A DNA stretch of 64,000 nt, taken from NCBI GenBank assembly GCA_041859475.1, contig JBHEKO010000113.1:11212-75211 (forward strand). Reading direction: 5' to 3'. Under the pieces are notes generated by a model. That model was not told where the DNA came from. It ran no database searches and saw only the letters and a program-made list of their open reading frames with translations. The position numbers and the translations under genes are program-made. Below are positions 1-64,000 of this stretch, in pieces (position 1 is the first letter of the stretch; each line of letters opens with the position of its first letter). Source of the DNA: Candidatus Hydrogenedentales bacterium. Lineage in GTDB: Bacteria > Hydrogenedentota > Hydrogenedentia > Hydrogenedentales > SLHB01.

Positions 1-327
1 GCCATAGAACCGGACGCGCGCGCGGACGCTGTCCCCGCCGCCCCCCGTCGCCCGGCAATCGATCAAAAACGGACGCGGCACACGCACGTCCCCGTCCAGC
101 GGTTGCTTGAACGCCTCCGCGAATGCCGGGTCCTGCGGCCCGCCCAGGCCATGCCCCAACAACCCCCGCAACACCGCGATGGGCTGTTCCGGCAACTCCG
201 GCGCCCAACGCGCCAACGCCAACGTCAGCCGCGCCCCCACTACAGGTAAATCAACGTCAAACAATGCCGTGCCCCCCGGCGATTCGCTGCGACTGCTAAA
301 TGTAATGCCGATTGATAAACCGGATGT

Positions 328-585
328 GTTTCAATGCCGTGCTACCCGGCGTTCCTTATCCATTTCTTTGTAGCGCCCGGCCTCCGTGCCGGGCGTCTTC
401 ACAACAGCCCCGTGCTACCCGGCGCGGTCCCAACACTAGGGTCTGGTTATGTCTATGCGTTCATTGTGGATGCAGTTTCAATGCCGTGCTACCCGGCGCG
501 GTCCCAACACAGGTCTTCCGGTCCTCAAGCATCTGCTGAAATCAGGCTAGTTTCAATGCCGTGCTACCCGGCGCGGTCCCAACAC
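328..585 (-). CRISPR. CRISPR array 1. It has 2 intact 36-nt repeats (475-510, 550-585) plus leader-distal degenerate or truncated copies (328-351, about 407-436). Spacers at 437-474 (38 nt) and 511-549 (39 nt).
   Basis: The direct repeat is GTTTCAATGCCGTGCTACCCGGCGCGGTCCCAACAC on the plus strand. Its minus-strand reading ends in ATTGAAAC, the canonical 8-nt crRNA 5' handle. It lies next to cas2 and RT-cas1. Repeat degeneracy is at the low-coordinate end, opposite the leader. Confidence 0.85.
373..396. other. Perfect 8-bp GC-rich stem (CGCCCGGC / GCCGGGCG, 374-381 with 388-395) and 6-nt loop, inside the 55-bp insert between two truncated repeats
   Basis: Read directly from the sequence. No U-tract follows on either strand. 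Confidence 0.4.
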
Positions 586-768
586 GACCCCTCTTGGGGG
601 CCCTTGTGGCGTAAGGAGTTAGCAAGTGTAAAACGCTTACGACCGTCAAGAGTTTCATTTACGTCCCTATTTTGCCCTATATCCCTGCGTAAGTCAAGTC
701 CTATCAATGGGTGCTAGCGACCGTTCCGTATTGGAGCGTTTTCGGGCTTTCTGAACGCCTCCGATGCT
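586..768 (-). promoter_or_regulatory. CRISPR leader 1. About 155 bp (587-740) are about 95% identical to 3149-3300.
   Basis: A conserved non-coding block lies immediately on the leader-proximal side of both arrays. It is relatively AT-rich. In the minus-strand sense it contains a conserved TTGACT -35-like hexamer, present in both copies. Confidence 0.55.
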
Positions 769-1053
769 TCATACGATATAGTATCCTCGTGTTGTCTGAA
801 TTAGCGTGTTGCCCTCGGTTTCGCATTGCTCGCGGCAGGTGGCGCATGCCGTGTACAGACGCAGGGAATCCTCGCCCTCTTTCATCTCTGCAGTGACGGC
901 TTCGCGCATCTGTTCCAGCGAGGCCTCGGTCACCCAGCATTCGAACACGCTCTTTTGGACGCGTACGCCGAAGCGCTCCATCACGCGCGCCACGCGCCGC
1001 AGCCGACGGGCGTCACGCACATCGTAACACGCAATCCAGAAGCGTTGCTCCAT
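769..1053 (-). CDS. cas2: CRISPR-associated endoribonuclease Cas2
   Basis: 94 aa. The N-terminus is MEQRFWIACYDVRDARRLRRVARVMERFGVRVQKSVFEC, the typical Cas2 pattern (YDV..R.R.....G.R.Q.SVF.C). It sits 6 nt downstream of cas1. Confidence 0.85.
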   Translation of the reverse strand: MEQRFWIACYDVRDARRLRRVARVMERFGVRVQKSVFECWVTEASLEQMREAVTAEMKEGEDSLRLYTACATCREQCETEGNTLIQTTRGYYIV

Positions 1054-1058
1054 GGGTT

Positions 1059-2980
1059 CTACTTTCGCGCAAAGGGAACGTAGGCGTCAACAGCCCCTTG
1101 GACAAATCGGCGGAAGCGCAAGGTCTGGAGGTCGAGCACGCGCCGCCAGTCCACCTCATGTTCGACGTCGGGATGATGGAGGAGTTCGGCCAGTTTGTCT
1201 TCGAAGGCCTCGATGAAACGGTGGCGTGCCTCGTCCTTCATCAGGCACGGTTGCGGCGTGCCCGGCGCGAGGTAGAAATCGCCCTCTTCAAACGCGCCGC
1301 GGTTGGCGACGTTGAGTACGAGGGCGTCAACCACCAGCGCGCGGAATTCCTCGAGCAGGTCGGAGACCAGGGCTTGGTGGCCGGAACGGGTCTCGTGAAA
1401 GAGCCCCACCGCTGGGTCCAGCCCGCGCGCGAGAACGTACCCGTGGATGTTGTGATAGAGCATGGTGTAGCCGAAACTCAGCAAGCTGTTGATGGGGTCG
1501 AGCGGGGGATGGCGATTGCGGTGGTTGAAGGCGAGTCCGTTCCGGAAGCAGAGGGCGTAGCCTTCGAAGTACGCTGCCGCCGCACTGCCCTCGATGCCGC
1601 GGAGAGTGTCGTCGTCCGAACAATCGTGGACGCGCGCGTGCAGCGCTTCGATGCGTTCAAGGACATCGGCCAACGCGACTTCCGGGTGGTTTCGGTGGTG
1701 GTGTGACAGAAACTGGTGGGAATTGCGCAGTTTGCGTCGACGATGGCCTTGGCGGTACCGAGGCGTTTTTGTTCATCGTCGGCCAGCCGGTACTGTTGCC
1801 GACGCACCATCGGCGCGCCATCGTCGTCCTGTAGCTGATGGAGCAAGCCGTAGTAACTGCCGCGCCCCGAAAATAGATGTATCGGAATGCCCTTGCGCAG
1901 GCAAAACCCCATGACGCCGGACGTGAGGTGCACCCGTCCGAAGGTGAAGATTTGGTCGATGTGGTGCGCGGGCAAATCAATAAGCGTGGTCCCGTCGCGG
2001 CTGACCACGAGTCGGCCCCCGTGACACGCGAGGATGCTGCCCTGTTGCTGGATATAGAGCGTGCGGAGCAAGGTGTAGGGGAGGCCTTGCGAAGGTGGAC
2101 GGTGGGGCGGGGGATGCGGCGGTCTGTAGTCGGCCTCGTAAGGGTGCGGCGCGTCGTAAATCAGTTCCGTGCCGATAAGCGTGGCCCCGAGGAACGGGAA
2201 TCCCGCATCGAAGGTCGAGACTGAGGTCTTGTCCGCCGCCAGACGCAGGCCTAGCGATGCAAGCGCGCGCTCGGCCTCGCCCCGGGCCTTCTGCGCGGTA
2301 GCGTCGTCGACACAGCATACAACGAAATCGTCCGCATACCGCACGAGTTTCCACCCGGCCTCGACCATCGACCGGTCGAACGGGGTCAGATACAGGTTGG
2401 CCAGCAGCGGCGATATCGGAAGGCCCTGGGGCAGCCCTTCGGTCAGCGAGATCAGGCGATCGCGATCGGCCAGCGGGGCGCTCAACCAAAGCCGGATGAG
2501 GTTCAAAACATCACGCGGCGCATGGGCCGCTTCGAGCATGGCGAACAAAGGCGCGTGCTGGACGGTATCGAAAAAACGCTCGACGTCTGCGCGAAGTGCA
2601 TGGGCAAACCCACGGTCGCGGTATGAACAGACCATCGCGAGGGCATCGCGCACGCCGACTCCGGCGCGGTAAGCAAATGAACAGGGATGCAGGAGCGGCG
2701 CGATCAGCGCTTGAAGCAGCATCGTCACCGCCGTCATGGCCACACGGTCGCGGACTGTTGCGATGACCAGCCGACGTTGTCCGCCGCTTTCCTTGGGGAC
2801 GTATACCACGCGATAGGCCTGCGGACGATAGGTGTTGGAAGCGAGGTCGTTGTAGAGCGCGTCAAGATTGGCTGAAAGGTCGCACTCGAACGTCCGCGGG
2901 CTTATACCATCCAACCCCGGCGCTTCGCCCCCTGTCCGCGCATGTTCCCACGCCTCCTCCAAGAGACTTCGGTCGAACAT
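1059..2980 (-). CDS. cas1: Reverse transcriptase-Cas1 fusion (RT-Cas1). It is split over two reading frames by an apparent -1 frameshift at a TTT homopolymer around 1731-1733.
   Basis: The N-terminal about 300 aa carry group-II-intron-like RT motifs (RVVYVPKESGGQRRL, PQGLPISPLLANLYL, VRYADDFVV). Downstream come Cas1 motifs (LYIQQQGSILACHGGRLVV ... AKAIVDA). These continue in the -1 frame as KLRNSHQFL...ADVLERIEALH...LLSFGYTMLYH to the stop at 1059. One extra A (plus-strand T) would restore the frame. Confidence 0.8.
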
Positions 2981-3035
2981 TTGTCCCCGCGCCTCCCCTC
3001 ATCCGTAGAAGAAAAACGCAAACACCTTTTGCCCC

Positions 3036-3147
3036 CAAAACATGGCGTGCTACCCGGCGCGGTCCCAACACGGGTGATGTTGGCGGCATGACCTATGGCC
3101 GCACTATCGAAGTTTCAATGCCGTGCTACCCGGCGCGGTCCCAACAC
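3036..3147 (-). CRISPR. CRISPR array 2. It has one intact repeat (3112-3147), one degenerate leader-distal repeat (3036-3071, 29/36 identity) and a single 40-nt spacer (3072-3111).
   Basis: Same repeat as array 1, same polarity, same degeneracy pattern. It lies immediately upstream (minus-strand sense) of the RT-cas1 start. Confidence 0.8.
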
Positions 3148-3300
3148 TCCCCCTCTTGGGGGTCCTTGCGGCGTAAGGAGTTAGCAAGTGTAAAACGCTT
3201 ACGACCGTCAAGAGTTTCATTTACGTCCCTATTTTGCCCCATATCCCTGCGTAAGTCAAGGCCTATCAAGGGGTGCTAGCGACCGTTCCGTATTGGAGCA
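3148..3300 (-). promoter_or_regulatory. CRISPR leader 2 (paralogous copy of leader 1)
   Basis: 3149-3300 align with 587-740 with about 7 mismatches. It occupies the same position relative to the first repeat. Confidence 0.55.
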
Positions 3301-3474
3301 GATTGACCAATCCCAGGGTTTCAGCGGCGGCGAGAATTGGCCCATCTGAAACCTCTTTTGGTACGTCGCAAGGATGAAGATCAGAACCGCCCCATCTCCG
3401 AACTCGCTAGACTACCTACTTAGGCAAACTTTGGGAATATATGAGGGTAAAAGCCGAAAAGTTGACCCAACCAA

Positions 3475-4392
3475 CTAAAATTCCTCATTGTAACCTAGTT
3501 GCTTCGCTTCTTCTCGAACAGCGTGCATTATGGCGTGGATATCGCGGGAAGTTAGCTCCGCTCTCCACTTGATGTCCTCGCGAATGCTTTCAATACGCGC
3601 TAGGCGCATGCGATTGCCCACGATATGCTCCTCGCGGATAGGGTTACATAACATGGTTTCCTGATAGGGAACGCCGATGAATGCGCAGGCGTCACTCAAA
3701 GTCTTAGCGACATCGGCACACAGGTCCTCGTAGCGTATGCGTAGGACCTGCTCTCGTGACAAGGCGCGAACGTGTTCAAGACTATCCCTATAGTTAGCCC
3801 GCCAAGCGATGGCGCTGAATAGCGGGGTGTGCCCGTGGTAGGACCTTGACGATAGCGCGCACGCTGCGGGATGTCGCACTAAGTGAATAACCTTAAGCGA
3901 CACGCCCCCAAGATTCCTGAGCGCGAAAAGCTGAACAGGCAGTTTTGAGGAATCGACAAGAATGGATGTCTTCAAAATATCGCAGGCAGCGCCAATGAAA
4001 CGGTGATACGTCTCCTGAACGCGAGTAAGATGTGTGGCACATGGGCTAATGAAGGCCCGCGCGATCGATTGGACGCGCACGAACGCATCGGACGACCGAG
4101 GGCGAAACCAAATTCGCTGCGCCAACGTAGGTGGCTGTTGAAGAACTCTGGTATTCCAAGTGTTGTGGGCAAGCGAAAAGTGGGAGCTACAGATGCGGTG
4201 TTCAATTGCGTTGTAAAACGGACACTGACGAATGGGCTCGCCGCAGGAACAATCGAAAGGGCGGCCTTGAGCAAAGCGTGGTGGCCCGACAATCTCTCCC
4301 GTCGTGGCGATTTGCGAGTGATTCGACAACAACCTAGCCAGAAGAGTTGAGCCCGAATAGCTAAATCCTAGAATATAGACTAGTGTTGCCAT
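3475..4392 (-). CDS. Sulfotransferase family protein
   Basis: 305 aa. The N-terminal P-loop-like PAPS-binding motif is ILGFSYSGSTLL (compare PKSGTT of sulfotransferases). Size and architecture fit cytosolic/Stf-type sulfotransferases. Confidence 0.55.
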   Translation of the reverse strand: MATLVYILGFSYSGSTLLARLLSNHSQIATTGEIVGPPRFAQGRPFDCSCGEPIRQCPFYNAIEHRICSSHFSLAHNTWNTRVLQQPPTLAQRIWFRPRSSDAFVRVQSIARAFISPCATHLTRVQETYHRFIGAACDILKTSILVDSSKLPVQLFALRNLGGVSLKVIHLVRHPAACALSSRSYHGHTPLFSAIAWRANYRDSLEHVRALSREQVLRIRYEDLCADVAKTLSDACAFIGVPYQETMLCNPIREEHIVGNRMRLARIESIREDIKWRAELTSRDIHAIMHAVREEAKQLGYNEEF

Positions 4393-4472
4393 GCGCGTCT
4401 CTCTTGATGCCTAACATAATAGGGGGCAGTGCAGTACCTATAAATTATGGTCTGGAAAGCGCTCTGGCGGTT

Positions 4473-6734
4473 CTATTTTGCAGGCAACATCGGAGGAAAT
4501 TCCTTTACCTGGATGCGGCTTACGGAAATGCTTTCTCCCTCGGTAAGGTTCTTCGCGCTGATCAAGAGTTCCAATGACTCAATTTGAGCAGAAGAAAAGG
4601 CATCGCGGATGTGCAGCGCTTCCGTGTTGAGTGTGCCGCAAATCAGATCGCCGTCTTGCGATTTTATGAAAATTGATCTTTGAGTTCTCTGAAGAGGAAC
4701 TGTGACTTTGCGTTGCATTACCACATTACCATTTTTACTTATTGAAATATCTGTCATAGTCGCACTATCGATAGAAAACGCATATTCTGCCGACGCACCA
4801 TTCCCACTGGACCTGAGGCGAAGCTCAAGACGCGAATCGTCAGGAAGTGCTAGCAGCCGTTCGGGAGGCAAATCCCACGCAACGTTCGCCTGCTCTACTA
4901 CCTTCGGCGCATTCTTTCCAGATTGTTCCTGAATATCGACTGTTACGCAAAACTGGCTGGGAAGCCTTTTTTTGTATTTTATTGTCGATTCACCCCCTTT
5001 GACGGCGTGGAGCTCCAATGCTTCAGGATGGTACGCAAACGAGTGCTCGCCACTTACTTGTGCCCAATGACTGAAAAGACGGACAGCCCGGTCCGGTTCG
5101 AAAAGGTAATCTCCATCAAGAACAGATCTATCCTGCCACATCTCAGCGTTCGAGAAACATCCCGCTCCCCCATTACCAGCGAATAGGCCTTGTCCAAGCC
5201 CCTGCTGCCTCCATGCCTCGTTACGAAACGATATCGAAGGTCTGTCATCGACGCGAAAGGAGACTGTCCCTGGATGCGCAGTCAACTGCAATCTGTGCCA
5301 TTGTTCGATGTCAATTTCCTCGCTGGACGCGCCCCAAAGCTCGATGGCCTGTCCTGCGCGAACATCGACTATTCGAATGCGAGCCTGCGATGACGTTGGG
5401 GCGGACCTTGTCAAGACAAGAGCGCTGTAGTTCATGTCGTCGGCCACGGCAAATGCTAATCCGATATCCCCTGTGTTGCCGAGGAAACGAACGTCGCTTG
5501 ACAATACACTGTACTCCCCAATAGACCACGGGCATTTGAGAAGCCCCGTCGATTCCGCAGCTCCAAAGTAAAATGAGTTCGCCACGGGAGAATCGTCAAG
5601 CCTGGCGACTCGCCACTTTCCAGAAGCGGCATTCCACTGGCCCGTTTCCCGGTCAAGCAAGTCTCTGTGGTAGAGGAAGCCACTAATTGCTAGATTTCTG
5701 AATATAGGTCGTTTAGTATGAGATGAGACAACTGAAATGGAACCGTGAAGGTATTGACCATCGGATGTGCTCACGACGGAACTACCATCCCAGTAAACGT
5801 CGATATGTTCCCCCATTCTCCGTATTCCCAGACCGTGCCAATCGTCGCTGCCAGTGACTCGAGCCAAGGAGATTTCCTTCAGCAGTTCGGTTTTCCCGTC
5901 TGTCTCTGTTCGTACAAGACGAAGCACATGTGTGCCCTCGTTGCCAGGGTGTACCTCAACACGATGTGCCCCTTTTCCTTTTTGAATATCGAATTCCATT
6001 CCCACGAAGGAGTCCAAGTCCTTTGCTGTACACGGAGGGGCTTTGAAAGCGAGATCGGCGAAAAAACTCTGTCCCTTGTCGTCACACAATGGGTACACAA
6101 AAAGACCATCGTCACGCTTTATCCACCCTTCAGCTTCATCCACCAGAGAAACAGAGAGCAGCGTGGGAGTATAGCCAGGAGGCGAATATTGCGTGTGTGT
6201 CGTAAGAACAGCTTCGTCCAAGGCGGCCAAGTGGCCATCCTCGATTAGGCGCAAAAACTGATGCCCAGGCTCGTACGTATAGGTACCCACTTTGATCCAA
6301 TGCCAAACTCCGGGACTTTCCATAGAACTAATAACGCCATCCGACACAGGGCTTTCGGTCAAGCTCCTGTCGGAACCAGCAGTACTAGTCTGATACCGGA
6401 TTGCCCGTGCGCAAACGCAATGCCATTGCACTCGAACCCATACCGCGTAGGTGGCTCTTTCAGGAATATCAAAGCCAACCTCTATCATACCCCGTGGGGA
6501 TGCAACATCATCCACCCCGCCTTTCCCTGCTGCAGACGTCCGACTTCCCAATACAACGCAACCATCTCCTTGTGCGCCGTCTAAGAGACACACCTTGACA
6601 GGGGAAACGTAATCTTGAAATTTCTCCAATTCGAGAACCATTTGATCGGATGTCTTTATGGCTGCGGAGTTTACTGTGGTAGTCAAGAGTAGAATTGGCC
6701 ATGCGCATAGACGGCCTACAAATGAAAACCTCAT
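4473..6734 (-). CDS. Large secreted protein, function unknown. It shares a jelly-roll/CBM-like module with the product of 21975-23105.
   Basis: 753 aa. N-terminal signal peptide MRFSFVGRLCAWPILLLTTTVNSAA. The WHWIKVGTYTYEPGH and GNGGAGCFSN motifs are paralogous to WHWVKGQTVNLHKG and ANGGGVYFDN in the other protein. Confidence 0.45.
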   Translation of the reverse strand: MRFSFVGRLCAWPILLLTTTVNSAAIKTSDQMVLELEKFQDYVSPVKVCLLDGAQGDGCVVLGSRTSAAGKGGVDDVASPRGMIEVGFDIPERATYAVWVRVQWHCVCARAIRYQTSTAGSDRSLTESPVSDGVISSMESPGVWHWIKVGTYTYEPGHQFLRLIEDGHLAALDEAVLTTHTQYSPPGYTPTLLSVSLVDEAEGWIKRDDGLFVYPLCDDKGQSFFADLAFKAPPCTAKDLDSFVGMEFDIQKGKGAHRVEVHPGNEGTHVLRLVRTETDGKTELLKEISLARVTGSDDWHGLGIRRMGEHIDVYWDGSSVVSTSDGQYLHGSISVVSSHTKRPIFRNLAISGFLYHRDLLDRETGQWNAASGKWRVARLDDSPVANSFYFGAAESTGLLKCPWSIGEYSVLSSDVRFLGNTGDIGLAFAVADDMNYSALVLTRSAPTSSQARIRIVDVRAGQAIELWGASSEEIDIEQWHRLQLTAHPGTVSFRVDDRPSISFRNEAWRQQGLGQGLFAGNGGAGCFSNAEMWQDRSVLDGDYLFEPDRAVRLFSHWAQVSGEHSFAYHPEALELHAVKGGESTIKYKKRLPSQFCVTVDIQEQSGKNAPKVVEQANVAWDLPPERLLALPDDSRLELRLRSSGNGASAEYAFSIDSATMTDISISKNGNVVMQRKVTVPLQRTQRSIFIKSQDGDLICGTLNTEALHIRDAFSSAQIESLELLISAKNLTEGESISVSRIQVKEFPPMLPAK

Positions 6735-8575
6735 TTCGCCGTTGTCTCCAAGATTTTCTCGAGACGCTTAATCATGGATTGTGCCTCACTAACATATGCG
6801 CTCTCCGGAAAGCGTTCCGTAAGTTCTTGCAGTAAATTGCGCGCTGCGGGATACTGTTGCTGGGCCAACCTGTTATTCGCTAGCCAATATAAAGCCCGAG
6901 GAGCCACATCGTCTATTTGGTTCGCAATATCCCGCATGTCCGCTTCCGCCTGCTCGGTATCTCCTAGGGCCGACTCGCAAAGCGCGCAGAGGAATTTAGC
7001 CCTAACTTTGAAAGTCGCGCTCTCACTCTGTCCGGTAAGGAAAGGCTGAAGTGTAACATAGGCTTTTTCGTAGCTCTCGTTCTTGTAGAGAAGAAGCGCC
7101 AACGCGAAACGCCCTTTCTGCGCTTCTGGCGTGTCAGAGTACTCGTCAAGCAGACGCTGATACCGCTCTTCAGCCTTGGTCGGGGTCTGTAAAACAGAAG
7201 CCTCGTACTCTGCAGCCGCCAAAAGCATCCGCGGGCGCGCGAAGGAACTAGGACACATTTCGATAAATTGATCGTAGACTTGGATGGCTTTCTTTGACTC
7301 AGCCTTGCTTTTCAAGGCCATGGCATAAGTCTCCGATAATTCCGCAAAATGCTCCGTGATCGCACTGTCGCTTCTCACCGCACTTTGCGCCAAAAAGTAG
7401 GTAGGGGCTGTCAACGCCAGTGCCAGTTCATCTCGGGCCAAGGTTTCCGCCGGGGGAAGTCCAAGTAACTCCGCTTGCGCATTCGGATTTGTGCCAGCAG
7501 CGCCTAAAATGCGTGCAACTCGCTTTAGAGCGACGTCGGCATACCGGATTTCTCTTGAGGTAGGCATACCCGCCGTTTCTTTGGGGAGAGAGGCTAAGCT
7601 GTTTGCCTGCGTTCCCAAAGCCCTCAACAAATCCAAAGTACGCTCACGCGGCGTTTGAGAGTCGCAAAGAGCAAGTAATCGGACTAAGAAACTAATGGTT
7701 TCGTTGGATGCAGAGAGCGTTTCCAGGGTTATCTTAGAAGAGATGGCATCCAAACTGGGTGCAAGAGCGAAGTAAACCGAAGCGTATGCGTTTGCCCCTT
7801 CTTTTGGGAATGTGTCAGCGGTGGCGCAACCTCGCGCCAGATACTCTCGCATGTCATTTGCTACAACGGCTAGAAGGTCTGGAGAGTCCTTATAGACGTC
7901 TACCATCTCTTTCTCCAGCGAGAAACCGGCGTTAGCGAGAATCCGAAGCGACAGAATGCACACACCGGGAACTCTAAGAAACTCTGGGTAGTCCGCACAC
8001 ATGCTGAGGATATCCAGCGCCGCCGCCTTAGGGTCTCCGTTTGATTCACAGTGCTCGGCTCTCCGAAGAAGGGCCAGACGTCTTGATTTACCTTTTGTCT
8101 GAGACGCGATAATTTCCTCGCAACGGCTGGTAAACGCGGAAGCGTCTTCGCGCGCTAACGCCGTCAGACTTCGATCTAAGGCTGCAAGCGCCGCCTTCGA
8201 GTCGAGAGCCCGGGCCTGCAACATCACGACAAGCCCCGCTGCACGGTTCGGCGATTCCTCTGCATACTTGGTGTAAAGAAGGTCGAAAAGACAAATTCCA
8301 GCATCGTCATTTGCGACAAGAAGCAGCAAGTCCTCAGGACCGGCCTCTTTTTCAAGAACACTGTCATGTTTCCCAGACTCGATGAGACGATCCAGAATGC
8401 GGTCTGGATCGGGCGACTTCGAGAGCGCCGCCCACTCTTCTTTGTTCTTTTCTAACCAAGCAGTACGGCGATCTGTTTCTGATAGCTTCGTCTCGGGCTC
8501 GTTTTCTCTGTTCGAGCACGCTGTGAGGAGCATTAGCAAACAGATCGCATGGCAAAGAAGATTCCTTGTGCTCAT
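6731..8575 (-). CDS. TPR-repeat lipoprotein
   Basis: Lipobox LLTAC follows a hydrophobic N-terminus. There are multiple TPR-like helical repeats (for example YKNESYEKAYVTLQPFL, ALYWLANNRLAQQQYPAARNLLQEL). The start is placed at the MSTRNLL methionine. Confidence 0.5.
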   Translation of the reverse strand: MSTRNLLCHAICLLMLLTACSNRENEPETKLSETDRRTAWLEKNKEEWAALSKSPDPDRILDRLIESGKHDSVLEKEAGPEDLLLLVANDDAGICLFDLLYTKYAEESPNRAAGLVVMLQARALDSKAALAALDRSLTALAREDASAFTSRCEEIIASQTKGKSRRLALLRRAEHCESNGDPKAAALDILSMCADYPEFLRVPGVCILSLRILANAGFSLEKEMVDVYKDSPDLLAVVANDMREYLARGCATADTFPKEGANAYASVYFALAPSLDAISSKITLETLSASNETISFLVRLLALCDSQTPRERTLDLLRALGTQANSLASLPKETAGMPTSREIRYADVALKRVARILGAAGTNPNAQAELLGLPPAETLARDELALALTAPTYFLAQSAVRSDSAITEHFAELSETYAMALKSKAESKKAIQVYDQFIEMCPSSFARPRMLLAAAEYEASVLQTPTKAEERYQRLLDEYSDTPEAQKGRFALALLLYKNESYEKAYVTLQPFLTGQSESATFKVRAKFLCALCESALGDTEQAEADMRDIANQIDDVAPRALYWLANNRLAQQQYPAARNLLQELTERFPESAYVSEAQSMIKRLEKILETTAK

Positions 8576-8597
8576 TTTTCGCTCCGGCGTCAGCAAA

Positions 8598-10004
8598 TTA
8601 GTTGTAGATATCCATGGTCCGGGTATTCGGTGCTTCTACTTTACGGATAAATTTGTTTGCCTCTTCCGTTGTTCTCTGATACACGCCATCAACCGAAATA
8701 TGTGATTGATATGGATCAACTATTCCAGCAAGGGCCAATATATAGTAACCATTAAAACGCTCAAACGCGAATTCCCGACCGATAAGGTCGAATGGCCCCG
8801 CATCGAACAGCTTTGACTGGGATGTGTAAACAAGGTCCCAATTGCCGCAATTTTGCGCGCACAAAGGGGCGAAGTCCTTGCGTTCAATAACATCCTTTCT
8901 GCATGGATATCCGATCGGAGCGTTCTGTAGCGGTGCATCTTTTCGGGTAAGCCATTTAACAAGCCGCCAAGACGCTTTTTCCTTTTCGGGAGTGCTTTTT
9001 CGCACCGCCAAATAGTATGTGGTTTTATTGGCAGCGACATCGCGTCCAGAACAAGGCAGCGGCGCCAAAGCAAAGCGCTTGTCTTGGCGTATCTCCGCCA
9101 GGCGTTTCCTCGTTACAATCTCCATTGCGTATTCCGAGGTGGGTTTGAGGGTTGGCCTTACTCGCGCAGTGCCGTCGCCTACCATGAAAAGAGGGGCAAA
9201 AGACGGTAGTTTAAGAAGCTCAGGCAATTGCTGCAGAGCTTCTCTAACCGCAGAGGAGTTAACGTCAATTCCGTTTTCCGTAAAAAGATTGGCGCCGCGC
9301 TGCGCTAGGAATGTGAGATATAGTTGGCGTATTATCTTGCCGCTTTCCACAATAGCAAGCCCAAATACATCGAGTTGGCCATCGCCGTCGGTATCTTTGG
9401 CCAAACGATTAGAATAGTCTATACACTCCTCCCAGGTCTTGGGAGGCGCACTCAATCCTGCCGCTGCGAACAAATCTGTCCGATAGGCAAGCAAAAGAAG
9501 ACTGTCCGCGACAAAAGGCACACCCCAAGTTTTCCCGCCATACTGGACAGGAGGCAACAAGTTCGGATAAAAGGCATCGAGATGGAAATCGTTGTCTGGC
9601 AGGAATTGGTCCACTGGGACAATCACCTGATTTGCTCCCAAGTGTGCCGCCTCATATCCCGACCAGCTACTCAAGCCGATCACGTTTGCCGCTAGGCCGG
9701 GAGTGTCGATCAGCAACTCTTTGGAGCGACTCGGTTGATTGAAGTTCTTTATCGTAACTCTAATATTTGGGTTCGCTGCCATAAAAGCTTGCACTTCTGA
9801 TGTGAACCACGGCAGCATTTCTTTCGAGGAAAGGGATAGATTGCCGACTTCGAGCTCAATGACCCCAGAGGGGGCCGCAGTGGCGAGAGAAGTGCTTTCC
9901 GTTTGTTGCGTCGGCGCGTCTTGTGCACGAGAAAACGTCGCAAACAGCAGCGAGGCAAGCACCAATCCAGCCCGAAGCATCGTTTCATACACTCTCCGTT
10001 TCAT
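8598..10004 (-). CDS. ABC transporter extracellular solute-binding protein, family 1 (sugar-binding, MalE-like)
   Basis: Signal peptide MKRRVYETMLRAGLVLASLLFATFS. The family-1 SBP core shows in GKTWGVPFVADSLLLLAYRTDLF and PPKTWEECIDYSNRLAKDTDGDGQLDVFGLAI. The start is placed at the internal Met. Confidence 0.6.
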   Translation of the reverse strand: MKRRVYETMLRAGLVLASLLFATFSRAQDAPTQQTESTSLATAAPSGVIELEVGNLSLSSKEMLPWFTSEVQAFMAANPNIRVTIKNFNQPSRSKELLIDTPGLAANVIGLSSWSGYEAAHLGANQVIVPVDQFLPDNDFHLDAFYPNLLPPVQYGGKTWGVPFVADSLLLLAYRTDLFAAAGLSAPPKTWEECIDYSNRLAKDTDGDGQLDVFGLAIVESGKIIRQLYLTFLAQRGANLFTENGIDVNSSAVREALQQLPELLKLPSFAPLFMVGDGTARVRPTLKPTSEYAMEIVTRKRLAEIRQDKRFALAPLPCSGRDVAANKTTYYLAVRKSTPEKEKASWRLVKWLTRKDAPLQNAPIGYPCRKDVIERKDFAPLCAQNCGNWDLVYTSQSKLFDAGPFDLIGREFAFERFNGYYILALAGIVDPYQSHISVDGVYQRTTEEANKFIRKVEAPNTRTMDIYN

Positions 10005-10383
10005 ACTATCTCCTTTTTCCGTTAACAAAATCTTGCAGAAATCCTCGAAACACTCCGCCGCGCTGACGCTCGTGCACACTGCCAAGAAGGCTGATAGAGG
10101 ACAAATTCAACGAATCACTCGGTTTTTTGTAGCACGCATACCTACGCTATTTCAAGATTTGACACCACTAACTTGCTTTTGCTATGCATACACGGGTTTC
10201 TAGCCTCTCATCAGGCGGGTGCCCGGCATTTTGGGCCTGCATGCTGGCGGCAGAAGGACGACGAGCGTTTTAAATATCTGACTTTGAGTGGGTACCCGGT
10301 TCGAGACGGTCGACGCGTTGTCGGAAAGTTTCTTGAATCTTCGTCCCGTGACAAGCACATAACCGAGTAAGGAGGAGCAGGCT

Positions 10384-11484
10384 ATGGCCCGAAGTTTTGA
10401 ACGTCCCGACGCACCGAAGAGGAGGATAGTGACGCGCCTTTTGTGGGGCCTTGCGTTCGCTGGCTTCGTGGGGCTGCCGCTGTATGCCGCGCTCGACCAG
10501 ATGGTCTACGCGGACGTCTATGGCCCTCCGCGCTGCTCTGCTACCGCGCCGACAACTGTGGGGAGCGCTTTTCAAGAGGTCAATGTAACGGGCCCTTCGT
10601 CCATGTGTGCGGGGGCCAAAAGCCTTTACACGGCAGGCGGTGGCGGCGACATGGACGTCGTCTCTGCGACGGACTGCGCCCCCGCCTGTTCGGGAGCGAC
10701 TCCACACTGCGTTAGAGGCCAATGCAACGACAATACTTCCTATTCGTGGAACGTGACTGGTGGAGGGGCATCGACTCACGAAGTGTCTGGGCTCAATAAC
10801 TATAAGTGTACGGTGAAGGCATCCAGAAACGCCCCTAGCTCTTTTTCCATTTTCGCGTCGAGGAATGAAGTGTCTGCATATGGCGAAGGAGGGACTCACT
10901 CTTCCACACCGTTAAGCGTGTCCGTGACTGGGCCAGCGCTCACACAATATACCGCCGCGTCATGGGCGTATCCCGATTACTCAAACAGAGTGAAGTCTCC
11001 AGCTGGGGCGCTTGCCGATGGAGAGGCCGCGACTTTCGACGTGTTTACCGATGATGCCGATGGCCCGGATGCCTCGGCTGATACTATATGTTGCAAAGGG
11101 ATTGAAATTAATATGGGAGAATTGGACGATATATTCTGTACTATCGGTTTAGATAAAATTGGCGATGAGACAGAGTATAATGCGGTACAAGCCAAGTCAT
11201 GGAATGTTAAGTACGTAGCGGAGATCAATTGGTGCGGGAGGCCGGTGCGAGAAGGGGAAGAGGTTTTTGTGGGTTGCGCTCCCATTGGCACCAATCTGAA
11301 CAAAATGATTTTGATTGCGTCCGCCTCCGCAGCTGTAGTGGCTCATGAGTTTGGCCATACTAAAGCGGGCCTTGAAACATCGGCTGGCGGTGACGTTGAC
11401 GGCCATAATACTAATCCTGAAAATTTCATGTATGCTACAGATCCAGGAGTCTATGTAAACAGCACGCAGTGCGGTAAGTTTTGA
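10384..11484 (+). CDS. Secreted/anchored metzincin-like zinc metalloprotease candidate (cassette A, gene 1)
   Basis: 366 aa. Strong RBS AAGGAGG. N-terminal hydrophobic anchor or signal. The middle is rich in Ser/Thr/Gly. The C-terminal motif is HEFGHTKAGLE followed by an ENFMY Met-turn-like motif. It is paralogous to 14680-15797. Confidence 0.55.
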   Translation: MARSFERPDAPKRRIVTRLLWGLAFAGFVGLPLYAALDQMVYADVYGPPRCSATAPTTVGSAFQEVNVTGPSSMCAGAKSLYTAGGGGDMDVVSATDCAPACSGATPHCVRGQCNDNTSYSWNVTGGGASTHEVSGLNNYKCTVKASRNAPSSFSIFASRNEVSAYGEGGTHSSTPLSVSVTGPALTQYTAASWAYPDYSNRVKSPAGALADGEAATFDVFTDDADGPDASADTICCKGIEINMGELDDIFCTIGLDKIGDETEYNAVQAKSWNVKYVAEINWCGRPVREGEEVFVGCAPIGTNLNKMILIASASAAVVAHEFGHTKAGLETSAGGDVDGHNTNPENFMYATDPGVYVNSTQCGKF

Positions 11485-11496
11485 TACCCCCTAACA

Positions 11497-12258
11497 ATGG
11501 TGAGGAGCGAAAACATGAAGCCAAGTAGCAAAATTTCACTCATTCTGACAATAATTGCATTGTTGCTCTGCTGGCAAGGGCGGGGCAGCGCGCTGTCGCC
11601 GGAAGACGAAAAGGCGATTCGCGCAGAAATGGCGGAGCCCCTACGCGGTGGACTTAGGGAAAAGGACTTTGCGGATCAATACGGAAAAGATGCAATTCCT
11701 GTCTTGCTCGACATCCTCAAGTCCGGCGATGGAGAACGCTATTACTTAGGAGACGTGTGCCATATCTTGGGGGTGCTTGGCGCCCAAGAGGCATTGGACC
11801 CGATGAAGGAACTCGTGGATCGCGCATTGAGCAAGAAAGACCTCACCAGACGCGAATTTGTTCGGGTAGGACTCGCATTGCGGGGAATTGGTCATCTTGG
11901 CAGTGACGATGCGATAAGCTATCTAAATCAGTTCATTACGGGCTCCTACTGGGCAACGCGGGACGTTCACCCAACCGTTTCCGAGTCAAAACACACAAAG
12001 GCTATGAATCAAGATAAGGTTCAAGAAGAGTTGCGAACGTATAGCATAATCGCTCTTGGAATGGCGGGCAATCAAAAGGCGATCGACATGCTTACAGAAC
12101 TCCAAAAACAAGATGTTTCGCCCTCGCCGCACACACTCATAATAAAGGGGGCGATTGCAGACGCGGAGAAAGTGCGCGCTGGCGTGTATTGGAGCGAGAT
12201 GAGGGAAATGCAAAAGACGCTCAGCCCCACCCCTGCTCCCATCAGCGGCAAACCCTAG
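11497..12258 (+). CDS. HEAT/PBS-lyase-like repeat protein with signal peptide (cassette A, gene 2)
   Basis: 253 aa. Signal-like N-terminus KISLILTIIALLLCWQG. HEAT-like repeats at AIPVLLDILKSGDGERYYLGDVCHILGVLG and AIDMLTELQ. Confidence 0.45.
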   Translation: MVRSENMKPSSKISLILTIIALLLCWQGRGSALSPEDEKAIRAEMAEPLRGGLREKDFADQYGKDAIPVLLDILKSGDGERYYLGDVCHILGVLGAQEALDPMKELVDRALSKKDLTRREFVRVGLALRGIGHLGSDDAISYLNQFITGSYWATRDVHPTVSESKHTKAMNQDKVQEELRTYSIIALGMAGNQKAIDMLTELQKQDVSPSPHTLIIKGAIADAEKVRAGVYWSEMREMQKTLSPTPAPISGKP

Positions 12259-12463
12259 CAGTTGCGGGGCAATGTCTATTTTGCTGGGTAGATTGTGACA
12301 AGCTGTTCGCAGGATTTCTAGAAGGTTCCAGGGGCGCAGGTGTTGGGTTGCGTTCGTCCGCGGAAATGCCAAGCGTATCCCAGAGTCCATCGGATTTCCC
12401 CCGTTGCGGTTACTGGAGTCTATGCGGACACATCGGGACTATTGATCTGGAAGGCATTATTAC

Positions 12464-13516
12464 ATGCGTAGGAAAAGACTGAGGGCCTCTCTGTTTATTT
12501 TGTTGGGCATGACGGTGGTGTTCGACGCGCAGGCCGAAAACTACATGGACCGAATGATCACGAATCTTCGGCCTGGGTATGAGAAATTACCGGAGGCCAT
12601 TCAGCCCATTTATTCGGTGGCGTTGCGTGCTCGCAAAGAGCAGAAGTCCGATACCGCGCTGGAAGCGTTCACGAACATTGCCGAGATTGTGCAGCGCGAC
12701 GCTGCCTCGATAGACCCCAACATCGCGACGTATTTCTTGGCCCAATTGGCGCTTTCGCAAGAGGTCTCGAACAAGTATCCGTTGGCGATGAAGACACTTG
12801 AGCAGATACGGCAGTTGAGGAGTGAGCCGGAGGCCGAGGAAATCCGCTATCTGGCCGATCTCGAGCGGATGCGTTTGATGAACCAGAGCGGCGGGCACCC
12901 CGATATCCCGGAATTTGATCCGAGTATCGAGGAAAAGGAGAAACAGGCCAAGTTTCTATTCGAGACGTACAGTCCGTACCGCCAGGAGATTCTTAAGGCG
13001 CACGTTGAGTTTGCGCAAGACGCCTGCCAGGCCGCGCTGTCGGATCGCACGAAGTTCCGCTACCTACAGATCGCCATCGAGCAGTTGAAAGAAGTGCGCG
13101 ACATCGCCATGCGGATACAGCAGAATCCCGCGCTTGCGCAAGACGAGCGAACGGTGCGTGGGCTCGATTACTTTCTGCAATACACCGAACTAAACATTCC
13201 GCAGTGGGAGAAACTCCACGAGTCGATTAGCCCCGAAACGGTGGTTCTTTCGGACTTGGCGGGACCGCAAGCGGCTCCGGTGGGCCAAACGACGACAGCC
13301 GAGATTATCGAGTCGACGCAACGGGAAAGCGCCGCCGCGCCAACGCAGACGGTGCCGGGGACGGCAGCAGCTCCGCAGCCTAAAGCTGAGCCGACGAGCA
13401 CGGGAATGCGTTTCCCGGTCCTTTGGGTGATTTGGGCGGTGTTGGGGGCGGGGCTTTTGTTTGCCGTGGCCTATCGCCTGGGTAAGGCGTCGCGGCCTTC
13501 TTCCAGTGGAGAATAA
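12464..13516 (+). CDS. Signal-peptide protein with C-terminal transmembrane anchor (cassette A, gene 3)
   Basis: 350 aa. N-terminal signal MRRKRLRASLFILLGMTVVFDAQA. Helical middle. C-terminal TM FPVLWVIWAVLGAGLLFAVAY. It is clearly paralogous to 16736-17815 (shared AENY.D..I..LRP..., LAQLALSQE, GGHP.IP.F.PSIEEKEKQ). Confidence 0.5.
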   Translation: MRRKRLRASLFILLGMTVVFDAQAENYMDRMITNLRPGYEKLPEAIQPIYSVALRARKEQKSDTALEAFTNIAEIVQRDAASIDPNIATYFLAQLALSQEVSNKYPLAMKTLEQIRQLRSEPEAEEIRYLADLERMRLMNQSGGHPDIPEFDPSIEEKEKQAKFLFETYSPYRQEILKAHVEFAQDACQAALSDRTKFRYLQIAIEQLKEVRDIAMRIQQNPALAQDERTVRGLDYFLQYTELNIPQWEKLHESISPETVVLSDLAGPQAAPVGQTTTAEIIESTQRESAAAPTQTVPGTAAAPQPKAEPTSTGMRFPVLWVIWAVLGAGLLFAVAYRLGKASRPSSSGE

Positions 13517-13521
13517 TTCTT

Positions 13522-14589
13522 ATGACCAAGAGTATGCCGTTCTTGCGAGCGAGAGTATATACGTGTCTGTGTGTGCTGTTGCTTTCTTCGATAGGCCCCG
13601 TTTTCGCGCAACAGCCGGAGCAGAGCGCTGCCCGCCTGAAGCTGACAGAGCTGACCAAAGTTGTCGAGTTGCGCAGCGGCCTCGATTCCGTGCCTAAAGA
13701 AGTTGTAGCCCTCTACCAAAACACAGGGACCGCTCCGCTCACTGTGTCGGTCAAGAGCGTTTCCTGCGGTTGTACAAAGGCGGTCATCGAGACACCCTTG
13801 CTTGAGCCAGGTCAGGAAGGACGGATCAAGCTTGAGCTTGAGGAGAAGAAGTTCAAGAAAGACGGCACCGTCATGATACAACTCGCAACCAACGACCCAG
13901 AGCAAAAAGAGGCTTATCTCCAACTTGAGGTCAAGTGGATTCCGCCAGTCTCCGTCACCGGTGCCGGCCTGCTGCAATTGGGCCTTGTGCCGACCGGAGA
14001 ACAGCGGAAGGCGGCGGTCGCGCTGGTTCAGAATTTCGGAGACGTTCCCTTAAGTGTTGATATCAAGTCGTTAACGGGAAACTGCCTTGCCGTTGGCGTG
14101 AGCGAGGGAACCAAAGGCTCGCTAAAGACGTTTTCGTGTGAAATCACCTTCGCGGCTGTGAATCCGCCGGGGCCGTTCCGGGAGGAAGCGATTCTACAGA
14201 CGAACTTGACGGAGCCTCGGGATATCGTGGTCCCCGTTTCCGGAATAGTCGTGGGCGATATCGAAGTGGACCCGTGGCAGATCGATTTCGGCAGAGTGCC
14301 GCTCGGAACGACAAGAGACCGCCGTTTGAGATTACTTTCTTCCGCAGAGAAAGAAGCGAGGTTTGTGTCGGCCTACACCAATGTCCCGGCTCTTCGGCTA
14401 TCGTGGGACAAAAACGGAAAACCGACGAGTATTACGGCTACCTTCAGCGCCACCCAGGCGCAAGGGGACATCAAGGGAATGATTCACCTAGTTTCGAGCT
14501 CCGGTCAAGAAACGTATGTGCCCGTGACGGGAACCGTTGTTCCGGCGATTATCGATCTCGCTTCTTCAGGTTCTGCAGCTCCTCGGTAG
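13522..14589 (+). CDS. DUF1573-like secreted protein
   Basis: 355 aa. Signal peptide. The motif LTVSVKSVSCGCTKAV matches the N.G...L......SCxC signature seen in the two other DUF1573-like ORFs here (30885-29815, 50982-49987). Confidence 0.5.
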   Translation: MTKSMPFLRARVYTCLCVLLLSSIGPVFAQQPEQSAARLKLTELTKVVELRSGLDSVPKEVVALYQNTGTAPLTVSVKSVSCGCTKAVIETPLLEPGQEGRIKLELEEKKFKKDGTVMIQLATNDPEQKEAYLQLEVKWIPPVSVTGAGLLQLGLVPTGEQRKAAVALVQNFGDVPLSVDIKSLTGNCLAVGVSEGTKGSLKTFSCEITFAAVNPPGPFREEAILQTNLTEPRDIVVPVSGIVVGDIEVDPWQIDFGRVPLGTTRDRRLRLLSSAEKEARFVSAYTNVPALRLSWDKNGKPTSITATFSATQAQGDIKGMIHLVSSSGQETYVPVTGTVVPAIIDLASSGSAAPR

Positions 14590-14679
14590 ACATCCTGAAG
14601 CCCTACGATGAAGGGAGCAGGGAAAATGTGAAGCTCAGAGTTGGGTGTTGTACGTATCACGAACTTAGAACGATAGTAC

Positions 14680-15797
14680 TTGGGTAACCTCGATAAAGGA
14701 GAAATGCCAATGCAGGTAATGCGACTTTGCCGATGCAGCGGTGTATTGATTGCTTTTGTGGCAGCCGTGCTGGCGGCAGCGCAGAATAAAGTTGCGCATG
14801 CCGACATTCTGAGCGACCCCGGCTGTACCTCCACGCAGCTCCCCAACGTAGGCTCGAAATTCGATTATGTAGTGTGCAGCGGCCCCAGTTCGGTCGCGCC
14901 GGAAGCACCGCGGAGTTTTTCGCTTATCGAGGTGGCGATGACGACAAGATCGCTTCCTCTGGAGCAAACTGCCCGCCGCAGTGCACGAGTTTTCGAATTG
15001 CCTCCAATGGTGACCATGACTTCACCTGGGCGGTAGACCGCGCGGCAGCCTACGAAACATACGACGGGAGCGCCGGACTGAACGAAAAGTGCCGTATTAC
15101 GGCGTCCTACAACAGTTTTGAAAGTATCCAGATAACGGTTTCACGCACAGAGGTGAGCGCTTACTGCGACATGCCAGGAGGAACGTCCACGTATCCCATG
15201 ACGGTGAATGTCACCGAACCAGAGTGGTCCACGGTGACGGTGAGTGCCCATTCTTCAGTAAATCTTTCTACCTCGACCGTAAATGCTGATATGCGAAGCG
15301 GAACTCAAGATATTTTGCTGAGGGACGCTGATGGTCTTTCAAATACCGACGACGAGAGTTGTTGCCAAGGTCTTCAGCTCGCTGGCGAACTTACCACCTT
15401 CGAGGATATCGATGTGGACGGGGTGGGCCAACTTTCTTACCTTGATATAAACAGTGTTACAAAGGATACAAACATCAAGGCGGACTGGTCGAATAGCTCA
15501 AAAAAGAAGCAATGTGTTGTAGTGAAAACATGGACCTATAATTATGAGACGGGACTACTCGATTGGAATAACAGATCCTTCGTTGTAAACCATTCGCAAG
15601 GATATATCGTTGCTGATGACTTAACGCCTTATGTATGGATCCACGAGTGGGGGCATCTTAAAGGACTCAACGATAGGTACTACGACATTCCGCCCTTATA
15701 CCCTGCCTGGGCTACATACGGGGAGAACTTTATGGGGCCGCGGAATAAGACCCACGTACGTCTTGAGGAACAGTGCCTCATTTTGGGGTTACCATAG
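14680..15797 (+). CDS. Metzincin-like HExxH protein paralogue (cassette B, gene 1). It has an apparent frameshift near 14886-14897; possibly a pseudogene or an assembly error.
   Basis: The signal peptide MRLCRCSGVLIAFVAAVLAAAQ and GPSS lie in one frame (ORF 14680-15036). The remainder (RAGSTAEFFAYRGGDDD... HEWGHLKGLND ...ENFMG) lies in ORF 14874-15797. Alignment with 10384-11484 (P.C..T...VGS.F....GPSS / AG...YTAGGGGD) spans the junction. Confidence 0.5.
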
Positions 15798-15868
15798 TGA
15801 CTCACTTGGCGATGCGAAAGAATATTTTCAAATTGGAGAAGGTGTAAACCCAAAATACATAAGGAGGA

Positions 15869-16672
15869 GTGGCAGTGAACTTAACCAAATCATTATCGCA
15901 GTTTCGTCAGCCAAGGCTGGTATTCGTGGTATTTGTGTCCATCGCAGGAATGCTGACAACGCAGAACGCCTCTTGCGAATCAACGACGGCAGTCGGTCAG
16001 CCCGAGCAGTCGGCATCTTCTGATCCGGGCCGCGAACCTCTCAAAGAAACGGATATTGCCGAAATCAATCGCCGTTTTTTGGCTTGGGGATTTGACTCGG
16101 AAGGCGCGAGACTTACTGCGGACGAATACGCGAATAGGGCCATTGTCCCTTACCTGATTCAAGTGATTGACGAGCGGAGGAAAAGTGATTTATCCCCGAC
16201 GGAGCGTTGTCTTCGGCAATCGGCAATGGCGACGTTAGCCTATACAAAAGACGCGCGAGGAAAGGCTCTGTTTCGGAAGATTCTTAATGAACCTTTGAAG
16301 GAAGAGATGAGTTACTCCGATTGGTTTCTTATTCACGGCGCTTTACTTGGTCTTGGCGTGGGGGCCGATGATGCGACGCTCGATCTACTTTTCGAGGCAG
16401 CTACCGAGGAATATTGGATCAAGCGCAATCCCAAAGCATGTAGGAAAGGCGGAACGCCCAAAGACTTTCGCGACCATATGCGTATTGCAGCTCTTGACGG
16501 AGTCGCCAAATCCGGCAGTGAACGGGCTATAAAGGCCTTTACCTCATGGGAGGGCCTTCCGGAAGACAAACGCATGGATCAACCGTGGCTATTGAAGGGC
16601 GCAACTCGCATAAACAAAGAACTCACGAGAATTCCCGGAACACAGGGCAATACTGAAGAGGAATTGGAGTAG
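15869..16672 (+). CDS. HEAT-like repeat protein with signal peptide (cassette B, gene 2)
   Basis: 267 aa. GTG start with RBS AAGGAGGA. N-terminal hydrophobic segment. AIVPYLIQVIDERRKSD is related to AIPVLLDILKSGDGE in 11497-12258. Confidence 0.45.
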   Translation: MAVNLTKSLSQFRQPRLVFVVFVSIAGMLTTQNASCESTTAVGQPEQSASSDPGREPLKETDIAEINRRFLAWGFDSEGARLTADEYANRAIVPYLIQVIDERRKSDLSPTERCLRQSAMATLAYTKDARGKALFRKILNEPLKEEMSYSDWFLIHGALLGLGVGADDATLDLLFEAATEEYWIKRNPKACRKGGTPKDFRDHMRIAALDGVAKSGSERAIKAFTSWEGLPEDKRMDQPWLLKGATRINKELTRIPGTQGNTEEELE

Positions 16673-16735
16673 CGCTGCCGCCACGGTATGCAGAGAAAGA
16701 AGCATTGATGTGCCAACTATGGATTGCGCTGAAAT

Positions 16736-17815
16736 TTGCGGCTTTGGGGATTGACAATGCATTGTAAGAAGCGTCGTGCTTTGGTGTTCTGGGCGTTTTT
16801 CTATTTGGTAAACTCCGTATGCATGGCGGAGAACTATGCTGATACGCTTATAAGTTACCTTCGGCCTAAAGTGGCGGAATTTTCCGACGAGGGGAAGACA
16901 CTCCTGCAAATTGGCATGAATGCGAATAGAAAGGGAGAACCGCAGGCCGCGATAGAGGCGTTTTCGAGCATGCTTTCTGATGACTCGTTGGGATTGAGCC
17001 CGGACCAGCGCTCGTTGGCGCTGGCGCAATTGGCGCTTTCCCAAGAGGCGGCGAATCAGCATCCGGACGCCATGAAAACGCTTCAATCGTTGCGTGATTC
17101 GCGGCCCGAGCAGGAGGCGCAGGAAATCCGGTTCTTGGCCGACTGTGAGATGGCCCGGTTGATGGCGCAGTGCGGAGGGCATCCGAACATTCCCGGATTT
17201 ACGCCTTCGATTGAGGAAAAGGAGAAGCAGTACAATTTGCTTTTTTCCTCTTACACCCCGTATCGCATCGAAATTCTTGCCGCGCATTCGGATTTTGCCA
17301 AAGAGGCGTATGATGAGGTAATGCGCGGCGGCCCGCTGTATGCCGCCTATAAGAAAGTGGCTGTGCAACAACTTAAGGAAGTGCAGGCTATCGCGGAGGC
17401 GCTGACCGCGAATCCAGCGCTGGCCGCAGACAAAAGGATACTTTCGTCGCTGGGCTTCTATAAGGAATGGGCAGATCGCAAGATTCCGCGATGGGAACGT
17501 ACTTTTTCTACGCTTGCGCACGAATTACAGGTGAAGGAAGATATCGAGAGTATGCTTAGTTCCTCTTTGGAAGAAGAATCCACAAATACACCGCAAACGG
17601 CTTCATCGACCGGCGGAGATGTTCGGGAGTCCGTGGTAAGCATGGGGGCAACTGGGTCGGACGGCACATCCGTTGCGACACCCAATAGCCAACCCAAGCC
17701 TCGGGGTGAACTCTTGGCGACGCTTTCCGCTGCGGGCGCAGTGCTGATTCTTACTGCGACTGTCTGGGCGCGCAAGAGGAGAAAGGTTTTCGCCGCAGGT
17801 CAAAAGGAGAAATGA
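16736..17815 (+). CDS. Signal-peptide protein with C-terminal TM anchor (cassette B, gene 3), paralogue of 12464-13516
   Basis: 359 aa. AENYADTLISYLRP, LALAQLALSQEAANQHPDAMKTL, GGHPNIPGFTPSIEEKEKQ. C-terminal TM AVLILTATVWA followed by RKRRK. Confidence 0.5.
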   Translation: MRLWGLTMHCKKRRALVFWAFFYLVNSVCMAENYADTLISYLRPKVAEFSDEGKTLLQIGMNANRKGEPQAAIEAFSSMLSDDSLGLSPDQRSLALAQLALSQEAANQHPDAMKTLQSLRDSRPEQEAQEIRFLADCEMARLMAQCGGHPNIPGFTPSIEEKEKQYNLLFSSYTPYRIEILAAHSDFAKEAYDEVMRGGPLYAAYKKVAVQQLKEVQAIAEALTANPALAADKRILSSLGFYKEWADRKIPRWERTFSTLAHELQVKEDIESMLSSSLEEESTNTPQTASSTGGDVRESVVSMGATGSDGTSVATPNSQPKPRGELLATLSAAGAVLILTATVWARKRRKVFAAGQKEK

Positions 17816-17935
17816 CACCCGTACTCACGTGTGTCTTTCATAGCATAACCCTTTTCAGGCTGAGCATAGCGGGAAGACCGTTAGGTCTCGGTTGAATTTC
17901 TATGGTGCTCCGTGCGCCCGTCCGGAAAAGAAAAG

Positions 17936-19042
17936 CTATGTGAGGTCTGAGCGATCATAAAGTGCGAAAAGTTTCCGGTTCCATATTCTTGAGGAAAACT
18001 CTGTCTCGACTAGACGTCGTGCGTCGCTGGCCAAGCGCTCGCGGAGGGAATCATTTTGGGCGATGAGCAAGAGAGAATTGGCCAAGGTCTGCGGATCGCC
18101 TTCAGGGACGAGCAAGCCGGTCTTGTTGTGCAGAATAACGTCCGTTATTGCGCCCGCATCAGTACCCACGACGGCTAGTTTGTGAGACATCGCCTCGAGA
18201 ATAACATTGGGGACACCATCACGGTCACCATCGAGCGCGGTCACCGATGGCGCTACGAGCACATGTGATGTCCGGTAGCGAGCCGCGACAGCGCCGGGAG
18301 ACTGCCACCCTATCAACGCGACGTGCTCTTCCAACCGGAGGGTCGTAATCTGTGTTTCGAGCGCCTTGCGTTCTGGACCATCGCCGACTATGGCACAATG
18401 GAATGAGATCCTGCGTGCGCGAAGCAGCGCACAGGCGTCGATAAGAACCTTAAAACCTTTCTTGGGCACCAGACGCCCCACTGCGAGAATCTGATAAACA
18501 TCCCCCACCGAGTCGATGGTTGGAGAGACTTCTTCGGGCAAGTCAACACCATGTCGTATGAGTTCAAGTCGTGCTTCCGGATATCGCAGGGCCAAGTGGC
18601 GCTGTGCTGCGCTGTTGCAGACTGCGCAGAAAGTAGCGTGTTGCAGGACAACTCTTGGCGTGTCCTCTACGAAGACGTCGCGGGCATGGGCCGCCAAACT
18701 ATAAGGTTTATCGAGTATCTGCGCGAGGGCATAGGCCACTATGGCCGGCATGCCGAGAAAAGCCGCGTGGATATGGGTGGTGAGACCTGTATGGAGTCTG
18801 AGCGCCAGCGCCTGTGCAATGGCCCGTAGCGCGCGGATAGGATCATTGCGCAGGTTCTGGACTAATCGTAGAGTCGTTGTATTCGTAAAGGCTTTTGGCA
18901 AGCACTGGAGGAACGGTACGGAATCAAGCCCCACGACATCTATATGCATTCTGAGCTCTCGCAAACCGGCAATCTCTCTCGCGACAAAGGTTTCAGAGGG
19001 GACAGGATAACGGGCTACAATATAAAGAACTCGGCTAGCCAT
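17936..19042 (-). CDS. Glycosyltransferase family 1 (GT4-type)
   Basis: 368 aa. The C-terminal GT1 motif is DGVPNVILEAMSHKLAVVGTDAGAITDVILHNKTGLLVPEGDP. Confidence 0.65.
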   Translation of the reverse strand: MASRVLYIVARYPVPSETFVAREIAGLRELRMHIDVVGLDSVPFLQCLPKAFTNTTTLRLVQNLRNDPIRALRAIAQALALRLHTGLTTHIHAAFLGMPAIVAYALAQILDKPYSLAAHARDVFVEDTPRVVLQHATFCAVCNSAAQRHLALRYPEARLELIRHGVDLPEEVSPTIDSVGDVYQILAVGRLVPKKGFKVLIDACALLRARRISFHCAIVGDGPERKALETQITTLRLEEHVALIGWQSPGAVAARYRTSHVLVAPSVTALDGDRDGVPNVILEAMSHKLAVVGTDAGAITDVILHNKTGLLVPEGDPQTLANSLLLIAQNDSLRERLASDARRLVETEFSSRIWNRKLFALYDRSDLT

Positions 19043-20027
19043 GGATTCGGCTCTTCAATGTCTGCACGGCCTCGCGCGCCGCCAACAAACATCGTTCTCC
19101 TGTTGATCGATAGGCAGAGAACTCAACGTAGTCTTTTAGTACGCCACGGAACTTTTTCTTGAAACGAGTAATCGCCGGTATATTCGCTCCGCCAAGATCA
19201 AAATGCAACATCGTGCATGGCATCTCTTGCACGGCGCGCCACACCAGCAACGACGGCGCGCCTGTTTTCTTCAGTTGTTCATCAGACCCAGCGAGCGAAT
19301 AGTAGACTGAACGTTTATCCCACACAAAGAGGGCGCACGCGCAGGGGCTCCCGTCTGGCAACTTTGACACGTAGTAGCTTCCGATGCCGGATACGACGAG
19401 ATCGTCCAGAAGCTGGATGAGCGACGCCGTGTTGAAAGGTAATTCGCGTCCTTGACGCGAAAAGGTGTCTCTATACAGGGCATCAAATGCCTCGGCAGAT
19501 GTGTTTTTTTCGATCTGAATGCCTGCTTTTTCGGCTTTGCGGACCTTGTTGCGAGCCCCTGAGGCGATGCTGGACCAGAAGGCTGCAGAGTCCGTGATGT
19601 TATGGACGTAGGTGTGCCGTTTGCGAGTTGACCAATGGACCGGGAAAAGGGCCTCCGAAGCATTGGGGGGAAAGGCCAGCGTCGTAAGCGAGTGTTGTGC
19701 GCGTGTGGCATCGGCAAGTTTGGCGGCAAGGACTGCTTGCGAGTTTTCAAAGTTCTTTGCTACGACGATGCTGGCGTATGGGGTAGCAAAGGCGCGCCTG
19801 GCGATGGAGAACGGCCCTTTGCTTCGGATGGCGAGCGGCACGCCCGCGACCAGTTCGGTGTCCTGAAACGCGCCGTATACCAACCATGAATCTCTCGTCG
19901 CTCGACAGACCGCCGAAAGCCAGCGTGTATCGTGGTAGATCGTGCCTTCCGCCGAATCCGCTACCAAAGCGTTCCAGAATGGGAAATCCTCTGAGATTAA
20001 CGGGCGCACTTCCATTTGCTCAACCAT
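19035..20027 (-). CDS. FemAB-like (GNAT-fold) acyl/aminoacyltransferase, EPS-associated
   Basis: 330 aa. FemAB/BioF2-like family pattern (YHDTRWLSAV ... YYSLAGSDEQLKKTGAPSLLVWRAVQE ... FDLGG). The gene just upstream is a tandem paralogue. Confidence 0.5.
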   Translation of the reverse strand: MVEQMEVRPLISEDFPFWNALVADSAEGTIYHDTRWLSAVCRATRDSWLVYGAFQDTELVAGVPLAIRSKGPFSIARRAFATPYASIVVAKNFENSQAVLAAKLADATRAQHSLTTLAFPPNASEALFPVHWSTRKRHTYVHNITDSAAFWSSIASGARNKVRKAEKAGIQIEKNTSAEAFDALYRDTFSRQGRELPFNTASLIQLLDDLVVSGIGSYYVSKLPDGSPCACALFVWDKRSVYYSLAGSDEQLKKTGAPSLLVWRAVQEMPCTMLHFDLGGANIPAITRFKKKFRGVLKDYVEFSAYRSTGERCLLAAREAVQTLKSRIHG

Positions 20028-21030
20028 GTCTGCGATTACCCACGATCAAAGCCTTAAGCAACTCGCTTGCGGTTCGAGCGCGTTCGAGCGTTTCTATGAG
20101 CATGCGAGATACGGGTGACCGGTAAGCATGGCAATCAAGCACGGGATAGCTTTCGGGCGTGAACGTGCGTTTGAACTGCGCGATGCCTTCTGTCCCATAC
20201 CCCACGAGGTCGACTTCGTTGTAACGACCGTTCAGTTTTTCAAACGTCGTCCACCAAAGAAGAGACATCGCATTAGTCTTGCGCAATCGTGAATCATTAC
20301 CCGCCAACATGAAATAGGCCCGCTTCGAGTCATAGCCCACGACAAGAGCCGCCGCCGGTTCCTGCGATGCGGTTTTGGCCAGAAACACTTCGGCTAGGCC
20401 AGCCTCACACGCGTGTTGTATGGTGCTTTTCACAGAGTTCTCGCTTAGCGGCATCGGCGTACCCTGGCGCGTATAGGTCGATACGTACAGTGGATAGAAC
20501 GTCGAAGCGTCCGCCTTATCGACGACAATCCCGGCATCGCGTGCGCCCCGAATGTGTTGTCTGGCATGACGGTTCATCCGTTTCCACAACGCATCCAAGT
20601 CCGCGATCTGAACGACCGGCGTACGCTGCAACGTTGTAGACCATCCCTGCAACGGAACATCGGAAAAGCCATGAACGAGACGAACAAAGGGGTAACGTCG
20701 CAGCAATGCCGAAGACAATGCTTCTTGCGCCGACTCAGGCGCACCTGGGGCGAGAATGACGCCATTATACGCCGTAGCCCAGGGTTTGACCGCTCTCACG
20801 ATACCTAGCCGCGCTGTCCTTCGGACGATGGCCCCGGCAACGATATCTTCTCCGCGTTGCACGATATGCACCCGGATATCATGGCCCATGCCGTGTCTTA
20901 GCGCCTCTAGCCAGCCGCTCAAATGATAGACTGTCCCCAACGGCGCCCGCTCCACAAACCTATCCCACACATCTCGGGCATCGGCCCCTGAAAGCGAGCT
21001 CTCGGTCACGCTATAGTTGTCGGCGATCAT
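20020..21030 (-). CDS. FemAB-like acyl/aminoacyltransferase paralogue
   Basis: The start is placed at MIADNYSV (ATG 21030-21028), by alignment with the N-terminus of 19035-20027. VYHLSGWLEAL, YFMLAGNDSRLRKTNAMSLLWWTTFE, VDLVGYG. Confidence 0.5.
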   Translation of the reverse strand: MIADNYSVTESSLSGADARDVWDRFVERAPLGTVYHLSGWLEALRHGMGHDIRVHIVQRGEDIVAGAIVRRTARLGIVRAVKPWATAYNGVILAPGAPESAQEALSSALLRRYPFVRLVHGFSDVPLQGWSTTLQRTPVVQIADLDALWKRMNRHARQHIRGARDAGIVVDKADASTFYPLYVSTYTRQGTPMPLSENSVKSTIQHACEAGLAEVFLAKTASQEPAAALVVGYDSKRAYFMLAGNDSRLRKTNAMSLLWWTTFEKLNGRYNEVDLVGYGTEGIAQFKRTFTPESYPVLDCHAYRSPVSRMLIETLERARTASELLKALIVGNRRHG

Positions 21031-21073
21031 GTCGCGCCCTCTACGCAGAGATGCGTCCTCCCCATGTCTTCTA

Positions 21074-22006
21074 CTACTGCTCCGACGACGGGGACACGAG
21101 AAGTCCGAGCGCTGCCATAACGTCTTTGTCGAACGTCGCAAAATAGTGCGAGGCGAGATTTTCTGTGGTTGACTTGGACGTGCCGGCCCACAATGCACGA
21201 GCGCGTTGTGCCGCACTTGCGCCCAGAATATCGAGGTCGATAAGAAGCGCTGCTGCACAGCCTTTGCCTGTGAGTTCTTTTGTCGCTATGACGGGCGTCT
21301 GTTTGGAGATGGCGTATTTGCAGATGGCGTTGCCGAAACGTCCGGAGTTGGGGTCGTCTGGAACGAACAGAACGTCCAAGGAATGTTCTAGTTGCGCTTT
21401 GTCAATAGCCTTTTCGTAGTCGGAGTCGGTTCTGCATGCGCCTGCAGGAACTTTGACTGGGACAACGGATGCATCCGCCGTTGGCTTGTTTGCTCCAAGC
21501 GCGCTTAGCAGTTGCTGATTGGCGATGTTCCCGTCGGTGAAAAGGACGCCGAGGCTCTTTGTACCGGGTTTGAGCTTTAGTGCGGTTTGCCAGACTAGCG
21601 CCGTATCAGGCTCCGTGGACATAGCGCCGGGAAGTGCTTGAGCAGCGGCGTCGCGCGCAAAAAAGGCAACGAGGGGCAGTGAAGACGCTCGGGCGTGGAC
21701 AGCGGCATAAACTGCGTCGCCAAAGGTAAGAACGAGGTCTGGTGGACTGGTCTTCAATCCGTTAATGGCGCTTTTCAAGTCTGTGTCGCTACCCATTGCG
21801 TTCAGACGCTCGATTGCGCCTTGCTCGCCGTATTCTTTGAGTGTAGCGCTGAAAGCGGCGAGGACTTGTTCGTGCGACCGTGATGGTATCCATTCGATGG
21901 CAACTACGCGTTTGGACACCGTTTCCGCCTCTGCGAAAAAAAACCAGAGTAACAGCATTACGGCAAAGCATACACTAATGTTTGAAATCAGCCTGAATGT
22001 TGTCAA
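21074..22006 (-). CDS. ABC-transporter-type periplasmic substrate-binding-like protein (ABC_sub_bind-like)
   Basis: 310 aa. N-terminal TM/signal. Type-I periplasmic binding fold hints (VVAIEWIPSRSHEQVLAAF, LVLTFGDAVYAAV, VLFVPDDPNS). The domain call is tentative. Confidence 0.4.
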   Translation of the reverse strand: MTTFRLISNISVCFAVMLLLWFFFAEAETVSKRVVAIEWIPSRSHEQVLAAFSATLKEYGEQGAIERLNAMGSDTDLKSAINGLKTSPPDLVLTFGDAVYAAVHARASSLPLVAFFARDAAAQALPGAMSTEPDTALVWQTALKLKPGTKSLGVLFTDGNIANQQLLSALGANKPTADASVVPVKVPAGACRTDSDYEKAIDKAQLEHSLDVLFVPDDPNSGRFGNAICKYAISKQTPVIATKELTGKGCAAALLIDLDILGASAAQRARALWAGTSKSTTENLASHYFATFDKDVMAALGLLVSPSSEQ

Positions 22007-23105
22007 AATACACGCCCCCGCCGTTCGCTGTGAATAACCCTAACTGACCTCTCGGCTGGATAACGCATTGAGCTTGACAAACCAAAGTGTCGTCCAGAAA
22101 ACCTTGGATCGTTTGGCCATCCACGCGGTATCCCAACTGATACCATCGGTCAAATGCGAACCCCGCTATTGTAACCATCGCAAGAGGGGCTTGCGTATCG
22201 CTAGTTCGTTTCTCAATAGTCAGGATGCATCCAGTTTCGGATGCGTTCATAGATAATGCAAGGGTCTGGTCTGTTGCTGTAGAGAAAAATAGGAGACCCG
22301 CACTCGCGGGCCCCGAGAAGCGAATCGATACCTGGGCGTCATAGTCTGTCCAAATTGGAAAACCAGCCAATGCGGCTCCTCCGCTGGGATCCCACTGCGC
22401 CAGACAGGCGTTTACGCTGCTTTCGTCACGTCCAGGCTCGACAACTCGCCACTTTCCGCTCATGAATTGCCAACTACCTGTGTTGTCCGCATCACATCCT
22501 GCAAACCCGTCATAGAACCTCGTTATTTCACCGCCGAGTCCCTCAGGACAGTATGAAAGGTCATTTGTAATCTCCAGCTTATCCAACGCGATGCCGTCGC
22601 TATGATTGGAAAACGTCAGATAGTTGACGCCTTTATGCAGATTGACCGTCTGGCCCTTAACCCAGTGCCACTGGCCGAAGACGGCGTCATTTCCAAAGAC
22701 GGTTCGAGAACTTTGGTTGATGGAAAGGAAGACGGCATTAGTGCATCCGTCTTGCCAAAACATGCGCCCCCAGATACGGTAGCGTCCCCCGCTAGGCACG
22801 TCGATGCGATAGGTAACGCGGCCATTTCCCTTTCCGCGCCATCCCTGACCTGACCCGAGCGGAAGTTCGACGTATGCATCGCCGCTGGCTCCTGCGAGCG
22901 CGTGAGTCCGCTCAGCGCTTGGCTTATCGGAGAGTAGTGACGGAACAGTGGCGCTGGACGTTACATGGATAACCTGCATGGGTGCGACAATTTCGGCAAA
23001 GCTCTCTGATTCGATGATAAGCGCGCTAGGTTGCAGCGGTGCGATATCAAAAGCCATCGCAATCAGAACAAGTGTAAATATGGTTCCCCACAGTTTATTC
23101 ATCAT
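21975..23105 (-). CDS. Secreted protein with the CBM/jelly-roll-like module shared with 4473-6734
   Basis: Signal peptide MNKLWGTIFTLVLIAMAF. WHWVKGQTVNLHKGVNYLTF and FTANGGGVYFDNIQADFK. Confidence 0.45.
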   Translation of the reverse strand: MMNKLWGTIFTLVLIAMAFDIAPLQPSALIIESESFAEIVAPMQVIHVTSSATVPSLLSDKPSAERTHALAGASGDAYVELPLGSGQGWRGKGNGRVTYRIDVPSGGRYRIWGRMFWQDGCTNAVFLSINQSSRTVFGNDAVFGQWHWVKGQTVNLHKGVNYLTFSNHSDGIALDKLEITNDLSYCPEGLGGEITRFYDGFAGCDADNTGSWQFMSGKWRVVEPGRDESSVNACLAQWDPSGGAALAGFPIWTDYDAQVSIRFSGPASAGLLFFSTATDQTLALSMNASETGCILTIEKRTSDTQAPLAMVTIAGFAFDRWYQLGYRVDGQTIQGFLDDTLVCQAQCVIQPRGQLGLFTANGGGVYFDNIQADFKH

Positions 23106-24150
23106 TCGGCCTCGCAAAAGACAAGACAAAGCCATGTAACACTGCAAACGGCAGGAGTACTATTGCGGTCACTATTGGAGTAAGACAGGATGCTAGGAGG
23201 AATAATATCAACGCACAGCGAATCCTGGCGCATAAGGTATCTCCGTTTACCGCTAAGTGCCAGAGGGAGGTAAACCAATAGGTCACGGCGAACACACCGG
23301 CCAAACCAAATGAGGCTAGGAGCACCGCCAAACCAATCTGCGATCCTGGTTCCATCGTGTTTTCTTTGGGCAAGCCTTGATAGTATGGACCGATCTGAGA
23401 TTGGTAATTACCCGGTCCCAGCCCCCAAAGAGGGTGATCAGAGAGTACGCTAAGCGCCGCGTAGGTTTCAACGTACCGTTGAGGTATCGAAAAAGCATTC
23501 GCCCTCGTTGTTGCCTCAGCAGATCCACTCCAGGCGAGCCAAGTGGCCGCAAGAAGAGCAATCGTCGCGGTTGCGACAAGGCGGACCCTGGGCTCGCCTG
23601 GTTCAACTACGAGATGCACCCCGCATAAGCACAGGAGGGACGCCATCAGGCCGTACCGCGTGCCAAACACGTCTTGGAATAGTCCCGACGGCGCGAACGT
23701 CCATGCAGGAACACCCATAAACGCCAGGACTAACCCTACGCGTAAAGCCGCCCGAAGGTGAATCCGAGCTATCGGGTAACGTGCTATCCATCCGCTAATG
23801 CAGAGCGCGGCGGCGCAGTAGAGTACCACTTGCGCAAACTCCGGGATCGCCAAACGAATCGAAGAAGCGCCAAGCAAAGCAAATGCGACACAAAGAAGCC
23901 ACGGTAGCACAGGGCCCAACAGCGGAATGATGTGTCGCAGGTGGTGCTTTCCGAAGAATTGTGGCAAAAATAAACATATAGACAGCATGAGGAAGAGATC
24001 AGACAACGGCAATGGAAGTTCTCCAAATCTTCCCGCTGCAGGCGTAACCGCAATGGCAGCAAGAAACAACGTAACTCTTGCGTAGGTCAGCGGAGTGTCT
24101 TTTGTACTTGTCATGCTTTCGACGATCGTTTTTTGGATGTCGCCCCGCAT
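23095..24150 (-). CDS. O-antigen ligase/polymerase-like (Wzy_C domain) membrane protein
   Basis: 351 aa, polytopic. The Wzy_C signature is SDHPLWGLGPGNYQ. Confidence 0.55.
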   Translation of the reverse strand: MRGDIQKTIVESMTSTKDTPLTYARVTLFLAAIAVTPAAGRFGELPLPLSDLFLMLSICLFLPQFFGKHHLRHIIPLLGPVLPWLLCVAFALLGASSIRLAIPEFAQVVLYCAAALCISGWIARYPIARIHLRAALRVGLVLAFMGVPAWTFAPSGLFQDVFGTRYGLMASLLCLCGVHLVVEPGEPRVRLVATATIALLAATWLAWSGSAEATTRANAFSIPQRYVETYAALSVLSDHPLWGLGPGNYQSQIGPYYQGLPKENTMEPGSQIGLAVLLASFGLAGVFAVTYWFTSLWHLAVNGDTLCARIRCALILFLLASCLTPIVTAIVLLPFAVLHGFVLSFARPNDE

Positions 24151-24170
24151 TACGCTTCGTTCTCCTCTCC

Positions 24171-24776
24171 TTAGAGCATCGTTCGCATTGCGCCGCCAGT
24201 AATGGACGCGAGGATAATCGCGACACCGAGTAACCAGTTAGTACGTGGTGGAGCCTCGAACGAATGTCGACAGACAAACCCGGAGGTCAATACGAGCGCC
24301 AGATTTCTCGAAGCTTGATGGAACGTCCCCGGGTCGAGGTGGTCTCTGCCGCCGAGAAATCGGTAACCGCCCAATAGCAGTAATGCCAGGGCGAGAAGTG
24401 CGATAGTGCTGATTTTTAGGAGGCGCGTCGACGCGGGATTCCCTGGGCCTTGTGCGGACCAGGACGCCAGTGCGATAGCTCCCATCAAGAGAAGCGCCGG
24501 CCGCGCAACGGGAATCACGTCTCCGTTTAAAACGACCGGAATTTGAACTGTGAGATATGAGGCTGGAATGCTCCAATACGACAATACAAGCGTCCATATC
24601 ATAGGCCGCCACTCACGAAGCGAATGACATCTCGTCGCTAGAACCAATAGACCCAATCCCATTCCTGTCGTTGCGTCGAATAAGGCGCCATTTCTGATCG
24701 CGAAAATTGCCAATAGCCCTATTGCTGCGACGAAAATAAAGACCGTTGAGGAAATAACGCGACCTCTCAAGTCCAC
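24171..24776 (-). CDS. Polytopic membrane protein, possibly the detached N-terminal part of the Wzy-like gene downstream
   Basis: 201 aa with about 6 predicted TM helices. It ends 20 nt before the Wzy_C ORF in a different frame. Confidence 0.35.
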   Translation of the reverse strand: MDLRGRVISSTVFIFVAAIGLLAIFAIRNGALFDATTGMGLGLLVLATRCHSLREWRPMIWTLVLSYWSIPASYLTVQIPVVLNGDVIPVARPALLLMGAIALASWSAQGPGNPASTRLLKISTIALLALALLLLGGYRFLGGRDHLDPGTFHQASRNLALVLTSGFVCRHSFEAPPRTNWLLGVAIILASITGGAMRTML

Positions 24777-25942
24777 CTCCTTGCGCTCTGGGCAACTCGA
24801 AGATAGAATTCACTAAGATAGCTTAGTTGAGTTTCGAGTGAAAACTCTTCGCGTACGCGAGATTGGGCTGCTCGGCCAAGACGCGTAGCGAGGCTCGGGT
24901 CCACTATCAGGCGCATAACCGCCTCAGCAACGGCTTGGGGATCGTCTGGAGGCACGAGAAGACCGTTGACTCCGTCAATAATGACGTCAATGTTCCCGGG
25001 AACTCGAGTCGCCACAATTGGTTTCCCATGTGCCATCGCGTCTAGTAGGGAAAAAGCAAGTCCTTCATAGCGAGAGGTAGAAACATAAATGTCCAATTCT
25101 CGCAAGACATGGTCCATTTGATGTCCACGGTTCTCAGTGCAAAGCGCGATGTCAAGACCGGTCTGCTGCGCATATTCACGCAACGACGACTCAAGGGGAC
25201 CGTATCCATACAGGGCATAGCGCAGTTTTGGAAGTCGAGCCTGCAAGAGCGCGCAAGCGCGCAAAAAGGCCAAAGGGTCTTTTTGGTTGCAGAAACGACT
25301 GATAAAGCCGATGAGTGGTCGTTCATTCGAAAGACTTGCCTCTTTCGGCGTCGTGTCGGTCCATCCGACGGCGTTGGGAATGAGCTCGATGGATTTGTCC
25401 CGATAGCCAAGGCACTGCATTTCGTCCGCCTCACTCCGTGAAACGGCCATGACGGAGTGCGTGAACGGAACTTGCGTACGCTCCAGGGCGCGATAGAACC
25501 AACCTTTCAAACCACCCGTCAAAAAAGCGAATGCATGGGGGGAATAGACAATGGGAGGTCGTGCTCCAAAACAGAAAGCTAGTCGCGTGACTGCACCGGC
25601 CTTCGAACTGTGAGAATGGATTACATCGAAGGGGTATTCATGGAAGAGGCGGCGTAAGAATCGAATCCCCCGAAAGTCCTCGAAAAGCCTGATGTCGCGA
25701 GACATATCCAACGTCCAAACATCGATGCCCAGTTGTCGAAACTGCACGATGACTTTGTCAAACGTGGGATCTCTTTTCAGAGAACATAACAGCGAGTGCT
25801 TTTGTTCTTTTGACTGAAGACGTGGAAGCAGTGTCTCTACCCAACGTCGCGTCCCACCTTCAGTTGCCTCTAACACATGCAGCACGGACACAAGGGGTTT
25901 CATACAAATCGCGCCCTTAAATACGCTGCCAGAAACCGGCAC
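24767..25942 (-). CDS. Glycosyltransferase family 1
   Basis: 391 aa. EGLAFSLLDAMAHGKPIVATRVPGNIDVIIDGVNGLLVPPDDP. Confidence 0.65.
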   Translation of the reverse strand: MPVSGSVFKGAICMKPLVSVLHVLEATEGGTRRWVETLLPRLQSKEQKHSLLCSLKRDPTFDKVIVQFRQLGIDVWTLDMSRDIRLFEDFRGIRFLRRLFHEYPFDVIHSHSSKAGAVTRLAFCFGARPPIVYSPHAFAFLTGGLKGWFYRALERTQVPFTHSVMAVSRSEADEMQCLGYRDKSIELIPNAVGWTDTTPKEASLSNERPLIGFISRFCNQKDPLAFLRACALLQARLPKLRYALYGYGPLESSLREYAQQTGLDIALCTENRGHQMDHVLRELDIYVSTSRYEGLAFSLLDAMAHGKPIVATRVPGNIDVIIDGVNGLLVPPDDPQAVAEAVMRLIVDPSLATRLGRAAQSRVREEFSLETQLSYLSEFYLRVAQSARRWT

Positions 25943-27468
25943 TCTCTTACGCCGAACAAATGAGCCACGATGAGGTAAGTCATCAAAATTACCATTCCGC
26001 CGAAGCAGATTGTGCCGAGGCGCGTGATAAACCCGCCTGTGCCAAGTACGGGAAGTGCTTCTGTGACACTTGCGGTGCCCGCAATTCCCGCAAAAAGTGT
26101 GGCAGGAACGAGTCTAAGCAGTTCTCTCAGTTCAAGCTGACGTACGGTTACCTTGCCGCGTCGATAAACGCTCCACCCTAGTGCTATTACCTTAAGTCCG
26201 CGCGCCAAAACTATGGCCGCCGGAATCGCGACAATTCCGAAGTATTGAACACACGAAATAATCAACGCGATTTTGGCCAAAACACAAAAACTTCCGATCA
26301 GGAATGGGGGCCACAGATCTTCTCTGGAAAAGAAATGCTGCATAAGGAGTTGTTCGATGACATCAAAGCACATACCCGGTGCCAACCAAAAGAGAATGAG
26401 GGCGACAAGTCGGGTAGATTCCGCGTCGAACATCCCACGCTGATATACCAGCGCTACAATGGGCTCGGCTAGAATGACCATCATTAAGACCATCGGCAGA
26501 AATAGGAACAACATCCCACGAATCCCGCGCCCCAGGAGTCCGGCCATGCTCGAATGGTCGTGTTGGGAATTTAACTCGGCGAAGAATGTAAATAGAACCG
26601 TCGAACAAGCAACTGAGATGACGAGCAAAGGGAGATTGGTGAGCTTTCGGGCAAAGCTCAGCGCTGAGACCACCCCCTCGCCCAAATTACTGCATGCGGC
26701 GTTCTCGACAAGCCCTCCCGCTTGGGCAAAAATAGTCCCGAGAATTGGAGCAGTCATCAGGAGCAGGGAGCGTCGAAACTCCTCACTTGCGAAGACCAGT
26801 TTGAGACGCGGGCGAGACCAAAGACGGCCTATCGTAAACGAGTGGAACAGTAACGCCATGAAAAGTGATGCGATTGTACCCACGGCGAGGGCCTTTGCGC
26901 CGAGGGGATGTGCAAGTAATACGATCACACCCAACAAGGTCATCTTCATAGCTAGGTCCGTCAGAGGCGGTATGACGAAAAGGCGACGCGCCGTCATAAC
27001 GCAGTTCGACAATGGGAGCAGTGAGAAGACCACGGCGCAAGGAAGCATCAGACGCAACAAATCAACACACAGTGCGTGGGTAGAGGGAGCAAATCCCGGC
27101 GCAAGCGTATGGATGACTGTATCCGCGCATAAAAAAACGATCAACCCGAAAGCAGCGGTTAACGCGGCGAATAATATCGTCCACGAGAGCAGGTGCGAAG
27201 AAACCTCGTCCCACTGTTCTTCCTGGTTCTTGCGTACAAACAAAGGCCCTAAGACCGGTTTCACCAAACTGGAAGCCGCGAAAAATGCTATCATGACAAA
27301 GTTCACGGCCATTAGGTAAGCGTCGTAATCATGCCTAGTGCCAAAGAAAGCGGCTGCCACGACTTTCTCTACAAACCCGCCGACCCGGACAAGTGCAGTA
27401 ATACTCGCAACGGTAGCAACATAGCCCAGCACAAGACGAGGACTGTACAAAGACTTTGTAAGAGTCAT
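25900..27468 (-). CDS. Polysaccharide biosynthesis protein / Wzx-like MOP-family flippase
   Basis: 522 aa with about 12-14 hydrophobic helices. It is embedded among glycosyltransferases. The N-terminus resembles Wzx/MurJ-type exporters. Confidence 0.55.
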   Translation of the reverse strand: MTLTKSLYSPRLVLGYVATVASITALVRVGGFVEKVVAAAFFGTRHDYDAYLMAVNFVMIAFFAASSLVKPVLGPLFVRKNQEEQWDEVSSHLLSWTILFAALTAAFGLIVFLCADTVIHTLAPGFAPSTHALCVDLLRLMLPCAVVFSLLPLSNCVMTARRLFVIPPLTDLAMKMTLLGVIVLLAHPLGAKALAVGTIASLFMALLFHSFTIGRLWSRPRLKLVFASEEFRRSLLLMTAPILGTIFAQAGGLVENAACSNLGEGVVSALSFARKLTNLPLLVISVACSTVLFTFFAELNSQHDHSSMAGLLGRGIRGMLFLFLPMVLMMVILAEPIVALVYQRGMFDAESTRLVALILFWLAPGMCFDVIEQLLMQHFFSREDLWPPFLIGSFCVLAKIALIISCVQYFGIVAIPAAIVLARGLKVIALGWSVYRRGKVTVRQLELRELLRLVPATLFAGIAGTASVTEALPVLGTGGFITRLGTICFGGMVILMTYLIVAHLFGVRECRFLAAYLRARFV

Positions 27469-28643
27469 GATGCCCCCCGTTGATCGACGTTTCGCACAGA
27501 CGCCGTCGGCTGACGCGCAAGAGCCTGCTCGTAGGTCGTGAGCAACGCTTCAGCATGACGGTCCCATGTAAAACGTGCAGCGTGTCGAAGTCCTCGCGCG
27601 ATCAAATCTGTCCGAAACTTGGGCTGCGAGAGAAGATTGTCTAACATCTTTGCCCAGGCCGATATATCGTCAGGCTCCAGCAGCATCGCGGCATTCCCGC
27701 ATATCTCTCGCAAAGCTCCGCATGACGAAACCAACGTCGGCGTGCCACACGCCATCGCTTCGAGGGGGGGGAAACCAAAGCCTTCATTCAACGACGGATA
27801 TAACACGGCAACCGCCCGCTGATAGAGGGCCAAAAGGGTGTCGTCATCAATATAGCCGGTTCGTATGACGGCTCGTTCAAGGTTGAGCCGCTGGATGAGG
27901 CGTTGCAGGTGCGCAACATCGTTACCCTGCGCGCCCGCGAGAACGAGCAGTAGATCAGGATAGCCGTTCGCGCGCAAACGCGCGAGGGCCTCTATCGCCA
28001 GGCCTAGGTTTTTCTTTTTTTCCATGCGCCCAACGCAGAGTACGTAGCGAGCGGAATTCGGTAGTCCAAGATCCCCAAAACCTGAAGGAACCGATTCGGA
28101 AGCTAGGGGGCAAAATCCTGAGGAAACACCCAACGGGATAACGTGAATGCGTGATGGCTCGATGTTGACGAAGGCAAGCAAGCGTTCTCTTACATAACGG
28201 CATGGTACGACAACTCGAGCGGAAGCGCGCACGCTGCGGCGCAGAGCCAAGCGATAATGCAGAAAATTGGAACGAGTCGTAAGGGTCGGGGTGTCGAGCG
28301 CAATGGTATCGTAAACGGTCAATACCGTGGGCGACCCAAGGTTGGGAGAAGCAACGTACCCGGTAGCGTGATAGACGTCCGGCAACTGGCGGCGCATGCT
28401 CATAGGAAGCGCCATCTGCTGCCAGACAATTCGCCCTAGCCGCCCTGCGCCTGCCAAAGACGAAACCGCCACTTCCTGTTCCGCCGCGCCCTCAGGTAGC
28501 GTGGCGAGGCACGATGCGTTGGTATAAATAGTCATACATTTCGGCGGAAGGCGACGCAACAAGGCCGCCAACATCTCGCGGACGGCAACTCCGACACCGG
28601 TCGGTGCTGTGCCCGTCAACATATACTCAAAACCAATTCTCAT
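27465..28643 (-). CDS. Glycosyltransferase family 1
   Basis: 392 aa. NEGFGFPPLEAMACGTPTLVSSCGALREICGNAAMLLEPDD. Confidence 0.6.
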   Translation of the reverse strand: MRIGFEYMLTGTAPTGVGVAVREMLAALLRRLPPKCMTIYTNASCLATLPEGAAEQEVAVSSLAGAGRLGRIVWQQMALPMSMRRQLPDVYHATGYVASPNLGSPTVLTVYDTIALDTPTLTTRSNFLHYRLALRRSVRASARVVVPCRYVRERLLAFVNIEPSRIHVIPLGVSSGFCPLASESVPSGFGDLGLPNSARYVLCVGRMEKKKNLGLAIEALARLRANGYPDLLLVLAGAQGNDVAHLQRLIQRLNLERAVIRTGYIDDDTLLALYQRAVAVLYPSLNEGFGFPPLEAMACGTPTLVSSCGALREICGNAAMLLEPDDISAWAKMLDNLLSQPKFRTDLIARGLRHAARFTWDRHAEALLTTYEQALARQPTASVRNVDQRGAS

Positions 28644-29818
28644 GACAGCAGTTCTCGGTAAAGCTGGAGCACTTCCTCCGCGTGCCGCTCCGGAGTGAAC
28701 CGTTCGCTAGCAGTCGCGCCCGATGCCGTAAGACTCCGCATGAGCGCCTGGTCAGAAAGAAGCCGCGCCAAGGTCCTGGCCAGACTGTCAACATCACCTG
28801 CGCGAAAACACAGACCTGTATCCTTATGCGCAACAAGCTCCGCCGGTCCGCCTATATCCGAGACTACTACCGGCAAGCCCATTCGCCACGCTTCAACGAT
28901 TACCCGCCCAAACGGCTCATTATCCGATGGTAAAACTAGCACATCGGCGCAAGCGTAAAGTGCATCCATATCGTCATGTTGCCCAAGAAACCAGACTTTT
29001 CCCCTCAACCTCGATTCCGAGGCAAACCTTTCAAGCTTGCTCAGATATGCCTTAGCACATCCCCACCAATCGCAGCCAGCAAGAAGAACGCGAATATCGT
29101 ATCCCTGTTCGACAAGTCGCGATGCCGCACCAAGCAGCAAGTCATGCCTTTTCCAGGGCACTATCTGGGCAGCCATCAAGAGGACAAGGCTGTTTCCCGG
29201 GATGCCAAGTCTACTTCGCGTCTCCTCTCGAAGTATCGGTCTCTTGCCTGGCACCGGACGAAACGCCACGCCATTTGGAATGACCCGCACTTTACCAGCG
29301 CAAAAAGGCGACTGCCGCAACAACGCCTGCGCAACGAATCTAGACGGCGCGACAATCGCAGACGCGGCGGATGCCAAGCCACCTTCCAGAAATCGACGCC
29401 GCGGGAAGTCACGCATATGCCAAACACAAGGAACTCCACGCCCTATCGCCGCCACGGGCACAAACAAAAAGCCTTTCCAACCATTCCCGTGCAATATTGG
29501 ATCGCTATCTTGCGCAATACTCCTGCGTAATCGATACGTACTGCGACACAGCGCAGCAATATCGCTGCCGCGCGCCCAAGAGTTTGACTTGCCCTCGGGT
29601 TTCATAGTCGGCAAAAGCGTCACGGGAACACCGCATGCTTCTGTCTGACGTGATAGCGCACCATCTACTGGGCACGCCAAACGTACTTGCGCCCCCCCAC
29701 TAGCGCGCAATGCACACGCCAACTCCAACAGACTCCTTTCCGCCCCGCCCAGGTTACCAGTGTGCGAGACCAACGTTACCGTTGGAAAATAGCTAAAACC
29801 TTTTGTATGCATGCTCAT
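28640..29818 (-). CDS. Glycosyltransferase family 1
   Basis: 392 aa. NEPFGRVIVEAWRMGLPVVVSDIGGPAELVAHKDTGLCFRAGD. Confidence 0.65.
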   Translation of the reverse strand: MSMHTKGFSYFPTVTLVSHTGNLGGAERSLLELACALRASGGAQVRLACPVDGALSRQTEACGVPVTLLPTMKPEGKSNSWARGSDIAALCRSTYRLRRSIAQDSDPILHGNGWKGFLFVPVAAIGRGVPCVWHMRDFPRRRFLEGGLASAASAIVAPSRFVAQALLRQSPFCAGKVRVIPNGVAFRPVPGKRPILREETRSRLGIPGNSLVLLMAAQIVPWKRHDLLLGAASRLVEQGYDIRVLLAGCDWWGCAKAYLSKLERFASESRLRGKVWFLGQHDDMDALYACADVLVLPSDNEPFGRVIVEAWRMGLPVVVSDIGGPAELVAHKDTGLCFRAGDVDSLARTLARLLSDQALMRSLTASGATASERFTPERHAEEVLQLYRELLS

Positions 29819-30885
29819 TGGGGCAGTTGCGGCTCAATGACTGTCGCATACAACGCAACAGCCCCGATACGCGCGTTCTTGCTGTCAAAGACATCTACAC
29901 GGGTATTCACTGGACCCAGCGCTTTTGCGTCGGACTTCAGCGTCGCCATCAATGTCCACGTCCCTTCAGCCGGCCCAGCTGCAATTCTCGCCATAATGCG
30001 CGGATCGTCACATTTAGCTGAGACTGGCACCATCTCAGGATTGCTACCCTTACTCAACTTAACTGACTTCTCCTTACTCGCGCCCGCTTGAACTATTCCC
30101 AAGAGTATGGCCTTGGGCTCAGAAGAGAGAGAGCCAGCCGTTCGAGCGGAAATACGTGTTTCAAGTATAGGTGATTGATTTGAGGAGGTCGTGAATACGA
30201 TTGAGGATTCCAGCACCTCTGACGGAAGTTTTGAGTCTAGTACGACTTGATATCGCGTCATTATAATGTCCGCGCCTCTTTGTTCATCGAGTTGGCGCAC
30301 CATAAAGCCCGCCGATGTGGGGGCCACAGACAGAATCTCCGGAAACATGCCGTCCCAAAAACGTTCTAGCGTAATTTCTCCGCTTGGCGTTTCGCCATCT
30401 GCAACTACCCCAAAATCAAGAAAACTCGGTTTCACTTCCACCTGGTTTATAAGCCGGGTTTTGAGCGATAAAGTCACCGTCGGAGTCGCCGGATCATTCG
30501 TCGTCAGTTCCGCAGTAAAAACCTGTTCTCCATGCTTCTCTTTCCCCTTCAAGGGAACGTAGCCTAGCTTCACCACACTCATCTGCCCAGGCAGGATCGG
30601 TGCGATTTCTGATTCAAAAGCCACACAACCGCAGCTTCTTTTTGCGAACTTCGCTTCAAGCGGCGCCTTTCCGATATTCTCGACTTCAAAAGGGACAAAA
30701 AAACTCTGCGAAACAAAGCGATACGGAATCTCAATTGTATTCGCCTTAACATGAATCGTGGGTACAGGAGAACCCGAAGGAGAAGGCGTCGCGCCGCTGG
30801 AGGATATCTCCGCACAATACCCCCTATACACGACGCCAAGCCCACACAGAATCGCTATGGCGCAAAGACGGGAATTCTTTCTCAT
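29815..30885 (-). CDS. DUF1573-like secreted protein
   Basis: Signal peptide MRKNSRLCAIAILCGLGVVY. FEVENIGKAPLEAKFAKRSCGCVAFE. Confidence 0.5.
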   Translation of the reverse strand: MRKNSRLCAIAILCGLGVVYRGYCAEISSSGATPSPSGSPVPTIHVKANTIEIPYRFVSQSFFVPFEVENIGKAPLEAKFAKRSCGCVAFESEIAPILPGQMSVVKLGYVPLKGKEKHGEQVFTAELTTNDPATPTVTLSLKTRLINQVEVKPSFLDFGVVADGETPSGEITLERFWDGMFPEILSVAPTSAGFMVRQLDEQRGADIIMTRYQVVLDSKLPSEVLESSIVFTTSSNQSPILETRISARTAGSLSSEPKAILLGIVQAGASKEKSVKLSKGSNPEMVPVSAKCDDPRIMARIAAGPAEGTWTLMATLKSDAKALGPVNTRVDVFDSKNARIGAVALYATVIEPQLPQ

Positions 30886-31289
30886 TTTATTTCCCTCATT
30901 AAGCGCGTGTTTTCTATCTCATCTCGTCCTAGATAAACTGTGCGCAACGTACTTGCCTCCAAAACTATTTCCTACGCTCCCACCCTCAGCACTTCACCAG
31001 CGCAAAGGAGTCCAAGTTGAACTCGACCAGGCGCCAATAGTACATAGTACTTTCCCTTGAGAAGCATATTGATCCGCCGCAATGTATACCGCTCTGGCGA
31101 GCCAAGCGATTGCATTCCCGCTTTCCAAACCTATTCTACAGCGTCAGTTCCCTCCCTGAAAATCCGAACGCAAGAAGGAATGTCTAAATGCAGTCATACC
31201 ACTACTTCCCCTCATCCTAGAGTTGTCATTTCTCGTCGGCCAATTAAGTTCAACGACGTCAAATAAATCTTGCGTACTCGCAAGCGTCG

Positions 31290-33587
31290 TTACGGTTTTC
31301 TTTTTTCCTCACTCAAGCCAAGTCGTTTTTCGTTTATACGCTCATTTACCTCTTTCCCGGCGGTTGATATCGTCGGAGGATTTTCGCAAGTAGGTCCAGA
31401 AATGACGGGGCGCAGGACTAGGATAATTTCTTGCTCGGTATTTGTCTTCTCGTTATTCTTGAAAAGATTGCCCAACAGCGGCATCTTTCGCAAGCCGGGC
31501 ACGCCTTGTTCTGCTTCTTTTCGAGTGCGTTGTCGTAAGCCACCAAGAATCACTGTGCCGCTATCGCGAACGCTTACAGAAGATTCCGCGGTGGAACGGT
31601 CCACAACGGGCACGCCGCTACGAATTTCTACAAGACTGCTCTGTTCGAGCTGAACTTGAAGATTGATGAGGCCTTCCGAATTGATAACGGGCTTTACTCT
31701 AAGTGTCGTGCCGATATTTAAGAAACGAACGTCTTGCAGTGTCGTGTTGGTGTCGCCATTTACGGTAACGACGGTGTAAGGTTCATCGCGGGTGCTGCTA
31801 AAGCTCGCTTCCTTACCGTCGCGCGCGAGAATGCGCGGACTCGCGATGATATGCGTGTCATTGTCCGTGGTAAGCGCCTGAATCAGGGCGTTGTAGTCGG
31901 CTCTATCCAAATTTCCGATGGACAAGTGCGCTTGGTTGTCTGTATCGCCCACGACTGGGGGAAACGTGATTGCTGCGGAGCCACGCGTATAGGTTCCGGC
32001 ATCGTCGACTTTGTCCAGCACAGCTTGCCATCTAATACCGAGCTGGCGAATCAACGTTGCGTTCACGGATAGAATCTCCGCTTCGATATGCACCTGGCGT
32101 ACGGTTTCGTCCCATTGGCGCAATAGCCCGAGAATTTCCTCGGCTTGTTTGGTGCTTGAGCGAAATGTGACTTTGCGCCCAGCGGCGTCGACGTTAACAT
32201 AGGCGTTGTCTCTGGGCAGCAAGTCCTGTAGCTTGGTTTCAACTTCCAGTTCAGTGGGATCAGCATTCTGAAATTGGAACACGTGTAAGTCGCTTGGGAC
32301 ATCCACGCTTGCGACGATCTGGGCCAAACGGTCTAGTATCGAGGTAGTATGCGTCACAATAACCGAGTTCGTTCGCGGGTCTGAAACAACCGTTGCTAGC
32401 GGTCCCAGCGCCGTCTCTTGGCCGTTCACTCCCGTTGTGCTCGTCGTCATCACGGCAGGCGTCGGAAGAGTGGGCGTCGCAGGCGAAGCGATCCCGCTAC
32501 GTCCTATTCCCGCATCGGTTACGGGCGCTTCCCCGGAGGCAGTGGTGGCTGTAGCGCCCGTCCCTTTTCCGATAATTTTCGGCGCACTGGGGGCTTGGCG
32601 TTCAGCGCCGGCAGAAGCGTCCGTTATTGGTTGGGACGTGGCTGTGCGAGCACCCTCAAATGAGGATGTCGCAGTTCTTGTGATGTTCGATATCTTGCTT
32701 GTTCGCTGTTCGTTGCTAATGGAGGATTGTGAAGTTTTCGAGCCTGTCAATACTTCGCGCAGAATCTGGGCCACATTGTCGGCCTGAGCATAGCACAGGG
32801 CGAAAACCCGAGTCTGCATTCGATCTGGCTGATCAAGCTGCCGAATCAGTTCCTCGATCTTAGAGAGATTGGAGTCTGTCTCTGTAATCATAAGTTGATT
32901 GGTGCGCAAATCCGCTTGGACGGCTGTCGGCGTACTCGCATAACTTTGAATTAGCGAAAGTAAATCACTAGCTGAAGCGCATTGCAACGGGAAAACGCGC
33001 GTCGCGCGCGGCTGGTCTAATTGCACGATTAAGTCCATCGCATCTTTGAGTTTTTCAGACTGCTCTGCGATAAGGACGGCGTTCGTATGCACATATGGAA
33101 TGACGACTGCGTCTTTGCTCAGTAAACTCTTATTACTCAGCGTTTGCGCCACCTCACTTGCTTTGGCGTATTTTAACACCACTACGCGACGCTCACGGCC
33201 CATTTGAAAGTCTTGCACATATTCGTCATGTGTCAATACCCACACGACGTTGCCGTTCTTGACGTAATCCAACCCATTGACTTTGCAGGTCTCCGCCAAC
33301 GCTTGGTCCGGGTCCATGTCGCGGATAAATGCATTCAGTTTACCAGCAACCTTTGAACTAAGGATCACGCTGTAGCCCGTGGCTTCTGAAAGCATACTCA
33401 TCGCTTCCGCCGCATCCGTGCCGCTGATCGTGAGCGTAATCGAAGGCTTCACCACATTCGCCAAATCTTCCGCAGGTGCTCCGGCGGAAGTAATTGGTTC
33501 GCTCGTTTGTGACCATGCGCAGACAGAAAGCGACGCGACGCACGCCATGAGCATTATCGAGACCCAGCAGGTTTTCCCATGCTTCAT
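31290..33587 (-). CDS. gspD: Secretin (GspD/PilQ family) outer-membrane channel
   Basis: 765 aa. Signal peptide. The C-terminal secretin domain is VNGDTNTTLQDVRFLNIGTTLRVKPVI...VILGGLRQRTRKEAEQGVPGLRKMPLLGNLFKNNEKTNTEQEIILVLRPVI. Confidence 0.75.
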   Translation of the reverse strand: MKHGKTCWVSIMLMACVASLSVCAWSQTSEPITSAGAPAEDLANVVKPSITLTISGTDAAEAMSMLSEATGYSVILSSKVAGKLNAFIRDMDPDQALAETCKVNGLDYVKNGNVVWVLTHDEYVQDFQMGRERRVVVLKYAKASEVAQTLSNKSLLSKDAVVIPYVHTNAVLIAEQSEKLKDAMDLIVQLDQPRATRVFPLQCASASDLLSLIQSYASTPTAVQADLRTNQLMITETDSNLSKIEELIRQLDQPDRMQTRVFALCYAQADNVAQILREVLTGSKTSQSSISNEQRTSKISNITRTATSSFEGARTATSQPITDASAGAERQAPSAPKIIGKGTGATATTASGEAPVTDAGIGRSGIASPATPTLPTPAVMTTSTTGVNGQETALGPLATVVSDPRTNSVIVTHTTSILDRLAQIVASVDVPSDLHVFQFQNADPTELEVETKLQDLLPRDNAYVNVDAAGRKVTFRSSTKQAEEILGLLRQWDETVRQVHIEAEILSVNATLIRQLGIRWQAVLDKVDDAGTYTRGSAAITFPPVVGDTDNQAHLSIGNLDRADYNALIQALTTDNDTHIIASPRILARDGKEASFSSTRDEPYTVVTVNGDTNTTLQDVRFLNIGTTLRVKPVINSEGLINLQVQLEQSSLVEIRSGVPVVDRSTAESSVSVRDSGTVILGGLRQRTRKEAEQGVPGLRKMPLLGNLFKNNEKTNTEQEIILVLRPVISGPTCENPPTISTAGKEVNERINEKRLGLSEEKRKP

Positions 33588-33596
33588 CCTTCTGCC

Positions 33597-34061
33597 TCAC
33601 CTTCTCTTTAAAAAATACTCGTCGCTTCCTTTTTGCAGTCGAATGCCGTCTTTTTCGACGGATACGACTAGAAAAACGCCCAACGTCTCGCCAGTGCCAA
33701 CGGAAAAAGCGCGATTCAATTTCATGTCTTTTATGAAGGCGCGCAACTGTCCGTTTCGCGAGGATATCCCCATCAGTTGATAGCGCCCAGCCTCATTGAC
33801 CACTTTTCCCTCTGCGGAGTGATAGGTTCGAAAAATCGCTTTGCCTGTGGTAGCCGAAGAAACCTGTTCCATTGAAAGAGTCTCGAGGCGTTCCAGCGAC
33901 GTCACATCTTGCGCAATCTCCTGTGCGGCCTCGGCGCGGTTGGGTACCCAAGTTTTCTGCGTTAGCGTCAAGATGGAAAACCCCACGCTCAATAAGGTGT
34001 TCACAATGAGCACCCCGAGCAATAGTTTTTTTAGTCTTAGCTCCAAACGCCTAATACCCAC
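33597..34061 (-). CDS. PilP/GspC-like inner-membrane-anchored secretin-interacting protein
   Basis: 154 aa. N-terminal TM. Position between the PilO-like gene and the secretin. Confidence 0.35.
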   Translation of the reverse strand: MGIRRLELRLKKLLLGVLIVNTLLSVGFSILTLTQKTWVPNRAEAAQEIAQDVTSLERLETLSMEQVSSATTGKAIFRTYHSAEGKVVNEAGRYQLMGISSRNGQLRAFIKDMKLNRAFSVGTGETLGVFLVVSVEKDGIRLQKGSDEYFLKRR

Positions 34062-34608
34062 TCGTCTTCTCCGCGCGGATCTGGTATATCTTGGTTACAG
34101 ACACCGTGACGGAAATTGGCGGAGCCGTGCGGTTCGCTAACAACGACAGCGTCTCCGCATTCAAAAGGTGCTCGGAGCTTTGCAGCGCTTGCAAGAACTT
34201 AATCACGCTGTGGGCTTCACCGCGCGCACTTACTTCCACGCCGATACGCTCAAATCGGCCTTCCGTCTTTTTCGCCAATGGACGCACATTGGCAATATCG
34301 AGTCCCGCACTACGCGCCAAGCCGTCGACCTCCGAAAATAGCACAAGCATCGGGTCTTCAGTCGCCGGTCGTTCCTTAATCGCCTGTTGTACTTTGGCGT
34401 ATTCTCGTTCAATCGTCTCTCGGTGCGCGGCGAGAGTTTTCAGCTCCACCAGACGCAGCTCAAATTTGAGTGCAAGTTTATGCATCTCCGCCCAGTGCGA
34501 AATCAATGGTTCGCACACAACGATATATCCCAGCCCCAATGCCGCGACAATGAATGTCGTCGCCGCAATTCCACGCTCGCGCCGAGTCAAACGCCTCAGT
34601 TTAATCAT
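34051..34608 (-). CDS. PilO/GspM-like assembly protein
   Basis: 185 aa. N-terminal TM followed by a coiled-coil. Operon position. Confidence 0.4.
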   Translation of the reverse strand: MIKLRRLTRRERGIAATTFIVAALGLGYIVVCEPLISHWAEMHKLALKFELRLVELKTLAAHRETIEREYAKVQQAIKERPATEDPMLVLFSEVDGLARSAGLDIANVRPLAKKTEGRFERIGVEVSARGEAHSVIKFLQALQSSEHLLNAETLSLLANRTAPPISVTVSVTKIYQIRAEKTSGY

Positions 34609-36062
34609 TCACGCCCCGTCTTATCGGCAGCGGCCAGCCTGCATGTTACCTTAAACTCCACCAATTCGCCGTCGGCGTTTCTGGGCTTCGCGCATTGAAC
34701 TAATTCTGGTGCTTTGTACCGCTTCGATTTACGGATAACGTCGACAAATTGATATACCGCCGCGTATGACTTCGCTTCGCCGGACAATGTTATGATGCGG
34801 CGCGCATCATAGCGGAAGTTGTTGATGGCGATTTCCGGCGGGCTAATGTTGTACAGCTCCAAAATCGCTTGAAGAGGTAATGCAATTCCCGCACGCTCCG
34901 CCGAAAGCTTACGGAGTTGTTCTCGCTTCTCAGCCAAGTCGCTGACGGCGGCGCCGAATTGCGCAATTTCGTTCTGCGCCGTCTCCGCTCGCGTTCTCTC
35001 CAATGCAAACGAATAATACACCATGCCCACTAGCAACGCCGTTGTCCAAAGAAATGCCGCGCAAAGATGGATGAGCACGCGCGCAATCCGCCGCCGCAAG
35101 AGGCGTTTCTTTTCGCGCGTCGGCATGAGGTCGCAGATATTCTCGTCGTCGCTGGCCGCCAATGCGGCGCCAACGGCTATAAGCCCTGCGGCCGAGGTCG
35201 GCGCGGAACCGTTCAGGCCACTAATTCTCAATTCCGCCGCGCTGCGAAAAATGCGTTTGGAATCGCTCCACACGCCCGGTAAATCGTTCCGAAGAACATC
35301 ACCGATGTCGGAAAAAAGAAATATATCTACCTCGCCGCATTCCCCATCGCCTCGCCGCTTATCCAACGCCTCGGACTGGGCCAACATCCCCATCGCGTCA
35401 CCGTCCGGGGCGCTGCCGCGCGAAAATACGGGACGCCCCTCCGCGGAAACGCGGACGTACTCGTAATCATCGCCCGTAAGCGAAAGAAATGCCGTGGGCG
35501 TGGACCGATTAGCCTTCCGCGCTAAACGGCACAGCGACAAAGTTGATATTTCCACGGACGTAACGATGACACCCAGCGCCCGCAGCCGCTCGATATGACG
35601 CTGCACAGTATGCGCTTGAATCAGGACGACCAAAACCAGACTGTACCCGCGCTCGTCGTGTCCCGTCACTTCATAGCCGACGAGGCATTCTTCTATCGGC
35701 CACGGTGCGAGCGATGTGCATTCGTATCCGACCATCTGGGCAATTTGGGCGGGGATCGTTGTCGGAAGCGATATCCAGCGCAGAATCGCGTGTCGCCGCG
35801 GAAGGGACAGCGTGACGTTCGCCCCAGGACGGTAACCCCACTGCGACAGGGCGACTTTCTCCGCTCCCTCCTGCGCCGGGACGAACATTTCAGAAATCTT
35901 CAATATCCTTCGAGCATGGACAACACGGGCTAATCGATAGCCATCATCCCCAGTAGGCAGTACGCCAAACGCCAACGGATGCGAAAAGCCCCACGGCCGC
36001 CTACGTTTCACAGATTGTGGCGCAGCACTCTCGGGTTTGTCTAGAATTGCGTATCGCGCCAT
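34605..36062 (-). CDS. PilM-PilN fusion / GspL-like assembly protein
   Basis: 485 aa. N-terminal actin-like (PilM) region, an internal TM segment (VLIHLCAAFLWTTALLVGMVYY) and a periplasmic tail. Confidence 0.45.
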   Translation of the reverse strand: MARYAILDKPESAAPQSVKRRRPWGFSHPLAFGVLPTGDDGYRLARVVHARRILKISEMFVPAQEGAEKVALSQWGYRPGANVTLSLPRRHAILRWISLPTTIPAQIAQMVGYECTSLAPWPIEECLVGYEVTGHDERGYSLVLVVLIQAHTVQRHIERLRALGVIVTSVEISTLSLCRLARKANRSTPTAFLSLTGDDYEYVRVSAEGRPVFSRGSAPDGDAMGMLAQSEALDKRRGDGECGEVDIFLFSDIGDVLRNDLPGVWSDSKRIFRSAAELRISGLNGSAPTSAAGLIAVGAALAASDDENICDLMPTREKKRLLRRRIARVLIHLCAAFLWTTALLVGMVYYSFALERTRAETAQNEIAQFGAAVSDLAEKREQLRKLSAERAGIALPLQAILELYNISPPEIAINNFRYDARRIITLSGEAKSYAAVYQFVDVIRKSKRYKAPELVQCAKPRNADGELVEFKVTCRLAAADKTGRE

Positions 36063-37156
36063 TCAACAAGTTCCAACTCGCCGGACTCCCGAAAGACCAC
36101 TAGCTCACCTTCCGCTTGGGAGTTTGGATTCAATATCGTGACCTGCGTATAGAAACGAAACGCCGATGAGGTCAATCCCAACTCAATATCTGCTAATGCA
36201 AGCGATGTCAATTGGGCTTCAGACAGATACGTGGTCAGTTCGGTGATGTCGGCAAAAGGACGATCATCCTCGGTTCCGTCGAGTTTGTCTGCTCCGCGAC
36301 GACGCGCCAAAATTTCTCCGGCGATCGCGCGCGGGTCCCCCTCTCCCAAGTGGGCAACGCTTAATACCGTACTCAGAAGCGGTTCCGGCATAGTATTCAC
36401 GTTTAGCGCTCCATCTCCATACACCGTCAACATGTCGATTAGCCCCAACTGGAGACGCCCATCTTGGTTATCCACAGGAAGATAGATGTCGCCGTCGTCT
36501 TCGTTAGGGTCGAGCAGACCGTTGTGATTGGCGTCCTCGCCAAAAAACAGTTGAGACGTTACGCCCTCGACGAAAAGAAGCTCCTCAATCCGCTTAAGGC
36601 TCGCGTTCGCCGGAGAATACGCCGGCGTTTTGCGCGCATAAAAATCGCTCTCGTACGCCCCGGAATCGTCCGCGTCGCGCCAATCATTGATCGCCGTCGC
36701 GATTTCCGACGCGTTCGTCGATACCCCAGCCTCGAGTAACACCTCCGTCAGAATCGAAGGGGACGTCAGATTGATATTTAACTTGCCGCCCTCGTCTTGC
36801 GGGATCACGGACAACTCAAACGGATGCTTAAACCCTGGAAGCGTGCCTCCCGAGTCTAGCATAGTCGCGCTGGTAAATCTCAGACGTCGGCCCCATGGCT
36901 TCGCATAGCTTACCACCTCATTGTCCTCGTCCGAGCACAACCGTTCGAGCGCTAGGCGCGCCCCTGACGACAGCAATTCTCGCTCCTCCAACTCGACCTG
37001 AGCCCACAACTCGCGCCGTACGCTCAACTGCGACCGAGACATCAACGTCAGCGCCAAAAACGCCAAAAACGCTGTAATCCACAACGTCACCACAAGTACC
37101 GCGCCCTCGGTAGCGCGCCAACATTTCTGTTTTCTCACGGTGCTATACTCCCGCAC
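36041..37156 (-). CDS. gspK: Minor pseudopilin GspK-like
   Basis: 371 aa. N-terminal TM AVLVVTLWITAFLAFLALTL. Large periplasmic domain. It follows the J-like gene. Confidence 0.5.
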   Translation of the reverse strand: MREYSTVRKQKCWRATEGAVLVVTLWITAFLAFLALTLMSRSQLSVRRELWAQVELEERELLSSGARLALERLCSDEDNEVVSYAKPWGRRLRFTSATMLDSGGTLPGFKHPFELSVIPQDEGGKLNINLTSPSILTEVLLEAGVSTNASEIATAINDWRDADDSGAYESDFYARKTPAYSPANASLKRIEELLFVEGVTSQLFFGEDANHNGLLDPNEDDGDIYLPVDNQDGRLQLGLIDMLTVYGDGALNVNTMPEPLLSTVLSVAHLGEGDPRAIAGEILARRRGADKLDGTEDDRPFADITELTTYLSEAQLTSLALADIELGLTSSAFRFYTQVTILNPNSQAEGELVVFRESGELELVEWRDTQF

Positions 37157-37746
37157 GAAACAGGTAAAGTCCGCTGCATCTCAACGCCGTCCGCCAACGT
37201 CAACGAAACGATCACCGCCACCGGAAGCCCATCTTCATTCCACGTCTCAGCGATCTCGCCACTCTTACTTAGGTAATCAAAACGAAGCCCAGAAACCCTT
37301 GCCAACAACGGCGTTTCCGTTGACTGCCCCTCAAGAGCGCCCGTCGTCACAAACAGCGTTTCCCCACGCACAAGCTCCTCTACTCCGTCATCCGACGCGC
37401 GCAAGAAATAATTTGCCTGACTCCACACCGCCCCGCGACCGGCGCGTTGCTTTTCTCTGGATTCCAGCGTCGTAATTGCCAAGACCTCGCCCACAGCGTC
37501 CTCCGACTTCTCGACGAAGGCCGGCGTATTTTTGTCCATCTTTGCGGCGCACCGCACGTCCCGGGCCATGATGTCCAACGCCGCACCCCGCTCAGCCAAT
37601 GCCGCCTGATGTTTGCGTACGTTCTGCCACGTCTTTACACCCGCCCGAAGCCCCACGACAAGAATAGACATTAACATCGCAAATAACGCTATCGTCAGTA
37701 GCATTTCAACGAGGGTGAAACCCTTTTCGCTGCTACCCACCCACAT
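37135..37746 (-). CDS. gspJ: Pseudopilin GspJ-like (prepilin-type N-terminal cleavage/methylation domain)
   Basis: KGFTLVEMLLTIALFAMLMSIL. Confidence 0.5.
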   Translation of the reverse strand: MWVGSSEKGFTLVEMLLTIALFAMLMSILVVGLRAGVKTWQNVRKHQAALAERGAALDIMARDVRCAAKMDKNTPAFVEKSEDAVGEVLAITTLESREKQRAGRGAVWSQANYFLRASDDGVEELVRGETLFVTTGALEGQSTETPLLARVSGLRFDYLSKSGEIAETWNEDGLPVAVIVSLTLADGVEMQRTLPVSCGSIAP

Positions 37747-38173
37747 TTAGAATCGTCCGTAACGAATACGTCGGCCGTGTTTCGGAAGCGCCAGGTACGT
37801 GCTGGAAAACTGTAAGACACACAATAACAAATGGAGCTGTATCAGCAGGGGACTCGAATACGGCCTTCCAGGAATAATCTTCACAAGGAGCAGCAAAATC
37901 CCCGGTCATATCTTTTGTCTGCGAAGCCAAGGAGTGTTGCCGTAAAAACAAGAGCTGTCGTTCCGCGAGAAAACGCCCCGTCTCTCGCTCATTCAATGCG
38001 CTTTGCGACCGCGCGCAGCTGGACAGACTCCAAAGGAACGTTCCAAAGCCAGCGCCAATGATGGCCGTGGATACAAGAACTTCCATCAGAGCCACCCCGC
38101 GCGGCCTTGATGTACGAAGATTGCCCAGGCGCGTCAAGAAAGGACTATTACTCATCGCTACGTTTTTCCGCAT
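37733..38173 (-). CDS. gspI: Pseudopilin GspI-like
   Basis: RGVALMEVLVSTAIIGAGF, a prepilin-type N-terminal segment. Confidence 0.45.
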   Translation of the reverse strand: MRKNVAMSNSPFLTRLGNLRTSRPRGVALMEVLVSTAIIGAGFGTFLWSLSSCARSQSALNERETGRFLAERQLLFLRQHSLASQTKDMTGDFAAPCEDYSWKAVFESPADTAPFVIVCLTVFQHVPGASETRPTYSLRTILNVGG

Positions 38174-38720
38174 CCGCGCCGGAGCCCGTCACTGTTCCCC
38201 GAACGTCGTCCACCCAAGGACCAATCGATATTTTTCCCATACGTCCGTCACGGTCCGCCACCCAGACTATCGTCGCCTTCATTAAGCCGCTCGGCTCAAA
38301 GACTAACTGCGGCGGCCTGAATACTTGGCCACCCTGTTCGATCTTGTCCAACGAAACTCCTGACGGAAACTCCCGACGCTTGTCCCAAAACGCGTCACCA
38401 AAATTAGTGTATTTGACGGTCCGTCCGGCCCCTACCTCCTGGAGACGAAAAACATATTCCCGGGCGTCTTCGTCAACGCTCCACAAGACCTTTAACTGTC
38501 TATGCATAGCTTCCAGACGTGCCGTGCGAATTTCTTGCGCCAATCGCGCTGTTGCATCTTCAAGCCCTATGGACCTAAACATGCCACTAAACAGTGGCGT
38601 TACCGTTGCAGCTAGCAACGCAATCAACGCAGCCACCAGCAGCAACTCAACCAGCGTAAAGCCCCTATTAGAGCGATGGAGCAGCTTCCTTGTCTTTCTT
38701 GCGCACATTCGCAATATCAT
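38148..38720 (-). CDS. gspH: Pseudopilin GspH-like
   Basis: RGFTLVELLLVAALIALLAATV. Confidence 0.5.
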   Translation of the reverse strand: MILRMCARKTRKLLHRSNRGFTLVELLLVAALIALLAATVTPLFSGMFRSIGLEDATARLAQEIRTARLEAMHRQLKVLWSVDEDAREYVFRLQEVGAGRTVKYTNFGDAFWDKRREFPSGVSLDKIEQGGQVFRPPQLVFEPSGLMKATIVWVADRDGRMGKISIGPWVDDVRGTVTGSGADAEKRSDE

Positions 38721-39138
38721 CGTCGGTGTCTAACTGACCGTCCGGCCCCACAGAAATAATGTCGTAATCGACGATCAATTCCCCTGGAGAACGATACGTA
38801 AGAGAACGCTTCCACGGATCCAGCGGAACCTCCCGAAGATACGGCCCATGCCAAACATCTTCCTGGGCCAGCGCTGACGGCTTCGTGACCAAGGCCATAA
38901 GGCCTTCTTCGCTGGTGGGAAAACGACCAACGTCCAGCTCAAAATTGTCCAAAGCCGTAGCGACCGACTGAATTGATGCTTTCGCCGCTGTGATCTTCGC
39001 CCGCTCCGTCTTGCCCGCCATACGTGGCAGCGCAATCGCTGCGATCACTCCAATGATCACCACCACCAGCATCAGCTCAATCAGCGTAAACCCCCGACGA
39101 GCCTTCTCTTTTCGCCGCATGGCACTATATAGAATCAT
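38668..39138 (-). CDS. gspG: Major pseudopilin GspG
   Basis: RGFTLIELMLVVVIIGVIAAIALP, plus the GspG core DPWKRSLTYRSPGELIVDYDIISVGPDGQLDTDDD. Confidence 0.8.
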   Translation of the reverse strand: MILYSAMRRKEKARRGFTLIELMLVVVIIGVIAAIALPRMAGKTERAKITAAKASIQSVATALDNFELDVGRFPTSEEGLMALVTKPSALAQEDVWHGPYLREVPLDPWKRSLTYRSPGELIVDYDIISVGPDGQLDTDDDIANVRKKDKEAAPSL

Positions 39139-39314
39139 AGACGTTCCTCAGAGTATTGGCACCTAGTTCAAGCGGCTTGCCCCCAAAACTGTCCCACACA
39201 AACATGACGATTATTGCGTACACTCTCTTGTAGCACTGGGAATGGAGGAATGTCAATTAGACAATCCTCACCTATTTTACCCATAAACATCCCCCGCATA
39301 GCAGCGCGTTACCC

Positions 39315-40538
39315 CTACTCCACATTGACGACGTCGCCGAGAGAAAAGATAGGCAGGAGCATAGCCACTACAATGAAGCCGACCATGCCGCCCATGAGAA
39401 TGATCATGAGGGGCTCGAGAAGGGCCATGGCGGTCTTGACTTCGCGGTCAATCTCTTTTTCGTACTCGATGGCGACGTGATCGAGGGACTCTGCAAGTGT
39501 GCCGCTTTCTTCGCCGACGGCGATGACGCTCGTCAGCATTTGAGGAAACGGTGGCGCGGTCTCAATCGCTTGACTAAGCCGGGCGCCTTCGCGCAACGCG
39601 GTGCCCAGTCTTGCCGCCGCTTCGCGATAGTAGACATTCGTCAGCGTAGCAGCGGTAATACTCAATCCATGCACGATAGGTACACCACTTGCCAGCAGTG
39701 TGGCAAGCGTGCGGGCAAAGTCAGCGACCTGGCTCTTACAAACAATTCCGCTCAAGACCGGCAGATGCAGGACTAGAGCACTCCTGATGTGTTTGCCTCT
39801 ATCGGTCTTGAGAAAACGCATTAGGACAAAGAGTGTCAGCGCGCACCCCGGCAAAATCACTGGCCACCATATCTGTAGTCCATGACTAATCATTACCAGC
39901 GCCTGCGTCGGCCAAGGGAGTTGTTGTCCTGTATCTTTGAATACGCCGGTAAACATAGGCACCACAAAGGTGAGTAGCACTACGACGGTGGCTACGCCCA
40001 ATGAAATCATAACGGTGGGGTAGAGCATGGCCATTTTCACGCGCGCAATGAGTTCGTCTCGTTTTTCGCCGACTTCGGCCAAGCGAACCAAAGATTCCAC
40101 CAGTCTGCCGCTTTCCTCGCCAGCCCGAACAAGGCCCAAGTACATTGGCTCAAAAATCTGCGGATATTGGGAAAGCGCCTCGGCGAATGTCCGCCCCTCT
40201 TCCAAGTCCGCAAGCAGTCCGGCAGCAATACGGCGCCATGCGTGCTTTTCAAAACGTACCTGCAGTGTGCCCAGCGATGCCGAAAGCGTCAATCCTGCAC
40301 GTAGCAACGAGGCCAAGTCACGCGTCAACCGCGTTAATTCGTTGCGGCGCAGTCCCGTCCTCCATCCAAAACACAGCGAACGCCGCGAGAACCCCGACGA
40401 CTCGCTGTCCTCCACACGCAGTACATGGTAGCCTTTCGCCAACAGAATCGACGCGGCAGCCTGGGCAGAATCGGCCTGAATCTCACCGCGCTCCGAATTC
40501 CCCGGCTCGCGAATCGCCTCATAGATAAAAAGGCTCAC
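39315..40538 (-). CDS. gspF: T2SS inner-membrane platform protein GspF (PilC family)
   Basis: 407 aa. Duplicated GspF domain architecture with 3 TM segments. LSQYPQIFEPMYLGLVRAGEESGRL and GEESGTLAESLDHVA. Confidence 0.75.
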   Translation of the reverse strand: MSLFIYEAIREPGNSERGEIQADSAQAAASILLAKGYHVLRVEDSESSGFSRRSLCFGWRTGLRRNELTRLTRDLASLLRAGLTLSASLGTLQVRFEKHAWRRIAAGLLADLEEGRTFAEALSQYPQIFEPMYLGLVRAGEESGRLVESLVRLAEVGEKRDELIARVKMAMLYPTVMISLGVATVVVLLTFVVPMFTGVFKDTGQQLPWPTQALVMISHGLQIWWPVILPGCALTLFVLMRFLKTDRGKHIRSALVLHLPVLSGIVCKSQVADFARTLATLLASGVPIVHGLSITAATLTNVYYREAAARLGTALREGARLSQAIETAPPFPQMLTSVIAVGEESGTLAESLDHVAIEYEKEIDREVKTAMALLEPLMIILMGGMVGFIVVAMLLPIFSLGDVVNVE

Positions 40539-40552
40539 GCGCCGTTTCTCCC

Positions 40553-42076
40553 TTACGCCTGGGCTTCACGATCATCCTGCGTTACACGCAGTACTTCATC
40601 CAACGTCGTCTGACCGCGACTCGCCTTCGCCCAACCGTTGTCGCGCAATGTCTTCATACCGTTCGCCAGCGCCGCGCGCTTGATCAGCGATGCCGGCGCA
40701 CGATCCATGATTAGTCGGCGGATTTCATCGTCCATCATCAGCATTTCATAGATGGCCGTCCGCCCGAAATATCCCGAATGGCGGCACACGTCGCAGCCAC
40801 ACCCACGACGAAAACTGCTGAGGTCCGCCGTTCCGGGTTCAACGCCCATCTCGTTCAACGCCTCGTACACAGGAACATCAGGCTCGGCGCAATGTGGACA
40901 TACGACACGAACTAAGCGTTGTGCGATAAAAGATTCCACCGACGATGCCAGTAGGTATGGCTCAATGCCTATATCAACCAGACGCGGCGCAGCACCCGCC
41001 GCGTCGTTGGTATGCAACGTGCTGAACACTAGATGCCCTGTAAGCGCGCAACGAATCGCCAGTTCGGCCGTTTCGAAATCGCGGATTTCGCCAACCATCA
41101 TCACATCTGGATCGTGCCGCAGCATAGACCGCAGCCCACGTGCAAACGTAAACCCGATATCCGCGCGAACGTGCATTTGACAAATGCCCTCGATCTGATA
41201 CTCGACCGGATCTTCCACCGTGATAATCTTGCGCTCGACGCCATTAATGCGGCTTAAGCATGCATACAGCGTCGTCGTTTTCCCGCTACCCGTCGGTCCC
41301 GTCAGCAGAACAATCCCGTGAGGCTTCTTCAGCAACTCGCCAAAGCACACAATGTCATGCTCGCCGAAACCGATTGCCTCCAACCCCATCAGCACGTTGC
41401 TGCGCTGCAAAATACGAATGTTAATGCTTTCCCCGTGTGCGATTGGAATCACTGACACACGCAGGTCGAAATCTTTGCCGTCGATGCGAGCGCGAATGCG
41501 GCCGTCCTGCGGGAGCCGTCGTTCGGCAATGTCCATATTTGCCATAATCTTGATGCGCGACGTGATCGAATCGCGAAAATGACGAATCGAGTCCGGGATG
41601 TGCGCATCAAACAGAATGCCATCGATGCGATAGCGCACGCGCAAGTGACTTTCAAAAGGTTCGAAATGAATGTCCGTCGCGCGACTATTGTACGCATCGA
41701 CTACTAGCTGATTCACAAACTTGACGATCGATGCGTCGCCAGCGCTTTCATCCAATCCCGCGTCCTGAACATTTGCGCTCACGAGCTCAATATCACGGTT
41801 CTGGACCAGCGCCTCGAGTGTTTCCGCGCCCACCCCGTAGTGCGCGCGAATCGCCTCCGCGATCGCCTCCGCATCGGCGCGCTCCGCGCGAACTGAGCGC
41901 CCCAATGTCAATGTCAGTTCGTCCAGCACATCAACGCGATCTGGGTCGAGCATCGCCACGACCAATCCACCAGCACTATCGATCTCTAGTGGCACGATCC
42001 CGTAGTGAACCGCCACTCGCGGCGAAACCACATCAATCGCCTCGGGCGAAGACTTTAGCATTCTATCAATCGTCAT
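40553..42076 (-). CDS. gspE: T2SS ATPase GspE (PilB/GspE family)
   Basis: 507 aa. Walker [17 protein letters not shown]. Asp/His boxes. Tetracysteine CPHCAEP...CGCDVC zinc motif. Confidence 0.85.
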
Positions 42077-42282
42077 CTCTCATGTTCCCGTCTCGGCAAT
42101 GCATACTTAAACCGTAGTCCTACGCAACTAGCGGCAGCTTCAAACGCCATAACACCACACTTAGTTCCTAAAGTTAGCATCATACTGCAGTCGCAATGCT
42201 TGGAGCAAGCCATGCGGTCACAGACAACTCAAACGAGGCCCAACGGGCTATGCACTAGAATGTATCCTTGCCGTAATGCGAT

Positions 42283-43383
42283 CTAATTTGCTATCGAATA
42301 ACTCGCCGTATAGCTATCGCGATTCGGGGCAACACGATTTCCGTCCAGGTAGAGACTTCCTGAACGCATTTTCGATTTGGCCTCGCCTGATACTGTAACG
42401 GTGAACGAAGTGGGCGTTGCGCTGTAGCACGTAACCCTGAGCGTCGTGCTTAAGCCGAATTGGTCGAATACCCACCAGGGCTGAGTAATGACTTGTACTC
42501 CTGAAACGCTTACCAAAGAAGATGCAGGTATTGTTGTATCCATGTAGCTATTGAACATTATTGCAAGTGTAACCGGATAACCAGGACGGCCGACCGGCCC
42601 ACTCGGAGCACAGCCAATGAGCGTCGGGCATAAATAAACTGACCCACCGTATATGCCGACCGTTGGCGGATTGGGATCGGCGTACAGTACATACGCGGGG
42701 TAGGTCGATAGGGACGTGTCCGCTATCATCCGACTAAAAATACCGTCGATATCTTGACCCGCTTGAAGGGCATTAACTAGGTCAGCATAACCGAAAGACA
42801 CACCGCTATTAAAACAGTTATACCCTTGCCCCTGTGTCCCGCAAGAGAAAACAAACGAAATTCCGTGCCGTGTTGGATGAAAAGTTGTACACCATCCCAT
42901 TGTTACCGAAGAATGAACTTTCAAAAAATAGTGCGTTTCAGGTCCATTCTCTTTCTGAACCTCAAAACTTGACTTTGCTATCTTTCCTGGATATAGCACT
43001 TCATACTCCGCCAACTTCGTGTTACAAGCGACCTCATCTGTTCCGAAAGTGTCAATTGCACACCAGTCGATAGAACCACCTCCTCCATGAGCCGCGTAAA
43101 GCACAACGCCTTTTCCTGTCTCGAGTCGATTCCTAAGAGATGCTAGCGTGCATACGCTTGGCGCACCATTTGGTGTGGACGTTTCCTCAAACTTATACTT
43201 CACGTAATCTGATATCTGCATTATATAGGGCGACATTACGCCATCAAGTGAAGAAATATGGTAGGCGTGTGGCCCCCAAATCAAGTAGCCGGCGGACTCG
43301 GGGAGAGCTGCGACGGCTGAAACCGAGTGTGCGCATGCCAAACCCAAAGCAAGCAAGATATTCCAAGCCTTAAGTGATTTCAT
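42283..43383 (-). CDS. Secreted hypothetical protein (a possible caspase/gingipain-like His-Gly...Cys arrangement is speculative)
   Basis: Signal peptide MKSLKAWNILLALGLACAHSVSA. LYAAHGGGGS and FVFSCGTQGQG segments. Confidence 0.35.
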   Translation of the reverse strand: MKSLKAWNILLALGLACAHSVSAVAALPESAGYLIWGPHAYHISSLDGVMSPYIMQISDYVKYKFEETSTPNGAPSVCTLASLRNRLETGKGVVLYAAHGGGGSIDWCAIDTFGTDEVACNTKLAEYEVLYPGKIAKSSFEVQKENGPETHYFLKVHSSVTMGWCTTFHPTRHGISFVFSCGTQGQGYNCFNSGVSFGYADLVNALQAGQDIDGIFSRMIADTSLSTYPAYVLYADPNPPTVGIYGGSVYLCPTLIGCAPSGPVGRPGYPVTLAIMFNSYMDTTIPASSLVSVSGVQVITQPWWVFDQFGLSTTLRVTCYSATPTSFTVTVSGEAKSKMRSGSLYLDGNRVAPNRDSYTASYSIAN

Positions 43384-43426
43384 TGAACTATCCTTTTTCT
43401 ACGAATGACCCGCAATTTTCTTAATC

Positions 43427-44656
43427 CTACTCAAGAGGAGGGGCAGGAGGCAGTACAAGAGCAGCGGCCTCCTTGCGAGACACGATCGCCTTGACCTTGG
43501 GGAGTATGTCATCTCCTAAGTTCGCTGCCAATTCACGCGTCATCGCACGAATCTCAATGATTTCAGAAAGAAGGCACTCCGCTTGCAGCAGAGGAACAGC
43601 GCGAGCCATCTCCAACACCGCAGCGAAACGAGCGACACTGTCCTTACCCACTCCAAAGGAAACCTCAACGCCTCCGGCCCCGATGAACACCAGCAAGTCC
43701 TTGCGCAACTCTCCAGCAAGGGCTTTCACTACTTTATCCGCTTCTTCCGCCGACGCATTGCTCTTGCCCGTTATCGAGTTTCCACGCACATCGAATATTG
43801 TACCGTTCTCCAAGTCGTAGTTAACAGGGAAGAAGGTTGTGTTGCGATTTATCCAAATAACCCCTGACTCATCGACCTTTGTGTTCTCAATGACTCGCTG
43901 GCTATTCAAGAATTCCACCACCTTTTTCTGGGCATCTTTAGGCGTGTAGCTTTTCAAGAGCTGCGGATACAGGCTCGCGGTTACGTAATCAGTCAGAGAG
44001 GAGATGTCTCCAAACTGCCCGTCTGTCGGCAAGGAAGAGAGTGCGCGAGGCTTGGAAACGGTGTGTGATACTTGCGGAAGAAAGCGTCGAATGACCGCAC
44101 CGTTTACCTTCACCTCGATGGTCCGTTCGTCCGCCGCGAACTCGCGGTACACGGAATAGGGCGGCGGAACCATACGTCCATTTACAAAGAGAAGCCCGCT
44201 CGCTATCGCGTCGGCTCGAAGTGCGTTAGATGGCAGCGCAAACTGAAAGCGCGCCCTAATTTCACTCTCCGTCAGAGCGGGATCATACGCCACACGGGAT
44301 GTTGGCGAAAAAATGTGCCACGCGCCATCTTTCAACTGGCATGAAAGCTCCGCGCCGTTGCCTGCAATGAAGGCCATCCATTTCTCTGGTGAGGTGACCC
44401 TGCTAGGTTCGAGCTGAGAAAAGTATGTGATGCACGGAGAGTCAAAAATAACCGGCATTTTCGTGTAGGCCGCAATTTCCTCAAGTACGCGCTTCGTTTC
44501 AACGCAACGCGCCTCGACGTACAGGTCTCCTCCTTCGGCCTGCCTGATTGCTAGGTGCCCCAAAGGAAGCTCGGCCGTCTGAGCGAAGACGCCTGGTGGC
44601 ATCGTGAGGGCACACAAGAAGATAATCACCACGCCAACAATAAATTGGTTCGCCAT
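43427..44656 (-). CDS. Secreted hypothetical protein
   Basis: Start placed at MANQFIVGVVIIFLCALTMPPGVFAQT (signal peptide). No recognisable domain. Confidence 0.4.
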   Translation of the reverse strand: MANQFIVGVVIIFLCALTMPPGVFAQTAELPLGHLAIRQAEGGDLYVEARCVETKRVLEEIAAYTKMPVIFDSPCITYFSQLEPSRVTSPEKWMAFIAGNGAELSCQLKDGAWHIFSPTSRVAYDPALTESEIRARFQFALPSNALRADAIASGLLFVNGRMVPPPYSVYREFAADERTIEVKVNGAVIRRFLPQVSHTVSKPRALSSLPTDGQFGDISSLTDYVTASLYPQLLKSYTPKDAQKKVVEFLNSQRVIENTKVDESGVIWINRNTTFFPVNYDLENGTIFDVRGNSITGKSNASAEEADKVVKALAGELRKDLLVFIGAGGVEVSFGVGKDSVARFAAVLEMARAVPLLQAECLLSEIIEIRAMTRELAANLGDDILPKVKAIVSRKEAAALVLPPAPPLE

Positions 44657-44807
44657 TTTTTCGCTCCTCGTATCGTTTGCACACCCCTGCATTCGCTGGA
44701 TTGTACAACTTCCAGTTTTTAGCGGCAAGCGTCGATTGAAAGAAATTGTCATTCACTAAGCCTCGCGTTCACTGACTACGCGGGCAATTATGAATAAACA
44801 TGATTGC

Positions 44808-45962
44808 CTAGCGGCACCGATACCGAACTCCGGTGAGTCCCATCAGCATGACCAGTATACCTCCGCCTACAAGCGTCCAACGTCTTATATTCTTCTCATG
44901 TGTTGCCTGAGTATCCGCGGATGTAACTGGCTCCGGCAAAGACGATGTGCCCGAAGGAGAGCTTGCGACGGCCGCAAGATCGGCTGGGGGAGGTAGAGGC
45001 AAGTCATCAAGGCTCATCGATAATTTCTCCACTGGCTCTAAGAGCTGCTGTTGCGCGATAGCTGTCATGCTTGCGCGCTCGGAATTCACTTTGACTTCTT
45101 TCATCCGTTTTTCCATCACGTCGCGAATGATAGCGAGAGTGCTTTTTCCCAGCTGAATTAACTCTTCAGAAGGAGGAATCGGGCTTGATGAATCAAAAAA
45201 CGCGTTCTCCAGCGTCGAAAACAAAAAAGAGTCCAAATCGTTAGCTAGGCCCGAAAGGAACATTTGTATCTGTGGGTGCAACGACGTATTCAGTGAGGCG
45301 TTGGGGTCGTAATATCTTTTAAGCGTCTCCCATTTTCCTTTCATTGTGCTCTGAATGTTGATATTCTGCGTCCGTAGGCTTGTAAGTACATCTTCTGACT
45401 GAGGCGAGCCATCTTTGGTCATACCGAACAACCGTCCCCCAAAATATACATCTACATCTCTGTTATAATGCTTTGTAAACCGCTCATCGGCCCTTTGCTT
45501 TAGGGTATCCAACAAAGGACTTGGGAGAAAGTAGTAATCCTGTTCAATCCAGGCGGCCAACGCTTTTCGAAACACAATCGAGTTTTCGATGTCTTGGGCG
45601 CGCTGTTTTTCCGATAGTTCCGGAAGCGCAAGATAGTTGTCGAGCGACTGCCCCAGCCGTAACTCGATCAAGCCAAACGAGGAGTCATCGAAGGCAGATG
45701 GATCGCTGTATCCTTTGAAAAGGTTCAGCCGTTCGAAGTCGTGGAGACCGTCCTGGGCCTTCCTAGAGGGAACCTCCTCGGCTTTCTCCAGTTTGGACTC
45801 AATAACCTTTATCAGGCGGTCTTTCCAAGCCGAAGTAAATGCTGTGTTTTCTTCGATCTGCGCTGAAAACCCCTTGATCAGGGCCTCATTTGCCGCGAAA
45901 GCAAACGCCGGACACCCCAGTACGATCAATACCCACAAAATGCCACTATTGATGTTTTTCAT
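44808..45962 (-). CDS. Signal-peptide protein with C-terminal TM anchor
   Basis: Signal MKNINSGILWVLIVLGCPAFAFA. C-terminal TLVGGGILVMLMGLTGV. Confidence 0.4.
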   Translation of the reverse strand: MKNINSGILWVLIVLGCPAFAFAANEALIKGFSAQIEENTAFTSAWKDRLIKVIESKLEKAEEVPSRKAQDGLHDFERLNLFKGYSDPSAFDDSSFGLIELRLGQSLDNYLALPELSEKQRAQDIENSIVFRKALAAWIEQDYYFLPSPLLDTLKQRADERFTKHYNRDVDVYFGGRLFGMTKDGSPQSEDVLTSLRTQNINIQSTMKGKWETLKRYYDPNASLNTSLHPQIQMFLSGLANDLDSFLFSTLENAFFDSSSPIPPSEELIQLGKSTLAIIRDVMEKRMKEVKVNSERASMTAIAQQQLLEPVEKLSMSLDDLPLPPPADLAAVASSPSGTSSLPEPVTSADTQATHEKNIRRWTLVGGGILVMLMGLTGVRYRCR

Positions 45963-47799
45963 CGTTCGTTTCCTGGGGTTGCCTTTTTAACTGGGTATAA
46001 ATTTGTAGACTTACTTTCTCTTGCTGGCTTGCATACGGCATCTCTTCAGGTGGATGGGGTACATCACCCTGTTTTTCAAAGAAGCTTGTGAGACGATCCC
46101 GCCATTCTGTGCAACGTCGGGACAGAGCGACAGGGATATTACTCCTGGTGAGTGCCTGTTGCGCACAAACGAGGGCCATACCTAGACGATCCTGTACGAC
46201 CAGGCGAGCTACCTCACGACCAATGTCCGTGTCAGGAACCTGCCCATAGGCTGGGATCAGGTATTGGGTGGTCACAATCGCCCCCATTTCTTCCGAAATA
46301 AACTCATAGGTAAACTGCACAAGGCCTTCGATACTATATGTGTAATATCGTTGTGGAATCTCGTTGCGTATGTAGAAATCAGAGTAAGCCGCGAGGGACT
46401 CTGCCAGCCGAGCCCGATCACCGGTCTTCAACGCCGCAAACGCATTGTATTTGATGCACTGTTGCCTCTCCAAAGAAGATTCAGTATACAACTCATCGTG
46501 GGAGTAGTAGCTCGGAACATACGTAGCATTATGCTCACTAATCGCTGAATACAGCAGATCGAGACGAGATGCGGAGTCTTTGATACGAGCCAGCACCGTA
46601 GTCCTATGCTGGGCTGCGGCTTCTGCGACATCCTCGATTGGTGCAACCTCAAGGTATTTGGTCTCATAGTGAGGGATTGAGTCTGCAATATAGGACATTG
46701 CTGAAAGCTCAAGCCGTCCGTCTATAGTATTCTTGAAAGACACCCGAAGTATCGATTCCTTGGGAGGATACTGAATGGCCCTTTTGGGCTGATAGCTGCT
46801 CGCTGGCATCTGGGCTAGACCCGCCGTGCCTTGAGCGTCATACCGAATCGAATCCTGCAGGATCATGGTGCGAGGTCTAAGCCTGACGTCGTACCCTCTG
46901 AGCGCACCTTCCTTGGAAAAGTGACCATACCATTCCTGAAATGGCCCATTTCTGTCCTCAATTCTGGCAATAGGTGCAGTAGGAGATTTGGGGAATAAGC
47001 TGTCCAAACTTTGGACTTGTAGCTTCCTGGCGTGCGCAAACGTCGTAGCTCCCCACGTACATGAGTAAAGTGTCGCCTGGAAGGGAATGGGCCGGACAGG
47101 TAATCTCTGAGCAAATATCTTGGCGAATGGAATGGAATCATACACGCTCAACCCATCAGTCCAGTGCGCATGATGCGCGAACGGAAAAAACGGGAGAGTG
47201 AGCTCTCTGCGGACAAACAGGGGTTCATACCAGTCGGCAAAAAGATCACGCGTCTCGCCATCCGTGTATGTTGTGGCATCCATATATACTGGATATTGAT
47301 TCATCAAATAGTTCGATTGCGCGTAGCGAAAGTGACTGCGTAGCGAGGTAAGGCCAGCATATGAGAGTCTAGATAACTCTGAGTAAAATCTCGCCTTTGT
47401 GTCGGCATGCCAATAGCTGCGCGTATCGGTGCCTGCCGATGTCAGACTATCAGGAAGAAACGACGGAACGTCAGGAATTTCCCTGTCAACTCCTGTATAC
47501 GATAGAGCTAGTGGAATCTTCTCTAGTCGCCGCTGGGCCAAGTCGAAGGGAAGCACACTCGCTTCAAAGAGAAAGTCTACTGCTGTTCGTGAATTCAGAT
47601 AAGGTACAGGATCCACTTTTGCAAATGAATCTGATATTTGCTTTATAGCGGCGTCACGAGCGCGAACCATTGCATCCTTTGCTTGTTGCTCAGCAACCTC
47701 CGTTGAGCCCTCCCCCGGCGCAGCGTCTGCAGACAGTCCCCAAAGCAGCGCCAATGCGCCCCCCAGAAGCGCTATCTTAGAGGCACGAGGTACGAACAT
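45946..47799 (-). CDS. Large secreted hypothetical protein
   Basis: Start placed at MFVPRASKIALLGGALALLWGLSADA (ATG 47799-47797). About 617 aa. No recognisable domain. Confidence 0.4.
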   Translation of the reverse strand: MFVPRASKIALLGGALALLWGLSADAAPGEGSTEVAEQQAKDAMVRARDAAIKQISDSFAKVDPVPYLNSRTAVDFLFEASVLPFDLAQRRLEKIPLALSYTGVDREIPDVPSFLPDSLTSAGTDTRSYWHADTKARFYSELSRLSYAGLTSLRSHFRYAQSNYLMNQYPVYMDATTYTDGETRDLFADWYEPLFVRRELTLPFFPFAHHAHWTDGLSVYDSIPFAKIFAQRLPVRPIPFQATLYSCTWGATTFAHARKLQVQSLDSLFPKSPTAPIARIEDRNGPFQEWYGHFSKEGALRGYDVRLRPRTMILQDSIRYDAQGTAGLAQMPASSYQPKRAIQYPPKESILRVSFKNTIDGRLELSAMSYIADSIPHYETKYLEVAPIEDVAEAAAQHRTTVLARIKDSASRLDLLYSAISEHNATYVPSYYSHDELYTESSLERQQCIKYNAFAALKTGDRARLAESLAAYSDFYIRNEIPQRYYTYSIEGLVQFTYEFISEEMGAIVTTQYLIPAYGQVPDTDIGREVARLVVQDRLGMALVCAQQALTRSNIPVALSRRCTEWRDRLTSFFEKQGDVPHPPEEMPYASQQEKVSLQIYTQLKRQPQETNDEKHQ

Positions 47800-48131
47800 C
47801 CGACATATGCTCCTTTCTGGGGATTTTAATTGTGCTGCGAAATCTACTGGACGGACAACGCATCGCGCACTGACGGATACCTCACAATACGTACTCATCC
47901 CTGCCCGCAACTCCCTCGCAACATAGAAACCGACGAGATATATCGTACTTCCGTGGCATTGCACCAATACTAAGGAATGGGCAAGGTAGCAGGCGAACTT
48001 CTAAGGCTAAACCGGTGCCGCCACACGTTATCATTTCGTAGCGAGGAATTCGCAAGCCGTCCTTATCCGGCTTAATCACATTAACCGACCATGAGTCGAA
48101 GTGAGATTTAGGTCACATAAATAACCATACC

Positions 48132-48872
48132 CTAGTGACGCTGGAAATCCAATAGTGAAATAGTGTATAGAACATCCTTCATTGTCCAAGCAACACAACT
48201 CTGCCTCATCTCATTTGACTCCAGGGTTTTCCATTCCGTGTGGGTGCTTGCTGCGATCCGTTTGATCGCGTCGACTTGCTCCTTCCGCAATCGCTCAAGA
48301 TTCTGATCGTTCAAGGGAAGTTTGTATTTCGGGCAGAACCATGCGTCGATCATACACTTACGGTAATCGACATATTCTTGCACGGGTTTGATGAGTTCAG
48401 CTGGCGTGCAAATACCTGAGAAAGCCTCTTGCAGAGCCTGCGCAATCGTGGCCGCTAAAATCGAAGACTGTGCTTCGAGCTTTGCACGTTGAGCCACGGA
48501 CGGTGGCTCGGTCTTTATCATGATCGCAAAAGCTGCATCGAGCTGTTCAAGGATGGATTCGACGGACCGCGATTCTTGTTGTAGTTCGCGTTGAAGCGCA
48601 TCTCCCAAAAGTCGGAATGAGATTTGAGCATAGTCTGGCCCGACCGCAACGAGACGAGGTTCCAGACGTGGCAAGTGTGCTGCAAACACAGCCTGCGCAG
48701 ACTGAAGGAATTGCCCATTCGGCCAACCGTTCGACGCTTGTTCAACACCCGCTTTGAACGCCTCATAACACGGTGACGCTTGTGAAATTTCCCCAGACGC
48801 AGGCACGATGCAAAGAAGAGCTACGGCCAGCAGGAACAGCCGCATACCATATGTTGAATTGATTATCTTCAC
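48132..48872 (-). CDS. Secreted hypothetical protein
   Basis: Signal-like MRLFLLAVALLCIVPASG. Helical. Confidence 0.35.
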   Translation of the reverse strand: MKIINSTYGMRLFLLAVALLCIVPASGEISQASPCYEAFKAGVEQASNGWPNGQFLQSAQAVFAAHLPRLEPRLVAVGPDYAQISFRLLGDALQRELQQESRSVESILEQLDAAFAIMIKTEPPSVAQRAKLEAQSSILAATIAQALQEAFSGICTPAELIKPVQEYVDYRKCMIDAWFCPKYKLPLNDQNLERLRKEQVDAIKRIAASTHTEWKTLESNEMRQSCVAWTMKDVLYTISLLDFQRH

Positions 48873-48972
48873 TAAGAGAGACCTCTGGCTCTAGAGAGGC
48901 AATATGCCCTCCTCAAAGAAAGGCGCACTTCGTATGGGAAGGGCGCCTTTCCAGCACGATATCTTTCACTCA

Positions 48973-49830
48973 TTACTGTATTCGAACTGTCGAAAACGTA
49001 CTGTAGCTGACCGTTCCGTCAGTGCGGTCTGCGCTACCACTCGATATAGCTTCCAAATGACGCTTGTAGGCGCGAGAAGCACACGTTGTATCACTGTAAA
49101 TAGGGCCGCTACACGACATGTTGAAGGTTATACCTCCCCATATGTGCCGGTACGTAGTGGTCTCAACGCCTGTCGTCACAGTAATGCTCTCTGAGCCGCC
49201 ACATGGGCATTCCTGCGCGGTCAGGGGAGCGTTTACGACCGTTGTGTACACGGCGTTATTCTCATCCGTAAAGGTAGGCGGTGTTCCAGTTGAGTAACCA
49301 CTTCCCGCCGTGTAGCTTAGTGCCTCAAGGCAGGACGTCCCACGGCCGTAATACATTATCGGTAATCCTCCTGCAGGAAACTTCCACCAAAGGTCCGCTA
49401 GCATGTAACCTGAGACGGCGGCCGTGTTGGTGCCCACGGAAGTTGGTGGGACTTTCATGTCTACAGTAATCGACATATCTCCACGAATCGTCGGATGGAA
49501 CGCATACGGCGCAGGATCGCCAGGCCCACTCCATGTCCACGTTGTCGTCGCATTCCACAGCACAGCACCAGACGCCTCGGTGTAGCCAACTGCTGCGGAT
49601 GCGGAGCCGTGGGCACCCGACATGATCACGGTAATGGGAGTCGGTGAAAACCCCGGAACACCCCAATCTGGATACACTTCTGCGCAGTACTTCGAACCCG
49701 TGGCGGCCGCTCCGCTCTGGTCTGGGCTCCCCGAGCCAGTGACAATCCAATATCCTGCTGATGCTGGCAAGCATACTAAAGAGCCCCATAGAGCCACAGC
49801 GATCACCGCAACTTCTCTCCAACTCTTCAT
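48973..49830 (-). CDS. Secreted Ser/Thr/Gly-rich hypothetical protein
   Basis: Start MKSWREVAVIAVALWGSLVCLPASA, preceded by an AGGAGGAG RBS. Confidence 0.4.
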   Translation of the reverse strand: MKSWREVAVIAVALWGSLVCLPASAGYWIVTGSGSPDQSGAAATGSKYCAEVYPDWGVPGFSPTPITVIMSGAHGSASAAVGYTEASGAVLWNATTTWTWSGPGDPAPYAFHPTIRGDMSITVDMKVPPTSVGTNTAAVSGYMLADLWWKFPAGGLPIMYYGRGTSCLEALSYTAGSGYSTGTPPTFTDENNAVYTTVVNAPLTAQECPCGGSESITVTTGVETTTYRHIWGGITFNMSCSGPIYSDTTCASRAYKRHLEAISSGSADRTDGTVSYSTFSTVRIQ

Positions 49831-49986
49831 GATTTCTCCTCCTGTTCGTTTGAGCGGGCCCACTAAACAAGACATACGTATCGGAAGCCTTTCTTGTCGC
49901 AAATCTACATCGGGGCAGATTGAATAAATAAGCGACTGCTCCTATTCCCCAACCCATAGTATCCTATTTTCCGCCGATCAGTCAGA

Positions 49987-50982
49987 CTACTTAGGCGCGG
50001 GTGCGATGCACGCAATACGAATGGGGGACGAGTCATCTGAAAAATATAGACAAAGGGTTCCTCGCGAAACACCGTAGATTCCTTCCTTAGTTTTTATCTT
50101 ACAGATCAGGACATCCGGCGTATCTTCCTGTTGCTCAAGGGCCTCTAGAATAATTGACTCGCTTTCCATCTCCCATCGCGTCACGTGCGGATATGGAGGA
50201 GAGAAACTGGACAGCTTGATGCGATACTCGGTCAGAGTCGGCACTACGAATAAGGTCTGGGGATAAACCTCAACAAATGAAGCGATGTTCATTGAAACAG
50301 GAATCCTCAAATCCCCTCTTTTGGGGTGTTGCAGCACTATCGCTCCCGCTAGCGGACCATGATTTTCATTCGGAACCGTCACCCTCACATCAATCTTGAG
50401 CAATTGGCCTTGCCGTTTGAACTCATAGAACTCTATCCAATTAGAACTTCGCGCCAAGTGGTATTCTTCAGAGGAGTCGTTTTCGGGAATTCTAATGAGC
50501 AGTTTTTGGTGAAGCGTCTCCCCTGCGCGGACCATTCCAAAGACAATTTTACTCGGGGTGGCATCAGGCATTTTGAGTATCGGCGCATCTCCGGTAACAG
50601 GTAGTATTATAGCCGTGGGAACGCCTCCCTCAAGCGAGATGAAAATCGTAACCTGTACGCCTTTACTTTTCCCGGTCGTATCAACCTCTATATGCAGCGC
50701 CGTCGATTTTCCCGGTTGAATGGTCCAGTCTTCCACCTTGACAGATGCACACGGGCAAGAGACCTCTACCTTTTTCAGGCGAATATCCTTGGTGCCAGTG
50801 TTCGACAACGTCACCACCTTTGAGTATATTTTTCCAGGCTCAATGATTCCTAGCGAGACGGAGTCAGGCACAACTTTTAGTGTGCTCGCGTCTGAATCCA
50901 CTGCTGAAGATAGACACAGAAACATAGCTATAGCTATTGAACACAGAAGCACGTGATTCAAGGTGTTTCGACTCGTGGCCAC
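49987..50982 (-). CDS. DUF1573-like secreted protein
   Basis: Signal peptide. VTLSNTGTKDIRLKKVEVSCPCASVK. Confidence 0.5.
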   Translation of the reverse strand: MATSRNTLNHVLLCSIAIAMFLCLSSAVDSDASTLKVVPDSVSLGIIEPGKIYSKVVTLSNTGTKDIRLKKVEVSCPCASVKVEDWTIQPGKSTALHIEVDTTGKSKGVQVTIFISLEGGVPTAIILPVTGDAPILKMPDATPSKIVFGMVRAGETLHQKLLIRIPENDSSEEYHLARSSNWIEFYEFKRQGQLLKIDVRVTVPNENHGPLAGAIVLQHPKRGDLRIPVSMNIASFVEVYPQTLFVVPTLTEYRIKLSSFSPPYPHVTRWEMESESIILEALEQQEDTPDVLICKIKTKEGIYGVSRGTLCLYFSDDSSPIRIACIAPAPK

Positions 50983-52097
50983 TAGAGAGATTTCCTTGCC
51001 GCAGGCCGTCGTCTTAGCCTGACGAGCCAGTAGAGCAGCACCGCCAGTAATATTCCGCCAACAATCAATCGGGTAATTAGCCTAGAGGGCAGGAAAGGCA
51101 GCGCGGTGTGAACCTGGACCTCCACCCTAGTCGCAACTTCCGCAAGGTCGGCGTCTTTGGCTGGTGCGTAAAGGTCCTCACTGTAAACAGGCCTTGCTCT
51201 CGGCTCGCCTAAACCGCCGGTGTCGCCGTCCGGAAGCGATGGGGCATAGCTGTTGGCGATAGTGTACCTCTCGCCAAGTATCCTGTCATCCACTCGAGTG
51301 CCCGGCGGAAACGTTATACGCATCTCGTTGTCGTCTATTGGGCCATTTACGACAACCCGGTCAAACCTTGTCAACAGCACCCGCTCTTGCAACGAGTCCT
51401 TCTCATAGGTCCGTTTTGTTATTGCCCCCGGCACCCATATCCCGGGGGCGACTTCCCGATAGTCGGAAAATTCAGACTCAAATGACGGGTTACCGTCCCT
51501 ATCCGTATAACTGGAAGACGTCGGCATATATCCTAATTTGGGATCTACGGTCAGGACAAATTTCATGGCCTGAACTGATTGCCGCAGGACATAAAGTGAG
51601 CGCTGCGCGTCCCACGTAATATCGGCTCCGGTTTTGACAAAGTGTTCGAGTGGAACTCCCCCGATGGTCCACACAGAATCGAAGAAAGGGTGGCCGGCGT
51701 TAGCTAGATCATTCTTATAGCCTCTTTCTACAATGCCGTCAAAGACAGGGGCCTTTGGGCTCTTGTCCGGGGGGTACTCGTCTAGTCTTTTGTTCCATTT
51801 GTCGGTGTACTCCCAGGACAGAACCGAGTCGCTCCTCTGGCTGCGGAAATAGCTGTGCTTGGGCGTCCAAAGCAAAAGGTTGGAGCAATTATCCAGGAGA
51901 ATCTTTCCCGGCGCGGATAAGTCTGAGCCCGGATACTCAACAGATTTCTTATCGAACTCTATGCGCAGTGACTTGATTTCTTGTCTTTTGGCCGTCATCA
52001 GGTCGACCAGTTCATCTACTTGTAGCGCGCTCTGGGCGTTGATATCTCTAGCAAGAAGAAGAACAAGGAAACACATTAACCACCGCGTCACCGGCAT
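50982..52097 (-). CDS. Signal-peptide protein with C-terminal TM anchor
   Basis: Start MPVTRWLMCFLVLLLARDINAQS. C-terminal LIVGGILLAVLLYWLV followed by RLRRRP. Confidence 0.4.
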   Translation of the reverse strand: MPVTRWLMCFLVLLLARDINAQSALQVDELVDLMTAKRQEIKSLRIEFDKKSVEYPGSDLSAPGKILLDNCSNLLLWTPKHSYFRSQRSDSVLSWEYTDKWNKRLDEYPPDKSPKAPVFDGIVERGYKNDLANAGHPFFDSVWTIGGVPLEHFVKTGADITWDAQRSLYVLRQSVQAMKFVLTVDPKLGYMPTSSSYTDRDGNPSFESEFSDYREVAPGIWVPGAITKRTYEKDSLQERVLLTRFDRVVVNGPIDDNEMRITFPPGTRVDDRILGERYTIANSYAPSLPDGDTGGLGEPRARPVYSEDLYAPAKDADLAEVATRVEVQVHTALPFLPSRLITRLIVGGILLAVLLYWLVRLRRRPAARKSL

Positions 52098-52219
52098 GGC
52101 GACAGCTCCTCTGGAGTTGGAAGAGTCCATTTCTTAGAAAGAGGCTGCCGCCCCCCCTGAGAGTAAGACAAACTACAATTTTATCTATTATAAATGTTTC
52201 AAATGCAACAATAATTCTG

Positions 52220-52684
52220 TTAATACCTGCACTGTGTGGCTTCTTCTCCGCAGGGCTCGTCAGGCTCACTTAGACCAGCGCACCAACTATCGAAGACAAA
52301 CCCAGTGCATATGCCGCTCAACTTTTCCTTCCCTTTGCACGGGTGAGATTGCGTCACCTCGCAAGCCCATCCCCAATTCGAACAGTCCATACATTCTCTG
52401 TATGCGGTAGCATCAGAACATATCCACGCATTTCCATATTGCTGGCAAGAGGTTGAATATCCGTTGCCTTGGTCAGCTACGCAGTCATAGGGGTAACCAC
52501 CCGGACGACAGTAGTTTCCTGTATTTGCGCAGTCAGTATCGTCGCACGCACCTCCATAGAGTCGTGCTTGTTGTTCAATACTTACCGATGTGCCCAGTGG
52601 CAAAGAGGGTCCGCCCAAAAAGAACATCGATCCCCAGAACATTACGGCAAATGCAGTAACAAACACCAAGACCATTCTGCCCAT
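52220..52684 (-). CDS. Small Cys-rich secreted protein (about 20 Cys in about 154 aa)
   Basis: Start MGRMVLVFVTAFAVMFWG with an AGGAGGAG RBS. CDDTDCANTGNYCRPGGYPYDC...CMDCSNWGWAC... Confidence 0.4.
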   Translation of the reverse strand: MGRMVLVFVTAFAVMFWGSMFFLGGPSLPLGTSVSIEQQARLYGGACDDTDCANTGNYCRPGGYPYDCVADQGNGYSTSCQQYGNAWICSDATAYRECMDCSNWGWACEVTQSHPCKGKEKLSGICTGFVFDSWCAGLSEPDEPCGEEATQCRY

Positions 52685-52758
52685 GTTGAGCTCCTCCTCT
52701 AATTCAAAATTTCGCACTTCTAGCAGCGTTAGCACTGTACGCAAAAACGCAGGCCGTG

Positions 52759-53457
52759 TTACATAGAGTCCGGTATGCGTATCCGTTTTCGCTCAAAAAA
52801 TGGGCGAGAGAGCAGCACGCTGGTTCCGATCAATGCGAGAGCCCCGAGGCTAATCCAGCTCCATTGGCGCGGATTCGGCACAGATCGGGTTTGGATTCCC
52901 AGTACAATGATCGCATACCACGTTGCCTCTGGAATCTTGTCAAGGTTGGCGTCCGTTAGGGTTAGCGGCTCAAGGGGTCCATCGAGAACATAAAACCTTC
53001 CCCTGTTCGCCGGAACGAACAGCTGAAAATGCCCGACAGCGCCGCCGTCCTCTGGTTCTTGGCTGCGCATCACAATTGCGGGAGATCGCAGACGGCGCAA
53101 GTCATCAACCGTGACGATAACCGTTGTAGTTTCATATCCTCGTCGCTCGAAGAAATCCCCAATACTTTTGATTGTGCAGCCTTTTTCTGAGACATCCAAC
53201 TCCTTCGTCAGTGCGTCGAGCGTTTCTGGACGTTTAAGCAGACTAAGTAGGTGCCACACCGCATATGGTCCACAGAGGTTCTCCGGGCCACGACCCTCGG
53301 GTCTCTCGACGGAACTTAGATAATCAAGTGCCCAACCGTTCTTGACTATGGGGGCTGCCGTTGCGGCGCAAGGTACACTCAGCGAAAGCCCAAGAAGAAC
53401 GCATGTTACGAGGAGACAGAATCGAAACACGTCAGATTTGTTGTTAAGCACTGCCAT
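52759..53457 (-). CDS. Peptidase C39-like (papain-fold Cys/His/Asp) domain protein with signal peptide and C-terminal TM anchor
   Basis: ENLCGPYAVWHLL (candidate catalytic Cys), GAVGHFQLFV (His), FYVLDGP (Asp). C-terminal WSWISLGALALIGTSVLL. Start MAVLNNKSDVFRFCLLVTCVLLG with a GGGAGGAA RBS. Confidence 0.45.
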   Translation of the reverse strand: MAVLNNKSDVFRFCLLVTCVLLGLSLSVPCAATAAPIVKNGWALDYLSSVERPEGRGPENLCGPYAVWHLLSLLKRPETLDALTKELDVSEKGCTIKSIGDFFERRGYETTTVIVTVDDLRRLRSPAIVMRSQEPEDGGAVGHFQLFVPANRGRFYVLDGPLEPLTLTDANLDKIPEATWYAIIVLGIQTRSVPNPRQWSWISLGALALIGTSVLLSRPFFERKRIRIPDSM

Positions 53458-53742
53458 CCCTAAGCTACATTCCTCCCGGAGATCGAGCAGGTTCTCACAA
53501 TCGCTACATGCACAGGCAACATTCAATACCATCGGCGTCAAGTACATCCTGAAGTACCGACCCGCCATCTCATATCAGCGCGTTGCACTACCGGCTGCAA
53601 TGATCTAACTACCAGGAAAAATATACATACAATATATGTATATGTCAAGTAGTATTTTGAATCAAGCTTATTTATGATTTGACCTAGATTTTTAACATTA
53701 CGATTTCCATAGTAGTAGTGCGTCCAGGGAAAGGGGCAATCA

Positions 53743-55638
53743 ATGCGGATAAGCGTAGCGTTGTCGATGAGGTGGACTCTTGGGCTCATGCCTCTGCTTC
53801 TGATGGGCTTGGACGCTTGGTCTGCAGAGGCCAAGGGTCGGACTGACTCTCCGGAAATGGCAGCGGTTCCCGGTGGTTGGTTTATCATGGGCAAAGGCCC
53901 GGGAGCGACTCTGCAAAAAGCTGAGGAAGAGCAACTGTCACTGCCGGTCATGCTGAACGCTCAGGGAATGGGTGGTGGCGATCATAATGGTCTGGGGACG
54001 GTGTTTGAGGGAATAGAGAATGGGAATGGTATAATTGATTTGGTCGAATTTGGCTACCTCGACTGTATCTTGCATGACTCGACAAGACCGCAGCATTTGT
54101 TGGTGAACAAGGCATGGAAGCATAATGTCGACAAGGTTAGGGAGATCCTGTCCGGCCTGACCGGAAAAGCCAAGGAATGGTGGGTCACTAAAGCCAAGAG
54201 CGGGATTGGTACGTCAGGAAATGTACCGTTACCTGATATGACGGTTTACTGTATTGCGTCGTACATTACGATTGGCGAACCGTTGGACTATGTAGAGGGT
54301 TGGCTCGGCTCAATAGTCTATGGTGCAGGGAAACGCTATGAGATCACCGATCCTGAATTTGATCTTAGTGCTACATCTGTATTACGTCCTGACGCCGATC
54401 CCGACAAAGACTGGGTATCAAACAAAGATGAATGGGACAAACTTGGAGGCAACTGGTGGTTCACTGCGCTTCCATGGTTCATCAAACTCGATGCTGTTGA
54501 GCAGTATGCCCAGATCGCTCTGAACCCAGCCTACATTGGTTCCCGAAGTGAAAACCAAGGCCACCCGACCAGCGACAACCCCGTCCAAATCCTCTCGCCC
54601 CCACCTTCTGATCAGGAAAGCGCCCAAACCCGCGCAGAGGATGAAAAAAACTATCTAGCTACTCTCCAGGTCGTCGCCGAAGGCAAACGGCGTATGGGCG
54701 AAAGAATGAATATCCCCAAGTACAAGAAGTTCGAATGGCCCTTCGCAGCTGCCGAAGAACATGCTGTTTGGCTCGATTCATACAGGATCGGTCGGTACGA
54801 AGTCACCAACGCTGAGTTTGCTGAGATGCTTACCGACTACGACAAAAAAGGCAAATTCACATATTCGCCCAAAGGCTCACCCCATCTGAATGGATACGAC
54901 ATAATCCACCTGGCCGATGCCGACTGTCAGATCACTCGCGATCCCGAAACGTCAAAGTACTTACCCAAGATACAGGATGGAATCCCGTGCGATAATTACC
55001 CTGTTGTAGAAGTCACTTGGTATGGTGCCGTTGCCTACGCCAATTGGCTTAGCGAGAAACACGGATTCGCTACCTGCTATGACTCTAACACCTTAGAACC
55101 GCTCATTCCGTTTCGTGACGGGTACCGCCTCCCGACCGAGGCAGAATGGGAACGAGCGGCGGGATGGGTTTCAGATGCTCCGAACGGCGTTAGGCTCCCA
55201 GATGGAACCAAGGGAGTAGCATGGAGGTTTGCCGTGTCGAGCAACGAAATAGTCGAGAGCAGAGCCAACTTCGGGAAAAACCCTGAAAAAACGGGAGGCA
55301 CCGGCCTGACTCTCCCGCAAACTACTCCCATCGGGGTTTTCACTGGCTCCACGGGCACGCAGAATTGTTCTCCTGTCGGTTGTGCGGATATGAGTGGAAA
55401 CGTCTGGGAGTGGTGCCATGACTGGTATACTCCACGCCCAAAAGACACCCAGCACAATCCCCTTGGTCCCCCCTCTGGCCAGTTTAAGATCACGCGTGGA
55501 GGCGCCTGGAACTATCCCAAAGAAGGATGTCTTGTCTATAGCCGCGGTTGGGAAATCCCTGGGCATTCATCCTTTAACCACGGTTTCCGACTGGCCCGGT
55601 CCACAGCCCAAGGTTCCACCAAAATTTCTCACCGATAA
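53743..55638 (+). CDS. Secreted protein with C-terminal formylglycine-generating-enzyme (FGE/SUMF1) domain
   Basis: 631 aa. Signal peptide. C-terminal FGE motifs RIGRYEVTNAEF, YRLPTEAEWERAAGW, GNVWEWCHDWY, RGGAW. The N-terminal about 300 aa are unassigned. Confidence 0.65.
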   Translation: MRISVALSMRWTLGLMPLLLMGLDAWSAEAKGRTDSPEMAAVPGGWFIMGKGPGATLQKAEEEQLSLPVMLNAQGMGGGDHNGLGTVFEGIENGNGIIDLVEFGYLDCILHDSTRPQHLLVNKAWKHNVDKVREILSGLTGKAKEWWVTKAKSGIGTSGNVPLPDMTVYCIASYITIGEPLDYVEGWLGSIVYGAGKRYEITDPEFDLSATSVLRPDADPDKDWVSNKDEWDKLGGNWWFTALPWFIKLDAVEQYAQIALNPAYIGSRSENQGHPTSDNPVQILSPPPSDQESAQTRAEDEKNYLATLQVVAEGKRRMGERMNIPKYKKFEWPFAAAEEHAVWLDSYRIGRYEVTNAEFAEMLTDYDKKGKFTYSPKGSPHLNGYDIIHLADADCQITRDPETSKYLPKIQDGIPCDNYPVVEVTWYGAVAYANWLSEKHGFATCYDSNTLEPLIPFRDGYRLPTEAEWERAAGWVSDAPNGVRLPDGTKGVAWRFAVSSNEIVESRANFGKNPEKTGGTGLTLPQTTPIGVFTGSTGTQNCSPVGCADMSGNVWEWCHDWYTPRPKDTQHNPLGPPSGQFKITRGGAWNYPKEGCLVYSRGWEIPGHSSFNHGFRLARSTAQGSTKISHR

Positions 55639-55842
55639 GGGTTGCAGCTTCAGTTAACCAGATACTCTCGAACATCTACTCAAACGAGGCCCGTCGAGCC
55701 GTCACGCTCTGGAGTCCCTCGGTCTATTATTCGGTTAGCTCGAGCCTACCCCAACACAGGCGCTTGTATTGACTCATTCCACTCTCTGTGTTATCGTCTA
55801 GATTAATATTGGGGTGCTTTCCGTCTGCATTGGGGGTAACCA

Positions 55843-56802
55843 ATGGAGTTATTGTCTGGCAGGTGGCGGCCTAGGCTCTACGGCGGTGTGGCGGCATTGT
55901 TGCGCGTAGTAGCTTTAGGCGCGTGCGTAGCGTGTAGCCCATACGCATGGGCGGTTTCGGGCGGGCTTTCGGAAGAGGAGCAACTCGACCTTCTGGAGCG
56001 CGCCGATAAGTACTGCTATTCCCCAGGGAGTTCGAGCCGCGAAGCGATTCGACTCTACGAGGAAGTACTCGAAAAGGTCGATTTGGCGCCACCTATCCGG
56101 CTAGACATCCAGTTTCGCATCGCCAACATGCACCTGTTTTTGCTTACCAAAGATACGGGCGGCAAACCGGACCTTCTTGGAGCGCTGGAACGGTACCAGG
56201 CTATTGTGCGCGACTACCCCAAGAACGAGGTAATCGTTTTTCAGTCCAGCGGATACATCGCCGATTGCTATTCTTTGCTTAATCGACGTCCCGAGGCCGA
56301 AAAACAATATCTTTCGGTTCGCCGTTTTGCCCGGGCCGTTCCCGAATCCGATGCTCCTCGGTATGGCCCCTATCTCAAGGGTTGGCGAGACGGCGCGATG
56401 CGGAATGTGATCGGACTATACGACTGGGAAGGCGAAATCGGGATCGCCAATCTGCAGCGCGTCGCCCGGGAAAACCCCGACGATACCGAGTTGTGTGCCG
56501 AAATCGAGAAGACCATCTCCAGAATGAAGGAGAAGAGCATCAAAGAAGCCGCCAACGCCCTTACCGAGGACTTGACCGCGCAGAACGTCGCGATGCCAGA
56601 TTCTTCACCCGCCAATGCGAACGGCTCTGCCTCCTCTGACGATGAAGTGACTCCCGCCGCCCCCACGGTCTCCGAGACCGTGCCCGTAGCGTCACCCCGC
56701 GAGAATCGCATGGCTTACTATGGCTACGGCGGAGCGCTCGCGCTTCTCCTTGCCATCGGCGGCCTTTTCTATCTGCGTAGTCGCGACAGAAAGAAGGCCT
56801 AG
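55843..56802 (+). CDS. TPR-like protein with signal peptide and C-terminal TM anchor
   Basis: 319 aa. C-terminal YGYGGALALLLAIGGLFYL followed by RSRDRKK. Confidence 0.4.
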   Translation: MELLSGRWRPRLYGGVAALLRVVALGACVACSPYAWAVSGGLSEEEQLDLLERADKYCYSPGSSSREAIRLYEEVLEKVDLAPPIRLDIQFRIANMHLFLLTKDTGGKPDLLGALERYQAIVRDYPKNEVIVFQSSGYIADCYSLLNRRPEAEKQYLSVRRFARAVPESDAPRYGPYLKGWRDGAMRNVIGLYDWEGEIGIANLQRVARENPDDTELCAEIEKTISRMKEKSIKEAANALTEDLTAQNVAMPDSSPANANGSASSDDEVTPAAPTVSETVPVASPRENRMAYYGYGGALALLLAIGGLFYLRSRDRKKA

Positions 56803-56811
56803 TAGCCAAAA

Positions 56812-57816
56812 GTGTTGCCGTACAGCCGTTTCAAGTATATGGACCGAATAGGGAAAGGAGAGCCGAGGATGACGCGCTGGACCACCATCATGCTCACGGC
56901 GGGCTTGACCGTTGGATCGCTATTTGCCGACGGGAAAGCCGCTGCGGACTATGCCTGGACCACGGGCGATCCTCCGAGGGGAACCATTTCCCCAAACGAC
57001 GCCCAGGTCCTTTTAGCCCCAGGAAAGTCCAAGCAATTTACGGCCTATGAAATTGGGGACAACGACTGCAAGAAGGACACCTCCACAAACGAACTCTTTA
57101 CCGTGGCCGATGAAGTCCCCACTACCAAGGTGCGCTGGGGATTGGACCGCTCCTTTGGAACCCTCACACCGGCTTCCGGTGTAGGAACCTCCGTCACGTA
57201 CACTTCCCCGACGACGAGCGGGCCTTGGGTAAGGCTCACGCTGTACGTAGACGATTTGTCCGCCAATCCGCCAGGTGCTCATGATCCTGAGTATCCGGCC
57301 GATTTCGTAGATATTTACCAGGTTCTGCCGAATGGGGAAGATGTAGAGTGGCAAGACCACTTTTCCAAGGCACCACATGAAATCGGCGACAAGTTCAGCC
57401 CACATACAGTCTATTTCAAGAGTTTTTTGGGAGAACGCCAGAACGTAGATTTTTCCGGCCTCGTCATCACGGAATACCAAGGTTTTCAATTCGTTTCCTG
57501 TTCGGTGCCGAATTTATCAGTGGATGAAGTGATGCAAGGGCAAGAAGGCTGGAATGGAAATTGGACCATAAACGGGAGTAATCAGAGGAGTGAAAACGAC
57601 GAACACGGATTTAATCGAGATGCTTTAGGGGGCGATTGGCTAGGTACAGGAGAAGTGGTTATCAACCAGAGGATGAAGGTGACGTCTCCGGTAGTGGGCT
57701 CCACCTGGTTTGTGATCCATCAGTTGAAATTCCGGTTCAAGAATGAAGGTTTGCCACCCAATACGGAATATAACTGCTACGTAAGCAAGCACGGCGTCGC
57801 ATGCCCGGACTTTTAG
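56812..57816 (+). CDS. Secreted hypothetical protein
   Basis: Probable start at MTRWTTIMLTAGLTVGSLFA (56869). No recognisable domain. Confidence 0.4.
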   Translation: MLPYSRFKYMDRIGKGEPRMTRWTTIMLTAGLTVGSLFADGKAAADYAWTTGDPPRGTISPNDAQVLLAPGKSKQFTAYEIGDNDCKKDTSTNELFTVADEVPTTKVRWGLDRSFGTLTPASGVGTSVTYTSPTTSGPWVRLTLYVDDLSANPPGAHDPEYPADFVDIYQVLPNGEDVEWQDHFSKAPHEIGDKFSPHTVYFKSFLGERQNVDFSGLVITEYQGFQFVSCSVPNLSVDEVMQGQEGWNGNWTINGSNQRSENDEHGFNRDALGGDWLGTGEVVINQRMKVTSPVVGSTWFVIHQLKFRFKNEGLPPNTEYNCYVSKHGVACPDF

Positions 57817-57892
57817 TCAGTGAAAGACTCTCAACGGCTGCGGCTTTCGTGCGCTTCAAGAGAGGAACGCGACAAAACGAGGAGGTATCGAG

Positions 57893-58699
57893 ATGTTCGC
57901 TACATTTAAGGTGACAACACTGTTGGCTGTTTTGTTTAGCCTGCTGTGCCTTAGCCCGGCCCAGGCGGCCCCGCTTCCTGCGGACATCGAAGGTAAACGA
58001 GCCTTGAACATATCCGAAGAGGAAGAGCGCCATGCGATTATGGCGGTGGGTGGCCTTACCTCGGAATATGAAGTTGCAATTTCGTACGAGAGTGCGATGC
58101 CCAGCGACCCGAATCCGGAAAAGCGAATTTCCTACCGGATTCGACGCAACGAAACGTTGGGCATGGCGCTCTCGATGTTCAAGGGCGGCACGAACGGGAT
58201 GCTCGAGGCCAAGCGCATTCGAAACGTGCTGTGCGTCGTATACAATACACCGCCCGGCGTCGTGAATCCGCTGGACTGCAAGGTCTCACTCAAGCTCGAA
58301 AACGTCACCGCGTGGGAAGCGTTTAAAACGCTCGGGAAAACCATCAATACATTGCCCCAGTTTGCCAAGCGCCCCGCAGCGCTGGTGAAAACGACTGTTC
58401 CCATCGGATTTGGAAAAGATCGCGCCGTGCCCCCTGTTTTGTACAAAGAGAAGTGCATTACGCTGAACCTGACCGATGTCACGGCGCGCGAAGCGGCGTG
58501 CGCGATTGTCGAGGCCGCCCCGTTCGAAATGAAGTTCCAATACATACATGGCGACGAGAACCCAAACAGTGGCCACTACCAGGACACCCTTTACATACAG
58601 GTGCTCCAGAACGGAAAGCCAGTAAGCACGGAGCCCTTGACTAAGGAAGAAGAGGAGTTCTGGCGCGCGGAAATTAAGGACGGTCTGGCACGGCCCTAG
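57893..58699 (+). CDS. Secreted hypothetical protein
   Basis: Signal peptide MFATFKVTTLLAVLFSLLCLSPAQA. A decayed copy of its 5' end lies at 58741-58850. Confidence 0.45.
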   Translation: MFATFKVTTLLAVLFSLLCLSPAQAAPLPADIEGKRALNISEEEERHAIMAVGGLTSEYEVAISYESAMPSDPNPEKRISYRIRRNETLGMALSMFKGGTNGMLEAKRIRNVLCVVYNTPPGVVNPLDCKVSLKLENVTAWEAFKTLGKTINTLPQFAKRPAALVKTTVPIGFGKDRAVPPVLYKEKCITLNLTDVTAREAACAIVEAAPFEMKFQYIHGDENPNSGHYQDTLYIQVLQNGKPVSTEPLTKEEEEFWRAEIKDGLARP

Positions 58700-58740
58700 A
58701 AAAAGCGTGCGGAAAGGGAGACGGCAGAGCGACGACCATA

Positions 58741-58850
58741 CACCGGAGGACAACGCCGTTGGCTGTTTTGGCCTGCTGTGCTTGTGTCGGCGCAGGCGGC
58801 CCCGTTTCCCGAGGACATCGAAGAAAAACGGGCCCTGAACGGCTAGCCGG
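58741..58850 (+). pseudogene. Degenerate duplicate (about 80% nt identity) of the 5' signal-peptide region of 57893-58699, frameshifted and truncated
   Basis: GACAACGCCGTTGGCTGTTTTGGCCTGCTGTGC...GGCGGCCCCGTTTCCCGAGGACATCGAAGAAAAACGGGCCCTGAAC aligns with 57914-58015. Confidence 0.45.
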
Positions 58851-59012
58851 AGGTGGCCTAACGAAATGTGCCTATCTCCGAACTACTCAAGAAGTATCCG
58901 CTGCTTTATCTGGCCTTCTTGGTGGCCTGTCCTCACTGCTTCTCTGCGAGTGGTGTCCGACGGTTTGACAAAGCAAGCCTGCAACCAGATTGATTCGGGT
59001 GGCCTCGGGCGA

Positions 59013-60581
59013 TTACACAAACACGGGGTCGGTGACGACGGGCATGACGCAGACGGCTTCTTCTCTTGCGCCGTCGAGTCGGTTTTGTTCGTGGGCGAGC
59101 ATGGCGCAACGGACGGCGTCGATGATGTGGTCGTTGCCTTTGGAGTAGACGACGTTGCCGTTTTGCAGGGTGTAGGTGTGGGTGGTGAATTGGTCTTCCA
59201 CCTCCCCATCGTCGGCGGGCAGCACGAGTTGCCTGCGTTGCAGCGCGCCGTTGATGAGACTCGTCATCAGTTCCTTGGTGCGTTTCTTTACCTCCCGTCC
59301 GTCGCGTATGGCCAGCGTGGTCATGCCGCCGAAATCATAGCCGTGCAGGCGCCCTTCGAGTTGGAGCGGCTTGTACTTGTCCAGCGCGAGCAGTTCCTGC
59401 ACGACGGCGAGCCCGTTGCCGCCGTTGTCCACGCCGATCCCCACCGGCGTGAAGTACCGTTCCAACAGCGCGATCGTCTGCGCGATGTGCGGATACGTGA
59501 CGTGTTCCATATGCACGCGCAGAACGAGCGTCAGGACCTTCCGTTCAGCGACCTCGCTCTCGCGAAACACCACGAGTTCCGTTGGGTCGTTGGTGTACCC
59601 GAGGTCGCCGCCGATCCAGAACACGCCCGTCTGCGGCATGAGGTTGAGGAGCATTTCCAGGCGGTCATGCGCGGCCTCCTCGGTCTCGCAATCGCGCAAC
59701 TCGCCGCCCGTGATCTCGAGTTTCCGGTACTCGGGCACGTCCTGTCTACACAGCCCGAGATACTCCACGTTGAACGCGCCGTAACTGGGCTTGCCGTGTT
59801 CGCCCGCCACCTCGTGTTGCCATCCCGCCGTATCGCGCCCGCCGTAGAACTCGAGCAGCTCCGCTTCGCGTGCGGGCGACCAATTCGGATTGATCCACGA
59901 CGGCCAACGAAACACGCGGAACTGCGTCGACGACGTGAGCCGGTAATACGTGGTGTCCCGCAGCCCGTTCGGCGTCGAGTAGATGCGCAGCGTGCCGTCC
60001 GCGTTGAGGCATTGCCGCAACGCTTTCCACGCACGTTCGGACAGCCACGCGCCTTCGTCCACCCAGATGCGGTCCACATGCAATGACCGAAACGCGTCGC
60101 CGTACGGACCCGCGGGCCGAAAGTACAGCACCGCACCGTTCGCGAATTCGATGCGGAAATACGGCTTGCGATGAATTTTCGGTTTGCCGTACTGGGTGGT
60201 CGCCACGCTCTTCATGAGCAGCGGGTTTGCGTCGAGTTGGAACTCGAACTCCTCGATGATGGTGTCCAGATGCCCTTGCTGCGGCGCGGCAATGAGTCCT
60301 TGTCCGCCGGTCGTGATGAAGGCGTAATGCAACGCGGCGGTGGACAGGGCAATCGTTTTGCCTACGCCACGGCCGTCGAGGTGGATGATGTTCTTCTCCG
60401 GGGCGAGTAGGTCTTCCGTCTGGTGCGGCCAATACTCACGCGGCGAGCCATCGCGGTTGCGCAGGTAATGGCGCCCCCACGACGCGGGATTTGTCAGCAC
60501 TTCGCGCAGACGTCGCTGTTCCTCGCGCGTCAATGAGTTCAAATCAGCGCCTCCCGTATCGCACTCCTTACCGTTGCCCAT
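59013..60581 (-). CDS. Phage terminase large subunit
   Basis: 522 aa. N-terminal ATPase Walker A HLDGRGVGKT. C-terminal RNaseH-like nuclease region with NDHIIDAVRCAM. Confidence 0.75.
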   Translation of the reverse strand: MGNGKECDTGGADLNSLTREEQRRLREVLTNPASWGRHYLRNRDGSPREYWPHQTEDLLAPEKNIIHLDGRGVGKTIALSTAALHYAFITTGGQGLIAAPQQGHLDTIIEEFEFQLDANPLLMKSVATTQYGKPKIHRKPYFRIEFANGAVLYFRPAGPYGDAFRSLHVDRIWVDEGAWLSERAWKALRQCLNADGTLRIYSTPNGLRDTTYYRLTSSTQFRVFRWPSWINPNWSPAREAELLEFYGGRDTAGWQHEVAGEHGKPSYGAFNVEYLGLCRQDVPEYRKLEITGGELRDCETEEAAHDRLEMLLNLMPQTGVFWIGGDLGYTNDPTELVVFRESEVAERKVLTLVLRVHMEHVTYPHIAQTIALLERYFTPVGIGVDNGGNGLAVVQELLALDKYKPLQLEGRLHGYDFGGMTTLAIRDGREVKKRTKELMTSLINGALQRRQLVLPADDGEVEDQFTTHTYTLQNGNVVYSKGNDHIIDAVRCAMLAHEQNRLDGAREEAVCVMPVVTDPVFV

Positions 60582-60871
60582 ACCAACCTCACGAGCGCCT
60601 GTTCGATGTCCGGTGTCTGCGCTTCCTCGCGCGCCTCAGCCCGCAGCGCAATGGCGGCCTCCTCGAGCGCGGTCCACTCCGGGTACTTTTGCGAGGCGGC
60701 CTCCGCGCGGGCTAATGCGTCGTCTATGCGCCCCGCGACGAGTTCGGCCCCCAACGCGACGAGCGTCAACCCCGCGCGCAGCACAGCGGCTTCGTTGGCC
60801 TTGAGCACGTCAGCGGGGTTCATCGGCGGCCTCCTGTTTCGCGGCCCAGCGGTCCAGCGCCTCGAGAGCAT
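60539..60871 (-). CDS. Hypothetical protein upstream of terminase (phage small ORF)
   Basis: 110 aa. No motif. Overlaps the terminase start. Confidence 0.25.
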   Translation of the reverse strand: MLSRRWTAGPRNRRPPMNPADVLKANEAAVLRAGLTLVALGAELVAGRIDDALARAEAASQKYPEWTALEEAAIALRAEAREEAQTPDIEQALVRLVWATVRSAIREALI

Positions 60872-61082
60872 CGGTCAAGCGTTCACCGATGCCGCACAAC
60901 CGTTCGGCGTCCGGGTGATTGGTTTGTGCCAGTGCCGCGTTGGATTCGCGCACGTACTCCGGCGCGTAGCGGTTTACGGTGTGGATGGCGTTCACGACGC
61001 GGTCCGGGGGGCGGCTGTGCGCGCATCCGGCGGACATGCAAAGGACGCCAAGGGCAATAACGGCGGACCTACTCAGCGGCAT
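60810..61082 (-). CDS. Small lipoprotein
   Basis: MPLSRSAVIALGVLCMSAGC lipobox. ATG at 61082-61080. Confidence 0.3.
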   Translation of the reverse strand: MPLSRSAVIALGVLCMSAGCAHSRPPDRVVNAIHTVNRYAPEYVRESNAALAQTNHPDAERLCGIGERLTDALEALDRWAAKQEAADEPR

Positions 61083-61182
61083 GTAGCGCTCCTTCCCGGG
61101 ACTTGACTTCCTCCCCCACACAGAGCGTGTATGTGCTCACGCGGCGGCACGGGGTCGCCGTGAAAACGCAAAGAGGAGAGCG

Positions 61183-61590
61183 ATGATGGAAATGACAAAG
61201 GACCTCACCGTGCGCGACGCGGCACAGGTGTATCTGGAACATCTGCGGGCGCAGGGGAAGAAAGAGCGGACTCTGTACACGTACTCGCGCGATCTGGAAC
61301 AGATGGAGGCCTTCTTCGGTGCGGACCGGAAACTCGCGGCCATCCTGCCTGCGCACGTAGGGAAGTTTCTGAAAAGTGACGAGCTGCTCCGGCTGCCCAA
61401 CGGAACCGAGCGCGCCAAGCCCACGGTGGACAAGACCGTGCGCGTGCTGCGCATGTTCTTCTTGTGGGCGAAAGACACAGGACGTATCGAGAAGCTGCCG
61501 CTGCCCAAGGACCTGCCCATGGGCCGAAGCCTGGAGAAGGAGAACCGCGATGCCGACGGCGACTGCGCTGACGCTTCTGCCGAATCCTGA
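61183..61590 (+). CDS. Stand-alone phage-integrase N-terminal SAM-like (core-binding) domain protein
   Basis: 135 aa. AAQVYLEHLRAQGKKERTLYTYSRDLEQMEAFFG ... RVLRMFFLWAKDTGRI. There is no catalytic domain. The 3' end overlaps the integrase start out of frame. Confidence 0.45.
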   Translation: MMEMTKDLTVRDAAQVYLEHLRAQGKKERTLYTYSRDLEQMEAFFGADRKLAAILPAHVGKFLKSDELLRLPNGTERAKPTVDKTVRVLRMFFLWAKDTGRIEKLPLPKDLPMGRSLEKENRDADGDCADASAES

Positions 61591-62485
61591 GCCGCTGCAC
61601 GTTGCCGTGGACGCTTTCGCCCGGCGGCTCGAAGCGCAAGGGGCCTCACCGCGCACCGTGTCCGCGTACACGCGCGACCTTGAGCGGGTGGCGTCCGTAC
61701 TGGCCGCGCGGCAACCGGGGCTCGCTGTGGGCGATGTGACGCCCGCGCTGCTGGACGACGTGCTCAGCAGTCCGGCCATGATGGCGGAGACAAAAGGCGC
61801 GCCCTGCTCGCCCGCGACGTTGCATCGTCTCAAGGCGGCCGTGCGCTCGTTCTTCGCGTGGGCGGAAGAGACTGGGGTGATTGCCTCGAATCCCGCGCGC
61901 TTCGTTCGGCTGCCGCGGCTCCATCCCAAACCGCCGGCGTTCCTCACCGAACGCGAGAAGCGCCAATTGCTCAAGACGCTGCGCCAGACGGACACGCGCG
62001 AGGCAAGACGCGACCGCGTCATTATCGAGATGTTTCTTGGCACAGGCATCCGATTGCAGGAACTCGTGAACCTCGATGTGGACGATGTGGACCTCGACGC
62101 GAAACACATCCGCATTGTGGGCAAAGGCAACGTGCCGCAAGTGAAGTTTCTCAAAACAGACCTCCGTTCAATACTGCGCAGTTATTTGTCCGTTCGACGT
62201 CGCATGGGCTCGGGCGAGACGACGGCATTGTTCCTGTCCAACAGGGATACGCGCCTCACCTCACGGCAAGTGGCGCGGCGTCTCGATGTTTGGTTAAAGG
62301 CCGCGGGCATCAACAAGCACCTCGGTCCGCACGCGCTACGCCACACGTTTGCCACGCACCTCTACGCGAAGTCCGGCGACATCCTCATCGTGCAGCGCGC
62401 GCTCGGCCACGCCAGTCTGTCCACAACGCAGGTGTACACCCACCTTGTGGACGGCGCGCTGGAGAATGCGATCGAACGGCTGTGA
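61550..62485 (+). CDS. Tyrosine recombinase/integrase (XerC/XerD-like)
   Basis: Start MPTATALTLL. N-terminal SAM-like domain AFARRLEAQGASPRTVSAYTRDLERV. Catalytic region GTGIRLQELVNLDVDDVD, HALRHTFATHL, LGHASLSTTQVYTH (R..HxxR..Y). Confidence 0.75.
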   Translation: MPTATALTLLPNPEPLHVAVDAFARRLEAQGASPRTVSAYTRDLERVASVLAARQPGLAVGDVTPALLDDVLSSPAMMAETKGAPCSPATLHRLKAAVRSFFAWAEETGVIASNPARFVRLPRLHPKPPAFLTEREKRQLLKTLRQTDTREARRDRVIIEMFLGTGIRLQELVNLDVDDVDLDAKHIRIVGKGNVPQVKFLKTDLRSILRSYLSVRRRMGSGETTALFLSNRDTRLTSRQVARRLDVWLKAAGINKHLGPHALRHTFATHLYAKSGDILIVQRALGHASLSTTQVYTHLVDGALENAIERL

Positions 62486-62809
62486 TGAATCCATAGCGCC
62501 CGCTACGCTGGGTTGTGCGTTCGTGGTTCGCATCGGCAGACTCCGTCCGAACAGCCGTGCTGGTCCAGCATTTCCGTCAAGCGCCTTATGTTCTCCCAGG
62601 CCACTTCATTCGCCCGAAGCAATGTGGCGGTCTGCGCCCGCAATTCCTTGATAACCTCAGCCAACGGGCATTGCTCCGAACCGCAGTGTGCTCTCATTGA
62701 TGATGACTTTCATTTGGAGCGCCGCGGTCCTTTGGTCCGCTTCCCGCCGCCGAATCGGATGGTGTAGCTCAGGCGGATGCCTTTGCCGAGAATCCAGGTA
62801 ACGAGCGTC

Positions 62810-63367
62810 TTAAACATCGGCCACGTCCTTGCAGTATCGGTTCCAGTTGGCGATGTACTCGGCGGCCGTCCCTTTCCCTGCAGGCGTGTTGTACCAACGC
62901 TTCCAGTACGCCGCCTGGTCTGCGAGGGATTCAGGAATCGCTCCGGGCACGCGGTAGTAATGCAGCCGCGCGAAAAGCGCGCCGACCTTGTCGTTGTCGT
63001 CCAGGCGCAGCGCCCACAACAGCGCGTCCATCGGGATGAGGTCCGGCCAGGTCACCGGCGCATGCGGGTCGGCGAACAACCACTGCGTCGCGCGCGCCAA
63101 CATCTCTGGCCGTGCGCGCAGATACGTCAACGATGCGGCAACCGAGCCCGGCTCCACTTGCCACTTGCTGAACCCGCCCACCTTTCCCTCGAATCGCGGA
63201 GAACGTTGCCGTTCCCACGTCAGGCCGCTTTCCTGCGCGGCGGTGCCGAACAGAAGTCTTGCCGTGCGGTCCACGTACCCCGGCGTTGGCGGCGTCGCGC
63301 CGTATACCGTCTTCGCGCAGCCCTGGCAGAGCCGCCAGATACGCCGCGCGTGTTCTACCTCAACCAT
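62810..63367 (-). CDS. Hypothetical protein (mobile-element cargo)
   Basis: 185 aa. No confident motif; FGTAAQESGLTW is faintly lysozyme/transglycosylase-like. Confidence 0.3.
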   Translation of the reverse strand: MVEVEHARRIWRLCQGCAKTVYGATPPTPGYVDRTARLLFGTAAQESGLTWERQRSPRFEGKVGGFSKWQVEPGSVAASLTYLRARPEMLARATQWLFADPHAPVTWPDLIPMDALLWALRLDDNDKVGALFARLHYYRVPGAIPESLADQAAYWKRWYNTPAGKGTAAEYIANWNRYCKDVADV

Positions 63368-63410
63368 GCATCACCTCCCTCTGACTTGACTTCCTTCTCG
63401 CCTGGAAGCG

Positions 63411-63653
63411 ATGAATCCGGTAAGGAACAGCAGGAGGACAGCCATGGACAAGAGGAATCGGACCTCGCCCGCGAGCGCCGCGGAGGAGTACCGGCAGCGA
63501 GCCCAAGCCATTGATGCCTTGCTCGACGAGCTTAGGCAGAAACTCGATGCGCACGCCGCGCGTGCCGCCGCGGCTCCTAAGAACTGGACGTACGCGGGGG
63601 ACCTCGGTCACGTCGAGGAAGTCCTGCTCGAAATTGTCACGTTCATGAGATAG
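63411..63653 (+). CDS. Small hypothetical protein
   Basis: 80 aa, helical. No motif. Confidence 0.2.
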   Translation: MNPVRNSRRTAMDKRNRTSPASAAEEYRQRAQAIDALLDELRQKLDAHAARAAAAPKNWTYAGDLGHVEEVLLEIVTFMR

Positions 63654-63664
63654 CCGCATCGCGT

Positions 63665-63970
63665 TCATTGCGATGCCTCGAGCGCGTCTTCCGCGAGCGC
63701 CTGGACCTCTTCGAGCAACTGGCGCAAGCCTTCCGCGCTTGTCTCGTCCGTCCGACAAACCTCCACGATGTTTTCCAGGGTGTCCCGGTATGCGGTCGCC
63801 TCGGCGCGCAGGCGTTCGCGCTCGTCCGTTTGCGTGCCGCACGGCTCAGCCAAAGACGTACGCTCGGGCTCAGCGTCTTCCTGTTCGTCCACGCGATTGC
63901 GCCATTCCTTTGCGAGGCCCTTCATGGCGCTGCGATTGTCCGTCACCGCGAGCAACTCGGCGCGGGACAT
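63665..63970 (-). CDS. Small hypothetical coiled-coil protein
   Basis: 101 aa, acidic and helical. Confidence 0.2.
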   Translation of the reverse strand: MSRAELLAVTDNRSAMKGLAKEWRNRVDEQEDAEPERTSLAEPCGTQTDERERLRAEATAYRDTLENIVEVCRTDETSAEGLRQLLEEVQALAEDALEASQ

Positions 63971-64000
63971 TTCCGAAAGCGCGAGAACGTCCTTCCTGCT

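Follow-up and report, generated by a model that had tools for sequence, protein, structure and literature searches.

A decayed gene fragment beside a broken prophage end in a Hydrogenedentota genome: possibly two independent neighbours

Does a short, decayed copy of a host gene lying beside phage DNA mark the place where the phage was inserted? The question is raised by a 64,000-nt stretch of DNA (the window) from a Hydrogenedentota metagenome-assembled genome (MAG). An intact gene for a 268-aa protein is followed there by a degenerate copy of part of itself (the relic), a spacer and the terminase end of a phage (Table 1). An earlier note on this DNA proposed that a paralogous host gene had been truncated by insertion of the phage-derived segment. 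The explanation that we favour, at about even confidence, is that two independent neighbours meet here: an old pseudogene relic and the end of a truncated or rearranged prophage, the relic being a bystander and not a product of the phage event. Our inference is that the relic came from tandem duplication or allele displacement and the phage break from deletion or rearrangement.

Table 1 Features of the host-phage junction and its surroundings (positions in the window).
Feature	Position	Strand	Basis or remark
268-aa secreted-protein gene, intact	57893-58699	+	ORF with Sec signal peptide; source of the repeat
Copied segment of the 268-aa gene (codons 8-39), reference for the repeat	57913-58009	+	Local and three-way alignment
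Native 3' flank of the 268-aa gene	58700-58748	+	Conserved with L001 to at least 58721, weakly to about 58745
Relic: decayed, start-less, frameshifted copy of codons 8-39, direct orientation	58749-58840	+	Local and three-way alignment, MAFFT, translations
Spacer, 153 nt	58841-58993	.	GC 0.536; no significant similarity found
Last phage-homologous bases, 3' flank of terL	58994-59012	-	Common to L004 and L005; collinearity break here
Large terminase gene terL, intact, 522 aa	59013-60581	-	Pfam Terminase_6N and Terminase_6C; phrog_2; 92% aa identity to L003
Two small conserved phage ORFs, 110 and 103 aa, upstream of terL	60539-61121	-	tblastn conservation
Integrase module, divergent from terL	61183-62485	+	Pfam Phage_integrase and Phage_int_SAM_1; phrog_1 for both ORFs
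Second variable spot of the phage	62484-62752	.	Homology lost here in all relatives (blastn end points)
Further phage genes	62753-64000	-	Collinear with relatives to the window end
185-aa phrog_3108 protein	62810-63367	-	PHROG match

The 268-aa protein has an N-terminus that reads as a Sec signal peptide (MFATFKVTTLLAVLFSLLCLSPAQA, followed by AP), the AQA-AP cleavage site having been placed by eye from the sequence. Pfam and PHROG searches with this protein gave no match, and its family is small, with just 4 clusters in a set of 5.8 billion proteins. Another Candidatus Hydrogenedentales MAG has the closest orthologue (P0002, 78% aa identity), at locus L001. By blastn, the two loci are homologous at the nucleotide level over 57836-58721 and nowhere else; in the alignment, weak similarity reaches about 58745. 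The flanks are not syntenic with L001, which retains a fragment of the 334-aa ORF (w334) upstream of the 268-aa gene. A distant family member, P0003, has the same upstream partner. As a fragment of this partner persists in L001 and the partner accompanies P0003, the 268-aa gene forms a pair of host genes with it. The DNA farther to the left has a type II secretion cluster of the host and additional genes that are not of phage type. We rejected the idea that these left-hand genes are phage cargo or a replaced structural module: they have no PHROG hits, they adjoin the type II secretion cluster, and the pair of w334 and the 268-aa gene is conserved in distant genomes.

The duplicate reported in the earlier note was confirmed by local alignment of the region 57836-58721 with 58722-59012 (291 nt after the gene). 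The relic and the gene aligned with a score of 98, as against 19.9 ± 2.5 (maximum 34) for 500 shuffles. The pair was also listed by the repeat search (families D4 and D19), and MAFFT concurred. Of the 92 aligned bases, 78 are the same (84.8%); counting 5 gap positions lowers the identity to about 80%, the value given previously for an extent of 58741-58850, which proved too wide. One 4-nt and one 1-nt deletion in the relic make it frameshifted. The copied part contains the hydrophobic core of the signal peptide, the cleavage site and 15 residues more. It is thus a copy of the signal-peptide region but not of the whole 5' end of the gene, as the similarity does not reach codons 1-7, the start codon among them, or the ribosome-binding site (Shine-Dalgarno region). 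Homology is sharp at both ends of the relic, and a TAG stop codon comes shortly after it (58844-58846). When 58841-59012 was aligned leniently, with gaps allowed, to the rest of the gene, the score did not exceed that of shuffles. A dispersed signal-peptide-encoding repeat, which the earlier note had set against its own reading, was considered and rejected: the window holds two copies of the repeat and no third, the repeat is absent from approximately 135 fetched loci, and among the 5.8 billion proteins none outside the four-cluster family shares the N-terminus of the 268-aa protein.

We compared the relic, the gene and the L001 orthologue over 92 columns. Identity was 84.8% between relic and gene, 82.6% between gene and orthologue, and 78.3% between relic and orthologue. 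Private changes comprised 8 substitutions and 2 deletions in the relic and 4 substitutions in the gene, and the relic evolves at about twice the rate of the gene. The relic agrees with the L001 orthologue at 4 sites whose state the gene has since lost. The relic is old, because its divergence from the neighbouring gene (15%) comes close to that shown by the orthologue of another MAG (17%). Judged from these distances, the relic and the gene would have split roughly half-way back to the split of species with 78% identical proteins, or the relic would be a different allele. It is somewhat surprising that a neutral relic of 92 nt should have lasted about half as long as two species have been apart, and descent from a displaced allele eases this difficulty.

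Two origins can be proposed for the relic. In a partial tandem duplication, the duplicated unit would be 57913-58748, from codon 8 to about 49 nt past the stop codon; with a unit starting at codon 8, the second copy would have had neither promoter nor start codon from birth. The relic begins directly where the conserved 3' flank of the 268-aa gene stops, and this start, at codon 8, resembles such a junction. Similarity, same orientation, broken frame and a faster branch are likewise found, as in the relic of a partial tandem duplication. Alternatively, an incoming allele may have been joined illegitimately at codon 8 of the resident allele, which was displaced. The second copy would then have decayed by the 8 private substitutions and the 2 frameshifting deletions, losing all after codon 39. 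Displaced T6SS effector/immunity modules are reportedly found in Vibrio cholerae. In HFIR, or sequential allele displacement (PMC3240628), an intact incoming gene is likewise followed by a start-less resident leftover at a sharp illegitimate junction, and divergence between the copies reflects allelic, not temporal, distance; unlike in HFIR, there is no sign here of transformation or of upstream anchoring homology. An HFIR-like displacement and tandem duplication may be two equally good origins of the relic.

The phage origin of the DNA to the right of the copy, stated in the earlier note, was borne out. The segment 58994-64000 is phage DNA carrying terL, a tyrosine integrase and the phrog_3108 protein, with 78-84% nucleotide identity to phage contigs. 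Its relatives are a phage of a related MAG (L003), loci of JGI/ENA metagenomes (L004, L005 and L053-L066) and, more distantly, 41 IMG/VR contigs. The integrase module consists of a 135-aa ORF resembling an integrase N-terminus, which overlaps a tyrosine recombinase with an XerC/D-type SAM-like N-domain; this ORF pair is kept in nearly all relatives. At the second variable spot, several relatives have a 444-aa DNA methyltransferase (phrog_1008, L003:1849-3183). As collinearity with the relatives holds up to position 64000, the phage element runs on past the window. The phage belongs to a temperate lineage that is common in Hydrogenedentota and present across several phyla. A 17/19 inverted match prompted a search for a self-targeting CRISPR spacer against terL; no spacer matched the phage part or the phage loci, and the match was attributed to chance.

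The left limit of the phage DNA was examined against the gene order of the relatives. Phage homology stops at 58994-59020 in every comparison, including those with 15 close relatives, at most about 20 nt past the terL stop codon. In the relatives, terL is followed by the portal gene and then by the gene of a 1,518-aa MuF-domain protein. The terL-portal order is found in all 43 of the earlier loci that reach past terL (3 contigs and 40 of the 41 IMG/VR loci) and, among 80 metagenome loci with enough sequence past terL, in nearly all. The single exception among the IMG/VR loci, L051, is an internal-deletion variant of the phage family. No portal, MuF or later phage gene was found anywhere in the window, and the protein collection contained no portal from the source contig; the two NCBI candidates that were tested belong to another assembly.

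Three of the relatives are integrated in host DNA. L059 (276-290 kb of a 457-kb contig) and L060 (367-380 kb of a 396-kb contig) have terL 90% and integrase 83% identical to those of the window, and their integrase side is also collinear with it. In L044, host Usp and Na+/H+ exchanger genes lie about 2 kb past the 3' end of the integrase. terL and portal are adjacent in all three. Given this adjacency in about 100 related loci, integrated ones included, the break in the window is internal to the phage and not an att end. The adjacency in integrated relatives further indicates that the attachment site of the lineage is not in the terL-portal spacer, and therefore that the junction did not arise by normal integration. 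The left boundary proposed in the earlier note is thus correct as the limit of phage DNA in the window, at approximately 58994-59013, and incorrect as an insertion boundary.

Other marks of an attachment site were sought. The phage end at this break is not the attP-proximal one expected of an attL or attR junction. Within 58.6-64 kb there are neither direct nor inverted repeats of the att kind, and hence none connecting 58.6-59.1 kb with 59-64 kb; the element has its right end outside the window. Searches of the window for tRNA, tmRNA and Rfam families were negative. The 268-aa gene, intact without any phage-supplied part, does not look like a gene-end target. Phage integration can duplicate tRNA 3' ends at att sites, and the window resembles such cases in having a short partial host-gene copy beside phage DNA. 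Att-site duplicates, however, flank the element, are nearly identical over the core and abut an attP-derived arm, whereas the two copies here lie together on one side of the phage, at a distance of 831 nt and with 15% divergence, next to an internal phage point.

Thus, the DNA from about 58994 rightwards would be the integrase-terminase end of a temperate phage whose portal, MuF and remaining structural module are missing at this locus. As collinearity is broken inside the terL-portal spacer, this prophage end was probably made by deletion or inversion and is not the attL of an integrase-mediated insertion. Deletion is supported by L051, a deletion derivative in the same phage family. An end point that spares the whole terL ORF to within 20 nt is a priori unlikely for a random deletion.

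The truncation of a paralogue by phage insertion, as the earlier note had it, does not agree with the structure of the copy. The remnant of such a paralogue would keep the start codon and ribosome-binding site, which the copy lacks. Nor does the copy extend to where the insertion would have taken place: it stops 153 nt short of the phage DNA. The terminase gene does not follow it directly either, as 172 nt separate the relic end (58840) from the terL stop (59013), 153 of them like neither the gene nor the phage relatives. An amended model would have the phage integrated after codon 39 of a paralogue or tandem copy, with 58841-58993 as a remnant of the other (tail/lysis-side) phage end, a later internal deletion reaching to the terL-portal spacer, and the 3' part of the paralogue on the far side of the element. 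In its favour, relic and phage DNA do stand in the right order at a distance of just 153 nt, the spacer matches nothing and so could be of phage origin, internal deletions occur in the family (L051), and the element runs beyond 64000. The model is nevertheless unlikely, since it leaves the abrupt start at codon 8 and the missing start codon and ribosome-binding site unexplained and needs two events where one suffices. The GC content of the spacer (0.536) is moreover host-like, that of the phage part being 0.634, the intactness of the phage genes points to an event much more recent than the relic, and P0001 is the only family member from the source assembly among the predicted proteins, in a family of 4 clusters in all.

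The age of the phage break was estimated from its genes. Relative-rate counts gave 11 non-synonymous and 57 synonymous lineage-specific changes in terL, and 10 and 57 in that of the L003 phage. terL shows no relaxed constraint and is full length to its stop codon. All retained phage ORFs are full length compared with those of the relatives, so that the decay of a defective prophage remnant is not seen here; the missing modules of one are, with terL, the integrase and the phrog_3108 protein present and the portal, MuF and later genes absent from the window. As the phage genes in the window are all intact, either the truncation is very recent or the phage is complete and was split by rearrangement or assembly. 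The event that cut the phage is recent. With an old relic and a recent cut, the two are unlikely to be two sides of one event. An insertion as the common cause of both, as the earlier note had it, is accordingly hard to reconcile with a relic diverged about as much as the orthologue of another species and a terL without relaxed constraint.

The same divergence bears on a templated patch, in which repair of the prophage-truncating break would have included a template switch to the gene nearby, yielding the 92-nt copy. The copy is short, sharp-edged and in direct orientation, its source is only 831 nt away, and a rearrangement break point adjoins it. Divergence of 15% with two deletions is far too much for a recent break, though, and the relic has the ancestral (orthologue) state at the 4 sites since changed in the gene; it also lies 153 nt off the break and not at it. 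We consider this explanation highly unlikely.

An assembly artefact would also account for intact phage genes. The contig would then be a chimera of a host contig (GC about 0.53) and a phage contig (GC about 0.63) joined near 58.9-59.0 kb, and the relic in such a chimera would simply be host intergenic DNA. The source is a MAG, GC climbs by about 10 points across the region, and the phage of the related MAG is on its own 44.6-kb contig. De Bruijn graphs branch where strain variants differ, and the break is exactly at a module boundary where strain variants differ. Near the junction, however, there is no repeat long enough to mislead an assembler: the two copies share exact runs of at most 15 nt (family D19 reaches 22 nt with 2 mismatches), and the spacer has no second copy. 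The related phages are, furthermore, bona fide Hydrogenedentota prophages with GC above that of their hosts (L044). A chimera is accordingly improbable, to about the same degree as the amended insertion.

The place of the break within the phage is a site of variation. In many relatives, variable cargo lies directly after the terL stop codon, often antiparallel to terL. The cargo is a reverse transcriptase with a PRTase effector (retron-like) in L044, Fic/DOC in L012 and L045, a methyltransferase in L029, HTH-Peptidase_M78 in L136 and several unknowns elsewhere. The break thus falls at the only spot close to terL at which foreign DNA is tolerated by functional phages, and this coincidence makes a purely random deletion end point somewhat less likely. 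The cargo hot spot hints at a non-random process, and the location agrees with any of three scenarios: a functional phage that was recently rearranged, an assembly graph that branched between strain variants, or exchange at the hot spot.

A more specific proposal is that the break is not accidental: the recombination-prone terL-portal cargo site would have been exchanged with the host chromosome, or would have carried a captured host-gene fragment (the relic and the 153-nt spacer) from an earlier host. We consider this highly unlikely, as we do its version in which the relic and spacer are terL-portal cargo, a homologous-gene fragment from an earlier related host, whose homology helped placement. 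The relic would fit as cargo in being antiparallel to terL at the hot spot after it, and near-equidistance in the three-way comparison is compatible with a xenologous origin. Against capture, there is no portal within 59 kb after the break, the spacer is host-like in GC, nothing similar occurs in any relative, and after a single crossover in the 92 nt of homology, the gene upstream of the relic would not be whole. If the break were non-accidental, the junction would record host-gene capture or homology-guided placement by a phage hot spot.

Taken as a relic and an independently broken prophage, the locus consists entirely of familiar features, namely a fragment of a pseudogene, a prophage that is defective or rearranged, and a P2/P4-type cargo hot spot (PMC9122126). 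Like defective (cryptic) prophages formed by deletion, it has an integrase, a terminase and accessory ORFs in the chromosome, lacks portal, head and tail genes, and differs from the host in composition. Unlike them, its genes show no decay and terL is spared to within 20 nt of its stop; the label 'remnant' follows from one break only, with the right half of the element outside the window. P2/P4 phage hot spots carry accessory and defence genes between conserved core genes (PMC9122126), as the terL-portal spacer of the relatives carries interchangeable cargo and contains the break in the window. In contrast to these hot spots, the window has the terL flank alone, followed by host DNA in place of cargo and portal.

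Both features are everyday ones in bacterial genomes and have small weight for biology at large. For annotation, no att site should be placed at 58.85 kb as the bound of the phage DNA, and the phage DNA should be taken neither for an intact prophage nor as a guide to an integration target. A short duplicate beside phage DNA is, by itself, no evidence of insertion. The comparison set does expose a terL-portal cargo hot spot in a phage lineage spanning several phyla.

Minor observations concern the spacer and the gene. blastn, blastn-short and tblastx detected no homologue of 58841-58993 in the window or the approximately 135 fetched loci. Neither the junction nor the spacer contains a terminator, a promoter or a stable fold (fold z = 0.19). 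One weak promoter-like match lies inside the 268-aa gene, at 58219-58246. The 8-mer GGTGGCCT occurs twice in the spacer (58852 and 58921), just beyond it at 58998, and in the gene at 58049. These four sites make up four of the five copies of GGTGGCCT in the window, for which 1.7 would be expected over its whole length.

The locus of the 268-aa secreted-protein gene is reshuffled in both the window and the related Hydrogenedentales MAG. In the locus of that MAG carrying the orthologue (L001), the upstream partner gene is reduced to a 33-aa fragment (L001:9726-9818), the full homologue of which lies at 56812-57816 of the window. The 8-mer GGTGGCCT was found three times within 154 nt of the junction between this gene's decayed copy and the phage DNA (58852, 58921, and 58998) and once inside the 268-aa gene (58049). 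The window contains five copies in all, these four among them, against an expectation of 1.7 for the whole 64 kb.

The prophage type with an integrase divergently adjacent to the large terminase gene (terL) is unusually widespread, and its portal protein is remarkably conserved. When the portal of the phage contig from the related MAG (L003) was used as a protein query, it matched over 500 clusters at 69-76% amino acid identity, spread over widely differing bacteria and in many cases located on megabase contigs; named examples are Dde_0918 of Oleidesulfovibrio alaskensis G20, Armatimonadota MAGs, and Pontiellaceae. The spacer between terL and portal is a cargo hot spot in this family, and in relatives with a filled spacer the cargo begins directly 3' of the terL stop codon. 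The cargo includes a retron-like reverse transcriptase with PRTase-CE/wHTH, Fic/DOC with an AbiEi-like domain, a methyltransferase, and HTH-Peptidase_M78, together with several unknown proteins. A deletion variant was also detected in a related phage (L051:1-1142), in which terL is fused beyond residue ~451 to a sequence located 8.7 kb further downstream in the close relative L032; portal and MuF were lost through this fusion.

All relatives lose homology at a second variable spot, which in several of them contains a 444-aa DNA methyltransferase (phrog_1008). The integrase is preceded by an overlapping integrase-related ORF. This pair is not a frameshift error, because it is kept in nearly all relatives.

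Coordinates of features in the window and in related phage loci.
Feature	Location	Strand	Remark
CRISPR adaptation locus	window 250-3300
CRISPR mini-array 1	window ~328-585		36-nt repeat GTTTCAATGCCGTGCTACCCGGCGCGGTCCCAACAC
CRISPR mini-array 2	window ~3036-3147		36-nt repeat GTTTCAATGCCGTGCTACCCGGCGCGGTCCCAACAC
Reverse transcriptase-Cas1 fusion	window 1478-2980 and 1059-1673	minus	split in two overlapping ORFs
Type II secretion gene cluster	window 31290-42076	minus	complete-looking
135-aa integrase-related ORF	window 61183-61590		fits N-terminal part of integrase profile phrog_1
Full tyrosine recombinase	window 61376-62485		5' end overlapped by 135-aa ORF in a different frame
Second variable spot of phage	window 62484-62752; L003:1826-3442		directly 3' of integrase gene end
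terL-portal cargo loci	L044:7669-11512; L012:4031-5445; L029:3832-5405; L136:183-2167; others

Elsewhere in the window, the type II secretion cluster encodes a secretin, the GspE ATPase, GspF, pseudopilins, and PilN/PilO/M-like proteins. The cluster gives way at 42-53 kb to a series of large proteins, none of which matched a Pfam or PHROG entry.

At the left end, two CRISPR mini-arrays, some repeats of which are degenerate, are located on both sides of the reverse transcriptase-Cas1 fusion, each followed by a copy of one 189-nt sequence (549-737 and 3111-3299, 96% identical). A gene at 769-1053, also between the arrays, is probably cas2. The GC content of this locus is 0.60-0.64, compared with 0.53 in its neighbourhood. 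Comparison of its spacers with the phage gave no matches. An inverted 19-nt match, CGACGTCTGCGCGAAGTGC (17-19 of 19 identical), links the fusion ORF (2581-2599) to the 5' end of terL (60497-60515); though unexpected for 64 kb, it probably arose by chance because it lies within GC-rich coding DNA. The degenerate part of the first array also contains a GC-rich hairpin-like motif, GCGCCCGGCCTCCGTGCCGGGCG (352-400), which may be a REP-like dispersed element; it was found twice more, in opposite orientations, in the related MAG locus (L001:1595-1624 and 1909-1937).
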